In this document: piece after piece, positions 1 to 42,503 of the stretch
How the letters are laid out: each line of letters begins with the position of its first letter
Numbering within the stretch: position 1 is the first letter of the stretch
From: a virus
Virus record (IMG/VR): IMGVR_UViG_3300028610_000429
Length of the DNA: 42,503 bases
Reading direction: 5' to 3' (one strand)
Translations under genes and position numbers: made by a program
The notes under the pieces: generated by a model
Databases searched by the model: none
Seen by the model: the letters and a program-made list of their open reading frames with translations, nothing else
What the model was told of the DNA's origin: nothing

Positions 1-118
1 ACTTTCAAAGAAAGTAACCCAATGGAATGTTCTCTTCCAAATTAAGTCAAAAATCTTATTTTCTAAAAACTTATCTACAGTTTTTTCTATGATGCTTTCG
101 CTTTTTTTATCTAATGGG
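1..118. repeat. Terminal direct repeat, left copy (identical to 42386..42503); overlap of a circularly closed assembly
   Basis: Bases 1-118 are identical base-for-base to 42386-42503, so the unique length is 42,385 bp. A minus-strand ORF reads in frame across the junction. Confidence 0.95.
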
Positions 119-186
119 TATTTTAATTGAGACATTGTTATTATTGTGATTATTATTAAAAATGCGATTATTAAATTTTTCTTCAT
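1..186 (-). CDS. 5' segment (62 codons) of a 241-aa wrap-around ORF with an N-terminal hydrophobic anchor; late-module protein of unknown function
   Basis: ATG at 186..184. MKKNLIIAFLIIITIITMSQLKY...HWVTFFES runs off the left edge. After removing the duplicated 118 bp it continues in frame at 42385 ([27 protein letters not shown]...) to the TGA at 41846. Confidence 0.7.
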   Translation of the reverse strand, partial: MKKNLIIAFLIIITIITMSQLKYPLDKKSESIIEKTVDKFLENKIFDLIWKRTFHWVTFFES

Positions 187-188
187 TT

Positions 189-401
189 TTATTTTAAAGT
201 TAATTCTTTTAAATCTATTAAGGTTGCTTTGATCCAATTAATATCTGTTCTCATGGCACTAATATCTACCCTAGTATCATAAACTCCATTTTCCATAGCA
301 TCTATTTTTTGATTGTTTGCTCTAACTGAATTAAAGAGAAAGCCGATAATTATAAAGATTATTCCTATAACCCAGAAAATGATTTTATTATTGTTTTCCA
401 T
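189..401 (-). CDS. 70-aa membrane protein with one N-terminal TM and a helical C-terminal part; function unknown (spanin- or holin-like topology)
   Basis: Track ORF. IIFWVIGIIFIIIGFLF is a hydrophobic helix. The gene is tightly packed with its neighbours. Confidence 0.55.
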   Translation of the reverse strand: MENNNKIIFWVIGIIFIIIGFLFNSVRANNQKIDAMENGVYDTRVDISAMRTDINWIKATLIDLKELTLK

Positions 402-413
402 ATTATTGAATTA

Positions 414-2069
414 TTAGTCCATTACTTTTATTACTCTTCTTGCTGTTGGTGGAGCATGAGTTACTGATAATTTAGGTTTATTAGAACCTGCATCAGCAGC
501 ATTCCATCCTAACATTGAGGAGACACCACCAGCCCAAGTCAAACCAGTTGTATTATTTAATATATCCCACTTATGTCTTGCTCCAAATTTCGTTATTCCT
601 GTTTTATTTATTGCAGCAATTCCCGCACCATTAAGTTCTATCTCGTTAGACGCACCGTCAGTCCAACTAGCATAAGCCATACTACCAAACAGAGTTGTTG
701 CCCCCCACCTAGCGATATTATAATCTGCAAATACCAAAATGTTATTTGATGCTGGGTCAGATGCACAAATATGTATATCTATATCTCCAAGACCATTAGC
801 TTTATCAGTACTATACAAACTAAGAGAAGCTACTGAAATATCATCAGTATCTATTACAGAGGTATCAAAAAGCATAACAGCTCTATAAAATTGCCTATAT
901 TCGTCTGCATCACTTGCGTGTGATTGTATATATACAGACATGCCTACATAAGTGTCTCCCTCACCAGTCCCAGCATTCCCCCTTATAGTAGCAAAAACTT
1001 CTCCATTATTATAAAGTCTCTCTACTGTTCCATCAACGGTGGTACTCCCAGTTCCAGTATCAGGATAGAAGTCCGTAGTAGTATCGGTGTAAACAGGGAA
1101 TTGAGCATCTAAAAAGAAATCACTAGGAATTATTTTAGTTAAAATAAAGTCATCTTCTTCTAAATAAGAAAGATTAACATTTATTAGTTCTTCCTTCTCT
1201 CCTGAATCCCAAATTGTAAAAGTCCTCATTGAGTTTCCCCTACTCACGTCTTTATTCACAAATCGACTACCTGTAAGCTTTACATTGAAATAACCTTTGT
1301 AATTAGTAATATCACTTTGACGAGTCCAACCTATTTCCTCTCCATCAATTAATCTTTGAATATAAACTAAATTATCGTAAGAAAGTTTAAAACTAAATTC
1401 AGTATCTACACTAGGAGCTTTCTCTAAAGAATTAAATCTTATTAGTTTTCTTAATCGTGGACTAACTCCTTCGTGAACAAAATAAATCAAATCTGCGTCG
1501 TAATTAGGATATGCTTGACGATAGATAATATAAGTAGCTTCTCCCCACCCTAAATCACCTGTTTCAAGCTCTCCTGCGACCTCTGTAATACCTATTGCCT
1601 GAATTGTTTGAATTAAAATAGGCTCGTCAAAGGTTTCCTTATTTTTTAAATCATAAACATTGTCATTTAAGAATGTAGCAATTCCAGTAGAAGCCAAAGG
1701 AATTGAAACTTTGAAAGGCGCTTTGTCCATAACAAAATTATTTCCCTTTCTTCTAAAATTAGGATCAATATCTTTCCACTCTCCGTCTTCCATATAATTA
1801 GCCCAAGCTCCTATAAAAGTTGTTTGAAATTCTGTCGATTTAAAATCAAGAGTTTTATTTCCTAAAAGCCAAGATTCACTTAATCTTAAATTGGCTCTTG
1901 TTGGAATAGTAACAGAATTATAGCTTATTCTCGTTTCTAATCCTCGACTTGTTTCTATCGGCAAAGGAATATCTTTATAAAATCTCTCTTGTGGAACTGC
2001 TGAAATACCAACTGAAGCTACTATGGTTGTTGCTAATATCCCTGTTATAATTTTATTTTTCATAGTCAT
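414..2069 (-). CDS. Large beta-rich late protein with a Sec-type signal peptide (fibre, receptor-binding or carbohydrate-binding candidate)
   Basis: The track start at 2081 is TTG; ATGs lie at 2069 and 2063. The N-terminus is MTMKNKIITGILATTIVASVGISA/VPQ. The C-terminal half has an FDTSVI...SVASLSLY pattern that reminds me of DNRLRE/CBM96-like beta-sandwiches (unverified). Confidence 0.55.
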   Translation of the reverse strand: MTMKNKIITGILATTIVASVGISAVPQERFYKDIPLPIETSRGLETRISYNSVTIPTRANLRLSESWLLGNKTLDFKSTEFQTTFIGAWANYMEDGEWKDIDPNFRRKGNNFVMDKAPFKVSIPLASTGIATFLNDNVYDLKNKETFDEPILIQTIQAIGITEVAGELETGDLGWGEATYIIYRQAYPNYDADLIYFVHEGVSPRLRKLIRFNSLEKAPSVDTEFSFKLSYDNLVYIQRLIDGEEIGWTRQSDITNYKGYFNVKLTGSRFVNKDVSRGNSMRTFTIWDSGEKEELINVNLSYLEEDDFILTKIIPSDFFLDAQFPVYTDTTTDFYPDTGTGSTTVDGTVERLYNNGEVFATIRGNAGTGEGDTYVGMSVYIQSHASDADEYRQFYRAVMLFDTSVIDTDDISVASLSLYSTDKANGLGDIDIHICASDPASNNILVFADYNIARWGATTLFGSMAYASWTDGASNEIELNGAGIAAINKTGITKFGARHKWDILNNTTGLTWAGGVSSMLGWNAADAGSNKPKLSVTHAPPTARRVIKVMD

Positions 2070-4636
2070 TAATCTACCCAATTACCAGTAAAACAAATAC
2101 TCACCCAAGTTGGTGTATTGGTTACTGAATTAACCTTTAAATCTATTTCTTCACCTGCCGAAATAGTACAAGAAAGCCCAAGATTCTCATCTTCTCCTGC
2201 TGCTGGAGCTACTGGTTCGCCACAATCTCCAGCACCTTCTACTAAATCAAAGTTGACTGTTTGGTCGGACTCTCCCCATATTTCTGTTATTAAGAAAGAG
2301 TTACCTGTTCCATTTCTCCAAATACTAATAAAGTCATCATCGGCAGTAGGATCTTCGAAATAAAGACATTTTGAGTCCATTTGGTCAGCATCAGCAATTT
2401 GAGCATGAGTAATAATATCAGCAGCAATTTCCGTTGCAGTATTTATTGCTCCTGCTGGTAAGTCTATTGACGTTGTAATAGTTGGTGAAGTACCAAATAC
2501 TAAAGCACCTGTTCCTGTTTCATCAGATATAGTTTCCATTATTCCTGAAGAAGTAGTTGTTGCTGTCAAAGCAGCTGAACCATTTCCTAATACTATTCCT
2601 GTTAAAGTAGAAGCGCCTGTTCCTCCGTACTCAACTCCAACATCTGTACCTTCCCAAACTCCAGTCGCTATCGTTCCTATACTTGTAAGGGAAGAAAGAG
2701 TTGCTACATTTGTCATGGCTAGAGTTCCTGTGGCATTTGGCATTGTAATAGTAATATCATTAGCCACATCAGCAGCAATTAATCGAGTCCAATTACTATC
2801 AATGTTGTAAAAATCAAAATAAGTTCCTCCGTCAGAGCTTCCGTCAAAACAAGCTCCATCTGCACAATCTCCGACACTTGTTACGTCTCCTGCTCCTGCG
2901 GCTGCCCAACTTAAAGTTCCGTCTCCACCTGCATCAGTCAAGACTTCTCCTGCCCCTGCAACCGCTAAAGGTAAAGTCAAAGTATAAGTACCTGAAGTTG
3001 CTCCACTTTGAATTGTTAGAATGTTATCATTTGTGGCATTGTGAAATATAATTCCTGCATCAGTTGAACTCGCACTTCCTAAAGTTAGTGAACTAGCTCC
3101 AGTTGCTAAAAGGGTTGTTGCGGTAATAGAACCATTTCCTACAACAGAACCATTTAAACGAATACCTGTATCGGCTGTTAAATCTAAATATCCGTCGTCA
3201 TCTGAAAACACATAAACTCCTGTGTCTCCAAATTGAAACCTTTCATCTAATCCTGCAAGAGCGTGTCCTTCACGATAAAACTTAAATTCAGAAAGACCTC
3301 CTAAGCCAAAGTAAGGATTAGCCGCTCCATACATTCCTCCAATTATCACTAAAGAATCTGTATCGCTATCCCTAGCTTGAAAAGTCATATAGTCTCCATC
3401 GTCATTAGTTGGGCCAAGAAAACCATTTTCATTAGCAGACAAATGAATATATCCATAAGAAGTAAAGTTACCATTACTATCCATACTTCCTACCGTAGCA
3501 TTAGCGTAATCCTTAAAATAAACATAATTTGAACCACCACTATCTCCCATTCTCAATGTAATATCATCACCAGAAGCTACATGAACACCGTGAGAAGGTG
3601 TGTCTACCTCTACTAAAATAGCATCTGTGTTGCTACTTCCAAAAAGACTCCATCCTATTTCTACGATATGCCCAGAGGTAGGCCTTACATTGGTAAGCCC
3701 ACCAGTAGTTTCAGATAAAAATAACTCATCTCCAGCTGACCAAGTTTGACCATCAGGATTAACAACATTAGTGCCAAGAGTATCTACTCCTGATAACAAT
3801 CCAACAACTCTAACAATACCATTACCATTCATACTAATAGCTTCTGCCGCAAGTCCTATCATGTGAGCTTTTCCATCAACATTACAATCAGCAAGACCAA
3901 TCAAAGGTTTAGCTACTCCTGCGCTACCACTATTATATACAGGTTGTCCTTTCACGATAGAGCCAGTGCCTTCTTCTTTAGCATCAATCGTTAAAGCATT
4001 AGCAACCGCAGAACCGACATTTGTTAAATTAGAACCATCTCCATAAAGAGTGGTTGCAGTAAAATCATTTGAAACAGTTACTCCTGCAGTAGCTGTTATA
4101 GTTAATTCATTTGCTGCATTTCTATGAATAGAACCATCTTGCCCAATACCGAAGTAAAGTCTTCCATCATCTCCTAGATATAAACTTCTCCATTCATAAG
4201 TTGCCGAACCAAGATCGTCAGTATCGGCTGCATCTGAAATTAAAGAAGTGTTAATTGCTACTCCAGTTAAGTTGCCTAAAGCCTTAGTAGCTGAAAGAGG
4301 GTCTGCTTCAGTATGGATAAGAGTTCCTGTGGTTAAAGGCAGATAGACAGTATAATCACTTCCCACGTTTCCTAAATTAAGTTCTGCATAATTAGAGTCT
4401 CCGTCGTATATTCTGATATAACTTCCTCCATCTGAAGTACCATCTAAACATGCACCACTCGCACAGTCGCCCACACTTAAAACGTCTCCCTCAGTCATAC
4501 CTTCAACTGTCCAAGTATTATCAACTGGCTTTAAAGTAGTACCATCTAAGTACCAAAGTGTAATTGCATTAACAGTCGCAGCTGTTAAAAAGATTGTAAT
4601 TATTGCGAATAAAAATGCTTTTAATAGTTTGTTCAT
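2069..4636 (-). CDS. Tail-fibre-like 855-aa Gly/Thr/Ser-rich protein with a signal-peptide-like N-terminus and an internal duplicated Cys module
   Basis: The N-terminus is MNKLLKAFLFAIITIFLTAATVNA/ITLW. Composition is fibre-like. A 56-aa module occurs at aa 51-106 and again at aa 584-639. Confidence 0.6.
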   Translation of the reverse strand: MNKLLKAFLFAIITIFLTAATVNAITLWYLDGTTLKPVDNTWTVEGMTEGDVLSVGDCASGACLDGTSDGGSYIRIYDGDSNYAELNLGNVGSDYTVYLPLTTGTLIHTEADPLSATKALGNLTGVAINTSLISDAADTDDLGSATYEWRSLYLGDDGRLYFGIGQDGSIHRNAANELTITATAGVTVSNDFTATTLYGDGSNLTNVGSAVANALTIDAKEEGTGSIVKGQPVYNSGSAGVAKPLIGLADCNVDGKAHMIGLAAEAISMNGNGIVRVVGLLSGVDTLGTNVVNPDGQTWSAGDELFLSETTGGLTNVRPTSGHIVEIGWSLFGSSNTDAILVEVDTPSHGVHVASGDDITLRMGDSGGSNYVYFKDYANATVGSMDSNGNFTSYGYIHLSANENGFLGPTNDDGDYMTFQARDSDTDSLVIIGGMYGAANPYFGLGGLSEFKFYREGHALAGLDERFQFGDTGVYVFSDDDGYLDLTADTGIRLNGSVVGNGSITATTLLATGASSLTLGSASSTDAGIIFHNATNDNILTIQSGATSGTYTLTLPLAVAGAGEVLTDAGGDGTLSWAAAGAGDVTSVGDCADGACFDGSSDGGTYFDFYNIDSNWTRLIAADVANDITITMPNATGTLAMTNVATLSSLTSIGTIATGVWEGTDVGVEYGGTGASTLTGIVLGNGSAALTATTTSSGIMETISDETGTGALVFGTSPTITTSIDLPAGAINTATEIAADIITHAQIADADQMDSKCLYFEDPTADDDFISIWRNGTGNSFLITEIWGESDQTVNFDLVEGAGDCGEPVAPAAGEDENLGLSCTISAGEEIDLKVNSVTNTPTWVSICFTGNWVD

Positions 4637-4638
4637 GT

Positions 4639-4923
4639 TTATATAAAACTTATTATTTCAGCAACTTGTGTGTTTGCAGTTGTCTGAAAATATAATGTAA
4701 TGTTTGGTGTTCTAACGTCATCTTCCTCGTGGCTTTTGCCTTGAGCAATGTTGACGTATGTTGTTGGCGAATCTCCCTCGACTATTGCTAATTTTAAAGG
4801 ATAACCAACGTTTCTTAATCTAATTTTGTACTTTTTTGTTTTAGCTGGTAAGGCATAATAATACTCCTCGTTTGCAGTAGCCATATCTACATTCTCAATA
4901 GTTATTCTTGATTTTATACCCAT
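4639..4923 (-). CDS. 94-aa late protein, paralogue of 4914..5198
   Basis: Same length and alignable along the whole length with the adjacent ORF (R.TI.NV.M......Y.YA.P...K..K..LR ... Y....G.S ... T.YFQ....TQV.EI). Confidence 0.65.
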   Translation of the reverse strand: MGIKSRITIENVDMATANEEYYYALPAKTKKYKIRLRNVGYPLKLAIVEGDSPTTYVNIAQGKSHEEDDVRTPNITLYFQTTANTQVAEIISFI

Positions 4924-5198
4924 ACTTTTATTTCTAAAACCTGTGTAGATGTTGGAGACTGAAAGTAAATAGTTCTGCCTCCTAACCTAGCATCATTTAT
5001 TATTTCTGATTCACCGTAAGGAACTGTAATATAGGTTGTATTTGATTCTGTTGCTACAAAAGTATATTTTAAAAGGGCGTTTAATGCTCTTAACTTAAAC
5101 TTAATTCTTTTGACATTGGATGGAATGGCATAAGAGTATTCTGTTCCACCAGTTGTCATTGCAACGTTTGCTATTGTTGGTCTCGATGTTATTTGCAT
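4914..5198 (-). CDS. 94-aa late protein, paralogue of 4639..4923
   Basis: Tandem duplicate. It overlaps both neighbours by 10 nt. Confidence 0.65.
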   Translation of the reverse strand: MQITSRPTIANVAMTTGGTEYSYAIPSNVKRIKFKLRALNALLKYTFVATESNTTYITVPYGESEIINDARLGGRTIYFQSPTSTQVLEIKVWV

Positions 5199-5767
5199 TT
5201 TTCTTCTTTGTAAGTTGAATTTGATTGTTTATGCCAGTAAGCAAGATTTTCTGCTCTCTTGAGCTTTCGATCAGCTTTTTGGCTTTTTGCTTCGACTGTT
5301 TTTTCTTTGGCTTTTAACTCCTTTTCAATTTCACTGTTTTTTAAAATGTTTTCTTCCAAATTACTACTAGCTTCTTTAAGTTTCTTTACAACACTCTTTG
5401 ACTGATTTTTAAGTGTATCTGAACTCTTAACTAGATTCTCTGCTCTCTCTACAAGCCCTAACACTCCATCTACTGCATTTTTAGTCTTATTTGTTACATC
5501 TAATACTACTTTCTCTGCTACTTGCCCTAAAACAATCATTTCTTCCATCGCTTTTTTTATCGTTTCTTCTGCACTTTTGACTCTTCCTTCGGCTTCTTTT
5601 TCTCGATCATCTAAGAACTTTTCTTTTTCTTTTCTAAGATCTTCAAGTTTTCTTCTTTCACTTGTTATCTGGTCCACAATCTCTCCTTTCTTTTCTTTCA
5701 TTACCTTAATCTCACCAGACAATTCTTCTTTCTCTTCTCTCAATTCTATAACTTTGTCAATATCCAT
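5189..5767 (-). CDS. 192-aa Lys/Glu-rich coiled-coil protein
   Basis: Track ORF with strongly heptad-like charged composition, located in the late module. Confidence 0.6.
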   Translation of the reverse strand: MDIDKVIELREEKEELSGEIKVMKEKKGEIVDQITSERRKLEDLRKEKEKFLDDREKEAEGRVKSAEETIKKAMEEMIVLGQVAEKVVLDVTNKTKNAVDGVLGLVERAENLVKSSDTLKNQSKSVVKKLKEASSNLEENILKNSEIEKELKAKEKTVEAKSQKADRKLKRAENLAYWHKQSNSTYKEEKCK

Positions 5768-5768
5768 A

Positions 5769-6098
5769 TTACAATGTAAATCCTGCTAAGTTAGCTTTAC
5801 ATACAGAACTTCCGTCAATAGTAATACTGACAGCCGCTCCTTTGCTTCCTATTAATGGAACAACCAAAGAATGCCAATAAATATATGGTCCTCCTGTTAC
5901 TGCATTAGTTAGATTCATCTGCCAAATGACAGTAGATCCATCTTTTACCTGAACAACTGCTCCATCCTTGTCAGACGAAACAGCCATATCTGTAATATAG
6001 TGCCTCTTACCTGCTACAGCAGCTATGGTAGCCAAAGCTACTGTTGCGTGTGTATGTGTTTCCCTAAAGGGAACTCCGTGTGATTGTCTATGATCCAT
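5769..6098 (-). CDS. 109-aa beta-rich late protein, function unknown
   Basis: Track ORF. The stop of the upstream gene abuts its start. Confidence 0.6.
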   Translation of the reverse strand: MDHRQSHGVPFRETHTHATVALATIAAVAGKRHYITDMAVSSDKDGAVVQVKDGSTVIWQMNLTNAVTGGPYIYWHSLVVPLIGSKGAAVSITIDGSSVCKANLAGFTL

Positions 6099-6107
6099 GT
6101 TTTATTT

Positions 6108-6125
6108 GGGGGTTTTTACACCCCC
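6108..6125 (-). other. GC-rich stem-loop GGGGGT-GTAAAA-ACCCCC (first of two related copies)
   Basis: A 6-bp GC stem in an AT-rich spacer between 6134..6649 and 5769..6098. A related motif lies at 8750..8766. No U-tract follows on the transcribed strand. Confidence 0.4.
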
Positions 6126-6133
6126 ACGGTTAA

Positions 6134-6649
6134 TTATTTACCTTGTGCTTCGAGTTCCATAAGCTCTTTAAGTAATTCTTCCAGTGTTTTCTTTACGTCT
6201 GGTTTAACTCCTCTTTTCTCCAACTCTTTTATAACATCCTTTTTTGAAACTTTAGGAGGTTCTTTTAGAGCTGGTTTTTCTGGAGTAAATTCGTCTTTCA
6301 AATCTTCAGCATCTTTATCTCTTTTCTCTTTAGGAGCAAGAGTCTCTTTAGGTTCTTTCTTTCCTATAACAGTAACAATCTTTCCCATTACTATTTCTAT
6401 TTGTTCAGGAGTCCAAAGTTTTATAGTTTTTTCTTTGGAAGATTTCTTTTTGGCTTCCCTTGAAAGCATTTTTCTGGCTAAATGTTTTGCCAAATGTTCT
6501 ACTTCAGGAAGTCTACCAATATACTCTTCTCCTGCTTGAACAGTAATGGATACTCCTCTAAATGAGTGAGTAAAACTCTCATTATCTATGTTCTTGAAAC
6601 GTGCTATTTTGCGCTCTTTTTCTTCGGCTAATTTTTGTTCTATATTCAT
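6134..6649 (-). CDS. 171-aa Lys/Glu-rich protein, function unknown
   Basis: Track ORF with highly charged, low-complexity composition. Confidence 0.55.
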   Translation of the reverse strand: MNIEQKLAEEKERKIARFKNIDNESFTHSFRGVSITVQAGEEYIGRLPEVEHLAKHLARKMLSREAKKKSSKEKTIKLWTPEQIEIVMGKIVTVIGKKEPKETLAPKEKRDKDAEDLKDEFTPEKPALKEPPKVSKKDVIKELEKRGVKPDVKKTLEELLKELMELEAQGK

Positions 6650-6760
6650 GTTTGCGTCAACGTTAATTATTAATAATTATTGTAATACAACCTTTCGACT
6701 ATAAGGTTAATCAACCCTATTTAGTGGCCAATCCACAAGTTCAGCCACTAAAACGATTGA

Positions 6761-7459
6761 CTATATAATGTTTATGTCTGCCATACATGCTTTATCAGCA
6801 TTTGCATTGGCTACCAAACATCTTGCAAAACTGTTAGCGTCAAATGCTCCCTCTGTAGTCGTTGACTTAATCGCTGTTCCCTCTGTGTTGTCTCCTGGAG
6901 TAATTCCTATGTTAATAGTAATTGCTTCACCGGCTAACACAAAACCAATTCCCCTCTTTAAGAACCAACCGTAATCACCAGAAGCAAATGCTACCTGAGC
7001 TACTCCTTTTACAGGAGTTTCTTCTACGGTGATTGGAATTTTCTCTGCGTCTGGTTCGTGCCTGATAACAATATCAGATACTCCAGCTACAGTTAAAGCT
7101 GTTCCTAAAGCGTAATCGGTATATAGTTCTAGCGTGTCAGCTGTGTTATCCTTGATTTTACCACCTTGACCTTCACCTGTTCCGTCATCGACTAGGAACC
7201 AGTGATCTTGATATGCTCCTGCTGTCCAAGCTGCTCCAGCTTCAAGAATATAAACACTTTGGCCAGCTTTATTGGTTGAAGAGGCAACAGTATCAACATC
7301 AAGATTAGCAGGATTGGAAACTGTCATAAATTGACTGATTATTTCAGTCGTCTTCATGTATTCCCAGATTCTACCATCGGGAGTACATCCCAACTCATTC
7401 ATGCTTCCCATCTTTACAGTAGGTGTATCAAAGATACTTTGAAAATTTATCAATTTCAT
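6761..7459 (-). CDS. 232-aa late structural-module protein (possible head decoration or tail component)
   Basis: Track ORF with beta-rich, Gly/Ala/Thr-rich composition. It is preceded by a 150-bp non-coding gap. Confidence 0.55.
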   Translation of the reverse strand: MKLINFQSIFDTPTVKMGSMNELGCTPDGRIWEYMKTTEIISQFMTVSNPANLDVDTVASSTNKAGQSVYILEAGAAWTAGAYQDHWFLVDDGTGEGQGGKIKDNTADTLELYTDYALGTALTVAGVSDIVIRHEPDAEKIPITVEETPVKGVAQVAFASGDYGWFLKRGIGFVLAGEAITINIGITPGDNTEGTAIKSTTTEGAFDANSFARCLVANANADKACMADINII

Positions 7460-7608
7460 CGTACTATTTTGTTTTAATTTAAATCACACTCGACCTTTCA
7501 CTTGCATTAACTCGACCGTTAATCAAGAAATGCCGTGCGACTGAGCCTAATAAGCTCATCTTAATCCTCAAACCTTTTAAGGACTAAGTGAACTCACAAG
7601 AAAAAGTT

Positions 7609-7713
7609 CTATTTCTTTACTTTCTTAGCTTTGACTTTAGGTTTATCATCGAGATTGTCTGCTTGAACAAATGTATGTTTCACTTCTTTTAACTCTTTTT
7701 CTTTTTTAGACAT
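7609..7713 (-). CDS. Possible 34-aa Lys-rich peptide (below the track threshold)
   Basis: ATG at 7713, TAG at 7611..7609. Translation is MSKKEKELKEVKHTFVQADNLDDKPKVKAKKVKK. There is no independent support. Confidence 0.3.
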   Translation of the reverse strand: MSKKEKELKEVKHTFVQADNLDDKPKVKAKKVKK

Positions 7714-7724
7714 GTTTTCTATGA

Positions 7725-8720
7725 TTAGTGGTTAATTTCTGATGAATAGATAGCATCCCTACAATAGTTACCCGCCCCTAGATCGTAGTTGTTAGTGCGA
7801 ACATAACCGTCACCACTCGCATATTGGCTTTCAGTACAACCAAAGAAGCAATGGGCCACTACGTTTCCTCCTGTAGTAGTAGGAGATGCACTTGCCCTGA
7901 GGTCAATCAGCATATCCAAAGCAGAAGCATAAACTCCGTGCCAAGGGAATGTATTGTCTTCAAACCTACTACCTACCCAACCCATACCTGAATAACAATT
8001 GATATGCGACCTGTTGGATTCAAACTGATTACCGATAACTCTCCAACCAATGTTTGGATTACCTCCAGAAGCACCCCAAATAGCGGCTGCTCCTGTAGCA
8101 TTATGATACATGAAGTGATTATTGATAATGTTGGCGTAATGAATTCCGTTGTAATCTGTCAAACCTGCAGCTTCAATTCCATACTTACCAGTGCCACCAC
8201 CCCAGAACATACAGTTATCTACTGTCACTCCTTGAGAAATAGATCCATCTGTACCTGCGATATAAGCAGTTGTATTCTGGTCAGCTACTAACTTAATACC
8301 TGAAGAAGTTGCTCCTGGTCTGAAACACATATTACTGTATCTCCAACCTGAAGCGTTATTGGTAATAATAGGACTTGAGGAAGTAGTTGGTACAAGATTA
8401 ACTCCACCTCTAATTCCTGGCATTCCTGGTGAAACTCCAATAACAGAAACATTCTGTGCTTCCGTTTCAGTAGGAGTTGAGTAATTTCCTGTATAAGTAC
8501 CAGGTTTCACAAAAATAACGTCTCCGTCACCAACAGCAGCGAAGGCCTCGTCAAGGTCTGAGAAGGGTTGATCCCAACTCTTGCCACCTTTGTCTGCTGA
8601 GGCAGCATCAACGAACCAATAGTCTCCAGTTGACATCAACGGCGAACCTACAATGTCTTCTGGGTACCATTTGTGTCCAAATGTGCCTACTGCAGGCATA
8701 TAATTTCTAGCTTTTCCCAT
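7725..8720 (-). CDS. Right-handed beta-helix (pectate-lyase-like) protein; putative depolymerase or tailspike-type enzyme
   Basis: GDGDVIFVKPGTYTGNY is followed by repeated PbH1-like turns (ITNNASG, VTVDNCMFWGGG, IINNHFMY, VIGNQFES, FEDNTF). Confidence 0.55.
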   Translation of the reverse strand: MGKARNYMPAVGTFGHKWYPEDIVGSPLMSTGDYWFVDAASADKGGKSWDQPFSDLDEAFAAVGDGDVIFVKPGTYTGNYSTPTETEAQNVSVIGVSPGMPGIRGGVNLVPTTSSSPIITNNASGWRYSNMCFRPGATSSGIKLVADQNTTAYIAGTDGSISQGVTVDNCMFWGGGTGKYGIEAAGLTDYNGIHYANIINNHFMYHNATGAAAIWGASGGNPNIGWRVIGNQFESNRSHINCYSGMGWVGSRFEDNTFPWHGVYASALDMLIDLRASASPTTTGGNVVAHCFFGCTESQYASGDGYVRTNNYDLGAGNYCRDAIYSSEINH

Positions 8721-8749
8721 GTTTATTTTATTGTTTCTTTCTCGGGTCA

Positions 8750-8766
8750 GGGGCTTTTACACCCCC
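8750..8766 (-). other. Second copy of the GGGG(G/C)TTTT(T)ACACCCCC motif, just downstream of the capsid gene
   Basis: The plus strand reads GGGGCTTTTACACCCCC, compared with GGGGGTTTTTACACCCCC at 6108..6125. The stem here is weaker (4 bp). Confidence 0.35.
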
Positions 8767-8801
8767 GCCAGGTCAAAAGATAACACGTTAAATGAATAAT
8801 C

Positions 8802-9857
8802 CTAGCCTGTGATTCCAGTCATTTGACCCGTTCTTCGTGGGTCGTTTGACATCCAGTTACCAACTAAATACATGTGGCCGACTTCGGCTGGTTGATTAGT
8901 TGATCTTAACATTCCAGACCAATTGAATCCTTTAGGAATCGGTAAGGCTTGTGGTCCATCAATGTTAGCTTCTCCCGTGTTAAATTTTTCATAACCTGGA
9001 AGATTTAACCCTGCCCAAAAGAAGTTCTTCTCGTTTAACATAAACATCTTTTGAGATGTACACTTGTCATCCTTAACAAAAGGTGTGCCTCTGTACCATA
9101 AGGCGTTGAAACCAAGCGTACCTCCACTTAAAGCATTAGTACCGGAAACTACTCCAGTTCTAGTAACTTGTGGGAAGCCTGACGTTTGATATCCTGCTCT
9201 TACAGTAGGACTAAGCAAAGCTTCATAAGCAGACCAGATTGTAGGGGTTGAAACAATTAAACTTGGTCCAACACCACCAATTTCTACACCATCGTATCCG
9301 GTGGACATGTCTGATATTGCTAATGCACCGATTGTTGCGGCGTAATACCCTTTAAGACTTGCGTATGTGCCTCTAGGTTGTGCTCCATAATTAGCAAAAT
9401 TAGTAGAGTCATCAGCTGCATTTAAGATTGAATCAAATGAAGCTGCACCTGAAGCTGCACTGGTACCTGTGTAGATATAATCTCCTAGGTCATCAGTCAA
9501 GTCTTGTGCAATTGAATCCATTTCAACAGATAGTAATTCAAGGACTCTTTCGTCACCTTGATTTACTGCTACTTCAATGTCATCAACTACTACTGGTTTG
9601 TGAATACGTTGAGGTTCAAATTGCATTTTAATCCTCGTTTCCTGCCTTGATGTATCAAGGGTTCCACCAACTGGAACTAATCCACCTTCAGTAGATTTTT
9701 TGTATTTGATAGGGATATCATATCTGAAACCAGAACTCCAGCTCTTGGCGTTTCCAAGAGTTCTTAAAAGAAACACATTTCCTTCAAGAATGGTATCTGA
9801 AACTTGTGGTACGATTGTTTCCCTAGTAACCGTTTTTACGGCGTCTGAAAATTCCAT
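8802..9857 (-). CDS. Major capsid protein (HK97-fold type)
   Basis: 351 aa, immediately downstream of the portal and an acidic scaffold-like gene. Size and composition fit a T7-like capsid-gene arrangement. No database check was possible. Confidence 0.65.
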   Translation of the reverse strand: MEFSDAVKTVTRETIVPQVSDTILEGNVFLLRTLGNAKSWSSGFRYDIPIKYKKSTEGGLVPVGGTLDTSRQETRIKMQFEPQRIHKPVVVDDIEVAVNQGDERVLELLSVEMDSIAQDLTDDLGDYIYTGTSAASGAASFDSILNAADDSTNFANYGAQPRGTYASLKGYYAATIGALAISDMSTGYDGVEIGGVGPSLIVSTPTIWSAYEALLSPTVRAGYQTSGFPQVTRTGVVSGTNALSGGTLGFNALWYRGTPFVKDDKCTSQKMFMLNEKNFFWAGLNLPGYEKFNTGEANIDGPQALPIPKGFNWSGMLRSTNQPAEVGHMYLVGNWMSNDPRRTGQMTGITG

Positions 9858-9863
9858 CGTTTT

Positions 9864-10568
9864 TTACTTGAATTTTGATAATGCTTCCTTCGCAGCGTCA
9901 ACTATGCTTAACCCACTTGTCCTTAGCTTTTGAGGATCGTATGGAAGTTTTCCACCTTCCGAAGATGGTGTAGATACTCCATCTGCAGCTCGTTTCGCCT
10001 TATTGGCAAGAGCTACTCTTACTGCGGCTTTTCCATCAATGTTAGCTTCAGAATAAGTAGAATATACAGATTTAAGATCATTAGGAGTCTTAACTGTAAT
10101 CTTGTGGCGATCGATATACCCGAAGAAATCTTTGTCATCGAAGTCTTTATCTTTCTTCTTGATCTCTTCCACAAAACTATCTACTTGCTTCTTAGCATCC
10201 TCAGTTTTCTTAACTTGAGCTTCGGTGGCATCTTTGCCTTGTTTCTCCTTATACTCAGCTAAGTCCTTTATATCTCCAGACAATTCCTGGAAAGTTTTAG
10301 GTTTCCAACCCTCTTTAAGCATGGCGGGTAAGCCTTCCTGCTCAGGATCCTTGTTACCAAGAGCTATCGCTAAAAGTTGCGATTTCTTAGTAAACTCTGG
10401 GAGTAACTCATCGTACTTACTAGAGTTTTCTAAAGATTTAGTCAATTGATCGACGGTATATTCTTTATCACCGATTTTGACTAATTCTCCTTTTGGTTCT
10501 CCCTCACCACCTTCTGGGGGTGTACCACTCTCGGCCTCGCCCTCTAGGTTTAAATTCTCGTCTGACAT
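9864..10568 (-). CDS. Scaffolding protein
   Basis: 234 aa, acidic and Lys/Glu-rich, helical. It lies between the portal and capsid genes. Confidence 0.55.
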   Translation of the reverse strand: MSDENLNLEGEAESGTPPEGGEGEPKGELVKIGDKEYTVDQLTKSLENSSKYDELLPEFTKKSQLLAIALGNKDPEQEGLPAMLKEGWKPKTFQELSGDIKDLAEYKEKQGKDATEAQVKKTEDAKKQVDSFVEEIKKKDKDFDDKDFFGYIDRHKITVKTPNDLKSVYSTYSEANIDGKAAVRVALANKAKRAADGVSTPSSEGGKLPYDPQKLRTSGLSIVDAAKEALSKFK

Positions 10569-10702
10569 GTATTTTGGCTATTATCATTGCCCCCTTAACA
10601 GTTATTCTCTACGAGATTCCATTAAGTTGCTTGATGAAAACAGCGGTTATGTTATTGCTCTATGTTTTATGTAAGATGCTCTCGAGCATAAGCATCAGTT
10701 CG

Positions 10703-12604
10703 TTATTTAGTTTCCTCTTTCGGTTTAGCTTTTGATAAATTCTTAAATTGCATCTTTAACTTGCTTAATATCTCTTGCTGTTCTTTAGGTGATTTCTTCT
10801 TAAATTCAGGATTCTTTACTATCTCATCTGTTTTCTTTCTAAGTTCTGCAATTGCAGTAGCTCTTTCGTCTGTTGGTTGAGCCGCTTGAGCCAATTCCTG
10901 TAATAATGCTATTCCATCTTTCATATTTTCTATATCTTCAGGATCTAATTCAAGAATTGAAAATGGGCTAACCTTATACATTTCAATCTGTTTTGCAGTC
11001 TCCATTGGGTTATCAAATTCAGCTGCCTCGAAGTATTGTAGTGGTGTTATCATTCCTGCAACTACTAGTTCTTTCGCTGTTTCTGCTCTATAAACTCTAT
11101 CTACTGGCATTATTTGGCCTGGAATTACCTTTATCTCGATTCCATCTTCAAGGTTGTCTTGCATTATTTCTATCACTCTCATGGCTGTTTCCTTTCCTAG
11201 TAACTTAGTGTAGTGGCTTTCAGTATAATTAATCTTCATGAACTGTAACTGCCAATTGTAGATTTCAAGGTGAAGTGTGTCTACCACGTCAACGAGTTCG
11301 TTTAATCTTTGGAAGCCTCTTTCTCTTAATATAGCTCTACCTGTGGCCGTTTCAGATCCCTCTCTCTCTCCTCTCATTGTTGCTTGAGTTCCAAATATAG
11401 ACTCTAGTGATTGAATAGACATTACTAGATCTTCTGTCACCATATTAGGTAAATCTCTTCCACTTTCTATCGTTACACCCATTCCTACTCCATCTCCGAT
11501 AATCATTCCTTCTGGGTCTGATTTCATTGCTTGCCACTCTCCTTTGCTCTTTAATTCCATGTGCTTCGTATCTATCTTCCATCTTCCATTGGCTGATGCA
11601 GCGTTATCTGAAATCTGTCTCTTTCTCTTGTTGATATTTTCTTGTAGAGATAAAACTTGTTCTATTAACGAAGTTTCTCCTACTTCTTTCTTTTCTACAT
11701 CCAACATTGTTGCGCAAATGTATGGATGAGTTGGTTTATCAAAATGATTGAAAAGGTATTGTTGATACTTATCGGCTTTCTTTTCTTTCTTCATCTCGGT
11801 AACTCTTCCTTCTCTTGTTCCTCTTGCACTTACTAAAAGTTTCTTTCTTTCTTTCATCTTGGCTTTATCAAATTTTCTCATTTCATCCTTATCAAAGAAT
11901 ACTCCATCCCAATCCCAATAAGGATTTAACTCTTTCTTTAAAATTTCCCCTCTAAACTCATGAACAACCCAATCTCCTAACCAAGCTTCTTTATATGAAA
12001 CAGGGTCATTCTTAATTCTCGCATCAATTTCATTCTTTCTTCCACCTGCTTTTTTCAAGATCTCTTCTACTTTGTCAGGAAACCTATCCAACATAGTGTC
12101 TATGTCAGTGTCTATCTGTTCTACGACATCACCATTTTCACTAAATCTTATACTTCTAGGATCTACTACTGCAAGGTCAAAGTCATCTTTATCATTATTC
12201 CAAATGTTTTTAAGAACTATTTTTCTTGATAATAACAACCATCTTAAACCTCTTCTTACTTTCTTTTTTAGCTTTAAAGTTCGGTATTTCTCTAAAAAGA
12301 CATCAGTTAAGTCTGTCGCTACTTGTCCTGATTCAGGACTTTCGTTACCTGGTAAGACATTTGGCTTTGATGGTCTTCCAGTAAGATTTCCTATTACACT
12401 TTCAACTGCTAAGAATACTCTATTGTCTCTAACTCTAGACTTCTTTCTAGGAATGGTCGCTACAACCGAATCATCATTTTGCCATACTCTCTTATTCTTC
12501 TTATAGGTCTCAGTAATTATCGCTGACGACTTATCTAAAGAAGTCCACCTGTTATTAATCAGACGTTTTAATCTTGTATCACTTAGATTTGAAATATCAA
12601 TCAT
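10703..12604 (-). CDS. Portal protein
   Basis: About 633 aa, downstream of the large terminase and upstream of scaffold and capsid. The track start at 12628 is TTG; the first ATG is at 12604 (MIDISNLSD). Confidence 0.6.
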   Translation of the reverse strand: MIDISNLSDTRLKRLINNRWTSLDKSSAIITETYKKNKRVWQNDDSVVATIPRKKSRVRDNRVFLAVESVIGNLTGRPSKPNVLPGNESPESGQVATDLTDVFLEKYRTLKLKKKVRRGLRWLLLSRKIVLKNIWNNDKDDFDLAVVDPRSIRFSENGDVVEQIDTDIDTMLDRFPDKVEEILKKAGGRKNEIDARIKNDPVSYKEAWLGDWVVHEFRGEILKKELNPYWDWDGVFFDKDEMRKFDKAKMKERKKLLVSARGTREGRVTEMKKEKKADKYQQYLFNHFDKPTHPYICATMLDVEKKEVGETSLIEQVLSLQENINKRKRQISDNAASANGRWKIDTKHMELKSKGEWQAMKSDPEGMIIGDGVGMGVTIESGRDLPNMVTEDLVMSIQSLESIFGTQATMRGEREGSETATGRAILRERGFQRLNELVDVVDTLHLEIYNWQLQFMKINYTESHYTKLLGKETAMRVIEIMQDNLEDGIEIKVIPGQIMPVDRVYRAETAKELVVAGMITPLQYFEAAEFDNPMETAKQIEMYKVSPFSILELDPEDIENMKDGIALLQELAQAAQPTDERATAIAELRKKTDEIVKNPEFKKKSPKEQQEILSKLKMQFKNLSKAKPKEETK

Positions 12605-12720
12605 AATAAAAAAGCGAGCAAAGGACAAAATAGCAGTTTACTATTCTATCCTCTGCCCGCCGTGGATTTGGATTTTTATTTTCCGTCCGTGGTTAGGGCT
12701 TAGATTTATTACATTATAGT

Positions 12721-12909
12721 TTATTCAGTTTTTCTTGTCAAGTCTTTCTTCCTTTTATAGGGTTTAGTAACGAATGTCATGTCTTGAATTAATCCATTAT
12801 GTTTATCAATTATAACTTGGCCACTCTTCAAATCAAAGAAGCCCTTTTCTAATAATACTTTAACTTCCTCTTTAATTATTTCTTCTTTAGTCATGTTGAT
12901 GTTCTTCAA
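12721..12909 (-). CDS. 62-aa protein, unknown
   Basis: Track ORF overlapping the 3' end of the terminase gene. Confidence 0.45.
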   Translation of the reverse strand: MKNINMTKEEIIKEEVKVLLEKGFFDLKSGQVIIDKHNGLIQDMTFVTKPYKRKKDLTRKTE

Positions 12910-14461
12910 TTATTTCTTTTAGTGGTCTCATTATAAACCCATCACTAGTTCTTTCTATGATCTTCTTTTCTTCAGACTTCTCTGAAACAAACTCCACCTT
13001 ACTCATTTTTCTCATTTTAGCTATTTGAAAATAAACAGTTGCATGAGAGAAGTGATCTACTCCTGTCTTTGAATCCCAAATGTACCTTTCTGTTCCTAAT
13101 GGTGTTATTTCGATTATCTTTCTCATTGACTCCCAATGCCTAATATAGACCTCTAAATCCTGTCTGTTTATAGCAAATTGAATGTTCCCTTTTACTATCT
13201 CGTCTATTACCTTGTCTATGATTCTAGTCCGGTCAGTCCAAACATAACCCCAATTGTCTTGATCTGTTTTAGTCATTCCTCCCCACTTTACTATTTCCTT
13301 AACCTCTTTGTCCTTACGATAAAAACATAGAAACAGTTTAGGATACTTATTCTTAAACTCTTCGGCCCACGTTCTTTCTGGTCCTGCGTCCATAACTATA
13401 GTAGGATTGTATTTTTCAATAACTGATTCCAACTCTTCTCTACTTTGACAAGTTCCAGTTTTGAAGATTCCATCCTCTGAACCTATAACATAATGCTTGA
13501 TTCTTCCGATATCAATACCCATGTAAAAAGGTTTTTTGTCCAATGGCTTTGCAGACCAACCATCCATAATCGCCTGCCTAATGTCAGCTTGTTCTCCCAC
13601 GCTGTAAGGTTCTCCTAATATGAAGTTTCTGAAATAATCCTCTCCTCGTAGTTCTTTTTCTCTAATTAGGTCTTTAGCAGACAGCCAGGGAGCCATCATT
13701 TGAGAAATGTGATATCCTGATACCTCTTTCCCCGAAACTGTTGGTTTCCACCTACCTAGCTTTCTGTCTTTGTCAGTAATCTCTTCATTGCAGCTATTAC
13801 AAACATACAATCCTTTTATCTCATCAACGTTCTCTTCCCACTTGAGATATTGTTCTTTTTTACATTTAGAACAAGTAATGAACCATTCTTTCTTATCTGA
13901 TAGTTGCCAGATTTCATCCACTCCTACTCCTACCAAACTAGGATTAGATAAATACCACGTTCCTTTGTATGGTGACGCTGTAATTCTTGATTTATAAGTT
14001 TCAATAGTTCCTAAATCACTTCTATCAATCTCGTCATGAATTAAAAGGTCAGCGGTAGTTGATATAGCTACACTCTTTGATCTCGTACCCTTGTAATAAA
14101 TAAATCTGTCATTGATTTGCTTTAGCCCAACAGTATCACTACTAAACTTCCTCCTTAAAACCTCATTGGCCTGAAATATCTTATCTGCTTTAGTCTTTAC
14201 AAACTCACTAACCTCAGAATCAGACGGCATTGTGTATATCACATTGAACCTTCCTTTGTCTGCAGCATAATAAGCTTTTAATGTAAAAATAACAGATCCA
14301 CCAATCTGCGCACATTTCTTTATTGCTTGCACTGGAGTAAAGTCCTCCAATATATCTATTAGGTATCCTCTATCTTTGAACTCTAGTAATTCTCCTTTCT
14401 CATTTACTATCTTGTTACTTAAAATCCAGTGAAGTATTGAAACATCCTCTGGCTTTACCAT
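12887..14461 (-). CDS. terL: Terminase large subunit
   Basis: 524 aa. It has a Walker-B-like LLIHDEIDR, a CxxC...CxxC zinc ribbon (CSKCKK...CNSCNEE) as in GpA-type terminases, and a C-terminal nuclease-like Asp-containing motif (MGIDIG). It sits directly upstream of the portal. Confidence 0.75.
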   Translation of the reverse strand: MVKPEDVSILHWILSNKIVNEKGELLEFKDRGYLIDILEDFTPVQAIKKCAQIGGSVIFTLKAYYAADKGRFNVIYTMPSDSEVSEFVKTKADKIFQANEVLRRKFSSDTVGLKQINDRFIYYKGTRSKSVAISTTADLLIHDEIDRSDLGTIETYKSRITASPYKGTWYLSNPSLVGVGVDEIWQLSDKKEWFITCSKCKKEQYLKWEENVDEIKGLYVCNSCNEEITDKDRKLGRWKPTVSGKEVSGYHISQMMAPWLSAKDLIREKELRGEDYFRNFILGEPYSVGEQADIRQAIMDGWSAKPLDKKPFYMGIDIGRIKHYVIGSEDGIFKTGTCQSREELESVIEKYNPTIVMDAGPERTWAEEFKNKYPKLFLCFYRKDKEVKEIVKWGGMTKTDQDNWGYVWTDRTRIIDKVIDEIVKGNIQFAINRQDLEVYIRHWESMRKIIEITPLGTERYIWDSKTGVDHFSHATVYFQIAKMRKMSKVEFVSEKSEEKKIIERTSDGFIMRPLKEIIEEHQHD

Positions 14462-14958
14462 CTACGTAGTTCTTTTTCTTTTAGTGATAATCCCCTTAAT
14501 CCTGTTCTTAATTTCTTATTGAATCTCTTCTCATCTATTCTTGCCAGTCTTTTATTGAACTCTTCATAAGGTTCTCCATATTGAGTTTTAAATCCAAATT
14601 GACCTGCTCTAAGGAAGTCTAAGGCGTATTCATTCCTTTGTCGTCTTATCTTACGAGATTTGTTGTAATAAGGGTCTTGGTCCCTGTGGGTAGCATACCT
14701 AATTGCCTCCTTTCCACATTCAGGACATATTCCTCTGATTGTTGAGATCTTATGGCCATCTAACCTATAACTTGTTTTTCTTGCTGATGAAACAAAATCC
14801 TCCTGGCAAGTATCACACCAAAAATCATAAGACTTTAAGAATTGAGGAATGTCGTCATCCATTCTCTCGTTTGGCTTGGGCTTCCTTCTTTCTTTGTCTT
14901 TAGCTAGTTCTTTCTGTATTTCTTTAGTCCTTTGAGTTAGTCTTTCTACTTCGTTCAT
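14455..14958 (-). CDS. 167-aa zinc-ribbon protein, function unknown (small-terminase position)
   Basis: CDTCQ...CPECGK motifs, basic composition. It overlaps the terL start. Confidence 0.5.
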   Translation of the reverse strand: MNEVERLTQRTKEIQKELAKDKERRKPKPNERMDDDIPQFLKSYDFWCDTCQEDFVSSARKTSYRLDGHKISTIRGICPECGKEAIRYATHRDQDPYYNKSRKIRRQRNEYALDFLRAGQFGFKTQYGEPYEEFNKRLARIDEKRFNKKLRTGLRGLSLKEKELRRW

Positions 14959-15152
14959 AAGAACTTCTTTAAGTATTTTATTGGATATTGTCTAAAGTAT
15001 TTCCAATTACCCCAAAAACTTGGAGATTCAGGATTAAACTCTTGGATAGTTCTTATTTCAGCCTTCTCCTCTATCTCTATTACATCTGGATTGTTTTTAT
15101 CACACCAACTGCCTAATTCTGTTAGTGTCGCTATATTGTTTGGTAATTTCAT
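14955..15152 (-). CDS. 65-aa protein, paralogue of 15500..15682
   Basis: MKLPNNIATLTELGSWCDKNNPDVIEIEEKAEIRTIQEF aligns with MKIPNNIKTLTKLSDWCEKNNPKTIEISKSANIKLIREF. Confidence 0.6.
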   Translation of the reverse strand: MKLPNNIATLTELGSWCDKNNPDVIEIEEKAEIRTIQEFNPESPSFWGNWKYFRQYPIKYLKKFL

Positions 15153-15265
15153 AATAAGTAAAATTTTATTAATTGATAAGTAATATAAAATCCAGCAACA
15201 ATGTATAAAAATATGTTGGTTATTAAAAGGATACTTATAACGTGATTGATTGTTATCTTAATCAT
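15149..15265 (-). CDS. 38-aa hydrophobic peptide (below the track threshold)
   Basis: ATG at 15265. Its TGA overlaps the next ATG (ATGA). Translation is MIKITINHVISILLITNIFLYIVAGFYITYQLIKFYLL. Confidence 0.4.
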   Translation of the reverse strand: MIKITINHVISILLITNIFLYIVAGFYITYQLIKFYLL

Positions 15266-15503
15266 CTTCCTTTGCTGGTTTAGCGAATAATTTAAAGAAC
15301 CGACTTAATCCTTTAGGTCTCTCTGCCTCATCAACCTCTTGACGTGTTGGCTCACCAATAAACTCAACCTTACGCTTTGGATTGATTGGCTCGAGTGTTA
15401 CATTCTCACCCTTCTTATCAATTTTAATCTCAAAACCTCTCTTGTTTGTTATAAACGTAGAGATTAGATGGCCTAGTAATACTCCTAATAAAAATTTAAT
15501 CAT
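15258..15503 (-). CDS. 81-aa protein with an N-terminal TM
   Basis: Track ORF; FLLGVLLGHLISTFI is a hydrophobic helix. Confidence 0.55.
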   Translation of the reverse strand: MIKFLLGVLLGHLISTFITNKRGFEIKIDKKGENVTLEPINPKRKVEFIGEPTRQEVDEAERPKGLSRFFKLFAKPAKEDD

Positions 15504-15682
15504 TTTAAATAGTTTAGTTTAATACCTCTAAACCACTCCCAACTCCACTGATAGTTTTTATTATCAAACTCTCTAATCAATTTAATGTTTGCACTCTTGC
15601 TTATTTCTATTGTTTTTGGGTTGTTTTTCTCACACCAATCGCTTAACTTTGTTAATGTTTTTATATTGTTTGGTATCTTCAT
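15500..15682 (-). CDS. 60-aa protein, paralogue of 14955..15152
   Basis: See the alignment given for 14955..15152. Confidence 0.6.
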   Translation of the reverse strand: MKIPNNIKTLTKLSDWCEKNNPKTIEISKSANIKLIREFDNKNYQWSWEWFRGIKLNYLK

Positions 15683-15694
15683 AGTTTTTTATTA

Positions 15695-15940
15695 TTAAAT
15701 TATTAATCTAAACCACAACAATTTTTGTATAGTTTTATATCCTCTTCTATTAAAATAATTAGCCCCTTTACTACTTTTATTAAACTTTTCTAGCTCTATG
15801 AACGTTTTTTCGTTGCAGATAAATGATCCACAATAAGCACCTAACACACTACTAACATCTACAATAAACTCATCTTCAAAAATAGATATTTCGTCATGGC
15901 CTCTCCATATTTCACTGCTTTTAATTAGTTTTTCTTTCAT
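15695..15940 (-). CDS. 81-aa protein, unknown
   Basis: Track ORF. Confidence 0.5.
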   Translation of the reverse strand: MKEKLIKSSEIWRGHDEISIFEDEFIVDVSSVLGAYCGSFICNEKTFIELEKFNKSSKGANYFNRRGYKTIQKLLWFRLII

Positions 15941-16001
15941 AATTCTTTAGGTTGAATTAACCATAGTATAAACATTATTACAAAGACTGTTTCAGGAATT
16001 G

Positions 16002-16517
16002 TCATTCTTCTTCTATCTCCTTATGAAGAGCTTCTTTGATTTCTTCACTTGTTTTAGCTACGACTTTTAAAATGTTTGTGTTCTTCGTTAAGAAGATATT
16101 CAAGGCAGGTCTCAACATTAAGGCTTCTTTTCCAATTGGTTTATCCATTTCTATTCTACTCACTTCCCACATTTTCTTGAAATCTGATGGCGTTGGAATT
16201 ACTTTTCCTTTCTCTATCTGCTCAACAGCCTTTTCCATTACAATCTTTGTCATTTCTAAGATTCGTTCTTTGCTTAATACTTTATCATCCACAGCCGTTC
16301 TTTTAACTATATCTAATACTGAATTATCCATTGCCCTAGTTTTTCTCACCCAATCATTTCCAACACTCCAAACCCTTAAACTACCCATGCTTACTTTTAT
16401 GCCTTTTTTGATACAAAGTTGATCTAATTTTTTTAGACTTCTACTCTTACCTAAATTGAAATAAATAAAGAATGCTTCCTTCTGTTTTATCTCTGATTTA
16501 GTTAGTAGTTTTTTCAT
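16002..16517 (-). CDS. 171-aa putative DNA-binding protein; candidate small terminase subunit
   Basis: N-terminal HTH-like segment (SRSLKKLDQLCIKKGIKVSMGSLRVWSVGNDW). It lies upstream of the packaging genes. The functional call is weak. Confidence 0.35.
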   Translation of the reverse strand: MKKLLTKSEIKQKEAFFIYFNLGKSRSLKKLDQLCIKKGIKVSMGSLRVWSVGNDWVRKTRAMDNSVLDIVKRTAVDDKVLSKERILEMTKIVMEKAVEQIEKGKVIPTPSDFKKMWEVSRIEMDKPIGKEALMLRPALNIFLTKNTNILKVVAKTSEEIKEALHKEIEEE

Positions 16518-16671
16518 TGGCTTGTTCTAACATTTCTTCTAATGCTTGAATCTCTAATGGTAGTATTATGCTATCAACACATTCTTCTATATCAATAAGT
16601 CGCGTTAACCACACGACAATAATAGGACTTGTCATTATAAACATTAAAAGTGTAATTGCTCCTATATTCAT
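16498..16671 (-). CDS. 57-aa membrane peptide (below the track threshold)
   Basis: The ATG at 16671 overlaps the TGA of 16668..17054 (ATGA). Translation begins MNIGAITLLMFIMTSPIIVVWL... Confidence 0.45.
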   Translation of the reverse strand: MNIGAITLLMFIMTSPIIVVWLTRLIDIEECVDSIILPLEIQALEEMLEQANEKTTN

Positions 16672-17054
16672 TTCTTGTTTAACTTTATATATAATTTAGC
16701 CATTGCGTCATCTTCGTCTTTAGCTTCTGCACAAACTGGATTCTTATCTTTTCCTGTAAAAACTCCTAATGCTTCTGCTTTTGCCCAATTCCTTCTACCA
16801 AAACCTTTACCTTTAATTCCTTCCATCACCCTTGTTGAATCGTAAATAGTAAGGCGAATAGTTGTTTTGCAATTCTCTATTAGTTCTAAAAGGGTCGGAA
16901 CCTTAAGCCAATCTTTTACTGAAATATCTCCCATTGGCACAGAATTTATTATTGATAATGAACATTCATTTTCTAAATCAAAATACCTACTTCCAAGAAA
17001 TATATTCTGTGGAAACCCTGCCTCTTTTAATTGTTTTGCTAGTTTGTAGTTCAT
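16668..17054 (-). CDS. 128-aa phage protein, unknown
   Basis: Track ORF. The LAKQLKEAGFPQ N-terminus is of a kind seen in many phage hypothetical proteins. Confidence 0.6.
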   Translation of the reverse strand: MNYKLAKQLKEAGFPQNIFLGSRYFDLENECSLSIINSVPMGDISVKDWLKVPTLLELIENCKTTIRLTIYDSTRVMEGIKGKGFGRRNWAKAEALGVFTGKDKNPVCAEAKDEDDAMAKLYIKLNKK

Positions 17055-17067
17055 ATTACTACTTACT

Positions 17068-17199
17068 TTATATTAAACTCTCGATGAAATAAACAACGAC
17101 TTCATAAGTTACAATTATTCCTGCAATGCAAAGAGAAATTGAAAACAATCTTTTCATTATTTCTTCTATTGTGAATAAAAAATTTCCTAATTTACTCAT
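17068..17199 (-). CDS. 43-aa membrane peptide (below the track threshold)
   Basis: ATG at 17199, TAA at 17070..17068. Translation is MSKLGNFLFTIEEIMKRLFSISLCIAGIIVTYEVVVYFIESLI. Confidence 0.35.
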   Translation of the reverse strand: MSKLGNFLFTIEEIMKRLFSISLCIAGIIVTYEVVVYFIESLI

Positions 17200-17210
17200 G
17201 TTTTTATTAA

Positions 17211-18800
17211 TTATTTTTTATCTTTTTCCTCTGGTAAATCGACTATTACAACCTCTGTTATTAAGAATAGAGAAATTACACTCACTGCATTTTCTAATGC
17301 TACTCTTACAACTTTTGCTGGGTCTATTATTCCTGCCTTTAGTAAATCAACATATTCTCCTGTTGCTGAATTATAACCTCTTGACACACTGTCTTTTGTC
17401 TTTTCTAATATAACATCTGGCTTACCTCCTGCGTTAAGAATAATCTGCTTGGCTGGTTCTCTGATTGCGTTGTATAAAATTCCTAATCCTAGTCTTGTAC
17501 TCATATTCTTTTCTAATAACATTTTCTTTTCTATTTCTTTCGAAGCTTGAATCAGGGTCATTCCAGCGCCAGGTACAATTCCTTCCTCGATTGCTGACAT
17601 TGTAGCTCGAACTGCGTCTTCAATTCTGTATCTCTTTTCTTTGTTCTCTTGTTCAGAGATTGTTCCTACTTTAATTATAGCAATACCACCTTTAAGTTTA
17701 GCAATTCTCTTTTTCAATAATTCTTTCTGATAGTCTGATTCTTCTTTCTTCATTGCTAAAGTTAACTCTTTGATCCTTTTATTGATTGCTGACTTACTGC
17801 CTCCACCTCCAATAATTGTAGTTTTGTCTTTACTTATAATTACTCTATCGGCTTGCCCTAATTCAGTTAATCCTACATCTTCAACTTTTATTCCTATTTC
17901 TTCAGTAATTAACTTAGCTCCTGTAAGAATAGAAATGTCTTGTAGTTTGTTTTGTTTGTCATTTCCATAACCTGGAGCTTTAACTGCTGCAATTCTAAGT
18001 TTTCCTCTAATCTTGTTTAAAACAACAGTAGGCAATGCTTCACCGGAAACGTCATCAGCTATAATTAAAAGAGCTTTATTATCAGCTCCATAAACTTCGT
18101 CTAATACTCCAATGATTTCTTCGTTAGTGCTGATTGCTTGAGATGTTACTAATATATAAGGTTTTTCTATAATAGTCTCCATTCTCTCGGGATGAGTTAT
18201 CATGTATGGAGAAATAAAACCTTTATCAATCTGAAGTCCTTTGACTATCTCTTGCTGGAGTCCAATAGTATGAGATTCTTCTACTGCTATAATTGCGTCT
18301 TTACCAATCTTTTTAATAATATCTGCAATAGTTCTTCCAATCTTAGCATCCCTTGAGGCGATAGTTCCTACACTCTCGACATCTTTATCTTTAGTGAGTG
18401 GCTTGGCCATCTTTTTAATTGTTCCTACTGCTATTTCTAAACCCATAAGCAAACCTTTCTTTAACTCAATTACATCTACACCTGCGGCCATAGCTTTTAA
18501 TCCTTCTTTTAAAATATGTTGAGCAAGAATTGTAGCCGTCGTGGTTCCGTCTCCTGCTTCCTTATCAGTCTTGTTAGCTATATCTTTGACTAAATCACAG
18601 CCCATAGCTTCAACAGGGTCTTTCAGTTCTACATTATTAGCCACAGTAACTCCGTCTAATGAAAAAGTAGAAGTTCCTTTTTTGAAAGCGACCACTCTTC
18701 CTTTAGGTCCTAAAGTAACCTTGACTGCATTAGATAGAATGTCTACTCCTTTTTGAAGCTTCTTTCTAGCCTCGTCAGAAAATAGTATTTGTTTGTTCAT
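17211..18800 (-). CDS. groL: Chaperonin GroEL (Cpn60), phage-encoded
   Basis: 529 aa. The N-terminus ([31 protein letters not shown]) is GroEL-like and the nucleotide-binding motif is [12 protein letters not shown]. Similarity extends over the full length. The protein ends ...DLPEEKDKK with no Gly-Gly-Met tail. Confidence 0.9.
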
Positions 18801-19090
18801 TTTTCTTCTTTAATCAAACGTTTAATAATTCTTAAAATATGATCTTGATGATTTCTTGCTTTTGTTGCCTCAGTTAAAGCATCTTTTGCCTTAATATCTC
18901 TTCTTGTAGGTGGTAGTTGTGGATTACCACTTGGTATCATCATTATTTTTGCAACATCATTAGGTTTCATTTCAGAGTAATAAATTGCGTTTATTTTATG
19001 AGTCAAAAACTTCTCTAAATGTGTATTATGAAATGCTCTTAATCCATCTAAGACACTTAATTGAATTACTTGTTCTTTTTTTTCTTCCAT
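18797..19090 (-). CDS. 97-aa protein, unknown, lying between the HNH gene and groEL
   Basis: Track ORF. Its stop overlaps the groEL start. Confidence 0.55.
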   Translation of the reverse strand: MEEKKEQVIQLSVLDGLRAFHNTHLEKFLTHKINAIYYSEMKPNDVAKIMMIPSGNPQLPPTRRDIKAKDALTEATKARNHQDHILRIIKRLIKEEK

Positions 19091-19095
19091 GTTTT

Positions 19096-19629
19096 TTAGT
19101 TTATATTTTTATGAACTTCTATATGGCATTTTCGACATAATGTAACGCCATTTTCTATAGATGTTCTCAATTTTTTGTTTCTTGCAAAACTTTTAATGTG
19201 ATGTGCGTTTAGTATCAATTTTCTTTTTCCACACTCCTGGCAAGTCCAATTATCCCTCGCAAAGACTGATTCTCTCCATAGTCGATATTCAATACTCCTT
19301 CTTATTTTATCATTTTCGGTGGTAACACCTCCTTTCCAAGCTGGATTTTTACTTCCCCGATAATGTGGAGGAGTAGCCCACGGGCATTTCTTCCCTTTCA
19401 ACGCCTCGCTAATTTTCTTGCTAACTCTCTTCTTATATTCTGGGTTTTTCCATCTTTTTTTAGAAGACTGAGCTATTTTCTTTTTTACTTTTTTAGTATG
19501 TTTCCTACCTATATTTATTTTTCTTAATTTCTGCTTAGTTTTTTCTGTTGTTACTTTCCCCAGATTTATCTTATCTCCTTTCTTAAACCACCCTTTGTTT
19601 TTTCCACTCTTTGGAATTCCTTTTGGCAT
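19096..19629 (-). CDS. HNH homing endonuclease (NUMOD-like basic N-terminus, C-terminal HNH)
   Basis: NPAWKGG...WR..VF.RD..TCQECG...LNAHHIKSF...NGVTLCRKCHIEVH. It sits between groES and groEL. Confidence 0.8.
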   Translation of the reverse strand: MPKGIPKSGKNKGWFKKGDKINLGKVTTEKTKQKLRKINIGRKHTKKVKKKIAQSSKKRWKNPEYKKRVSKKISEALKGKKCPWATPPHYRGSKNPAWKGGVTTENDKIRRSIEYRLWRESVFARDNWTCQECGKRKLILNAHHIKSFARNKKLRTSIENGVTLCRKCHIEVHKNIN

Positions 19630-19631
19630 TT

Positions 19632-19919
19632 TTAAGATATCTTAGCAAATATATCTCTCTCTCGACAAACAAGATACTCTTCTCCATCTACCTTAATTGA
19701 TTGTGGTATAAACGGATCTAAAATAATAATATCTCCTACTTTCAAATTAACTTTCCTAAATTTTCCACTTTTGTCTATTTCGCCAGGACCAACAGCAATA
19801 ACCTTTGCTTTTGAAGGCCTAGATTTAGAAACATCAGCTAATACTATTCCTGATTTTGATTCTTTTTTCTTTTCCCATAGAAGAAATACAAAATCATTGA
19901 GAGGTTTTATTTTTAACAT
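19632..19919 (-). CDS. groS: Co-chaperonin GroES (Cpn10), phage-encoded
   Basis: 95 aa. IKPLNDFVFL...SGIVLADVS...AKVIAVGPGE...LKVGDIIILD...EEYLVCRERDIFAKI matches the GroES pattern along its length. Confidence 0.85.
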   Translation of the reverse strand: MLKIKPLNDFVFLLWEKKKESKSGIVLADVSKSRPSKAKVIAVGPGEIDKSGKFRKVNLKVGDIIILDPFIPQSIKVDGEEYLVCRERDIFAKIS

Positions 19920-20010
19920 GCGTTTTTTTGCGTTGGTTTCTAATATCTCGACGGTGTTGCTTCTTACGCTTTTTCTTTTTACTCATGTCTTATTACTATA
20001 TTCTAACATT

Positions 20011-20151
20011 TTAATCTTCTACAAGCAAGGCAAAGAGAAGAATTAAACATGCAACTCCTACTCCTAACCAAAGTGTACTTTGTTGAAAATAGGCAGCTAT
20101 CAAACTAGCGATACCACTAAATAATAAAAATGCTTCTACTAATTTTTTCAT
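20011..20151 (-). CDS. 46-aa two-helix membrane peptide (below the track threshold)
   Basis: The ATG at 20151 overlaps the ninG TGA (ATGA). Translation is MKKLVEAFLLFSGIASLIAAYFQQSTLWLGVGVACLILLFALLVED. Confidence 0.4.
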   Translation of the reverse strand: MKKLVEAFLLFSGIASLIAAYFQQSTLWLGVGVACLILLFALLVED

Positions 20152-20537
20152 GTATTTTTTAATTTATCTTTATAGAGTTTGACTAAACACTCTAATTCTT
20201 CAATAGTATGTTTTTTAACCGGCATGTGTTTCAGTTGCATAAGTTCTTCGATAATTCCTTCGCCATAGTCCTTAATTAGATGTAAAGCATATTCGTCCAT
20301 TCTTCCTCCTTTAAATCGATTACAAGTAGTACATTGAGCATGAACATCTCTTTCGTCCCACCTGGTTCTCATACAACCTCGCTTGATATAGTGTCCTGCA
20401 TCCATTTCTTTAAGGTCTTTTATAGTTGTGCAGGTATAACAATAACATAATCCATCTTCATCAGTATCTCTTTGACGAATAAATTTAGAAAATACGTCAT
20501 CAAGTTTTTTAACTAATCTTTGTCTTTTGCTTTTCAT
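20148..20537 (-). CDS. ninG: NinG/Rap-like recombination endonuclease
   Basis: FIRQRD...CYTC...DAGHY......W.ERDVHAQCTTCNRFKGG...Y parallels lambda NinG (FIRERDRDLPCISCG...WDAGHY...[20 protein letters not shown]). Confidence 0.7.
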   Translation of the reverse strand: MKSKRQRLVKKLDDVFSKFIRQRDTDEDGLCYCYTCTTIKDLKEMDAGHYIKRGCMRTRWDERDVHAQCTTCNRFKGGRMDEYALHLIKDYGEGIIEELMQLKHMPVKKHTIEELECLVKLYKDKLKNT

Positions 20538-20544
20538 TCATTAA

Positions 20545-20715
20545 TTAAAAATTAAAATCTTTATATTTTACTTTAGTTATCATTCTTCCTTCTGAAGGGA
20601 ATGAAATAAACTTCAATATATAGAATTGAAATTGTCTCCATCCTAAGCTATCTATTCTATCCATTCTTTCTCCTACCTTTATCCCTATTTGCCATTTGTT
20701 TAATTCTTTCTTCAT
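20545..20715 (-). CDS. 56-aa protein (below the track threshold), unknown
   Basis: ATG at 20715, TAA at 20547..20545. Translation begins MKKELNKWQIGIKVGERMDRIDSLGWRQFQFYILKF... Confidence 0.4.
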   Translation of the reverse strand: MKKELNKWQIGIKVGERMDRIDSLGWRQFQFYILKFISFPSEGRMITKVKYKDFNF

Positions 20716-20733
20716 ATTTATTTATTATTTTTA

Positions 20734-21054
20734 TTAACCCCACGAATCAAACCTCTCTCTGTGTTCATCTGTTAAAAGATGTTTTAGCCGCCACTCTTTA
20801 TCTTCTTTTTCCATTCTTTCTCCTTCAAACTTTTTTAATTCTATTGGATTTCGTGGCTTTGGATTATAACTTGCTATTAAAAATTCAAGTTCCTCTGATT
20901 TTTTGATATTTTTCTTAATCTGATTTTCTTCTACTGCTTGGGCAACAGTTTTTACTTTCTTATTTCTGTTCTTATATTCTTCGAAAGTGTCATAATCTTC
21001 GAAAAATCCTTGAAACTTTAGTGCAACCCATAGAGATTCTTCTCCGCTAATCAT
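20734..21054 (-). CDS. 106-aa acidic protein, unknown
   Basis: Track ORF. It overlaps the ninB stop. Confidence 0.55.
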   Translation of the reverse strand: MISGEESLWVALKFQGFFEDYDTFEEYKNRNKKVKTVAQAVEENQIKKNIKKSEELEFLIASYNPKPRNPIELKKFEGERMEKEDKEWRLKHLLTDEHRERFDSWG

Positions 21055-21440
21055 ATCTCAATCTCATTGGGCAAAGGTATTTTTACATCGTGTTCTGTTA
21101 AAGCCCATATTCTAATTTTCTCAAGTAACATTTCAAACTCTGTGGTGGTTAGATCGGTAGTGCTTCTAACTGTTTCTAAAATTCCCCCAGTTTTTCTTAA
21201 AAACTCTAGCTTTAAAGCATCGTGCATTTCTTGAGTTGAATAGCCAAATTCGTCTGCTAACATTTTAACTACTACACCAAAATAATAATTGTTTTGAGGC
21301 AAACTTCTTGATGTCTTATACTTTCTTAAAATTACTTGAATTTTCTTTCCTTCAAAAGTTTTTTTATAACTTCTAAAAGTTTCAGGAGCTTTTAAAAATA
21401 TCTTTCCTTTTTCTACTTTGCCTTCAAAAATTGGATTCAT
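21051..21440 (-). CDS. ninB: NinB/Orf-family recombination mediator
   Basis: RSLPQNNYYFGVV...STTDLTTTEFEMLLEKIRIWA parallels lambda NinB (RSLDQNRKLWACL...STSRMRVGEFAELLELIQAF). Confidence 0.6.
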   Translation of the reverse strand: MNPIFEGKVEKGKIFLKAPETFRSYKKTFEGKKIQVILRKYKTSRSLPQNNYYFGVVVKMLADEFGYSTQEMHDALKLEFLRKTGGILETVRSTTDLTTTEFEMLLEKIRIWALTEHDVKIPLPNEIEI

Positions 21441-21925
21441 TAGGGTATATCTAAATTGATTGCTTCTTCCTCTTCAGTTTTTATTTCATCGTCTTGTTCA
21501 ATTACTGGAACTTCCTCTTTAGGTTCTCCTCCTCTTTCTACTGAATTATAACCTTTAAAACTTCCCTCTATTTTCTTGTATTCAAGAGTTATGGTCTCGC
21601 CTTTTTGAACTTCGGCCATTCTTGCTACAAAATAATGTAGTTCTCCATTCTCATTATAAATTGAATTTTGGTATCTCTTTTGCTGTCCGTTCTTTTCAAA
21701 AAGATATTCTACTCCTTTTTCCTTTTCTTTGGTCTTATAGTTTTCTATCTCAACTGCTTTATCTGAAATAAATTTAACGATGTGTGGACCTGTGCCTTTT
21801 ACTCCTTTCTTTTTACCATCATCGCCCTTGACTTGAATTGCTAACCTTAAAAAAGGAATTGGAGTTTTACCTTCTTTAGTTGCTTTCTCTAATAATTGTT
21901 GTGAAATTGTTTTTTCTTCTGACAT
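21440..21925 (-). CDS. Putative ssDNA-binding or annealing protein with an acidic C-terminal tail
   Basis: 161 aa, between the exonuclease and NinB. The C-terminus ...DDEIKTEEEEAINLDIP resembles acidic SSB tails (DDDIPF type). Confidence 0.35.
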   Translation of the reverse strand: MSEEKTISQQLLEKATKEGKTPIPFLRLAIQVKGDDGKKKGVKGTGPHIVKFISDKAVEIENYKTKEKEKGVEYLFEKNGQQKRYQNSIYNENGELHYFVARMAEVQKGETITLEYKKIEGSFKGYNSVERGGEPKEEVPVIEQDDEIKTEEEEAINLDIP

Positions 21926-21927
21926 TT

Positions 21928-22914
21928 TTATTTTTTATTAGTTAATAATTGACCTTTAATTTTCTCAATATCAAACCCAGCTTTTTCTATTTCTACTAAT
22001 TTTTCTTTATTACTTTCGGTCATATCTTTTCCGTCCTCCATTCTTGTCAAAACTCTGTTCCAACTACTAATTATTGGAGCATACTTCTCATAAAAATCTT
22101 TAGGTTCTTTGAAGCCATACAATTTAGTTAAATAGCCAGAATACTCAATCTTCCAGTTTTTAGTAAATCTATCACCATTAAATTCAATAGGTTTTTCTAA
22201 TGGAGGTTGCTTGTCTTCTTGATGATATTTAGTAATAGTTTCAATAGCTTTTTTATACTTTTCTTCTACAACTAAAGAATTAAACACTGGCATTTCAATC
22301 ATTCTACAATCGTCTTTACAGACATAGAGAATAGATCCTTTTTGCATATCTTTAGCTTTTAGATAGTGAAATAATTGTAGTTCGTGTCCTGTGGATGGTC
22401 TCCCATCCTTTTTCATTTTATCAAACATAAAACTTGATGTTGATTTCATTTCAATAATTCGTGTTTCAAGTCCATTAGGATAGTTTTTTTCTAAATGCTG
22501 AACTATACTCTCCCCAGCTTTAATTATCTTTGGTGGTAACTCCATTTGTTCTAAAAATGCCCTATCAAAATTAGGTTTGCCTCCTGCTATATAATCTAAT
22601 TTACCAGTTACCTTTAAAAGTCCAGGATATTGATAAGCGACCCAATCCTGTTGACTGATTAAGATTCCAGCCCTTTGAAGAATTATAGCCACAAGCCATT
22701 CCCAGATATTCCCAGCTTCAAACTTTCTTCTTGACCTTGCATTAGGAGGATTAGTTGGTTTTACTCCTTTGAGCTTTAACCAAGTATCTATTGGAGCATT
22801 GTCCAATTCAGAAGCCCACAAGCGTTCTCTTGGTTCATATTTCCTATTGTTATCTCCAGCAAGTGCTTCGTTCCAAACTCTACCTATACCCCAAACTTTA
22901 TTTTCCGTAGTCAT
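21928..22914 (-). CDS. PD-(D/E)XK exonuclease (RecB / lambda-Exo / Cas4-like)
   Basis: It carries GKLDY (Asp), IIEMKST (E-x-K) and HELQLFHY (QxxxY) motifs in the canonical order. Confidence 0.55.
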   Translation of the reverse strand: MTTENKVWGIGRVWNEALAGDNNRKYEPRERLWASELDNAPIDTWLKLKGVKPTNPPNARSRRKFEAGNIWEWLVAIILQRAGILISQQDWVAYQYPGLLKVTGKLDYIAGGKPNFDRAFLEQMELPPKIIKAGESIVQHLEKNYPNGLETRIIEMKSTSSFMFDKMKKDGRPSTGHELQLFHYLKAKDMQKGSILYVCKDDCRMIEMPVFNSLVVEEKYKKAIETITKYHQEDKQPPLEKPIEFNGDRFTKNWKIEYSGYLTKLYGFKEPKDFYEKYAPIISSWNRVLTRMEDGKDMTESNKEKLVEIEKAGFDIEKIKGQLLTNKK

Positions 22915-23065
22915 CTTGTATTTCTTGGTTTAATTTTGAGACCTTTTCTAATAATAATTCCTTAGTTATTTTTTTGCTTTTAAGCATAGACTCATAAAAA
23001 GTAATATCAGAGTCTAATCTTTTTATTTCTTCTTCTAATTGTTTTATTAAATTTAATGTTTCCAT
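22898..23065 (-). CDS. 55-aa coiled-coil peptide (below the track threshold)
   Basis: ATG at 23065, TAA at 22900..22898. Translation begins METLNLIKQLEEEIKRLDSDITFYESML... Confidence 0.4.
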   Translation of the reverse strand: METLNLIKQLEEEIKRLDSDITFYESMLKSKKITKELLLEKVSKLNQEIQDDYGK

Positions 23066-23071
23066 AATTAT

Positions 23072-23254
23072 TTATTGGTTAGTTTTTAAATTTTTATCTA
23101 TAATCTCTCCACAAATTCTACAATAATAATGACCATCAACTGCCTCATAAGCTTCATCAACTTCTATCCTTTCTTTACAATCCAAACACTTAATACTGTC
23201 AAAATTACCATTACCTTGAAACTCATATTTTGATTTAAGTAATTCTTCTATCAT
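23072..23254 (-). CDS. 60-aa zinc-ribbon protein
   Basis: CLDC...CRIC motif; track ORF. Confidence 0.55.
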   Translation of the reverse strand: MIEELLKSKYEFQGNGNFDSIKCLDCKERIEVDEAYEAVDGHYYCRICGEIIDKNLKTNQ

Positions 23255-23260
23255 CTTTAT

Positions 23261-23485
23261 TTATTTGGTTAGGTTTTTAAAATAAGTTACCTCTCTCCAA
23301 GTTTCATAATAAACATCTATTGTATGACCTGTTTTTTTTGCGTGGTCTTTTGCTTTATCTAACATTCCGCTCCCAAAATCAGAAAAATCACACACACGAC
23401 AATGACAACTTTCATTTTCCTTCTCTCTTTTATGCTTTATCACTCTCATTTTATTAAGTTTTAATCTTTCTTCATATTTAGTCAT
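23261..23485 (-). CDS. 74-aa Cys/His protein, unknown
   Basis: CHCRVC...H..K.GH motif; track ORF. Confidence 0.55.
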   Translation of the reverse strand: MTKYEERLKLNKMRVIKHKREKENESCHCRVCDFSDFGSGMLDKAKDHAKKTGHTIDVYYETWREVTYFKNLTK

Positions 23486-23514
23486 CTTTATTTATTGATT
23501 AGGGGTTGATAATT

Positions 23515-23688
23515 TTAATAACAATTCTCCTTACAAACTGAACACCGACCGGCTATCACAGGAGCATTACAACAGGATATTCTTTTGTTATCGGTTTGTC
23601 CTCTGACTTCGTCCTCAATTTGATTTTCTCTGGGTAAAGCATCAAACCTTTTTATTTCTTTTGTCATTTTGCAAACTTTTTTTGTCAT
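23515..23688 (-). CDS. 57-aa Cys-rich peptide (below the track threshold)
   Basis: ATG at 23688 with an in-frame ATG at 23667. The C-terminus is ...ISCCNAPVIAGRCSVCKENCY. Confidence 0.4.
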   Translation of the reverse strand: MTKKVCKMTKEIKRFDALPRENQIEDEVRGQTDNKRISCCNAPVIAGRCSVCKENCY

Positions 23689-23692
23689 TGTT

Positions 23693-23881
23693 TTATTTGG
23701 TTAGGGTTATATTATAGTTTAAACATTGGTCCTTTTGATTTTGGGTAGAATACCAACCTCTAAATTCCTGACTCTGCTTTTGCCAAATTTCACATTCCAT
23801 CTTCTCGTGGCGATCTAAACCTTTTAAGAAAATGAAACCTAGAATAGTGAACATTATTAAAATTGGGATTATTGATTTCAT
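23693..23881 (-). CDS. 62-aa membrane protein
   Basis: Track ORF; IIPILIMFTILGFIFL is a TM helix. Confidence 0.55.
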   Translation of the reverse strand: MKSIIPILIMFTILGFIFLKGLDRHEKMECEIWQKQSQEFRGWYSTQNQKDQCLNYNITLTK

Positions 23882-23894
23882 AATTTTTGTGAAG

Positions 23895-24071
23895 TTAGAT
23901 TTTAATTTCTATTCTTATTATTTTGTTGCCACTATCAGAAAAACTATCTTTTGCTTTTTTTGCATCTTCTTGTGTTTCGAAAATCCAATATCTTCCCCAG
24001 TTTGGTTTGGCTTCTGTAAAAGCTCTATCCCTCTCGTCAATTATTATCCATGCTTCAATTGTTTTTTTCAT
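23895..24071 (-). CDS. 58-aa protein (below the track threshold); replaces the plus-strand shadow ORF 23832..24116
   Basis: ATG at 24071, TAA at 23897..23895. MKKTIEAWIIIDERDRAFTEAKPNWGRYWIFETQEDAKKAKDSF... has normal composition, unlike the Phe/Cys/Ile-rich plus-strand ORF. Confidence 0.5.
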   Translation of the reverse strand: MKKTIEAWIIIDERDRAFTEAKPNWGRYWIFETQEDAKKAKDSFSDSGNKIIRIEIKI

Positions 24072-24236
24072 AATTTTACGAAGCTAAGTTTTTATATATT
24101 AGCAAGGAGCAGGTAAGTAAGATGAGTTTTATTGAGATTAAGAGAGTCGTAATTTTTTGGTGGACTTCGTTAATCTGCTTTGCTCGTTTATCGAACTGAC
24201 CTGTCCTTGCTGTATTCAATTTTAACTTCTGTAAGT

Positions 24237-24265
24237 AGTATATATTATTTAAAAAGTCTTGTCAA
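24237..24265 (-). promoter_or_regulatory. Sigma70-type promoter P1 (TTGACA-17-TATACT)
   Basis: On the minus strand, TTGACA is at 24265..24260, the spacer AGACTTTTTAAATAATA is 17 nt, and TATACT is at 24242..24237. The -35 hexamer contains the stop codon of 24262..24429. Confidence 0.7.
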
Positions 24266-24429
24266 GTCTTTAAAACCTTAACCCCTGCTTTTTGTATAAT
24301 TTGTCTGACTCTTTCACGAGTAATATCATACTTTTTTCCGATTTCATCTAATGTCAAAAGCGGATATAATTCTAATATCTCTTTGTCTCTTTTTGCTCTT
24401 TCTTGTTTTTGTATTGGATTTTCTGGCAT
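24262..24429 (-). CDS. 55-aa free-standing sigma70 region-4 (4.1+4.2) HTH protein
   Basis: The sequence MPENPIQKQERAKRDKEILELYPLLTLDEIGKKYDITRERVRQIIQKAGVKVLKT contains TLDEIGKKYDITRERVRQI, versus TLEEVGKQFDVTRERIRQI in E. coli sigma70. The gene is missed by the 60-aa ORF track. Promoter P2 lies 14 nt upstream of the ATG. Confidence 0.7.
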   Translation of the reverse strand: MPENPIQKQERAKRDKEILELYPLLTLDEIGKKYDITRERVRQIIQKAGVKVLKT

Positions 24430-24443
24430 ATTGTTTTTATTTA

Positions 24444-24472
24444 ATAATATATTGTTTTTAAAATCTTGTCAA
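24444..24472 (-). promoter_or_regulatory. Sigma70-type promoter P2 (TTGACA-17-TATTAT)
   Basis: TTGACA at 24472..24467, 17-nt spacer AGATTTTAAAAACAATA, TATTAT at 24449..24444. It gives a near-leaderless mRNA for 24262..24429. Confidence 0.7.
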
Positions 24473-24475
24473 ATG

Positions 24476-24817
24476 TTATAATAATGTTTGTTGTTTCCTT
24501 ACAGCTTTTATTCTAGCCTTTGCAATTTTACAATAATCAGGCTCTTTTTCTATTAAGATAAAAGGTCTATCAGTTAATTTACAAGCTATGCCTGTTGTTC
24601 CTGAACCAGCGAAACAATCCAAGACTATTCCTCCTGTTGGTGTTTTAGTTAGGGTGCATAGATATTCCATTAGTTTTATCGGTTTGACTGTTGGGTGGTT
24701 GTTTTTGGTTAACCGTATCTCTTTATGTTCACCTTTTAAACTTGCTCCACCTAACTGCATTTTATCTGTTATGTTTGCATCCATAGAACCACCTCTTTTT
24801 TCCTCCAATTCCTCCAT
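24476..24817 (-). CDS. C-terminal fragment of an N6/N4 DNA methyltransferase (truncated; the DPPY catalytic motif is absent)
   Basis: HPTVKP...VLDCFAGSGTTGIA...ILIEKEPDYCKIAKARI is the SAM-binding C-terminal half of beta-class MTases. Only about 40 aa precede it, and in-frame stops lie just upstream. Confidence 0.65.
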   Translation of the reverse strand: MEELEEKRGGSMDANITDKMQLGGASLKGEHKEIRLTKNNHPTVKPIKLMEYLCTLTKTPTGGIVLDCFAGSGTTGIACKLTDRPFILIEKEPDYCKIAKARIKAVRKQQTLL

Positions 24818-24844
24818 ACAAATTTAGTATTTTTAGTTTTTTCT

Positions 24845-25393
24845 TCATGACACCTGTGAAATGAATAATTGCTTTTGAGTTTTTGGATCCTTTTCAATTC
24901 CTATTATTACATGGCCATCTTTTATATAAAATCCCTCCCAGTATTCTTCGTCACTTGAGAAATCTTTAATTGTTACTTGGTGTTTTTCTCCTAACCAATA
25001 ACCAACTTGACGTCCTATTACTTTGCTTTTAATAGCATATTTTGGAATTGACTTGCCTTTTAGAAAATCAGCTCCTTTTGGTGTCAAGCAATAATTTCCA
25101 GGTTGTTTTCTGACCTTTGCAATTAATCCGTGAAGTCTAGGTCTAGTTAAGTTTCCAACCATATTAGAAGTTAGATGTCCGTCTTTGATCATTAAGTCAT
25201 AGTTTGGTGTTGCAGGAACTTCCATTTCTTTACGAGGGTGTACACAATTAATTCCTTTGTTCAAAATTACTTTGGCGACTGCTTTTAAAATATCAACTGC
25301 TCCTGGATCAATAGGAATTAGATATGTTTTACTTTGACCACAACAATCGCACTTCTCTGGTATGTATTTTTCTTGTAATTTGAAACTGCTCAT
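24845..25393 (-). CDS. 182-aa protein, unknown
   Basis: Track ORF with an N-terminal CDCC motif. Confidence 0.6.
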   Translation of the reverse strand: MSSFKLQEKYIPEKCDCCGQSKTYLIPIDPGAVDILKAVAKVILNKGINCVHPRKEMEVPATPNYDLMIKDGHLTSNMVGNLTRPRLHGLIAKVRKQPGNYCLTPKGADFLKGKSIPKYAIKSKVIGRQVGYWLGEKHQVTIKDFSSDEEYWEGFYIKDGHVIIGIEKDPKTQKQLFISQVS

Positions 25394-25869
25394 TTTTTAT
25401 TTTTTTTACAATTTTTTATTAATACCTCCTTAAATAAATCGAACTCGTACATTTTATGTTTCTTTAATTCTTTAATAGGACTGATAATTAAGCATTTTTT
25501 GTCGCAACCGCTACAACGAAATTTTATACCTCCTAAATCTCTTTTTAACATCTCTTTCCTTTCTATAAATCTTTCAAACTTTCTTATTGTTAACCATCTT
25601 TGATTCCATAATCTATATCCAGTTGTCTTTTTCCACTCTTCAAATTTTATTTTATTATATTTTCTGTATTTTTTAGTTCCCTTAACACTTGAATACCATT
25701 TCTCTCTACTAATTTTTTGTAATTCTTTTCCTTTCGTTCCCTGCCTCCATTTTCTATGACAACAATATCTACAAAGACCTTTCCCTCCGTGTTTTATCTT
25801 TTTTGTTCCACATCTGATACATCTATCATATTTTAAAGCCCACTTTCTTTTATAAACTCCTGTTGGCAT
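25390..25869 (-). CDS. 159-aa basic multi-zinc-ribbon protein, unknown
   Basis: CIRC...CRYCC and CSGC motifs, rich in Lys/Arg. Confidence 0.6.
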   Translation of the reverse strand: MPTGVYKRKWALKYDRCIRCGTKKIKHGGKGLCRYCCHRKWRQGTKGKELQKISREKWYSSVKGTKKYRKYNKIKFEEWKKTTGYRLWNQRWLTIRKFERFIERKEMLKRDLGGIKFRCSGCDKKCLIISPIKELKKHKMYEFDLFKEVLIKNCKKNKK

Positions 25870-26132
25870 TAATCTATTATTTCAGGACAATACCTGCTAC
25901 TAAAAATGATCGTTTCTTCATTGTAATTATCATAGACTTCTTTACGAGAAACTTCTTTTACTGGATCTTGTTCAGTAATGCCTTTAAGAAGATAGCATTT
26001 GTCATCACAACATCTGTAAATTTTCTGCCATTCAACCACCTTATCTGGTTCTCTAATAGGTTTTACTTGGCATAACGAGTATTTAGCTATTAAAAGTAAA
26101 ATTGTTATTAAAATCGTAAGTTTAAGTTTCAT
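25869..26132 (-). CDS. 87-aa secreted or membrane Cys-containing protein
   Basis: The N-terminus MKLKLTILITILLLIAKYSLC looks like a signal sequence. The gene is in the early region. Confidence 0.55.
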   Translation of the reverse strand: MKLKLTILITILLLIAKYSLCQVKPIREPDKVVEWQKIYRCCDDKCYLLKGITEQDPVKEVSRKEVYDNYNEETIIFSSRYCPEIID

Positions 26133-26680
26133 ACTTTTGCAAATGTTAATTTTTTAGAAAGTTTTTTTCTACCACTTCTAATATCTTTTAAAGAAAATTC
26201 TTTTTTTGGTTTTTCTTCTTTTTTAAAATTTTTAATAATTTTTTTCTTATTATTAATAGTATAAGAATTATTAGTATAATTATTGGTTCGTCTAGACGAA
26301 TAGCTTTTACTTAGAAGCTGTTTGTTTGTACGAATAGCTCTGTTCGTCTGTACGAATAGCTTGTCTGTATAGCTGTTCGTTTTAACGAATAGCTTTTGAT
26401 GTCCGAACCTAACTGTATCTATAAATTTTTCACTGCTTATTTTTTTAATTCTAACACTCAAAGAACTTATTGATTTTATTCTTAGTAGTGGCATATCTTC
26501 TAGTAAGGTTTTCAAATTTATCCATGTCCAAACAACACCGTCTTTTACAACTCTTTGCTTTTCTATCTTTTTATTTTTGCTATTGCAGTAAAAAACTATG
26601 TAATCAAGAATTGCTCCATCTACAACATCAAGAGTTGTTTTTGATAATACTAATTGATTGATGTTGATATTGTATTTCAT
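26129..26680 (-). CDS. Replication organiser / origin-binding protein (lambda O-like logic)
   Basis: 183 aa with a winged-helix-like N-terminal half. The gene contains four phased iterons (26287..26394) followed by an AT-rich stretch, as in lambda O/ori. Confidence 0.45.
   Translation of the reverse strand: MKYNININQLVLSKTTLDVVDGAILDYIVFYCNSKNKKIEKQRVVKDGVVWTWINLKTLLEDMPLLRIKSISSLSVRIKKISSEKFIDTVRFGHQKLFVKTNSYTDKLFVQTNRAIRTNKQLLSKSYSSRRTNNYTNNSYTINNKKKIIKNFKKEEKPKKEFSLKDIRSGRKKLSKKLTFAKV
26287..26394. repeat. Iteron array: four copies of ACGAATAGCT, each embedded in a TTCGT-N4-ACGAA-type inverted repeat; candidate replication origin
   Basis: Inverted repeats lie at 26287-26300, 26321-26334 (degenerate), 26343-26356 and 26376-26389. 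ACGAATAGCT lies at 26296, 26330, 26352 and 26385. Spacings are 34, 22 and 33 bp, close to multiples of 11. The AT-rich block 26220..26285 is adjacent. Confidence 0.6.
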
Positions 26681-26682
26681 TG

Positions 26683-27006
26683 TTAAACTGACCCTTTATA
26701 TTTTTTATGTAATGCTTTATATTTTTTAAATTCTGCTAAATCGTGCCTATTAACTTTTCCATCTAAATAAGGTTTTATATATTCCAAAAATTCTTTTTTA
26801 GTTCTATTGCTTTTGGCGCAATTACACCACTGACAAGCAAGAGCTAAATTTTCTCTTTCATCTCCACCTTTCTTACTTTTAGGTTTGATGTGATCAATGT
26901 GAATAGGTATATTCTGTTCTGCATCTTCTAATAAATCACAATGACAATAATAACACTCGCCTTTTTGTTTTACGTAGAGAATAATTATTAAACCTTTATT
27001 TATCAT
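26683..27006 (-). CDS. HNH endonuclease (small HNHc type)
   Basis: CYYCHC...IHIDHIKPKSKGG...NLALACQWCNCAKSN. The track start at 27021 is TTG; the ATG is at 27006. Confidence 0.75.
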   Translation of the reverse strand: MINKGLIIILYVKQKGECYYCHCDLLEDAEQNIPIHIDHIKPKSKKGGDERENLALACQWCNCAKSNRTKKEFLEYIKPYLDGKVNRHDLAEFKKYKALHKKYKGSV

Positions 27007-27008
27007 GT

Positions 27009-27134
27009 TTAGTTGAAACAATTAAATAAACAAAACCCATTTTCTATTAATGCAATCATTATTCCAAAGCCGATCAGGACAAACATCCAAGCTAATCCCT
27101 CATAAAATACTTTTTTAATTGGTTCTTTATTCAT
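27009..27134 (-). CDS. 41-aa membrane peptide (below the track threshold)
   Basis: MNKEPIKKVFYEGLAWMFVLIGFGIMIALIENGFCLFNCFN. Its start is nested in the stop region of the preceding peptide gene. Confidence 0.35.
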   Translation of the reverse strand: MNKEPIKKVFYEGLAWMFVLIGFGIMIALIENGFCLFNCFN

Positions 27135-27267
27135 CTCTTATAGGTCTAAAGAAATAAGCAATCATTAAAAACTTAACCCAGCCTGGAGATATAAGAAAAC
27201 CAATAACTATAAACAGAGATGAAAACCATCTAAGTACCTCATTTATCTCTTTATCTTCTTTATTCAT
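27127..27267 (-). CDS. 46-aa membrane peptide (below the track threshold)
   Basis: MNKEDKEINEVLRWFSSLFIVIGFLISPGWVKFLMIAYFFRPIRDE. It shares the ATGAATAAAGAA start with the next peptide gene. Confidence 0.35.
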   Translation of the reverse strand: MNKEDKEINEVLRWFSSLFIVIGFLISPGWVKFLMIAYFFRPIRDE

Positions 27268-27769
27268 CCTTTAGAATTATTTTTGATAAAAAGTCTATTG
27301 TCTTCTCTGACTGCAAGGAGAACGGTTTGTCAAATTGCCAATGACAATTACAATCTTCAGATTTGAAACCTCTACCTCTTGAAAAATAAAATTGTCCACC
27401 TTTTAACAAGATAACACCTAATCTTATATCAATCTTTTTATTCAAAACCCTTAATACATCAGCGAGAGTTATTTTGCGTCCTATGATTTCAAAAAAGAAT
27501 GCTTCATCATCTTCATCTTCTCCTGTTATTCCTTTTTTAACTTCGTCAAACCTAAATTCATCACTGTCCCAAACAAATACTTTACTCCTTTCCATATAAT
27601 CATCTACAACTACTATTTCATCTATATTATGAATACTATCAGGATTTGATTCTGTTGCAGCAATCTCTTCACCTTTAGTATATATTCTTACCTTACACCC
27701 AAACTTTAGCTTTATTATCTCTGGTATCTCTTTTATTATGGCTTCTCTAAGTTGTTGTAGTTTAGTCAT
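27260..27769 (-). CDS. 169-aa phage protein, unknown
   Basis: Track ORF. The ITLADVLRVL...W.F.K....QSEKTIDFL pattern is common in phage hypothetical proteins. Confidence 0.6.
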   Translation of the reverse strand: MTKLQQLREAIIKEIPEIIKLKFGCKVRIYTKGEEIAATESNPDSIHNIDEIVVVDDYMERSKVFVWDSDEFRFDEVKKGITGEDEDDEAFFFEIIGRKITLADVLRVLNKKIDIRLGVILLKGGQFYFSRGRGFKSEDCNCHWQFDKPFSLQSEKTIDFLSKIILKDE

Positions 27770-27772
27770 TGT

Positions 27773-27952
27773 TTATTTTAAAATTTTAATCGTAAATAAT
27801 TTTTTACAGACAAAAAATGGAAACCAAATAATTCCTAAAATCAAATCTATTATTGAAATATAATATCTTCCTTGACCCATCCATTTATCTTTTCTAACAA
27901 TTTCGTAGTAAAGATAATTTCTAATTTTTAATTTTATTTCTTCTTCGTTCAT
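27773..27952 (-). CDS. 59-aa membrane peptide (below the track threshold)
   Basis: ATG at 27952, TAA at 27775..27773. Translation ends ...YYISIIDLILGIIWFPFFVCKKLF... Confidence 0.4.
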   Translation of the reverse strand: MNEEEIKLKIRNYLYYEIVRKDKWMGQGRYYISIIDLILGIIWFPFFVCKKLFTIKILK

Positions 27953-27953
27953 A

Positions 27954-28160
27954 TTATTTATTTATCATAGCTTTCCTACGACCAGCAGAATAGCCGTTGG
28001 TATATCCGAGAATATAATTTTCTGAGCGACAATTTATCTTTCCTTTGAAAAATTCCCCTCGCTTTTTCATTTCATTAATTTCTCTGTTAGTATAAAAAAG
28101 TCTATTAATTGGGTTGCCAATTCCCATTTTTGCTAAGTTTCTTTTTATTTGAGTTATCAT
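27954..28160 (-). CDS. 68-aa basic protein, unknown
   Basis: Track ORF; first sizeable gene downstream of promoter P3. Confidence 0.55.
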   Translation of the reverse strand: MITQIKRNLAKMGIGNPINRLFYTNREINEMKKRGEFFKGKINCRSENYILGYTNGYSAGRRKAMINK

Positions 28161-28314
28161 ATTTTTTTTAATTAATAATTAATAATTAATTCCAAACTAA
28201 AAAGAGCAAACGATAATATGCGTGGCTTAAAGAAACCACCCTCTTGCGAGGTTATCATCTGCTCTTTGCAGTCAATAATTAAATTGTGATTCTTTATATT
28301 TTGCATATTACATA

Positions 28315-28343
28315 AGTATAGTTTATTTTTTAAAAAGTGTCAA
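28315..28343 (-). promoter_or_regulatory. Sigma70-type promoter P3 (TTGACA-17-TATACT)
   Basis: TTGACA at 28343..28338, 17-nt spacer CTTTTTAAAAAATAAAC, TATACT at 28320..28315. Confidence 0.7.
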
Positions 28344-28351
28344 GAAATAGT

Positions 28352-28371
28352 GGGAGATAATTTTATCTCCC
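28352..28371 (-). terminator. Hairpin GGGAGAT-AAAATT-ATCTCCC at the 3' end of the HNH gene
   Basis: A 7-bp stem overlaps the stop codon of 28363..28980. It is followed by ACTATTTC and then immediately by the -35 of P3. Confidence 0.5.
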
Positions 28372-28980
28372 TGCATTTCGGACTTTGCGTCTGAAATACT
28401 TAATGTAAGACTTAAACCTCTTTTCAAAATTCTTTTCTTTACCTCTAGTCAAAAGGTGGCATTTCTTGCATAAAGTTATTCCATTGCTTAGTTCAAATCT
28501 TAATTCTGGATAATCAACCCATCTTTTTACATGATGAGCTTCTAAATTTTTACCTCTTTCTTTACACAACATACAGGTATAATCGTCTCTCTTGAAAACC
28601 TTATTCACCCATTGTATATTGTCTTTATTTCTTAATGGTCTACATTTTAATTTACTTCTATCTTTTACCCATCTGATGTTGTTTTCTCCAGTATAAAAAG
28701 AATGCCGACATTTAGCAGAACAAAAGTTATGTTTATGTTCTCTTATTTTGTTCCATTTAGCTATAGAAGAATGCACAAAATAATCTTTCTTGCAGTTATA
28801 ACAAATAAATTTTACTTTTTCTTTTACTCTAGATTTTCCCATACACTCGTAAGAACAATACTTTCCTATCTTTATATAACTCGGTTTTACATAAAATTCT
28901 TTTTTACAAATAGGACAAACGAGTATTTTTCCTTTTCTTGTTCTTCCTCCTGTTTTTTTTCTTCCTTTTTTAAATAACAT
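28363..28980 (-). CDS. HNH homing endonuclease (free-standing cassette)
   Basis: VFKRDDYTCMLCKERGKNLEAHHVKRW...[13 protein letters not shown]. It has N-terminal CxxC zinc ribbons, its own extended -10 promoter, a structured leader and a hairpin terminator. Confidence 0.8.
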   Translation of the reverse strand: MLFKKGRKKTGGRTRKGKILVCPICKKEFYVKPSYIKIGKYCSYECMGKSRVKEKVKFICYNCKKDYFVHSSIAKWNKIREHKHNFCSAKCRHSFYTGENNIRWVKDRSKLKCRPLRNKDNIQWVNKVFKRDDYTCMLCKERGKNLEAHHVKRWVDYPELRFELSNGITLCKKCHLLTRGKEKNFEKRFKSYIKYFRRKVRNAGR

Positions 28981-28992
28981 ATATTATTAAAA

Positions 28993-29041
28993 GCCCCGCC
29001 AAACTGGTGAGTCAGGCGGGACATAATAAAAGACTCACCAG
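28993..29041 (-). promoter_or_regulatory. Structured 5' leader with two interleaved helices (A:A' 10 bp, B:B' 6 bp) upstream of HNH gene 28363..28980
   Basis: The minus strand reads CTGGTGAGTC-11nt-CCCGCC-T-GACTCACCAG-TTT-GGCGGG-GCTTTTAATAATAT-ATG. The same architecture with a different sequence occurs at 31581..31630. Confidence 0.6.
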
Positions 29042-29048
29042 CAATATA

Positions 29049-29057
29049 ATAATAGCA
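29049..29057 (-). promoter_or_regulatory. Extended -10 promoter element TGcTATTAT
   Basis: The minus strand reads TGTGCTATTAT. The predicted start site falls at the first base of helix A of the leader. Confidence 0.45.
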
Positions 29058-29062
29058 CACTT

Positions 29063-29404
29063 TTAAAAATAAAGAAAGGGAGAAAGTTCATTCTCCCAAT
29101 AGCATAATGCTATTTTTTGGAAATAGTTTATATACCTTTTCCAAGTATTTTTGCGGTGAAGAAAACGATGACAAGAATTACAAATAGTAACTCCATTTTG
29201 AATGCTATTAGCCATTTCTTTGGACCATCCCAGAAATCTAATTGCGTAAGACATTTTCACAATATGATGACATTGTAAATTTTCAGTATTACCACAATTT
29301 TGGAATTGACACTCGCAATTGTCTCTTCTTCTGATAAGTCGTCTCTGTTTATGGTTGAAGCCTTTGACTTTTCTGCGTTTTTTACGACGCTTTTTCTTTC
29401 TCGT
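29063..29404 (-). pseudogene. HNH endonuclease relic: intact HNH core but no usable start codon
   Basis: The frame is open from 29404: TRKKKRRKKRRKVKGFNHKQRRLIRRRDNCECQFQNCGNTENLQCHHIV...NGVTICNSCHRFLH. There is no ATG, GTG or TTG before the internal GTG at 29260, which lies after the first His-His. A strong SD (AGGAGGTGA) is followed only by ATT-TAA. Confidence 0.5.
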
Positions 29405-29416
29405 TTAAATCACCTC

Positions 29417-29713
29417 CTAAATGTAGAAATTTTGAAAGTCAGTATCTTCTTCATAGATTTCTTCGTCTGAATCATCACCTACTTCGTCTTTAGTACCTTC
29501 CTCTTTTATAGCATTTTGAATTGCTTTAGATTGGAAGATTGCGTGAATGTTCTTTGCTATCACACCTATAAAGACTCTGCTGACTATTTCTAGTATGGGT
29601 AATGTCTTAGCAGTAATTCCTTGTCTTGGATTTATGCTTTTTAACATATTCATCATAATAGTGTAGTCATTACAAATCATTGTGATGGTCTTGATGTAGT
29701 CTTCATCGTTCAC
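29417..29713 (-). CDS. 98-aa protein with an acidic C-terminal tail, unknown
   Basis: GTG start at 29713, six nt after GGAGGTGA. The C-terminus is EVGDDSDEEIYEEDTDFQNFYI. Confidence 0.55.
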   Translation of the reverse strand: MNDEDYIKTITMICNDYTIMMNMLKSINPRQGITAKTLPILEIVSRVFIGVIAKNIHAIFQSKAIQNAIKEEGTKDEVGDDSDEEIYEEDTDFQNFYI

Positions 29714-29726
29714 TTTTTATCACCTC

Positions 29727-30518
29727 CTAAGTAGAAACGTGAACATCCCATCTGTCGCCACAGAACTTGATTTTGGCTACGCCTGTCTTCACAGGGTACA
29801 TATTTTTCCTTTCAGCGTACGAATACTCGTACTCTAAAAATCCGCCTGTAAGAACGTAATATACTTTCTTTCTGTCTACACGTGAACCTCTGCCGATCTT
29901 TTTCAACTCTCTTTTCTCAAGAGTCAAAGACATTAATTCGTGTGTATGTCCATAAAGATAAACGTCTGCGAGAGTATGATTTGATGTCCTCATAGCAGCT
30001 GTTATCTTTGTGTGTGGATACCAAGCACTAGAACTTCCGTGTTGGGCGTGTATTACATATCTTCGTCCGCCAACTGTTAAGCCAACAAAACAAGAATATC
30101 CGCCATAGGGAACTCCTAGTCTTTGGGCCAATACTTCAGAAACCTTGATTCCTGAACTTTTCCAAATTCTATGTTCATGGTTACCGTCTAGGACTACGAT
30201 TATCTGGTCTTTAATAGGTTCTAGGATGTCATATAAAACATTTAATTGAGTCTGTGGCGGATTAACTTGTTCCACCCATCCAGCACCAACTGATGTTTTA
30301 GAAGCACATTCCATTAGATCTCCCATTAAGATAACCCTACTTCCTGACTTTTTTATATAGGTAACAGTGTCTAAAAATTTCTGAATGTTGCAAGTAGGTG
30401 CTCCTAAATGCACATCTCCCAAAGGGATTAATTTCATCTCGTCTTCAGAGCATCTGTATTCTATAGATTCTATTCCGTCTGGTTTTCCTCTAAATAGTTC
30501 TTCTATTGTTTCGTTCAT
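29727..30518 (-). CDS. Calcineurin-like metallophosphoesterase (lambda NinI / PP-like or Mre11-like fold)
   Basis: It carries GDVHLG, GDLMEC, GNHE and GHTHE motifs in the canonical order. A strong SD (GGAGGTGA) lies 8 nt upstream of the ATG. Confidence 0.75.
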   Translation of the reverse strand: MNETIEELFRGKPDGIESIEYRCSEDEMKLIPLGDVHLGAPTCNIQKFLDTVTYIKKSGSRVILMGDLMECASKTSVGAGWVEQVNPPQTQLNVLYDILEPIKDQIIVVLDGNHEHRIWKSSGIKVSEVLAQRLGVPYGGYSCFVGLTVGGRRYVIHAQHGSSSAWYPHTKITAAMRTSNHTLADVYLYGHTHELMSLTLEKRELKKIGRGSRVDRKKVYYVLTGGFLEYEYSYAERKNMYPVKTGVAKIKFCGDRWDVHVST

Positions 30519-30560
30519 TCAATCATTCACCTCCAAGTAAATTGCTAATGAACTATGTTA

Positions 30561-30569
30561 ATCATAGCA
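30561..30569 (-). promoter_or_regulatory. Extended -10 promoter element TGcTATGAT upstream of the phosphoesterase gene
   Basis: The minus strand reads GTGCTATGAT, about 40 nt upstream of the ATG at 30518. Confidence 0.4.
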
Positions 30570-30579
30570 CGAATTTAAC

Positions 30580-30603
30580 AAAAAAACAACCCTTAACGAG
30601 TTG
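30580..30603 (-). terminator. Intrinsic terminator CAACUC-GUUAA-GGGUUG followed by U7
   Basis: The minus strand reads CAACTCGTTAAGGGTTGTTTTTTT: a 6-bp stem (one G:U pair), a 5-nt loop and seven U residues. It lies about 55 nt downstream of promoter P5. Confidence 0.6.
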
Positions 30604-30663
30604 AAAAAACAAATTGTTTTAATTTAGTAAATTGCAATTAAGGCTCCTTACTATTATGACGTA

Positions 30664-30692
30664 ATTACAGCACTTTTGTTACACTCTGTCAA
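30664..30692 (-). promoter_or_regulatory. Sigma70-type promoter P5 (TTGACA-17-TGTAAT)
   Basis: TTGACA at 30692..30687, 17-nt spacer, TGTAAT at 30669..30664. The -10 is weaker because it lacks the A at position 2. Confidence 0.5.
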
Positions 30693-30758
30693 TAGAAAAA
30701 TCCACCTAAAGTGGAAATTTCTAAATAAAATGCTTACATCTTTATTATAGCACAACTA

Positions 30759-30962
30759 TTATTCTCCGTCTTTAACACCTAGTTTCTTTTCAGTAGTGAC
30801 TCTCAAGAAAAAGTTCACAAACGGACTTAGTGCCACTAATAAAGCTCCTACACTTTCTGCTAATTCTGCATTTGGTTTATAACCTATGGCTGTCGCTAAA
30901 ACCATAACGATCGTCAAGAAGTTAAACCAAATTGTTTTAGATTTCCAAAATGCTTTTGTCAT
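30759..30962 (-). CDS. Holin-like 67-aa protein with two TM helices
   Basis: WFNFLTIVMVLATAIGY and VGALLVALSPFVNFFL are TM helices and the C-terminus is charged. The gene lies near the amidase gene. Confidence 0.45.
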   Translation of the reverse strand: MTKAFWKSKTIWFNFLTIVMVLATAIGYKPNAELAESVGALLVALSPFVNFFLRVTTEKKLGVKDGE

Positions 30963-31000
30963 TTTACTAATTTTTGGCTTGTAATATCGACTTTATTCCT

Positions 31001-31567
31001 TTATATTACCATATTAATATAATGATTAGACTTCTTTTTATTATCTGAAGCCCATAGAGGTTGTAAGTTGACTAAGCTCCAGCAACTTTTAAACTCTTTG
31101 TTTTCAACTGTTTTATACTTGAATAAACTTTTCGGCTTTCGGTGATCAATATGCCACTCGCCATAATTTTCAAAACTCATTCCTTTTTTAAAATTTACGC
31201 TTAGTCTTTGCATTAGTTTTTCTAAAGTATAGCCAACTAATGTTTCCCAGCTCGCCCCAAATTTCTTTCCTTTAAGTGCAAGCCATATAGCCGTTGCCAT
31301 ATTCCCATCAAGATGAAATTTTGGGTCTTTTCTTTTTCTTTCTCTTTCATATTTTCTCCTTAATTTATTTATTTGTTCTCGATGTTCTTGCCGATATTTT
31401 TGCTGATATTCTTTTCTATCTTTTTTATGTTCTTGCTGATATTTTTCATGATATTGTTTTGGATTGTCGCAATAACTTCCATCTATATAACTAGGATTAT
31501 TTTTTCCTTTTTTAAATCTTACTCCAAACTTATGTCCTTTTTGAAAACCCTTAATTCCTTTTGGCAT
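31001..31567 (-). CDS. HNH endonuclease (H-N-N type), free-standing cassette
   Basis: WHIDHRKPKS...NLQPLWASDNKKKSN. The track start at 31591 is a TTG inside the leader; the ATG is at 31567. The N-terminus MPKGIKGFQKGHK is identical over 13 aa to that of 38988..39461. Confidence 0.75.
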   Translation of the reverse strand: MPKGIKGFQKGHKFGVRFKKGKNNPSYIDGSYCDNPKQYHEKYQQEHKKDRKEYQQKYRQEHREQINKLRRKYERERKRKDPKFHLDGNMATAIWLALKGKKFGASWETLVGYTLEKLMQRLSVNFKKGMSFENYGEWHIDHRKPKSLFKYKTVENKEFKSCWSLVNLQPLWASDNKKKSNHYINMVI

Positions 31568-31580
31568 AATCTTAAAATTA

Positions 31581-31630
31581 AACACTCCCAACTGCTAGGC
31601 GGGGAGTGTTGTATAAAAAAGACCTAGCAG
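31581..31630 (-). promoter_or_regulatory. Structured 5' leader with two interleaved helices (A:A' 8 bp, B:B' 9 bp) upstream of HNH gene 31001..31567
   Basis: The minus strand reads CTGCTAGG-12nt-AACACTCCC-CG-CCTAGCAG-TT-GGGAGTGTT-TAATTTTAAGATT-ATG. Confidence 0.6.
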
Positions 31631-31638
31631 TTAATTAA

Positions 31639-31667
31639 AGTATATACCTTTTAAAGTTCTGTGTCAA
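31639..31667 (-). promoter_or_regulatory. Sigma70-type promoter P4 (TTGACA-17-TATACT)
   Basis: TTGACA at 31667..31662, 17-nt spacer CAGAACTTTAAAAGGTA, TATACT at 31644..31639. Confidence 0.7.
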
Positions 31668-31701
31668 ATTGATTAATAGCTTATCGTCTAGTCGTCTTAA
31701 T

Positions 31702-32232
31702 TTAGCTTCTCTGCTGATTTTTGTACCACTTGATATAATTGGCTATCTTGCTACCCGGACACACTGTTGGTTTGATATTTTTATGAACATAGATCTCTGA
31801 AAAAGGTATTCCGTGCTTGATTCTTAGCCTATCTAAAAGTTTTTTTAATTCTACTTTCATTTCTTCTGTGAACTTTGTATTATCTCCCATTACACAAACT
31901 CCTATAGAATTTTTGTTCCAATAACCAGGTCTTGCTTTCTCTACACAATGCGCTCCTTCTTCGTTGTCGGCTCTTGCTTGGAATAACTTACAATCAAGTT
32001 GTAAAAAATAATGATATCCGCAATAAAACCCTATACTACTTTTAAATCCCCATTTTTGTTTGTGCCAATTATCAACTGAAGCGAAATTATTCCCAGTTCC
32101 GTCATAGTGAACAACTATAGCAACAGGTACAGGAAGATTAGGAACAGTAAGCTTTTGCCTCAATATAAGAATTCTTAATTGAAGAAAAAAGATTTGTATT
32201 TTGAGTCTTATTTGTTCTAATGAATAGTTCAT
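31702..32232 (-). CDS. N-acetylmuramoyl-L-alanine amidase endolysin (Amidase_2 / T7-lysozyme / PGRP fold)
   Basis: VVHYDGT...WHKQKWGF...GYHYF...GAHC...NKNSIGVCVMG...HKNIKPTVCPG parallels the zinc and catalytic positions of T7 lysozyme. The N-terminus (IQIFFLQLRILIL) is moderately hydrophobic. Confidence 0.8.
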   Translation of the reverse strand: MNYSLEQIRLKIQIFFLQLRILILRQKLTVPNLPVPVAIVVHYDGTGNNFASVDNWHKQKWGFKSSIGFYCGYHYFLQLDCKLFQARADNEEGAHCVEKARPGYWNKNSIGVCVMGDNTKFTEEMKVELKKLLDRLRIKHGIPFSEIYVHKNIKPTVCPGSKIANYIKWYKNQQRS

Positions 32233-35200
32233 CGCATTTTTAATGATGGTAACTCCATTTTTAATGATTCTTTTTTTAACACGTCTCCCATTTTTAAGGA
32301 TGGCATTCCAGGAATTCCTTTCTTCCCTCTCTTTCTTTTCATTCCTAGCATATATTCACTCCATCCAAGCATTAAACCTATTCCCTCTCGCCAATCTTGT
32401 TCTAATAATTTTTGAACTGCTTTAGGCAATCTTAAAAGATATTTTGCAGGAACTCCAAAGTTTTCACTAGCCATGACCATTTCTCCAAGAGCATCTTTCA
32501 TGTCTTCTGCTGTTATGTCGTCAAAATCTATTTTAGAAAGAACATTTCCAACCTCTTGTATAGCTTGATTTATTGGTATTCCTATTTCATAGACTCTCAT
32601 TCCTAGGGCCTTTCTCAAAGCCCAATCTAACATGTCTCCAAAAATAAACAATCCATTTAAAGAACCAAAAATCATAGCTCTCCTATATTCTTCGTTATCT
32701 TCATCGGCCCAACCACCAAAATTACTTACCCACTGGAAAACAAGTGGTAGTAAAATGTGATAAATGAATAATGTTTTAGCTACCTTTTTTAAGTTTGCAG
32801 GAGTAGTTCCTCCTTTTTGAAATAAACTACTAACAGCATTAAGTTCTTTGGCTAAGTATTGTGCTGGGTTAGACTTAAACATTGAGAAAAGAGTTTCTAA
32901 ACTTCCTCCTTTCTGAAATGCTGTTAATCGGGAAATGTCTGATGATTGCTGTGTTTCAGATCCAAACTCTTCATATTCACTAACTGCTTCTGATAAACTC
33001 AAACCTTTTTTAAGTGCTACCCTTCTCATTATCCAGGAACCTGTTGTTATAGATCCAAGATCTCCAAGCATTATATTCATCATTGCCATATTTATAAAAC
33101 TGTTGACCTTAGAAAATCTATCATAAACTTCAGTTTTCATTGCGGCCTTGATATCTCTCTCGATATTTCCTTGTGTTCCTCTTGTTCTAATAAAAACACT
33201 TTCTTTAGCCATTATTTTGTAATTCTTGATTGGGTTTTTCCAAAAATCAACAAAGCCTGATGCAAACTCTACTGGTGTCACATCTTCTAAATAAGCTAAT
33301 GTAGCCGTAAATTGTTTAGCAGCTAAAGCAGGTTTTAACATCAATACACCTATTGTAAATTTCTTTCTGAACCAATCAACAGCTCCATGAAGTTGTCCAC
33401 GAGTCCTTCTATTAAAACCGATATCATCAATACTATTCTGTATTTCTCTTAATAGTTTGTTTCCAAATTCTTGATCGATAGACTCCCTGACTTTAGGATC
33501 TGAAAAGATATTATCCAATTCTCTGACCTTCTTCGCCCAAGCTATAAAATAATTAGTATCTGTGATATGTCTATCTAGTGCGTACAGACTACCCTGTTTA
33601 GCAATAGGTAAAATGTTTTTCCTTCTACTAATAAAGCTCTTACTCGTTACACCTCTTCTGTAATTAGCTTCGTCTAACAAGACTTCAAAACCTTGTTTTG
33701 TGTCAACTTGATATCCCTCTCTCATAATTGGAGAATAGAACTCATTGAAAGGAAGATCTACACCAAACATTTCTTGATAAAGAGGGTTTATTTTTTCATG
33801 TTGTTTTCTGTAAAGATTTAACTGCATATTAGCCAATCTAATCTCTTGTTTCGTAAGAGTAGAAGTAATAGCATCTTTAATCTCATTAGTGTAATAATTG
33901 CCCTGTAAAAAGCTTTGTTCTAGTGTTGGGTCCTTAAACTCCATATATCTCTTAATCATTTCGTCCTTAGTCATTTTAAGTTCTATTTTAGTTCCGACAT
34001 TGTTTATAAAAGTACCAAGATTTATTTCTTTTTTAAGTTTTCCAATTTCATCTCCTATTCTCAAAGGAAGCATTAAAGAATCTTTAGTTGTTTGATTAGG
34101 AATATCGTAGATTTCAGCAAACATTCTGTTAAAGTCATTAATATAACTTTCTTGCAATTCTTTTTGTTTATTATCTTGATCTAAAACAGAGAATCTTTTG
34201 TTAAGGGTCTTTTTATCAACTGGAGTATGCCGGTCCAAAATACGCATTAATCCTGGCCAACTCAAAACAAAATCATTTCCTAAAGATCTAAGAGAATGAA
34301 TCATTTTTCTTCTCCAAGTCATTCTTGCTCTTCCGACTGTCTCTCTGCCTTTTACTATTCCTTTATAATCAGTTACTACGTCAATAATGTATTTTTTCTT
34401 TCGATCTAAATCTTCCTGAATGTTAAATTTCCTAAGAGATGAGGCTACATCTCCTGTTTCCTTCATTTTTCTAATCATACCCAATAAACTTCTTAAACTT
34501 TTAGCGTCCCTAGAGCTCATACTTAAAATCCTATTCTGTAACGCAATCTCTGCCGGCATTGGCTTTAACTTATACTTTTCAAGATTGCTATCTATTTTCT
34601 CTTCAGCTTGAATTTGAGTAAGTCCTATTGCTCCTCTTGTAGAATCTAAAACACGCTGAACATCAGCTGTAAATTTTCCTATTGGTTTTCCTGCTACAAT
34701 TTTAGGTTTTACCGCTTTCAATTCTTTCTTGATATCAGTTTTTAGTCTCCTAATTTCGCTTGATTCCGCTAAACTAACAATTCTTTCTTGAATCTCTGGG
34801 AGTTTAGATTGTAATTGCTCAGGTGTTTGAATGTTTTTGATTACTCTTCTGAATTTTGCTTTGTCTTTAAGTTCTAATTCTGACTTATCTATAAAATCAA
34901 CCAATTCTGACTGAACAGCTTTAATTTGTTGCTTGGTTACAATAACACCTGTTCTTGCCCCTCTTGCTAGGTTTTTAAATCTTTCTTTTAAAAGGGTAGT
35001 CTCTCTCATTGTTATTTTTTTAGATACAGGAATTCCTAACAACTTCTTTACTGAAGGTGGTTTCACTACTTTTTCTTTTGGCTTAACTTCTTGTGCTTTG
35101 TTGTAAAAATCTTTTATCCTGTCAAACTCTCCTTCAAAATTTAACAATGGAGCTTGGTCATTAAACACGATAGGTATTGTTTTATCTCCTTTTTCTATTG

Positions 35201-36818
35201 CTTGGAAAAATCTATGATTCCCATCTTGTATTTGTATTTTACCTTGTTTGTTTATCTCTACTCTAATTGGTTCTGTTAAAACATCCTTTTTTGGTTTACG
35301 AAGCTTGATTGTGTTTTCAGCAGTATGTCCCTCAGTTGGAAGAATATCTTTTATAGAAACATTTATTGGCTTTTGTGCCATAACAAACTCCTCTGCACTC
35401 TTATATTTCTTGGCTTCTTCTATTAACTCTTTGGAAACCTCCTCTTCTCCAAACTGAATAGAACCTCTTTGTCTCTCTTCAGGAGTTAATTTATCATATT
35501 GTTCTTTTGCAAATGTAGTTAATGAAGAAACAGCTCCGATTCCTCCAAATGGAGCTATACCTAAAGTTTCAACTAATAATCTTTCCATCCCTTCTGGAGT
35601 CCAGGGAGCTTTGTATTCTCTCTCCTCAATAGGTGCCTGTAATAATTCAGCTAATTCTTCCTCAAATACTTCTCCAATAATTCCGTTCCAGGATATCTGT
35701 TCAGCTAATTCTTCAAGAGCTTTTGAACTCATGGATATTCCTCTTTTAGCTAACCACTTTCCTAGAGTTGCTTTTGATAGATATTCAATAGGATTTCCTA
35801 CAATACTACCTGCATATTCAGTTATTACTTCGACAAAACTAGACCCAAAAGATTTGACCATTTCCTTCTTCCAATTAAAATCCTTACCAAGACTTTCATA
35901 TATTTCAGGAAACAAAGGGCTTTGTAATTCCTTTTGGTAAGGAAGTGATTTTTCAGCTATATCGCTTGGAAGTTGAGTTGCTGCAAATGTTCCTGCTTGG
36001 ACTGCCACCCCAACAGCATTAGAGATGAGAGCGTTTATTCCTATCTCGGCAGGAGCCTTCCAAAGTTTTTGAACAATACTTGGAACTGCAACTGTTGCCC
36101 CCTCCCCTAATATAGTTTTAGTTATAGCGGTGACAGGTTCAGCAACGAGAGACTTTAATCCTGCAAATTCTGCCATATATGTCGGCATTTCAGATATTAC
36201 CCTTCCAACAAAATAAGACCAACTTCTGTCTATTGGTAGTTGTTGAGCCCTAGCTTTTTCTATCAAGCTAGTCTCATAAGATGTTAATTCTTCTCCTTCC
36301 TCAGCTTTTTTAGCTGCCTTAATCACTTGTAAAGACTCGTCTAAAGAGAATCCATATCTTGCAAAAGGAAGTGCCTTTTCAGGTTCTTTTAATGGATCAG
36401 TTAATCCTTCGTAAAATTCATCCATTAATGATTTATCCTCTTGGGCCAGAAGATCATTGTACAAATCCAAAGTCAATTCTAAATTTCTAATCTCGCTTCT
36501 TTTGGTTTCAGCTTCTTTTACTTCAGGAAATGCTTCGGCTATAAGTTTTGCTGGTCCAGCTAAAGGAACTGCAATTTTTCTTCCTGGCATTGTTTCGAAT
36601 TCACTTTTAGCTTTGCTTAAACTACTTTCAATACTGGTTTTTATTTGCCCTACTTCTTTTGTTCTTGCCATTTCTTCTGCTTCCCATGCAAAAGGAATTT
36701 CTGTTTTAAGAGAAGGTAATTTTTTGGTTTCGGGTTTAATTGTTTGCCACGGTGGAAGAATATCTTTATCTTCTCCTAAAAACCCTAAACCTATGTTTTT
36801 AAGGGATGGTAATGGCAT
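32229..36818 (-). CDS. 1529-aa giant virion or ejection-type protein with an internal ParB-like (ParBc) domain and a C-terminal multi-TM region
   Basis: aa 485-552 (nt 35163..35366) read VSIKDILPTEGH...IRVEINKQGKIQIQDGNHRFFQAIEKGDKTIPIVF, carrying the DGxHR ParB N-domain signature. Hydrophobic helices lie near the C-terminus. (L/M)PSLK motifs occur at both termini. Confidence 0.55.
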   Translation of the reverse strand: MPLPSLKNIGLGFLGEDKDILPPWQTIKPETKKLPSLKTEIPFAWEAEEMARTKEVGQIKTSIESSLSKAKSEFETMPGRKIAVPLAGPAKLIAEAFPEVKEAETKRSEIRNLELTLDLYNDLLAQEDKSLMDEFYEGLTDPLKEPEKALPFARYGFSLDESLQVIKAAKKAEEGEELTSYETSLIEKARAQQLPIDRSWSYFVGRVISEMPTYMAEFAGLKSLVAEPVTAITKTILGEGATVAVPSIVQKLWKAPAEIGINALISNAVGVAVQAGTFAATQLPSDIAEKSLPYQKELQSPLFPEIYESLGKDFNWKKEMVKSFGSSFVEVITEYAGSIVGNPIEYLSKATLGKWLAKRGISMSSKALEELAEQISWNGIIGEVFEEELAELLQAPIEEREYKAPWTPEGMERLLVETLGIAPFGGIGAVSSLTTFAKEQYDKLTPEERQRGSIQFGEEEVSKELIEEAKKYKSAEEFVMAQKPINVSIKDILPTEGHTAENTIKLRKPKKDVLTEPIRVEINKQGKIQIQDGNHRFFQAIEKGDKTIPIVFNDQAPLLNFEGEFDRIKDFYNKAQEVKPKEKVVKPPSVKKLLGIPVSKKITMRETTLLKERFKNLARGARTGVIVTKQQIKAVQSELVDFIDKSELELKDKAKFRRVIKNIQTPEQLQSKLPEIQERIVSLAESSEIRRLKTDIKKELKAVKPKIVAGKPIGKFTADVQRVLDSTRGAIGLTQIQAEEKIDSNLEKYKLKPMPAEIALQNRILSMSSRDAKSLRSLLGMIRKMKETGDVASSLRKFNIQEDLDRKKKYIIDVVTDYKGIVKGRETVGRARMTWRRKMIHSLRSLGNDFVLSWPGLMRILDRHTPVDKKTLNKRFSVLDQDNKQKELQESYINDFNRMFAEIYDIPNQTTKDSLMLPLRIGDEIGKLKKEINLGTFINNVGTKIELKMTKDEMIKRYMEFKDPTLEQSFLQGNYYTNEIKDAITSTLTKQEIRLANMQLNLYRKQHEKINPLYQEMFGVDLPFNEFYSPIMREGYQVDTKQGFEVLLDEANYRRGVTSKSFISRRKNILPIAKQGSLYALDRHITDTNYFIAWAKKVRELDNIFSDPKVRESIDQEFGNKLLREIQNSIDDIGFNRRTRGQLHGAVDWFRKKFTIGVLMLKPALAAKQFTATLAYLEDVTPVEFASGFVDFWKNPIKNYKIMAKESVFIRTRGTQGNIERDIKAAMKTEVYDRFSKVNSFINMAMMNIMLGDLGSITTGSWIMRRVALKKGLSLSEAVSEYEEFGSETQQSSDISRLTAFQKGGSLETLFSMFKSNPAQYLAKELNAVSSLFQKGGTTPANLKKVAKTLFIYHILLPLVFQWVSNFGGWADEDNEEYRRAMIFGSLNGLFIFGDMLDWALRKALGMRVYEIGIPINQAIQEVGNVLSKIDFDDITAEDMKDALGEMVMASENFGVPAKYLLRLPKAVQKLLEQDWREGIGLMLGWSEYMLGMKRKRGKKGIPGMPSLKMGDVLKKESLKMELPSLKMR

Positions 36819-38038
36819 TATTTAAAAATGTTATTAATAATGTCTTGAATAGGACCAGGAATTTTATCTAAATCATTTTCAGCCTTGTAAGTCCTCTCAA
36901 AGTCTTTTTTAGAATATCCTGCATCTTTATATTGAGTAACAATATCTCTCAATTTATCCATACTTTCTTTAACAGTTACATCTCCTTCTTCTATTCCAAG
37001 ATTAGCTTTTTCTTCAGGACTTAGTAAGTGTGAAAATCTTTTATCAAACTCTGTAGGACCAGTCTTTGCTGTTGTTCTTAAATCCATATAAGTACTAGGG
37101 TCAACAAATCCATCAGTTCCTCTACTTGCAATAAGTTGACTCTCTATTTCTGTATCAGAATCTTCAGGAGTCTTAGTAGTAGCTACGCCTTTAAATACTC
37201 CTAGAGTTTTAGCTTCTCCACTCTTTGTTATTCCGATTATAGTTAGGTTTCCTTCATCATCTACTTGAGATGTTATACTTTCATATTGAGATGCTTTCTC
37301 ACCAATTCCAGGAATTGTAGCCGTTTTAAATTCTCCAGTTTCAGGATCTTGAGTTACTATTGTTAAGTTTCCTTCGTCATCAAATACTGTACTTATTGCA
37401 TCTGGAATATCTTTATCTACTAAATCTTTAATTTTCGTTCTAATGTTGATTTCTCTTTCAAGTAAGTCAAATGGTAATTCTCTTTCTTTTTCCGTTAATC
37501 CGAGTTCTACTAAAATATCTGCTTTTGTTCGCTCTAATCCTTTTTCTGCAACTCCTAATCCTCTAGTTAATCTTCCAAATTCTTTAGTTATAGGCGCTCT
37601 TTCTGCTGCTTCTATTCTTCTTCTTTGAGGATCAGAAACTAGAAACTCTTTAGTTCTTGCAGTGATATCTTCATCCAATTCATCTAACAGCGTTTGGGTT
37701 TTTGCTACTTCTTCTTCGAAAGTTCCAACTATTTCTCTTTTAGCCTCTACTCCTTTTTCCTCTTCAAGTCGTTTCTTTTCTTCTAACAGAGTAGGTTGGT
37801 CTTCCCTTCCAGCAAAAGCATCAGTTAGTTGTTTTATTAAACTATCGTATGGTGTTCCCTTGTCTCCTTCGCCACCTAAATCACCACCCAGATCTGTAGG
37901 TTCTAATAAAGTTTCTCCTCCCTTTCCTGTTACTCCTTCCTTTTCAACTCTACCAAAAAGGTCAGTAGTAGTTTCTTTAATACTCTTAAATGATTCTTCG
38001 AGTAACCCTGTTTTTTTCTTTTTTGTATTATTTACCAT
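36818..38038 (-). CDS. 406-aa acidic late protein with an internal repeat (DDEGNLTI...), unknown
   Basis: Track ORF. DDEGNLTIVTQDPETGEFKTATIPGIG is repeated as DDEGNLTIIGITKSGEAKTLGVFKGV. Confidence 0.6.
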   Translation of the reverse strand: MVNNTKKKKTGLLEESFKSIKETTTDLFGRVEKEGVTGKGGETLLEPTDLGGDLGGEGDKGTPYDSLIKQLTDAFAGREDQPTLLEEKKRLEEEKGVEAKREIVGTFEEEVAKTQTLLDELDEDITARTKEFLVSDPQRRRIEAAERAPITKEFGRLTRGLGVAEKGLERTKADILVELGLTEKERELPFDLLEREINIRTKIKDLVDKDIPDAISTVFDDEGNLTIVTQDPETGEFKTATIPGIGEKASQYESITSQVDDEGNLTIIGITKSGEAKTLGVFKGVATTKTPEDSDTEIESQLIASRGTDGFVDPSTYMDLRTTAKTGPTEFDKRFSHLLSPEEKANLGIEEGDVTVKESMDKLRDIVTQYKDAGYSKKDFERTYKAENDLDKIPGPIQDIINNIFK

Positions 38039-38040
38039 GT

Positions 38041-38991
38041 TTATTCTATTGTTATGTCATTTGTCCATAGAATAGCGAAGTCTTCTATGCTTAAATCTCT
38101 CGTTTGGAGAGGTTCGACATATACACTCTCACTCCTTTGCAAATCGTTTATTATTAGGTTTCTTAACATTCCACCTACAACAGAAGTTAATCCTGCTTCC
38201 TTTCCACCATCATACATTCTCCAGTATCTCTCTGCCATAGTAGGATCTTCTAAATGTTGATAGTAAAGCGCTAATGGTCTGAAATAAAGTAGTGGATGAA
38301 ATTCTCCTGGAACATGTGAAAATTCTCCTATTGTATAAGATTCAGTTTGTCCGGTAAAAGTAGTTCCTTCAAATCCTTTAACTAACTCTAATGCTAAAAC
38401 ACCTGTAATAGAATCAATTTCATACCATCTAAAATCTCCATAGGTATAATCTATTCTCATATAATTTCCTATGGCGTTTGTGGCCCAAGCGGTATCTGTT
38501 CCACCTACTGTTTCGTCTCCATTCGTAGCGGCTGCAATAGTTCCGGTCGTGTAATCTGCAAGAGATAAATCTCTTAATCTTCTAGTTCCTCTTATTTGAA
38601 TCTCGCTATCTGCTGTAGCTGGTTCTGGCCACAATAAAACCTTATTGCCTTCTTTCATAAAGAATCTTGTTATATCAGAGTCTCCTGACTGCATTGACTG
38701 TAAATACTCCCAAAATCGAGGATCTTCTACTGGTCTTGGTCTATAAATAACTCCACCATCCATCGTTATTTTAACACTTCTAATACTTTGAATTTGATTA
38801 GGAATTTGATAACCCTCTTGTGAAGCAACAGTACCTACAGTATCGGTTATTTCAAGAGATAAAAGAGGTGCTTTGGCTGACACTATTTTATTAGTATCAT
38901 TAACCCACCTTTTAAAAATAGTTAATTGAGCAGCAGAAGTATCTCCTGTGATATTTTGAAGCTCTGTATATAATTCTTGAAATGATTTCAT
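38041..38991 (-). CDS. 316-aa structural-module protein (adaptor or tail component candidate)
   Basis: Track ORF with ordinary globular composition. Confidence 0.55.
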   Translation of the reverse strand: MKSFQELYTELQNITGDTSAAQLTIFKRWVNDTNKIVSAKAPLLSLEITDTVGTVASQEGYQIPNQIQSIRSVKITMDGGVIYRPRPVEDPRFWEYLQSMQSGDSDITRFFMKEGNKVLLWPEPATADSEIQIRGTRRLRDLSLADYTTGTIAAATNGDETVGGTDTAWATNAIGNYMRIDYTYGDFRWYEIDSITGVLALELVKGFEGTTFTGQTESYTIGEFSHVPGEFHPLLYFRPLALYYQHLEDPTMAERYWRMYDGGKEAGLTSVVGGMLRNLIINDLQRSESVYVEPLQTRDLSIEDFAILWTNDITIE

Positions 38992-39461
38992 CTTTTTGAA
39001 ATTAATTTATAATTTTTATTAAAATTGCTTCCATAAGTATCGGTTTTCTTATGGCAATCCCTACAAAGTGTTCTTCCATTATCTATCGCAAATCTTAATT
39101 CTGGGAATAAAGCAAATGGCTTTATATGATCTGCTTGTAAGTTTCCACCTTTATCATCTCCGCAAAAAACACAAGTATAGTTATCTCTTTCAAAAACTGC
39201 TTTTCGCCAAATTTTATATTCTTTTGATTTTCTTAATCTATCCAATTCAGGATAATCTTTCATCTTTCCACCCTTCCAATTTGGATGATTTTTACCACAA
39301 GGAAACTTATAAGCATTTGGGTATTTTTTTCTTCCTTTCATCCATTTACCAACTCCTATTCTTTTATGAGTTTTACTTATTTTAGTTCCTGCTTTTTTTC
39401 TTGCATTTTTGGAAACTAAATCTTTATGACCTTTTTGAAATCCTTTTATTCCTTTTGGCAT
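38988..39461 (-). CDS. HNH homing endonuclease inserted between structural genes
   Basis: NHPNWKGG...WRKAVFERDNYTCVFCG...LQADHIKPF...NGRTLCRDCHKKT. The track start at 39497 is TTG; the ATG is at 39461 (MPKGIKGFQKGHK). Confidence 0.8.
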   Translation of the reverse strand: MPKGIKGFQKGHKDLVSKNARKKAGTKISKTHKRIGVGKWMKGRKKYPNAYKFPCGKNHPNWKGGKMKDYPELDRLRKSKEYKIWRKAVFERDNYTCVFCGDDKGGNLQADHIKPFALFPELRFAIDNGRTLCRDCHKKTDTYGSNFNKNYKLISKR

Positions 39462-39471
39462 ATACTGAATT

Positions 39472-41265
39472 TTATCGTTTACTTTGGTTAAATTCAATGA
39501 GCAATTCTTCTATCTCTGGAGAACTCTCTGTCCCCCGAAGTTCTATTTTAAATTGAATCCATTTTGACCTTTTTGCTATCTTATAAAGCTGTTTAGCGAC
39601 TGTCTGGCTTGAAATTGCTCCTAACTTAGTCCAATTCATTAGTCTTGCGTCTGCGTCTCCTGAAGCCCCAGGTATCGCTTCGTCTATAGTAACAGTATAA
39701 GTTGGATCTGTATAACTCACAGCTGAAATATGTGCTGTTGCTCCTGCTCCCTTTCCTACTATAATCTCAACTTCTTGGCCTACAGCGGCATAAGCGAACA
39801 TTGCTTGAGTAGAAGTAAAAGTTTTCGTACTTGTCCAAGTTATTTCGTTTGCTTTAACGTACCCGGTTGTATGGTATAAGTTTGAATTTTTATCATTTCT
39901 ATATTTTACTACTATTCTGTCTGTGGAATTTTCTAATTTTTTAAATGCTATATTTAATCTCTTCCAAAAAGCTCTTACATTAGAAGAAGCAATTTGTGTT
40001 GTCACAAAATATCCTCTATTAGTAACACTGCTTTTTACTTGAGAAGTTAGTATCGCCTTAATAGTGGTTGACTCATTATCAGAATAAACAGAACAACCTG
40101 CTAAAAATCTTCCTTGTGAAGGGTTAGTTTCTACTAAAGCGCCATTTGGTCCAAAATTACCTGCCCCCCAATCATTGTCGGTAGATCCATCGTATTGTCC
40201 TACAGAGTATTTATGATAAAGACCTACATCTTTGTCATAAACCCATATTCCTCCAAGCATATTTTCTAGTAATAAAAATCCATTTCCGGGATTACCAGGA
40301 GAAGCATCTAAAAGTATATGGATTCTATTTCCGATAAGACACATTCCGTTGTGATGAACCATTTGTAAAATAGTAGAGTTATCTTCCCAAGTTATTCCAC
40401 TTTCAGTTATTGGAAGAGCAGCTACTTCAGCAAACCCTTCACCGTCATAAGCTAATAATTGCCCCTTTCCGTTTATTGTGTGCATTACACCATTCTCGTC
40501 TACACAACCAGCCCAAGAAATATCGCTATCTGGAGACAAAGGAGAATCATAGGTTTCGCTTGTTCCATCCCAAGGGAAGATTAACCCTACACCCCCCCTT
40601 ACATGTTTTGTTCCTATATACACTCTGTACCCATCATCAGCAACCCACACTATCTCATATTCTTTCGGTAAAGTTATCCTATTTTCTACCACAACCAAAC
40701 TGTCATCTATTGTATGAATTGTGTTTATATTAGTTACTAAAAGTAAATTTATAAATTTATGGAGAATATGTTTTCCAGCCGTTAAAGCTGTTCCACTTAA
40801 AGTGGTTTGCCACCAAGACGTGTCCCAAACTCCGTTATTAAGCATTGATAAATCAGTATTCCTTGCCACTATTAATCTGTCATAACTATTAGCCTGACCA
40901 AAGATTTCCATATCTGTCATTGCCGCAGTTGGAGTATCTCCTATAGCATCTTGCGTCCATCCTACTAAAGGATCAGTATTAGTTGTTTTAAACATTAATC
41001 CATCAGTTGAAGCCGCAAGTGCAGATTGAGTCAAAGCCCACCACCTATCTGTTTTATCTGCATCACTTCTTATAAACTTTGCAGCAGTCTCAAGATCAGC
41101 GTCATCTCCACTATCAACCAACCTATAAATCCTTTCTGATAATCTTATTTTTCCTTTATTTGCTTCTAAGTCTATGTTTTTAGTTGCCCAAAGATTACCA
41201 AGAACTTCTCCTCTTGAAGCTCTGACGAATCGTTTTGTTTCTGGATTTGGTATGGTTATTTGCAT
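39472..41265 (-). CDS. 597-aa large structural protein (tail or nozzle candidate)
   Basis: Track ORF, beta-rich and Trp/Gly-rich. It is flanked on both sides by HNH genes. Confidence 0.55.
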
Positions 41266-41834
41266 TTTATAATTTTAGTAAATTCTTTTTCAAAACTTTT
41301 TTCTTTTCTTTTTGTTAAGTTGTGGCACTTTTTACAAAGTGTTATTCCGTTGTTAATTTTAAATCTTAATTTAGGATATTTTACAGATTGTTTTATATGG
41401 TGTGCCTCTAAATATCCACCTCGCTTTTTGCATTTTTGACAAGTAAATCTATCTCTCTCAAATACTGATAATCTCCACAATTTCCACTCAATACTATTAT
41501 AAATCTTATTTCTTTCTGATGTAACCCCTCCTTTCCAAGCTGGGTTTTTACTACCCTTCTTACCCTCACTCATTTTCTTTCTCGATTCTTTAGACATCTT
41601 CTTTCCTATGCCAATCTTACCAAATCCTTGCCTTATTGCATTTTCTCTCATCTTTTCTTTTGTTTCTTTAGAAACTATCTTACCTTTATGTCTTAAACTA
41701 TTCTGTCTTTTCCATTCTTCTGTGTGCTTATATCCCAAACTATTCTTGTGTCCTAAACAGTTTTTATTTCCTTTATTAGCTTCACTAATCTTTCTTGTAT
41801 GTTCTCTCGTTTGTTTATATCCTTTTTTACACAT
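41256..41834 (-). CDS. HNH homing endonuclease with NUMOD3-like repeats
   Basis: Repeated G.K.T.E.K.K.S motifs, then NPAWKGG...[16 protein letters not shown]...LEAHHIKQS...[13 protein letters not shown]. The track start at 41849 is TTG; the ATG is at 41834. Confidence 0.8.
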
Positions 41835-41845
41835 ATATTTTATGC

Positions 41846-42503
41846 TCAACGAAGCACATTCCTTGACTGGAGATATTCAAAAAATGAAAATTGCATTGTT
41901 TTCGCTGCTTCTGCATTTGTCGTAATTTCAAACCTCATTAAACTTATATTAGGAGTCGCTACCCTTGAAGGAAGATTCTCGTTTATTACTCCTTTTTCAT
42001 CTGAATCAACATAAAATACTATTTTACTTGCAGGAGTATATCTTGCCTCAACATTGAATTGAGCAGTAGTAATAGTCTGTAGTTCTACAGTCTTTTCAGT
42101 AGTTCCATCATAACTTACTCCATATAGAGTATTATTTACAACCTTAAACCCATAATAAGAGAATCCTTCAGTTATTTGTCCCACAATGGCATAGGCTGTA
42201 ATATCTGCTACGCTAGCAAAAATAAGAGTAGTTCTCATTCTACTTCTTTCCGAGAAAGTAATCACTCCTTGTTTTGCTGGTTGCTTAAACACAAATGCTG
42301 TATTGTCTTCTGCGGCAGAGGTTGTTATTTCAACCAATCCAAGAGTTAGATCCTGTGCATCAGCTGTAACAGAGAACCCATCTAAACTTTCAAAGAAAGT
42401 AACCCAATGGAATGTTCTCTTCCAAATTAAGTCAAAAATCTTATTTTCTAAAAACTTATCTACAGTTTTTTCTATGATGCTTTCGCTTTTTTTATCTAAT
42501 GGG
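41846..42503 (-). CDS. 3' segment of the wrap-around ORF (unique part 41846..42385; 42386..42503 duplicates codons also encoded at 1..118)
   Basis: The track entry 41846..42337 begins at an internal TTG. The frame stays open to the window edge and joins 186..1 once the duplicated 118 bp is removed. The C-terminal domain is beta-rich. Confidence 0.7.
42386..42503. repeat. Terminal direct repeat, right copy (identical to 1..118)
   Basis: Exact 118-bp duplicate of the left end. Confidence 0.95.

Follow-up and report, generated by a model that had tools for sequence, protein, structure and literature searches.

A phage GroES/GroEL cassette with a conserved middle gene and an HNH endonuclease gene at the groES–middle gene junction

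The chaperonin locus and its genome

The window, that is, the whole 42,503-nt stretch of DNA analysed here, is a phage genome. It contains TerL, portal, major capsid protein and TerS-like genes and is bounded by a 118-bp direct terminal repeat, which indicates a complete genome of ~42.4 kb. The 55 minus-strand ORFs with a length of 60 aa or more make up a single near-continuous array. The chaperonin locus has a GC content of 0.32–0.35, and both its GC and its strand skew are the same as in the rest of the genome. The four ORFs that the initial annotation had read at this locus, namely groES, an HNH endonuclease gene, a 97-aa ORF (ORF97, whose family is called ORFmid) and groEL, are present exactly as described and on the minus strand (Table 1). 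Downstream of the cassette is a packaging and head-morphogenesis module, which likely represents the clients or the context of the chaperonin cassette. All relatives examined have the same order, in which the cassette is followed by a few small genes and then by TerL and portal.

Table 1. Features of the window discussed in the text (all on the minus strand).
Feature	Coordinates	Strand	Basis and remarks
groEL-like chaperonin gene, 529 aa	17211..18800	−	TIGR02348, PF00118, solved GroEL structures
ORF97 (ORFmid), 97 aa	18797..19090	−	Between groES and groEL; ATGA, 4-nt overlap with groEL start
Free-standing HNH endonuclease gene, 177 aa	19096..19629	−	Pfam HNH; 2-nt spacer to groES stop, 5-nt spacer to ORF97 start
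groES-like co-chaperonin gene, 95 aa	19632..19919	−	Pfam Cpn10, solved GroES structures
Tract of elevated divergence from relative L001	18911..19814	−	groES codons 36–95 and ORF97 codons 1–60; HNH at centre
Packaging/head-morphogenesis module	8802..16517	−	PHROG matches; downstream of cassette
TerS-like gene	16002–16517	−	PHROG match
TerL	12887–14461	−	PHROG match
Portal	10703–12604	−	PHROG match
Major capsid protein	8802–9857	−	PHROG match
Paralogous HNH gene, 205 aa	28363..28980	−	PHROG and Pfam HNH; 45% identical to cassette HNH (nuclease domain)
Paralogous HNH gene, 157 aa	38988..39461	−	PHROG and Pfam HNH; 51% identical to cassette HNH over 82 aa
Paralogous HNH gene, 192 aa, NUMOD3	41256..41834	−	HNH match; 63% identical to cassette HNH over 79 aa

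The GroEL and GroES proteins

The window GroEL passes the cutoff of the NCBIfam GroEL equivalog TIGR02348 (605.1 versus 582.1 bits) along its whole length, residues 3–525 of the protein covering positions 2–526 of the 526-position profile. It also matches Pfam PF00118, and solved GroEL structures align with it end to end (E = 1e-147). The GroES matches Pfam Cpn10 PF00166 end to end (83.3 bits versus a cutoff of 21.1; profile positions 1–93 of 93) as well as PHROG 3188, and solved GroES structures align with it at E = 2e-17. Full-length profile searches for Cpn60 and Cpn10 had been set beforehand as a test, and both families were recovered, in agreement with the initial claim of a full-length GroEL and a full-length GroES. 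The GroES scored under every cutoff of the NCBIfam GroES subfamilies, indicating a diverged co-chaperonin.

Residues of GroEL were tabulated against an E. coli reference sequence, with the numbering validated on 32 canonical residues. The nucleotide-binding motif is found in the window GroEL, and the ATP-binding and hydrolysis residues D52, D87, T89–T91 (GDGTTT), D398, D495 and G32/P33 are kept in the window protein and nine clade members. Apical residues Y199, Y203, F204, L234, L237, L259, V263 and V264 (E. coli numbering), where substrate and the mobile loop of GroES are bound, are hydrophobic throughout, and the changes among them are conservative (Y199F, F204M, L234I and V264L). The mobile loop of the window GroES (…KSGIVLADVSK…) retains G-I-V-L and the protein retains the roof hairpin; each of the eight aligned cassette relatives has G-[IV]-[IV]-L. 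The hydrophobic tripeptide used here as the mobile-loop criterion comes from PMC5649160. With its ATPase residues, its hydrophobic apical positions and the G-I-V-L loop all conserved, the GroEL/GroES pair has the requisites for a canonical ATP-driven, lid-closed folding cycle.

The inter-ring face and the C-terminus are different. Four positions in the contacts that join the back-to-back double ring of E. coli GroEL (R452–E461, S463/V464 and K105–E434) are changed across the phage clade, as R452K, E461K, S463D and E434K. As noted initially, the window GroEL has no GGM repeats at its C-terminus and ends in …DLPEEKDKK; the K/E/D-rich tail is a feature of the whole clade. The inter-ring contacts and the GGM tail are typical of E. 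coli-type GroEL and are not required for membership of the family, and mitochondrial Hsp60 and the phage EL chaperonin likewise deviate in these features. Given these changes at the ring interface and the lack of a GGM tail, the window GroEL may differ from E. coli GroEL in its oligomeric state and its cycle.

Similar deviations are known among phage chaperonins. Pseudomonas phage EL gp146 and the single-ring chaperonins of phages OBP and AR9 are, like the window protein, phage GroEL homologues without a GGM tail. The rings of the EL chaperonin come apart during the cycle, and this chaperonin has no co-chaperonin, binds no GroES and apparently does not encapsulate its substrate (PMC7185714). 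In the window clade, the inter-ring positions 452, 461 and 463 are substituted. Unlike EL, the window phage has its own GroES with an intact mobile loop, and its GroEL is much nearer to cellular GroEL, as seen from the equivalog cutoff. T4 gp31 and RB49 CocO resemble the window GroES in being phage-supplied lids of the GroES type, presumably for the capsid protein. T4 and RB49 supply the lid only and use the host GroEL, whereas the window phage encodes the lid plus its own GroEL. gp31 and CocO have no roof hairpin and are undetectable as Cpn10 from sequence; the window GroES, in contrast, can be recognised as Cpn10 and has kept the roof hairpin.

The presence of both partners in a small genome had been flagged as unusual, and among cultured phages it is. 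The cultured Bacteroides phages DAC16 and SJC03 carry adjacent groES and groEL genes in the same order as the window (in DAC16, GroES at 176194–176454 and GroEL at 176474–178060) in genomes of 167–179 kb, compared with 42 kb here. The arrangement is not novel for viruses in general. In one estuarine virome (SERC), according to Marine et al. 2017 (PMC5649160), 133 of 337 viral GroEL contigs also had GroES, 63 of them in the order GroES>GroEL. These operons share with the window a full-length GroEL, an upstream GroES and the mobile-loop tripeptide; in the window cassette and its relatives an orphan gene of ~100 aa, coupled to groEL, is always interposed. The retrieved text of that paper does not mention a conserved gene between groES and groEL, and the middle gene, seemingly undescribed before, appears to be the new element at this locus.

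A conserved middle gene and an inserted endonuclease gene

The initial annotation treated both the HNH gene and ORF97 as breaking the groES–groEL adjacency. The HNH gene indeed lies between groES and groEL as an insertion; ORF97 is better described as an ancestral third gene of the cassette. ORFmid was found between Cpn10 and Cpn60 in 10 of the 11 relatives examined, the order Cpn10, ORFmid, Cpn60 occurring in L001, L002-4, L005, L006, L008/9, L010, L012, L013/14 and L016/17. The GroELs of the cassette-bearing relatives are 48–91% identical to the window GroEL. L007 also fits the order, with its ORFmid broken by a run of Ns. In all 10 of these loci the distance from ORFmid to GroEL is between −19 and +2 nt, so that the end of ORFmid adjoins or runs into the start of groEL. 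Between GroES and ORFmid the spacing runs from −11 to +31 nt, with two exceptions, the window (541 nt, occupied by HNH) and L012 (697 nt, containing two other ORFs). Among the genomic arguments that ORFmid and groEL are functionally coupled, the foremost is this difference between a permissive groES–ORFmid junction and a constrained ORFmid–groEL junction. The cassette family comprises many contigs of uncultured tailed phages with genomes of ~36–46 kb.

ORF97 has no match in Pfam, NCBIfam or PHROGs. A search of 1.84 billion proteins yielded 119 ORFmid representatives at E ≤ 1e-3, nearly all of them 72–145 aa in length, and no sequence match was found in Pfam or the PDB; by sequence, ORFmid is an orphan family. 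Two independent AF2 models of ORFmid (pLDDT 90.3 and 96.0, the latter a confident model; pTM 0.70 and 0.78) have the same topology, predicted as a helix (13–39), a β-hairpin (46–52 and 62–67) and a second helix (68–96). This predicted topology fits that of prefoldin β, with an N-helix, one β-hairpin and a C-helix that form an antiparallel coiled-coil arm. In Foldseek searches of the PDB, prefoldin β was the top fold class for both models, with chains 1fxk_A/B, 2zdi_A/B, 2zqm, 3aei_A and human PFD subunits in 6nr8 at the top of both searches. The probabilities reached 1.0 and TM scores were 0.58–0.64, but the E values were weak (0.1–0.5).

ORFmid thus shares a predicted topology, a similar size (97 aa in the window, about 105–120 aa for prefoldin β) and, in genomic terms, a chaperonin link with the β subunit of archaeal and eukaryotic prefoldin (GimC), and differs from it in several respects. 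None of 121 ORFmid family members matched the Pfam prefoldin models (Prefoldin_2/Prefoldin) at E ≤ 1, a PDB profile search with ORFmid returned no prefoldin at E ≤ 10, and hhalign against P. horikoshii PFD-β gave a probability of 0.3%. The fold is simple, and its predicted helices of ~27–29 residues are shorter than those of prefoldin. No candidate for the α-class partner with two hairpins was recognised in the cassette. Prefoldin partners group II chaperonins (thermosome and CCT), not GroEL, and we know of no prefoldin described in bacteria or phages.

The HNH gene has several features of a free-standing homing endonuclease. Its product matches Pfam PF01844 (34.6 bits versus a cutoff of 21.4) with intact CQEC…CRKC (CxxC…CxxC) and HH…N…H motifs. 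NUMOD3 scores below the cutoff of 20.4 bits in this protein (16.7) and well above it in the paralogue at 41256–41834 (42.7). Including the cassette copy, the genome has four HNH paralogues with 40–63% identity. HNH-free alleles had been proposed as a signature of homing, and such alleles exist: HNH is absent from the groES–ORFmid junction in L001, the relative with a 91%-identical GroEL, and in nine further cassette-bearing loci. In L001 groES and ORFmid are 4 nt apart, and about 45 bp stand in place of the 587 bp of the window junction. The insertion leaves both groES and ORFmid undisrupted. Nucleotide identity to L001 falls to 0.57–0.72 in the tract around HNH, compared with ~0.88 in groEL and 0.87–0.90 at the groES 5′ end. 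Among codons that specify the same amino acid in the two genomes, 35 of 65 are identical in the tract versus 807 of 1117 elsewhere (Fisher p = 0.003), an excess of synonymous differences around HNH. This trough is compatible with co-conversion of the HNH flanks, and could partly result from faster evolution of GroES and ORFmid instead. Relatives of the cassette HNH were found at 132 other loci, none of them adjoining chaperonin genes; the closest are just 48–56% identical, so no recent transfer from a known donor is demonstrable. On these comparisons, the HNH gene is a lineage-specific, recent insertion and in itself an ordinary mobile element. Phage free-standing HNH homing endonucleases (I-HmuI-like, NUMOD-containing) are likewise small intergenic ORFs with an intact HNH/zinc-finger domain, and have in common with the cassette HNH the occurrence of NUMOD3 in the family, presence/absence polymorphism, several paralogues per genome and diverged flanks. 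For the behaviour of the cassette HNH, the mob and seg genes of T-even phages, which are also intergenic, provide a model.

Origin and proposed role of the cassette

A 53-tip clade unites the cassette phages, with all named cellular sequences outside it. This phylogenetic placement bears on the initial suggestion that the pair was captured from the host and would help to identify it, for which no support was found. A recent capture of a host groESL operon, with sequences that still point to the host, is very improbable. The canonical bacterial order groES>groEL would fit a capture, the top named cellular matches of the window GroEL are from Patescibacteria, and a phage assigned to TM7/Saccharibacteria has a capsid protein distantly related (30%) to the one encoded here. 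However, named cellular GroELs share only 44–49% identity with the window GroEL, a larger distance than that between bacterial phyla (E. coli GroEL is 56–61% identical to Patescibacteria and Microbacterium GroELs). Proteins more than ~51% identical to the window GroEL have phage synteny wherever their context was examined, both the middle gene and the K/E/D-rich GroEL tail are clade-wide, and the composition of the locus is that of the genome. Among 50,697 phage records, no GroEL exceeds 47% identity to the window GroEL. The evidence favours the other reading offered initially, a diverged phage-specific folding machine. The further concern that the contig is a chimera joining phage and bacterial DNA at this locus was checked and found no support. 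Beyond the a priori oddity of a GroEL in a 42-kb phage, nothing speaks for such an assembly artefact and its probability is negligible: composition and skew are uniform, the terminal repeat closes the genome, the same cassette, flanked by the same replication and packaging genes, recurs in over 10 contigs assembled independently in different studies, and L011, an independent assembly from another sequencing run, has the identical groES–HNH–ORF97 order and thus the same HNH junction.

We are fairly confident that the locus is a phage group I chaperonin module of three ancestral genes (groES, ORFmid and groEL), conserved in the family upstream of the packaging and head genes, with HNH inserted at the groES–ORFmid spacer. 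Under this proposal, the module has been kept across phages of ~36–46 kb directly upstream of DNA-packaging and head genes. HNH, as one of four paralogues, would have entered the spacer of a few nucleotides through homing or an illegitimate recombination event in which its flanks were co-converted, and would have no role in folding. A functional rather than selfish HNH, acting as a terminase partner in genome-end cleavage or as a nuclease against host DNA, is improbable. Terminase-associated HNH proteins are common in phages (HK97-like systems), and the cassette HNH both matches phrog_4581, a PHROG annotated as small terminase subunit, and lies ~2.6 kb from the TerS-like gene. Nevertheless, none of the relatives that share TerS, TerL and portal genes with the window has an HNH at this site. 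The four paralogues are scattered through the genome, the closest one has NUMOD3 DNA-binding motifs that are typical of homing endonucleases, the divergence trough centres on the insertion, and kin of the cassette HNH occupy many unrelated contexts.

In the three-gene module, the chaperonin would fold phage structural proteins late in infection, with the major capsid protein as the most plausible client; the precedent is set by T4 gp23/gp31 and by the assembly of lambda heads, and the cassette position agrees with it. ORFmid is probably co-produced with GroEL and serves as its accessory. The antiparallel two-helix arm and β-hairpin predicted for ORFmid resemble the prefoldin β subunit, which suggests an oligomeric holdase or adaptor that would capture non-native clients and pass them to GroEL. 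The sHSP genes located upstream of viral GroES>GroEL on 25 contigs in PMC5649160 are a precedent for a holdase gene at such operons. Alternatively, ORF97 could be unrelated to folding and adjoin groEL by operon inertia only; it might regulate expression, assist in DNA binding or packaging, or be a coiled coil similar to a scaffolding protein. We regard this as possible, though doubtful. ORF97 has no sequence similarity to any chaperone, its predicted fold is a generic helical hairpin plus β-hairpin, its weak fold matches include small-terminase oligomerisation cores as well as other coiled coils, and the cassette adjoins packaging genes. In more distant Cpn60 phages (the TM7 phage and the Manatee Spring phage), a GroES-like gene and a Cpn60 gene are present and ORF97 is absent. 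On the other hand, the position of ORFmid directly upstream of groEL is kept although ORFmid identity drops to 16–25% and GroEL identity to about 48%. Insertions occur at the groES–ORFmid junction and never between ORFmid and groEL, the weakest family member tested (E = 1e-4) still lies between Cpn10 and Cpn60, and the genome has a separate TerS-like gene.

A more specific version of the accessory role is speculative and rather unlikely as a whole. ORFmid might be a prefoldin-like co-chaperone, invented by phages or acquired by them long ago, that serves a group I chaperonin as a small homo-oligomeric holdase whose coiled-coil arms capture nascent capsid or other structural proteins for delivery to the GroEL/GroES cage. 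Lid, holdase and cage would then constitute a three-component machine unknown in bacteria or their viruses, and the inter-ring changes and the missing GGM tail would belong to the same specialisation, e.g., a single-ring or enlarged-cavity chaperonin. If ORFmid is a GroEL holdase or adaptor, a prefoldin-like protein would for the first time be seen to partner a group I chaperonin, and viruses would have independently assembled the holdase-plus-cage logic of archaea and eukaryotes.

Phage GroEL/GroES pairs are known from viromes and their mechanism is almost unstudied. The locus defines a coherent family of small-genome phages, all with the three-gene chaperonin module, and offers a tractable system of three short genes with the adjacent capsid gene as an obvious candidate client. 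It allows one to ask why a phage should carry its own folding cage in place of the host's. The HNH insertion is itself useful as a marker that distinguishes the permissive junction from the constrained one.

The chaperonin pair and its genome

All four ORFs of the cassette were recovered exactly where the initial annotation had placed them, on the minus strand. Its reading of GroEL and GroES as full-length proteins was confirmed by profile matches that cover the whole of each. GroEL scored 605.1 bits against the full length of the NCBIfam GroEL equivalog (curated cutoff 582.1), and solved GroEL structures align with it end to end (E = 1e-147). GroES aligns with solved GroES (E = 2e-17) and falls short of the cutoffs of all NCBIfam GroES subfamilies; it is therefore a diverged co-chaperonin. 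A promoter and terminator scan of the cassette yielded nothing exceeding shuffled expectation. A 30-codon ORF encoding an extremely basic peptide (MSKKKKRKKQHRRDIRNQRKKTHVKNKTSQ) has its 3' end within the first groES codons in another frame, and may be a genuine micro-protein or a chance ORF.

Coordinates of the cassette genes and other features of the window
Feature	Position	Strand	Product and matches
Direct terminal repeat	1-118 and 42386-42503		118 bp, exact
Major capsid protein	8802-9857		
groEL	17211-18800	minus	529 aa; TIGR02348, PF00118, PHROG 5725 'chaperonin groEL'
ORFmid (ORF97)	18797-19090	minus	97 aa; no Pfam, NCBIfam or PHROGs match
HNH endonuclease	19096-19629	minus	177 aa; PF01844, 34.6 bits
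groES	19632-19919	minus	95 aa; Pfam Cpn10 positions 1-93 of 93, 83.3 bits (cutoff 21.1)
30-codon ORF	19894-19986	minus	
Paralogous HNH gene	28363-28980		
Paralogous HNH gene	38988-39461		
597-aa gene	39472-41265		
Paralogous HNH gene	41256-41834		

The terminal repeat shows that the genome is complete, either circularly closed or terminally redundant. All 55 ORFs of 60 aa or more on the minus strand are packed into a single tight array, no tRNA was found in the window, and GC content and skew are uniform throughout, the locus included. Directly downstream of the cassette lie TerL, portal, major capsid protein and TerS-like genes, and upstream lie NinG and a Cas4-like exonuclease. The terminal repeat, the single array, the even composition and the packaging and head genes beside the cassette therefore establish a complete phage genome of ~42.4 kb. 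A chimera with host DNA at this locus, a reservation of the initial annotation, is thereby discounted, in agreement with an independent assembly from another sequencing run (L011) that repeats the groES-HNH-ORFmid order.

Both the chaperonin pair and the HNH insertion are thus real, but of kinds already known; the observation made in the initial annotation stands, and its interpretation is supported only in part. T4 gp31 and RB49 CocO provide a lid only, and groES and groEL are adjacent in the cultured Bacteroides phage DAC16. Viral GroES>GroEL operons are already documented by Marine et al. (PMC5649160), and the chaperonin gp146 of phage EL works without a co-chaperonin and comes apart into single rings (PMC7185714). 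The window locus differs from these known phage chaperonins in joining a canonical-looking pair to a conserved third gene in a family of small genomes, and the invasion of the cassette by a homing endonuclease is particular to this one genome.

GroEL residues were compared between the window and nine clade members in E. coli numbering, with a reference sequence verified at 32 canonical positions. All ten proteins keep G32, P33, D52, D87, T89-91, D398 and D495, which bind nucleotide or take part in catalysis. At the inter-ring contacts, the whole phage clade carries R452K, E461K, S463D and E434K, which suggests from sequence that the ring-ring interface is altered or absent. Positions 452, 461 and 463 are among those mutated to obtain single-ring GroEL (SR1), and a single ring or a re-registered double ring would be possible for the window GroEL. 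The absence of a GGM tail was borne out, the C-terminus in the clade being short and K/E/D-rich in place of the repeats. A comparison of the apical domain and the mobile loop, proposed earlier, found both conserved: the apical hydrophobic residues of GroEL are kept or conservatively replaced, and all relatives retain the GroES mobile-loop glycine and three hydrophobic residues (G-I-V-L), a criterion that Marine et al. applied (PMC5649160). The GroES proteins of the related contigs L006 (3410-3658), L007 (3346-3600) and L010 (3437-3685) are ~8 residues shorter and lack the roof-hairpin segment (GPGxxDxxG) present in the window, L001, L002, L005 and L008; the same dimorphism of viral co-chaperonins is described in that paper (PMC5649160).

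A three-gene cassette and its HNH insertion

Megablast found nothing among 50,697 phage records that matched the 5-kb locus, and the phage is therefore without a close cultured relative; the best phage GroELs, from Bacteroides phages, are 47% identical to that of the window. An exact-sequence look-up of the window GroEL returned no recorded gene. In a collection of 5.8 billion proteins its relatives form a series that declines gradually in identity, from 74% to ~50%, mostly on 36-46 kb contigs, and contexts were retrieved for eight proteins of this series and three distant ORFmid homologues. The order Cpn10 > 96-145-aa ORF > Cpn60 recurs in contigs L001, L002-4, L005, L006, L008/9, L010, L012, L013/14 and L016/17, and the middle-ORF profile detects the middle ORFs of all these loci. 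L007 fits the order, with an N-run breaking its middle ORF, and the L015 sequence ends ahead of any visible Cpn60. After Cpn60, the cassette-bearing relatives have a few small genes, then TerL and portal.

The middle ORF and groEL overlap or lie no more than 2 nt apart (-19 to +2 nt; 10/10 loci). The junction between groES and the middle ORF measures -11 to +31 nt, except for 541 nt in the window, where it holds the HNH gene, and 697 nt in L012. The L012 junction (3307-4004) holds two other small ORFs, of 69 and 163 aa and without a Pfam match; they are a second, independent insertion at the site occupied by HNH in the window. Given the gene order and junction spacing across relatives, the cassette therefore consists of three ancestral genes, the first junction permitting insertions and the second not. 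The groES-groEL adjacency had been described as broken by both the HNH gene and ORFmid; this holds for the former as an insertion, and the latter is a member of the ancestral cassette.

No HNH gene lies inside the cassette among the relatives' loci whose contexts were retrieved, and the HNH-free alleles envisaged initially thus exist, including that of L001, the closest relative, whose GroEL is 91% identical to that of the window. There, 4 nt separate the groES stop from the ORFmid ATG; in the window the HNH gene occupies this gap with spacers of 2 nt and 5 nt. It is one of four paralogous free-standing HNH genes in the genome, with 40-63% identity in the nuclease domain, and NUMOD3 motifs exceed the Pfam cutoff in the closest paralogue (41256). 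Nucleotide identity between the window and L001 is ~0.88 in groEL, is 0.87-0.90 at the 5' end of groES, and falls to 0.57-0.72 across the second half of groES and the first half of ORFmid. Relaxed protein constraint cannot be the sole cause of this trough, because synonymous change is in excess near the insertion: among codons for the same amino acid, 35/65 are identical there versus 807/1117 elsewhere (Fisher p = 0.003). The trough fits recombination or co-conversion beside a mobile endonuclease gene. HNH relatives (best 48-56% identity) occur on 52 IMG/VR contigs and at least 210 metagenome contigs, and no chaperonin gene was found within 3 kb of them in 132 retrieved loci. From the absence in relatives, the paralogues, the divergence trough and the chaperonin-free contexts elsewhere, we conclude that this predicted free-standing homing-type endonuclease gene is probably a recent invader of the cassette.

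The four HNH genes together make up ~5% of the 42-kb genome, and the 597-aa gene has one on either side. HNH-free alleles could not be compared at these two sites, the relatives of that gene being too distant (25-37% identity).

The middle gene

The conserved ORFmid, predicted to be translationally coupled and to adopt a prefoldin-beta-like fold, is the part of the locus that deserves follow-up. Word-indexed searches gave 3 and then 8 family members; HMMER, run exhaustively on 1.84 billion representatives, gave 119 at E <= 1e-3, 46 of them at E <= 1e-10, nearly all 72-145 aa long. No kinship with prefoldin or any other family was found at the sequence level: no consistent Pfam family match was obtained (8 and 121 members tested), profile searches of PDB sequences gave nothing, and hhalign against a prefoldin beta sequence showed no similarity (probability 0.3%). 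In the BFVD viral fold library, the only matches were uncharacterised proteins and, weakly, small terminases.

AlphaFold2 models were confident, with pLDDT 90.3 and pTM 0.70 from 8 sequences, and pLDDT 96.0 and pTM 0.78 from 121. Both have the same topology, with a helix at 13-39, strands at 46-52 and 62-67 and a helix at 68-96; conserved L17, N22, L25, I33, L86 and I89 and the hydrophobic periodicity are compatible with two packed helices. Prefoldin beta was the top class in both PDB fold searches (1fxk_A/B, 2zdi_A/B, 2zqm, 3aei_A; human prefoldin subunits in 6nr8), with Foldseek probability up to 1.0 and TM-scores of 0.58-0.64, but E-values of only 0.1-0.5. The predicted topology is thus prefoldin-beta-like, and ORFmid is not demonstrably a prefoldin homologue.

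Because of the strict synteny and junction coupling, some functional link of ORFmid to GroEL is reasonably probable, and we favor a role in which it would act as a holdase or adaptor for GroEL. A specifically prefoldin-like mechanism, suggested by the models, is rather unlikely. Marine et al. (PMC5649160) note viral GroES>GroEL operons with adjacent sHSP genes, which sets a viral precedent for modules that combine a holdase with a cage. The open-access literature searched contained no description of an ORFmid-type gene or prefoldin-like proteins in phages, and nothing relevant on chaperonins in CPR phages.

Lineage of the chaperonin and the host

The initial annotation had proposed that the pair was captured from the host and would help to identify it. 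This was not upheld. The window GroEL shares 44% identity with its E. coli counterpart and 47-49% with GroELs of Patescibacteria and Microbacterium, whereas E. coli GroEL shares 56-61% with these same Patescibacteria and Microbacterium proteins. A neighbour-joining tree groups the verified cassette phages in a clade of 53 tips, none of them a named cellular sequence. The low cellular identity and this clade mark the chaperonin as an old phage lineage rather than a recent capture, one from which the host cannot be named.

Several weak hints point to Patescibacteria: the top named cellular GroEL matches, several groundwater-type sample names, and a 30% capsid match to the TM7 phage DolZOral124_53_65, which itself has diverged GroES-like and Cpn60 genes. 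This TM7/Saccharibacteria phage shares only capsid (30%), portal and GroEL with the window. At odds with these hints, Shine-Dalgarno motifs are depleted (GGAG/GAGG/AGGA at -18..-4 in 2/55 genes versus 16% at random positions) and leaders are A-rich, a pattern typical of Bacteroidota and their phages, which points towards a Bacteroidota-like host; Bacteroides, Flavobacterium and Cellulophaga phages are also among the nearest phage GroELs. The cultured phages matched by TerL are scattered taxonomically, at identities of only ~25%, and a TerL-alignment scan of 185,579 GTDB species genomes gave no prophage relative. The hints conflict, and GroEL similarity does not settle which host is meant.

Among 50,697 phage records, the major capsid protein has full-length matches only in a Manatee Spring Caudoviricetes genome (30.8%) and the TM7 phage (30.4%). 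This distant pair (L018, MG269973.1; L019, MW202566.1) has genomes of ~39 kb each, with a diverged GroES-like ORF directly upstream of Cpn60 and without ORFmid; the upstream ORFs were considered as ORFmid homologues and rejected, being diverged GroES-like proteins. Carrying a chaperonin may be an ancient character of a broader group of ~40 kb phages. Genes for a tyrosine integrase and a ParB-like protein lie at 357-2673 in the 39.7-kb cassette contig L007, so that the family may include some temperate or plasmid-like prophages. In L016 (8723-8983) and L017 (2957-3211), whose GroELs are 55% identical to that of the window, a protein of the Acb2/Tad1-hairpin family, an anti-CBASS/Thoeris sponge family, is encoded a few genes upstream of Cpn10; the 95-kb L016 contig also carries FtsK and RecT genes.

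Follow-up and report, generated by a model that had tools for sequence, protein, structure and literature searches.

Iterons and an A/T-rich tract lying inside the initiator gene are a textbook arrangement, which an uncultivated phage here appears to share. In phage lambda, four dyad iterons (TCCCTC-AAAAC-GAGGGA) occupy the middle of gene O (nt 349-433), with an A/T-rich tract on their 3' side (PMC7466680). pSK41 Rep has a winged-helix N-terminal domain (NTD), and its four semi-palindromic Rep boxes, converging on poly-A, are central in rep and encode a dispensable linker (PMC5703833, PMC7145576); its essential C-terminal domain (CTD) binds DnaG. The origin-binding protein of phage SPP1, gp38, is encoded by a gene that contains oriL, i.e., repeats together with an A/T-rich unwinding element (PMC6316719).

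The window analysed here (the whole 42.5-kb stretch of DNA) is a complete genome of ~42.4 kb with a terminal overlap of 118 bp, and its TerL is ~25% identical to that of any GenBank phage. We consider it probable (roughly 80%) that positions 26216-26394 form the theta-type replication origin of this phage, inside the gene (26129-26680, minus strand) for the protein that recognises it. An origin at this site had been proposed from the letters of the DNA (hereafter the original prediction), and comparative sequence analysis supports that interpretation, as the position and geometry of the array are kept across a large family of genes while its half-site changes with the recognition helix of the encoded protein.

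Within the gene, the decamer ACGAATAGCT occurs on the plus strand in four exact copies, starting, as originally reported, at 26296, 26330, 26352 and 26385 (spacings of 34, 22 and 33 bp). When up to one mismatch was allowed, the 42.5-kb window contained 7 matches against 1.84 expected, a number reached in 0 of 100 shuffles. A repeat search lengthened the copies to 24-nt units at 26282-26305, 26316-26339, 26338-26361 and 26371-26394, with the same spacing. The 14-bp inverted repeat TTCGT-N4-ACGAA of the original prediction was recovered (perfect in three of the four units, degenerate with TTTGT in the fourth), but the actual unit is a 24-bp near-palindrome, AGCTnTTCGT-N4-ACGAAnAGCT, with arms converging on a short A/T centre. 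No perfect TTCGT-N4-ACGAA dyad was found in the rest of the window, whose densest cluster of short direct repeats is this array, and no second iteron cluster was found elsewhere in the genome. DnaA boxes occurred at a chance-level count, with none close to the array, and an exact-DNA search of IMG/VR with the array gave no match. The spacings fit a period of ~11.1 bp, whereas a period of 10.5 bp puts the outer sites out of register by roughly half a turn; the placing of all sites on one face of the helix, as suggested earlier, is therefore only approximate.

The four iterons (no strand assigned) span nt 287-399 of the gene. In gene order, the first (26371..26394; coding-strand sequence AGCTATTCGT-TAAA-ACGAACAGCT, self-complementary at 20 of its 24 positions) encodes the wing strand KLFVKTN, and the second (26338..26361; AGCTATTCGT-ACAG-ACGAACAGAG) encodes KLFVQTN. 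The third (26316..26339) shares 2 bp with the second, has ACAAA in place of ACGAA in its degenerate arm and encodes AIRTNKQ in another frame, and the fourth (26282..26305; AGCTATTCGT-CTAG-ACGAACCAAT), adjoining the A/T block, encodes SYSSRRTN in the third frame (the four reading phases are 1, 1, 2 and 0, respectively). Since the copies are spread over all three reading frames, selection acts on the DNA and the repeat is not a peptide-level one, which disposes of the peptide duplication that the original prediction had named as an alternative.

The array directly adjoins the 70 bp with the highest A+T content in the genome (26216..26285, no strand assigned; gene nt 396-465), a putative DNA-unwinding element that encodes a disordered, N/T/K-rich linker. 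The block as first delimited (26220-26285) is indeed 92% A+T, the maximum within 26216-26285 is 94%, and nowhere else in the window does a 66-nt stretch reach 92%. Directly 3' of the last iteron lies the motif AATAATTATACTA (26272..26284, minus strand; family consensus AATAATAATACTA). In 27 of 34 loci the array is followed by a block resembling AATAATAATACTA (up to 2 mismatches) between nt 367 and 508 of the gene, irrespective of iteron specificity and against a background of 0.125 per kb. Most relatives have an A/T-rich block after the array, and in about half of them the A/T maximum lies just 3' of the iterons.

The open reading frame that contains the putative origin (26129..26680, minus strand) encodes a putative origin-binding initiator of 183 aa with 74 homologues. 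AlphaFold2 and Foldseek predict an N-terminal winged-helix DNA-binding domain (aa 1-110; 26351..26680, minus strand; pLDDT >90 for aa 11-110), modelled with a recognition helix at ~aa 71-83, a wing hairpin at aa 87-101 and a disordered stretch after the domain. The two KLFV-encoding iterons code for the last strand and helix of this confidently folded domain; the reiterated KLFV(K/Q)TN linker described earlier therefore holds for two of the four copies, and these lie in the folded domain, not in a linker. The four units together underlie the end of this domain and the disordered part after it. The protein ends 41 aa past the A/T block with a short basic tail (aa 143-183; 26132..26254, minus strand) of two low-confidence helices, at the place where relatives have CTDs of 90-150 aa. 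This domain is also absent from the two closest relatives (142 aa each). We rejected a split gene as the cause: in a tblastn search of the whole window with the CTDs of the family, the best match had E=0.03, and no such domain is encoded elsewhere in it.

Foldseek comparison of the model with the PDB returned MarR/SarX-type winged helices as well as the DnaD-like NTDs of RepA_N proteins (4pql/4pt7; TM 0.41/0.55, rmsd 3.6-3.8 Å, ~105 columns), the latter at E 0.14-0.2, i.e., comparable to the MarR/SarX regulators. A profile search of the PDB gave marginal MarR matches (E 0.06-1.3) covering the recognition helix and wing only, and Pfam MarR was matched by 8 of the 74 family members (best E 0.0094), which does not place the family within MarR/PadR. 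The predicted fold of the NTD is a generic MarR-like winged helix. Among BFVD models, its neighbours were those of phage proteins named 'replication initiator / DNA replication protein'. JGI annotation calls two of the relatives PadR/MarR regulators.

The protein itself had no match in Pfam or PHROG even at E<=1, nor did tblastn find one in GenBank phages. Its family comprises 2,345 representative clusters (E<=1e-3), and the best 150 representatives listed were all close relatives, with no bridge to named families. Across relatives the conserved NTD carries CTDs from at least 19 unrelated clusters, some of them O-like or DnaD-like (P0016). Full-length relatives match phage initiator PHROGs: phrog_270 ('replication initiation protein') was matched by 17 of the 74 relatives (best E 2e-28) and PHROG 428 by 10, with further matches to PHROG 9474, 'primosomal protein', four 'O-like' families, 'DnaD-like helicase loader' and 'replisome organizer'. 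All these alignments run collinearly through the winged-helix core, which those to PHROGs 270 and 428 span at residues 46-230 and 5-179. The search against lambda O, replisome-organiser and DnaD-like families that the original prediction had recommended was negative for the protein and positive for some of its relatives, and because only the homologues match, its membership in PHROG 270/428 is only transitive.

Gene neighbourhoods point in the same direction. Six loci have a gene for a loader, helicase or primase-helicase no more than ~3.4 kb downstream of the homologue: a DnaC/IstB-like loader 10 nt downstream, followed by a PrimPol-DnaB fusion (L016); a 183-185-aa ORF at the loader position, also followed by a PrimPol-DnaB fusion (L013 and L020); a DnaB-type helicase gene directly downstream (L006 and L025); and a DnaG-primase/helicase gene ~3.4 kb downstream (L021). 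ParB_N-methylase fusions, which are methyltransferases and not partition proteins, adjoin some relatives. Three of the ten genome-collection matches, the two longest contigs among them, are in Paceibacterota and Falkowbacteria MAGs, and the hosts may be CPR/Patescibacteria.

Absence of the repeats from relatives, which the original prediction had named as a refutation, was not observed, as they recur at the corresponding position of homologous genes: near-exact 12-nt direct repeats were found in 26 of 30 viral loci, and of 12 loci analysed more closely, 11 have 3-4 dyad units at the matching place, spaced by 21-24 and 30-34 bp, a pattern common to the family. The half-sites themselves are lineage-specific (GTTCGT..ACGAAC, GTTCA..TGAAC, CGACAAC..GTTGTC, TTGAC..ATCAAC, ACGTTC..GAACGT); they agree among all copies of one genome, both arms change together, and between the clade of the window and L001/L002 all four copies switch jointly. 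Across lineages, the half-site sequence follows that of the recognition helix. Synonymous divergence among the closest relatives is close to saturation, but 65 of 78 iteron-arm positions are invariant, compared with 19 of 35 in the unit centres and inter-unit DNA (Fisher p=0.002) and 50 of 95 third-codon positions of the NTD (p=2e-5). With an NTD dN/dS of 0.04-0.13 against the closest relatives, the clade that lacks the CTD is still under purifying selection.

Profile and motif searches of the complete genome detected no recognisable helicase, loader, primase or polymerase, which bears out the originally reported lack of polymerase, primase and helicase genes; because the genome is complete, this absence is judged on the whole of it. 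There is likewise no canonical P-loop ORF and no ParA or TubZ NTPase in the genome. A conserved neighbour of 182 aa (24845-25393; 50 homologues), confidently modelled with a novel fold, was considered as a hidden loader or primase and rejected, as it has no sequence or structure match in the PDB and its 'GKS' follows a helix, outside a P-loop context. Five large ORFs of the late region have no annotation, and a tRNA scan returned nothing. The ~63 genes all lie on one strand and the cumulative skew is monotonic; for this reason the GC/AT skew, proposed earlier as a check, located no origin and is uninformative here.

We propose that dimers of the winged-helix domain would bind each dyad, and that the four units, once bound, would assemble into a bent nucleoprotein complex resembling the O-some, whose strain would melt the A/T block next to it. 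The melted block would then be the loading site for the replicative helicase, primase and polymerase of the host, a step that we infer from the lack of any recognisable gene for a helicase, loader, primase or polymerase in the complete 42.4-kb genome. Since all genes lie on one strand, transcription would cross the proposed origin, and it may help activation, as in lambda. The original prediction had the host replisome recruited through this protein; the domain that normally does so, essential in lambda O and pSK41 Rep, is lacking here, so that the recruiting step is missing from the scheme. Candidate handles for the host helicase are the short basic tail, the nearly invariant N-terminal peptide MKYNININQ and a separate phage protein.

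One version of this proposal is that a minimal initiator, i.e., the 110-aa winged helix with its origin-encoded linker, would be enough to fire the origin, a notion that we hold only tentatively and regard as on the unlikely side. Recruitment could then possibly proceed through the unstructured N-terminal MKYNININQ, the basic tail or a partner such as the 182-aa protein (24845-25393). Such a genome brings neither replisome genes nor a recruiting CTD. The first two iterons double as code for the wing strand and the next helix of the very domain proposed to read them, and switching the half-site GTTCG<->GTTCA also exchanges Val<->Ile in the wing strand, meaning that site and reader could change by a single mutation.

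Alternatively, loss of the CTD may have inactivated initiation and left a relic origin, with replication starting elsewhere or by recombination-dependent priming and the protein keeping some other DNA-binding role. Such a loss is seen both here and in the two 142-aa relatives, with no replacement domain encoded elsewhere in the window, and the phage has a recombination set (Cas4-like exonuclease, NinB, NinG and SbcD-like) that could support origin-independent replication. We nevertheless consider a relic improbable: purifying selection on the NTD is strong, it is exactly in the clade without the CTD that the arms are more conserved than neutrality predicts, the A/T block and its AATAAT..ACTA motif are still kept, and the genome has no alternative iteron cluster.

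Another explanation is an autoregulatory operator array: a MarR-like transcription factor would bind the dyads within its own gene, and these would serve not as an origin but to block or silence transcription of the early operon, which lies on a single strand. The MarR/SarA-like fold, the PadR/MarR names given by JGI to two relatives and the lack of a recruiting domain in the window protein would all agree with this, and initiators of such kind often autoregulate too, so that both roles are compatible. As a substitute for an origin, however, an operator array seems quite unlikely, given the initiator-type CTDs and 'replication initiation' PHROG matches of the relatives, the loader, helicase or primase genes downstream of six homologues, and the conserved A/T block adjoining a four-unit array, both hallmarks of origins. 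Operators also normally overlap a promoter, whereas the 1.5 kb surrounding the gene contain no more promoter-like matches than chance would give (8 vs 7.8 expected).

It is highly improbable that a winged-helix adaptor on these dyads serves partition (TubR/ParB-like) or packaging instead: the TubR structures 4asn and 3m9a are among the weak fold matches, but the genome has no ParA/TubZ NTPase or canonical P-loop ORF, TerS (16002-16517) and TerL lie ~10 kb from the array, the CTDs and neighbours of the relatives are replication proteins, and the ParB_N-methylase fusions, being methyltransferases, lend no support. Least credible of all are mRNA hairpins controlling translation or stability, or a duplicated peptide, for although the sense RNA is more stably folded than its shuffled versions (z = -4.1), as any set of dyads would be, the copies occupy three frames, an Rfam scan returned nothing, the AGCT flanks are conserved outside the 5-bp TTCGT/ACGAA core with spacings of ~11n bp, and one sequence per genome with joint switching between lineages fits a common protein reader, not independent hairpins.

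Taken as an origin, the locus gives a deeply divergent lineage of uncultivated phages a well-supported and testable candidate for its origin, together with the initiator, and ties a large, mostly unnamed family, of which the PHROG initiator families match only a minority of members, to replication initiation. The family amounts to a natural specificity series (one winged-helix scaffold, many half-sites, many swapped CTDs) that can be used to study initiator-origin divergence and the rise of incompatibility. Its clade without a CTD, here in a genome that has no replisome genes, raises the question of the minimum that a phage must supply to take over the host replisome.

Among known systems, SPP1 gp38/oriL resembles the locus in having repeats and an A/T-rich putative unwinding element within the initiator's own gene, and differs in that SPP1 encodes the loader gp39 and helicase gp40, neither of which is present in the window phage. 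The phage initiator PHROGs (270, 428, 9474, 4880, 2514) are matched collinearly by relatives of the window protein, but no PHROG or Pfam model detects the protein itself. The likeness to lambda claimed by the label 'lambda-style' holds for the architecture: four dyad iterons, their arms converging on an A-tract, that occupy the central part of the initiator gene (nt 287-399 in this phage), with A/T-rich DNA on their 3' side in a stretch encoding the linker after the N-terminal DNA-binding domain, and presumed reliance on the host polymerase. It does not extend to the protein, as hhalign of the NTD profile against lambda O gave a probability of 0.2% (i.e., no detectable homology) and none of the 74 members matched Pfam Phage_rep_O. 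The unit is also 24 bp here vs 18-19 bp in lambda, and whereas lambda brings its own loader, there is neither a C-terminal P-binding domain nor a P-like loader gene here.

RepA_N replicons (pSK41/pTZ2162 Rep; PLE RepA of Vibrio satellites) differ in being plasmid-type, whereas the present genome is that of a lytic-type phage, and in the essential, host-specific CTD that the window protein does not have; Pfam RepA_N (PF06970) was matched by 0 of the 74 members at E<=1. They share with the locus an NTD of ~110-120 aa, predicted here to be a winged helix as well, four semi-palindromic boxes on an A-tract that are central in the gene and encode a linker, and, across the family, a conserved NTD with variable, swappable CTDs. 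4pql/4pt7 are also among the best geometric fits to the model, with Foldseek E-values (0.14-0.2) no better than those of MarR regulators. The layout of the locus is matched no less well by pSK41-type RepA_N replicons than by lambda.

The decamer ACGAATAGCT occurs exactly four times in the window, at the four positions first noted (26296, 26330, 26352 and 26385); at one mismatch we found 7 matches against 1.84 expected, a count reached in 0 of 100 shuffles. A repeat search delimited four 24-nt units (26282–26305, 26316–26339, 26338–26361 and 26371–26394; start-to-start spacing 34/22/33); in coding (minus-strand) orientation they read AGCTATTCGT-N4-ACGAACAGCT, a near-palindrome with arms of 10 nt. 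Self-complementarity reaches 20 of 24 positions in the best copy, and three of the four units carry a perfect TTCGT-N4-ACGAA core, a dyad not found outside the array in a search of the whole 42.5 kb. This array ranks first in the window for the density of short direct repeats, and the A/T block noted next to it does abut it (26216–26285), being the sole place in the window with a 66-nt stretch at 92–94% A+T. Between two of the iterons lies TGTCTGTATAGCT (26362–26374), which resembles the iteron right half with 4 nt (CGAA) deleted and so may be a decayed fifth unit.

The surrounding ORF (26129–26680) encodes a 183-aa protein with no match in Pfam or PHROG. AlphaFold2, run with its 74 homologues, predicted a confident winged helix over aa 1–110 (pLDDT >90 over aa 11–110), followed by a disordered stretch (aa 111–142) and two weak C-terminal helices. 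Foldseek searches returned MarR/SarX-type winged helices from the PDB, with the best geometry for 4pql/4pt7 (4PT7 is listed among the pSK41/pTZ2162 RepA_N N-terminal domain structures; PMC7145576), and from BFVD mostly phage proteins named replication initiator, DNA replication protein or replisome organizer. The first two iterons in gene order (26338–26394; alignment columns 286–345) also code for the last wing strand and the next helix (KLFVKTN, DKLFVQTN); the coding sequence of the disordered stretch holds iterons 3 and 4 and the A/T block. The reiterated KLFV linker noted earlier holds for two copies (KLFVKTN, KLFVQTN) and fails for the others, which translate as AIRTNKQ and SYSSRRTN. As the four copies are read in phases 1, 1, 2 and 0, the repeat is kept at the DNA level and a peptide repeat is not its cause. 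At the other end of the domain, MKYNININQ (aa 1–9, 26654–26680) is nearly invariant family-wide over synonymously varying DNA; it sits outside regular secondary structure in the model and might serve in dimerisation or as a short motif for host binding.

The winged-helix domain defines a family of 2,345 representative clusters (E<=1e-3), typically of 230–330 aa, in which the conserved N-terminal domain is followed by a variable repeat-bearing segment, an N/T-rich segment and a C-terminal domain drawn from at least 19 unrelated clusters. In 26 of 30 IMG/VR loci, near-exact 12-nt direct repeats were present within the homologue's gene, recurring at the equivalent gene position; closer examination of 12 loci resolved 3–4 dyad units of 20–24 bp at gene nt ~290–460 in 11. 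In about half of the loci these repeats were the densest cluster of the entire 10–20 kb. Unit spacings of 21–24 and 30–34 bp are common to the family (e.g., 33/22/34, 30/22/33, 30/22/24), and 27 of 34 loci carry a AATAATAATACTA-like motif after the array, irrespective of iteron specificity.

The half-site itself differs by lineage (GTTCGT..ACGAAC, GTTCA..TGAAC, CGACAAC..GTTGTC, TTGAC..ATCAAC, GTTAG..CTAAC or ACGTTC..GAACGT); its two arms change jointly, and all copies within one genome agree. With one exception, it follows the sequence of the recognition helix: (A/S)(L/I)TPR occurs with GTTCA, SLSVR and RVSER with GTTCG, ASISER with GTTAG, and QGILKR with GACAAC. The switch from GTTCG to GTTCA between lineages also replaces Val with Ile in the encoded peptide (KLFV to KLFI). 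Among the closest relatives, where synonymous sites are near saturation (dS 0.5–1.8), dN/dS of the N-terminal domain is 0.04–0.13, and iteron arms are invariant at 65 of 78 positions, compared with 19 of 35 in unit centres and inter-unit DNA (p=0.002) and 50 of 95 third-codon positions (p=2e-5).

It is via these relatives that the window protein can be joined, by sequence, to PHROG initiator families. Of the 74, 17 matched phrog_270, "replication initiation protein" (best 2e-28), 11 phrog_9474, 10 phrog_428 and 11 a "primosomal protein" family, and some matched four "replication initiation O-like" families, "DnaD-like helicase loader" or "replisome organizer"; the alignments were collinear and included the winged-helix core. 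In six loci the homologue is followed downstream by replication genes: a DnaC/IstB-like AAA+ loader at 10 nt, then a PrimPol-DnaB fusion (L016); a 183–185-aa ORF at the loader position, then likewise a PrimPol-DnaB fusion (L013, L020); a DnaB-type helicase directly downstream (L006, L025); and a DnaG-primase/helicase at ~3.4 kb (L021). Six relatives have a 412–427-aa ParB_N-methylase fusion downstream (e.g., L007:2763–4001). Family members were binned in CPR/Patescibacteria (L036, an 81-kb contig of a Paceibacterota MAG; L037 and L040, the latter 213 kb, from Falkowbacteria MAGs), Gammaproteobacteria, 'Pacearchaeota' and 'Thaumarchaeota', which offers a lead to host range, though binning of phage contigs is unreliable.

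Bases 1–118 of the window are identical to 42386–42503, making it a complete genome of ~42,385 bp whose overlap reflects either a circular assembly or short direct repeats at its termini. All ~63 genes lie on the minus strand, because of which GC skew is monotonic and does not locate the origin. We recognised TerS, TerL (with only some 25% identity to any phage in GenBank), portal, a tail-fibre-like protein, amidase, GroEL and GroES (17211–18800 to 19632–19919, with an HNH endonuclease gene and a 97-aa ORF in between) and, of an N6/N4 DNA methylase, only a C-terminal fragment of 113 aa (24476–24817). NinG/Rap (20148–20537), NinB/Orf (21051–21440), a Cas4-domain exonuclease (21928–22914) and an SbcD/Mre11-like phosphoesterase (29727–30518) resemble a lambdoid nin-region recombination set, by which replication might proceed in a recombination-dependent mode later on. 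Besides NinG, at least six free-standing HNH/EndoVII-type endonuclease genes (19096–19629, 26683–27021, 28363–28980, 31001–31591, 38988–39497 and 41256–41849) form an unusually high load for 42 kb, one ending 2 nt ahead of the initiator gene. Short tandem arrays occur at 32218–32267 (21 nt x 2.3) and 38969–39017 (19 nt x 2.5, at the junction of a tail-fibre-like gene and an HNH gene). Five large unannotated ORFs, without a match in PDB sequences, were placed in the tail module by synteny. The noted lack of a phage replisome was borne out across the complete genome: no polymerase, primase, helicase or loader was recognised, and canonical Walker-A loops are absent from all ORFs.

The repeat observation is confirmed, and its interpretation as an origin embedded in its own initiator gene is supported by conserved anatomy, by covariation between half-site and recognition helix, and by the replication setting in which the relatives occur; it is the best-supported reading. 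Winged-helix dimers would bind the four dyad iterons, and the bound complex would distort the DNA and melt the adjoining A/T block, where the host replisome would be loaded. The array might instead serve as autoregulatory operators (compatible with an origin role), be a relic origin left after loss of the C-terminal domain, or act in partition or packaging. We disfavour these, and likewise mRNA hairpins, whose folding z of -4.1 is as expected from any dyad set, because the A/T block is conserved, copies change in concert between lineages, the clade without a C-terminal domain is under purifying selection, the array is distant from TerS/TerL, and partition NTPases are absent.

What the proposed mechanism leaves unexplained is host recruitment by a protein lacking a C-terminal domain. 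Both the window protein and the two relatives nearest to it (142 aa) end just past the A/T block, and no family C-terminal domain is encoded elsewhere in the window. The sole conserved downstream neighbour of the initiator gene encodes a 182-aa protein (24845–25393, minus strand). Its 50 homologues lie on phage contigs of ~40 kb, and the one in L032, the nearest relative lacking the domain, shares 74% identity. AlphaFold gives a confident model of the 182-aa protein (pLDDT 86.5, pTM 0.82), which has no match to PDB sequences or structures, Pfam or PHROG.

This kind of system is already known, and the window adds another example; of modest interest is that an initiator lacking its C-terminal domain occurs in a complete genome without recognised replisome genes, and a replication-initiation function is assigned to a large, mostly unnamed protein family. 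By sequence, the element appears to belong to none of the lambda, SPP1 and pSK41 systems (hhalign probability against lambda O 0.2%; no match to Pfam Phage_rep_O, RepA_N, DnaD or replisome-organizer). By analogy, it would work like all three. Lambda has four annotated iterons (TCCCTC-AAAAC-GAGGGA) at O nt 349–433, then an A/T tract, with P downstream (PMC7466680); SPP1 gene 38 holds the oriL repeats and an A/T-rich unwinding element (PMC6316719); and the semi-palindromic iterons of RepA_N replicons converge on a poly-A tract (PMC7145576). In pSK41 Rep, a 120-aa winged-helix N-terminal domain is combined with four mid-gene Rep boxes encoding a dispensable linker and, unlike in the window protein, with an essential, host-specific, DnaG-binding C-terminal domain (PMC5703833).

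What the first reader, a model, noticed from the sequence alone, without database searches (positions are those of the whole stretch)
28981..29057. Covarying interleaved two-helix RNA leader shared by two unrelated HNH genes (copy 1)
On the transcribed strand, the leader of HNH gene 28363..28980 reads 5'-CTGGTGAGTC (A) TTTTATTATGT CCCGCC (B) T GACTCACCAG (A') TTT GGCGGG (B') GCTTTTAATAATAT-ATG. The leader of a different-family HNH gene (31001..31567) reads 5'-CTGCTAGG (A) TCTTTTTTATAC AACACTCCC (B) CG CCTAGCAG (A') TT GGGAGTGTT (B') TAATTTTAAGATT-ATG.

- The helix sequences are unrelated, but pairing, the order A<B<A'<B', the loop lengths and the U-rich tail after B' are all preserved.
- That pattern is compensatory covariation, which supports a real RNA structure.
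- B:B' plus the U-rich tail looks like an intrinsic terminator.
- A:A' encloses B and has A' inside the B:B' loop, so the two helices should exclude each other, as in an antiterminator/terminator switch.
- In both cases the predicted transcription start falls at the first base of A. The promoters are the extended -10 at 29049..29057 here and P4 at the other locus.

T4 homing-endonuclease genes are known to be controlled by RNA hairpins. This interleaved design looks like a distinct, portable control module of free-standing HNH cassettes.
Basis: seen in the sequence. Interest (0 to 1): 0.75.

Follow-up and report, generated by a model that had tools for sequence, protein, structure and literature searches.

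The report
Two-state RNA leader before phage nuclease genes
A short, evolutionarily conserved RNA leader with two interlocked, mutually exclusive hairpins (one looks like a transcription terminator) sits between a promoter and several selfish HNH-type nuclease genes of uncultivated phages. It probably limits how much nuclease is made, and it matches no described RNA family.

Summary
On the minus strand, both leaders have two perfect helices in the order A<B<A'<B', then a U-rich tail, then an SD-less ATG. The predicted transcription start is the first base of A.

I found seven more sequence-homologous leaders in metagenomic phage contigs, and a second, sequence-unrelated pair with the same architecture. 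All eleven lie 8-19 nt upstream of HNH or EndoVII-like nuclease ORFs from at least three protein families.

- **Covariation:** 96% of cells are paired against 77% in shuffles. Twelve of 19 pairs carry double-sided changes. Nine internal G·U pairs and no A·C point to sense-strand RNA.
- **Exclusivity:** the linker after A' is 0-4 nt, so the full helices cannot coexist. The two folds are near-isoenergetic. A:A' is transcribed first, and the nested-path barrier to B:B' is 16-25 kcal/mol.
- **Terminator test:** B:B' meets the stem and U-tract criteria, but its 12-17 nt loop is A' itself.

Best reading: a portable, bistable cis-regulatory leader in which a pre-emptor helix competes with a terminator by capturing its loop. 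Termination itself, and whatever flips the switch, are untested. There is no Rfam match. I rate it a new variant of a known kind, interest about 0.6.

The parts
29078..29097 (-). Canonical terminator-like hairpin (GGGAGAATGAACTTTCTCCC followed by a T run) that ends the small upstream HNH gene, just before the copy-1 promoter.
   Evidence: terminator scan. A matching hairpin is conserved in the orthologous loci L015 and L259.
29049..29057 (-). Copy-1 promoter, an extended -10 (TGCTATTAT). The predicted +1 is G29042.
   Evidence: Sequence read. The orthologues carry TGTTATAGT (L015) and TGTGCTATAAT (L259) at the same place. The same GTGCTAT(A/G)AT motif recurs at about 30755 and about 30570.
29032..29042 (-). 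Copy-1 helix A, 5' arm (GCTGGTGAGTC). It lies at the predicted 5' end of the transcript.
   Evidence: Covariation (helix 1: 8 of 11 pairs with double-sided changes).
29023..29031 (-). Copy-1 L1, a U-rich linker (TTTTATTAT). It is sequence-conserved in the close homologues.
   Evidence: Alignments. Its function is unexplained.
29015..29022 (-). Copy-1 helix B, 5' arm (GTCCCGCC). It lies inside the loop of hairpin A.
29003..29013 (-). Copy-1 helix A, 3' arm (GACTCACCAGT). It forms the loop of hairpin B.
28993..29000 (-). Copy-1 helix B, 3' arm (GGCGGGGC).
   Evidence: plus (helix 2: 4 of 8 pairs with double-sided changes).
28981..28992 (-). Copy-1 U-rich tail (TTTTAATAATAT) running up to the ATG. 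There is no Shine-Dalgarno sequence.
   Evidence: Five or more U in the first 8 nt after B' in all 11 leaders (sequences).
28363..28980 (-). HNH1 endonuclease ORF (205 aa), the gene controlled by copy 1.
   Evidence: Pfam HNH, E = 2.4e-6. PHROG HNH endonuclease.
31639..31667 (-). Copy-2 promoter, TTGACA-17-TATACT (11 of 12 consensus matches). The predicted +1 is A31632.
   Evidence: The orthologue L407 has TGCTATACT at the same spacing.
31622..31632 (-). Copy-2 helix A, 5' arm (AACTGCTAGGT).
31602..31610 (-). Copy-2 helix B, 5' arm (AACACTCCC).
31590..31600 (-). Copy-2 helix A, 3' arm (GCCTAGCAGTT).
31581..31589 (-). Copy-2 helix B, 3' arm (GGGAGTGTT). It directly abuts A' (L3 = 0).
31568..31580 (-). 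Copy-2 U-rich tail (TAATTTTAAGATT) up to the ATG.
31001..31567 (-). HNH2 ORF (188 aa), an EndoVII-like beta-beta-alpha-Me nuclease. It lies between the amidase gene and a holin-like gene.
   Evidence: phrog_1035 'endonuclease VII', E = 6.9e-9. BLASTP against HNH1 gives E = 0.26. Neighbouring genes.

Best explanation
It is a cis-acting, two-state 5' leader RNA of about 65-70 nt. It forms part of a self-contained expression cassette (promoter, leader, SD-less ORF) for free-standing HNH or EndoVII-type nuclease genes in a group of uncultivated phages.

**The two helices.**
- The transcript begins with arm A. A' is transcribed before B', so the 5'-terminal hairpin A:A' (9-13 bp) forms first.
- B:B' (8-13 bp, GC-rich) followed by a U-rich tract has the stem and tail of an intrinsic terminator.
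- The terminator's loop is A', and its 5' arm sits in the loop of hairpin A.
- The linkers are only 0-4 nt. A rigid A:A' duplex therefore holds B and B' apart, working as loop capture in the manner of a molecular beacon. The two helices are mutually exclusive although they share no nucleotide.

**Proposed action.**
- A:A' acts as a built-in pre-emptor (antiterminator) and as a flush 5'-end hairpin.
- Any transcript in which A is missing, occupied or melted folds into the equally stable B form. That form terminates at the U tract, or, once the transcript is full length, carries a stable hairpin just 5' of an already weak, SD-less start.
- The net effect is low or timed expression of a potentially harmful nuclease.

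**Shown.** The helices, their order, their conservation and covariation on the sense strand, the promoter and ATG geometry, near-isoenergetic folds, and the association with nuclease genes.

**Inferred.** The steric exclusion, that B:B' terminates, that A:A' prevents this, and the biological purpose. What triggers the switch, if anything does, is unknown.
For: **Architecture.** The A<B<A'<B' layout is verified at both window loci.

**Chance is excluded.**
- 0 of 40 surrogates carry such a site, against 2 in the window.
- Only one unrelated low-GC hit turned up in 1.07 Mb of control loci.

**Homologous leaders, all directly 5' of nuclease ORFs.**
- L015-L020: gene 70% identical to HNH1.
- L259: 46% identical to HNH1.
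- L267/L268 and L269: 66% and 55% identical to HNH2.
- L407 and L408-L410: 62% and 54% identical to HNH2.
- L272: a NUMOD3-HNH gene, found by DNA pattern.
- L049 and L094 form a second, sequence-unrelated subfamily with the same architecture.

**Covariation on an unfitted MAFFT alignment.**
- 96.2% of cells are paired against 77.3% in shuffles (0 of 500 shuffles reach it).
- 12 of 19 pairs carry double-sided changes.
- Covariation score is 0.607, against 0.234 shuffled and 0.06-0.15 when partners are slid.

**Strand.** Nine internal G·U pairs and no internal A·C. L407 differs from window copy 2 only by A-U to G·U and U·G to C-G.

**Energetics.**
- The B form is the MFE of the full leader in all 8 tested.
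- Up to the end of B' the two forms are within about 4 kcal/mol in 10 of 11 leaders.
- The nested-path barrier from A to B is 16-25 kcal/mol.
- A:A' is already foldable 0-5 nt before B' is even synthesised.

**Promoter geometry, read from the sequences.**
- 6 nt between the -10 and A1 in five leaders.
- 8-10 nt in four others.

**Tail.** All eleven leaders have at least 5 U in the first 8 nt after B'.

**Precedent.** Phage homing-endonuclease genes are known to be held down by terminators and RNA hairpins (PMC2988022).
Against: - No experiment exists. Termination at B:B' is only inferred.
- The B hairpin loop is 12-17 nt, outside the usual 3-8 nt. The U tract is short (3-4 consecutive U) and interrupted, and the consensus terminator scan did not call it.
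- A:A' always has a head start and shares no bases with B:B'. The predicted default is therefore constitutive read-through, which leaves the purpose of the terminator unexplained unless something removes or blocks A. No such factor was found:
  - no second copy of A or A' in the window;
  - no conserved upstream ORF;
  - no ligand-aptamer-like domain.
- Conservation of L1 and the tail is unexplained. A proposed L1:tail helix has no covariation.
- Three other HNH genes in the same window do without the leader. So do several close homologues elsewhere (L258, L260, L261, L264, L270).
- Pseudoknotted intermediates were not modelled.
Confidence: 0.5

Rival explanations
1. Post-transcriptional device only. 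A:A' is a 5'-terminal stabiliser hairpin, and B:B' is a hairpin next to the start codon that tunes translation or decay of the full-length mRNA. Transcripts slowly refold from the A form to the B form, acting as a lifetime timer. No transcription termination is involved.
For: - The predicted +1 lies 0-4 nt from the base of helix A in 9 of 10 leaders with a recognisable promoter. This is the geometry known for 5' stabilisers such as ompA and ermC (own knowledge).
- The start codons lack an SD and lie 8-19 nt after B'.
- The terminator loop is atypically long.
- The B form is the thermodynamic minimum of the full leader, while the A form is kinetically first.
- T4 seg43(25) has a stable hairpin just upstream of its RBS (PMC2988022).
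Against: - B' never overlaps the ATG.
- The only predicted pairing that reaches the start region (L1:tail) shows no covariation.
- A run of at least 5 U in the 8 nt directly after a GC-rich stem is conserved in all 11 leaders. This reading does not explain that.
Confidence: 0.2
2. The short RNA from the promoter to the U tract (about 55-60 nt) is itself the product, a phage small RNA. The nuclease ORF is expressed only by leak-through.
For: - A strong consensus promoter followed within 60 nt by a terminator-like hairpin is the layout of an sRNA gene.
- The same phage has other promoter-to-terminator mini-units (30755..30701 and 30690..30587) and a structured RNA after the promoter at 28343.
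- A U-rich L1 plus a hairpin and U tail resembles Hfq-type sRNA anatomy (own knowledge).
Against: - All 11 leaders are immediately followed, at a fixed 8-19 nt, by a nuclease ORF. None was found in front of another gene type or standing alone.
- No complementary target for A or L1 exists in the window.
- The supposed seed A is self-complementary to A' in the same RNA.
Confidence: 0.12
3. The element is a promoter-proximal terminator of a phage-wide antitermination circuit of the lambda PR'-tR' type. The conserved TATTAT-like L1 would be a sigma-dependent pause element, and the A:A' pairing would be secondary.
For: - Several strong promoters in this window are followed closely by terminator-like hairpins.
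- L1 contains the -10-like TATTAT at about +15..+20 in the w1-type leaders.
Against: - A:A' is the best-covarying helix (8 of 11 pairs with double-sided changes), so it is under selection.
- L1 is only 3-5 nt and lacks any -10-like motif in L049 and L094.
- No Q-like gene or binding element was identified.
Confidence: 0.08
4. The element works at the DNA level. It could be interleaved inverted repeats serving as protein operators, a cruciform or single-stranded-DNA structure, or a homing or insertion scar of the nuclease cassette.
For: - I-TevI represses its own promoter through an operator (PMC2988022).
- Dyad-symmetric operators can mimic covariation.
- A 19-nt tail segment (GGGGCTTTTAATTAAAAGA) is shared between the L015 leader and the leaderless L264 gene.
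Against: - Nine internal G·U pairs and no A·C show strand-specific pairing.
- One-sided changes pass through wobble pairs.
- The U tract lies on the sense strand only.
- Two different palindromes per locus, with locus-specific sequences, would need many different dimeric proteins.
Confidence: 0.05

Closest known systems
RNA-structure control of T4-type homing endonuclease genes (I-TevI, I-TevII/III, segB, mobE; terminators inside mobE and segF)
   Same: - Selfish phage nuclease genes are held down by cis RNA structure or terminators placed at their 5' ends.
- The position of the promoter relative to the hairpin arms matters (PMC2988022).
   Different: - In T4 a single hairpin sequesters the SD and AUG, and a late promoter inside it yields open transcripts.
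- Here there is no SD and the start codon is not demonstrably paired.
- The promoter precedes both helices.
- Two interleaved helices compete with each other.
- There is no sequence similarity.
Classical terminator/antiterminator attenuators (trp leader, pT181 repC pre-emptor, RAT/LicT, riboswitch expression platforms)
   Same: - Promoter-proximal position.
- Two mutually exclusive folds, one of them a GC-rich hairpin followed by a U tract.
- The upstream fold is made first and pre-empts the terminator.
   Different: - In those systems the antiterminator shares nucleotides with the terminator's 5' arm, and a sensor (ribosome, protein, tRNA, ligand or antisense RNA) selects the fold.
- Here the helices share no nucleotide. 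Exclusion is topological, because A' is the terminator loop.
- No sensor is evident.
H-type pseudoknots (for example the T4 gene 32 leader pseudoknot, or the preQ1-I riboswitch)
   Same: - The same strand order: S1 5', S2 5', S1 3', S2 3'.
- Located in a phage 5' leader.
   Different: - Loop 3 is 0-4 nt against a 9-13 bp stem 1, so the full pseudoknot is sterically impossible.
- Only a partial pseudoknot, with about half of A:A' melted, could form.
Metastable 5' hairpins of hok-type toxin mRNAs
   Same: - A kinetically favoured 5' structure forms during transcription.
- It delays adoption of the thermodynamic fold of an mRNA that encodes a harmful protein.
   Different: - hok uses long-range 5'-3' pairing, antisense Sok RNA and 3' processing.
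- Nothing of that kind is seen here.
Lambda PR'-tR' (6S RNA) promoter-proximal terminator
   Same: A strong constitutive promoter is followed closely by an intrinsic terminator, giving a short RNA unless read-through occurs.
   Different: - Read-through in lambda needs the Q protein loaded at a sigma-dependent pause.
- Here a cis helix is positioned to do that job.

Membership tests
Intrinsic (Rho-independent) terminator (helix B:B' with its tail) | GC-rich stem of at least 5 bp | tested here: met
   8-13 bp stems with 5-7 G-C pairs in all 11 leaders.
Intrinsic (Rho-independent) terminator (helix B:B' with its tail) | U-rich tract directly after the stem | tested here: met
   At least 5 U in the first 8 nt after B' in all 11 leaders (sequences). 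The runs are short (3-4 consecutive U) and interrupted by A.
Intrinsic (Rho-independent) terminator (helix B:B' with its tail) | Short loop (about 3-8 nt) | tested here: not met
   The loop (L2 + A' + L3) is 12-17 nt. The consensus scan (loop 3-8) did not report either site.
Intrinsic (Rho-independent) terminator (helix B:B' with its tail) | Causes transcript release | not testable with these tools
   Needs in vitro transcription or Term-seq.
Classical terminator/antiterminator attenuator | Two mutually exclusive folds in a promoter-proximal leader | tested here: met
   - L3 is 0-4 nt against a 9-13 bp helix A.
- Nested folding gives either the A form or the B form, never both.
- The energies are near equal.
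- Exclusivity is inferred from geometry, not measured.
Classical terminator/antiterminator attenuator | The antiterminator overlaps (shares bases with) the terminator's 5' arm | tested here: not met
   A, B, A' and B' are four disjoint segments in all 11 leaders.
Classical terminator/antiterminator attenuator | A sensing input (leader peptide, aptamer, protein or antisense site) | tested here: inconclusive
   - An AUG in L1 opens uORFs of 5-45 codons in 6 of 9 homologues. It is absent in w2, L407, L408, L049 and L094, and the peptides are not conserved (own reading of the sequences).
- No Rfam aptamer was found.
- No trans complement to A exists in the window.
T4-type homing-endonuclease translational hairpin | The hairpin sequesters the SD and/or start codon | tested here: not met
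   No SD is present. B' ends 8-19 nt before the ATG. The only predicted pairing near the ATG (L1:tail) has no covariation.
T4-type homing-endonuclease translational hairpin | An internal (late) promoter gives transcripts lacking the 5' arm | tested here: not met
   The recognisable promoters lie upstream of A, with +1 at or 2-7 nt before A1.
H-type pseudoknot | Interleaved stems | tested here: met
   The order A<B<A'<B' holds in all 11 leaders.
H-type pseudoknot | Loops long enough for both stems to coexist | tested here: not met
   L3 is 0-4 nt but must cross the shallow groove of 9-13 bp (standard pseudoknot stereochemistry, own knowledge). A pseudoknot-aware fold was not available.
Any Rfam 15 family | Covariance-model match | tested here: not met
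   No hit at gathering score over the whole window. Only chance-level hits with E at least 1.7 in 28100..31750.
5'-terminal mRNA stabiliser hairpin | Hairpin within about 0-4 nt of the 5' end | tested here: inconclusive
   The predicted +1 is 0-4 nt from A1 in 9 of 10 leaders with a promoter. The transcription starts are predicted, not mapped.

The most novel reading that the evidence does not exclude
A previously undescribed class of attenuator. The antiterminator does not compete for the terminator's bases. It captures the terminator's loop in the manner of a molecular beacon, giving a compact 50-nt, non-overlapping bistable switch.

The switch travels as a portable promoter-leader cassette with different selfish nuclease genes. 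It may read out a property of the infected cell, such as RNA polymerase speed or modification, a 5'-end-binding factor, or the transcript's origin, to time nuclease expression.
Probability: 0.3. Interest if true: 0.75.

Novelty: new variant of a known kind. Interest (0 to 1): 0.6.

Why it matters
- If the model holds, selfish nuclease cassettes in phages carry their own compact expression governor.
- It would also add a design principle to RNA attenuation, namely blocking a terminator by loop capture rather than strand competition. That could be useful for synthetic biology.
- The motif gives a well-covarying, roughly 50-nt candidate for Rfam.
- It gives a directly testable system: four short arms and clear compensatory-mutation predictions. 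This addresses how free-standing homing endonucleases are kept tolerable outside the T4 paradigm.

Tried and rejected
1. **Third helix between the U-rich L1 and the A-rich tail.** RNAfold predicts it in the B form. It shows no covariation: 66.7% of cells are paired against 67.7% in shuffles. Rejected.
2. **Leader-peptide attenuation from the AUG at the L1/B border.** The AUG is absent in 5 of 11 leaders, and the peptides differ in length and are not conserved. Not supported.
3. **Trans partner for A or A', or a repeated L1, elsewhere in the window.** None beyond chance.
4. **Known RNA families.** None. No tRNA or tmRNA.
5. **Close cultured relatives.**
   - No megablast hit in the phage collection.
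   - The terminase is only about 25% identical to known phages, so no annotated homologous region could be used.
6. **Pattern scans.**
   - The w1-type pattern found one true new member in IMG/VR (L272).
   - In bacterial and archaeal genomes it found only chance hits. For example, L303 lies inside a membrane-protein gene.
   - The w2-type pattern gave only chance hits.
7. **Covariance model R1 (A:A' as the structure).** It finds only the two window copies in 820 kb of HNH-containing loci. The sequence family is therefore narrow, and L049/L094 are a separate subfamily.
8. **Forcing a hand-made structural alignment through MAFFT with N padding.** This failed. The plain MAFFT alignment A5 turned out to be in register and was used instead.
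9. **L158.** Its 7-bp A:A' next to a long ordinary terminator was judged ambiguous and was not counted.

Full report
**1. The observation**

All genes of the window are read from the minus strand. The leader of the HNH gene 28363..28980 reads as follows:

- extended -10 TGCTATTAT (29057..29049), then 6 nt
- A: GCTGGTGAGTC (29042..29032)
- L1: TTTTATTAT
- B: GTCCCGCC (29022..29015)
- T
- A': GACTCACCAGT (29013..29003)
- TT
- B': GGCGGGGC (29000..28993)
- tail TTTTAATAATAT, then ATG

The leader of the second nuclease gene, 31001..31567, reads as follows:

- TTGACA-17-TATACT (31667..31639), then 6 nt
- A: AACTGCTAGGT (31632..31622)
- L1: CTTTTTTATAC
- B: AACACTCCC
- C
- A': GCCTAGCAGTT
- B': GGGAGTGTT (31589..31581)
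- tail TAATTTTAAGATT, then ATG

To test chance, I scanned for two interleaved helices, each at or below -8 kcal/mol, with both short linkers at most 6 nt.

- The scan finds exactly these two sites in the window and none in 40 first-order Markov surrogates.
- In a further 1.07 Mb of fetched DNA, mostly unrelated genomic contigs, the only low-GC hits are additional nuclease leaders plus one unrelated site.

**2. Context**

- The window is a novel phage of 34% GC. It encodes a terminase, a portal, an SU10-type adaptor, GroEL and an amidase.
- It has no close cultured relative.
- It carries at least six beta-beta-alpha-Me nuclease genes.
- HNH1 is a Pfam and PHROG HNH endonuclease. HNH2 matches PHROG "endonuclease VII" and shows no BLASTP similarity to HNH1.
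- Only these two nuclease genes have their own promoter and leader. The others follow the preceding gene within 0-12 nt.
- None of the nuclease genes has a Shine-Dalgarno sequence, although other genes in the window have strong ones (AGGAGGTGA).

**3. Related sequences**

I fetched contigs encoding homologues of both proteins. The same leader appears in front of the following genes:

| Locus | Downstream gene |
|---|---|
| L015-L020 | 70% identical to HNH1 |
| L259 | 46% identical to HNH1 |
| L267/L268 | 66% identical to HNH2 |
| L269 | 55% identical to HNH2 |
| L407 | 62% identical to HNH2 |
| L408-L410 | 54% identical to HNH2 |
| L272 | NUMOD3-HNH gene, found by DNA pattern; lies antiparallel between head genes |

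- The leaders in front of HNH2-type genes in L267 and L269 resemble window copy 1 more than copy 2 in sequence. Their A arms begin AGCTGG..., they share TTATGCCC..GGGC, and they have a TTTAATTA tail.
- One leader family therefore serves at least three nuclease families. This supports the idea of a portable module.
- L049 and L094 carry the same architecture with unrelated sequence. They differ from each other by a compensatory pair in A (GCTTTGCA against GCTTGGCA).
- Other homologues lack the leader (L258, L260, L261, L270). L264 keeps only the tail.
- A covariance model found no further copies in 820 kb of HNH loci.
- Pattern scans of genomes gave only chance hits.
- Rfam has no match.

**4. 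Structure evidence**

The nine homologues were aligned with plain MAFFT, not fitted to the structure. I then tested the two-helix structure on that alignment.

| Measure | Observed | Shuffled partners | Slid partners |
|---|---|---|---|
| Cells forming standard pairs | 96.2% | 77.3% (0 of 500 reach it) | not compared |
| Covariation score | 0.607 | 0.234 | 0.06-0.15 |

- Twelve of 19 pairs carry changes on both sides: 8 of 11 in A:A' and 4 of 8 in B:B'.
- The six unpaired cells in B come from w2 and L407, whose B helix is three columns out of register in that alignment.
- Nine G·U pairs lie inside helices and no A·C does.
- L407 differs from window copy 2 by A-U to G·U and U·G to C-G.
- These points, together with the U tract, place the structure on the sense strand. 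It is therefore RNA rather than duplex DNA.

**5. Why the helices exclude each other**

- The linkers are L2 = 0-4 nt and L3 = 0-4 nt, while A:A' is 9-13 bp.
- In an H-type pseudoknot, L3 would have to cross the whole shallow groove of A:A'. That is not possible at these lengths (established pseudoknot geometry; inference).
- Put another way, A' is the loop of hairpin B. When A' is held in a rigid duplex with A, B and B' cannot meet.

Thermodynamic results:

- The B form is the minimum free energy fold of the full leader in all eight tested, by 3-8 kcal/mol.
- Up to the 3' end of B', the two forms are within about 4 kcal/mol in ten of eleven leaders.
- The best nested refolding path from A to B costs 16-25 kcal/mol.
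- With about 12 nt of RNA hidden in the polymerase, A:A' can already fold when the polymerase is 0-5 nt short of finishing B'.

The predicted order of events is therefore that A:A' forms first and is kinetically trapped.

**6. Terminator likeness**

- B:B' has 8-13 bp with 5-7 G-C pairs.
- It is followed in all eleven leaders by at least 5 U in 8 nt.
- Its loop is 12-17 nt, however, and the consensus scan did not report it.
- The phage's ordinary terminators have 3-6 nt loops: 29097..29078, 28371..28352, 30715..30701 and 30603..30587.

**7. Interpretation**

The best-supported reading is a bistable cis leader.

- A 5'-terminal helix pre-empts a terminator-like hairpin by loop capture.
- The expected outcome is restrained or timed expression of the nuclease.
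- This agrees with what is known for T4 homing endonuclease genes, which are limited by terminators, RNA hairpins and processing (PMC2988022).

The weak point is purpose. With A:A' always first, the terminator should be off by default, and I found no sensor. The rival readings are:

- a purely post-transcriptional stabiliser and timer
- a small RNA gene
- part of a phage-wide antitermination circuit
- a DNA-level element

The first three cannot be excluded computationally. The last is disfavoured by the wobble-pair asymmetry.

**8. Novelty**

The kind of thing, an RNA structure that limits a phage homing-endonuclease gene through a terminator/antiterminator choice, is known. Several aspects appear undescribed:

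- the non-overlapping, interleaved implementation
- its conservation with strong covariation
- its transcription-start-flush geometry
- its sharing among unrelated nuclease genes

No matching family is in Rfam 15. Literature searches found nothing equivalent.

I rate it a new variant of a known kind, with interest of about 0.6.

Noticed in passing
window 28197..28343 (- strand): A consensus promoter (TTGACA-17-TATACT, 28343..28315) lies directly after the HNH1 terminator. It is followed by a Y-shaped structured RNA of about 80 nt (28273..28197) ending in UUUUU: MFE -36.2 kcal/mol, z = -4.8. This overlaps the doubtful 44-aa ORF 28172..28306. The syntenic spot in L015 (about 3655..3790) has a promoter and a different structured, terminator-ended RNA (z = -5.3). 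It is a possible sRNA or a second leader type.
   Followed up: partly
window 30520..30760 (- strand): The intergenic region between the holin-like gene and the Metallophos gene holds three promoters and two canonical terminators.
- TGTGCTATAAT at about 30755.
- TTGACA...TGTAAT at about 30690.
- TGCTATGAT at about 30570.
- Terminators at 30715..30701 and 30603..30587.

This gives two promoter-to-terminator mini-transcripts. One has an SD plus a 14-codon ORF (MQFTKLKQFVFSTR, TTG start).
   Followed up: partly
window 19096..19629, 28363..28980, 29063..~29400, 31001..31567, 38994..39452, 41259..41834: Six beta-beta-alpha-Me (HNH or EndoVII-like) nuclease genes lie in 42.5 kb, an unusually high load. 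The 38994..39452 gene shares the N-terminus MPKGIKGFQKGH with HNH2. None of the six has a Shine-Dalgarno sequence.
   Followed up: partly
window 29063..29400 (- strand): The small HNH gene upstream of copy 1 is open to at least 29335. It has no ATG, GTG or TTG before 29260, although a strong SD (AGGAGGTGA) sits at about 29425. The L015 orthologue starts with GTG. This suggests a possible non-canonical start or a decaying gene.
   Followed up: no
L207 / L208 / L216, 2477..2548: Another compact interleaved pair was found: A TCTCGGCTT, B GGCAATCTG, L2 = 3 nt, L3 = 1 nt. It is enclosed by an outer stem (CTTGTGGCTGGAT / ATTCAGCACACAAG), has no U tract, and lies in front of a 102-aa ORF of unknown function (z = -4.8). 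The interleaved design is therefore not strictly confined to nuclease genes.
   Followed up: partly
window 24060..24265 (- strand): The promoter TTGACA-17-TATACT (24265..24237) is followed by a leader of about 170 nt. It has a long-range stem (AGCAAGGACAGGT ... ACCTGCTCCTTGCT) before the ATG at 24071.
   Followed up: no
L264-L266 (upstream of the HNH2 orthologue P0122) against L015 2984..3003: The leaderless HNH2 orthologue keeps a 19-nt segment, GGGGCTTTTAATTAAAAGA, identical to the B' and tail end of the L015 leader. L015 and L266 come from the same sample (3300025736). This hints at recombination or decay at the 3' end of the module.
   Followed up: no
window 17211..18800 (- strand): The phage encodes a GroEL-type chaperonin (phrog_5725, E = 1e-135).
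   Followed up: no
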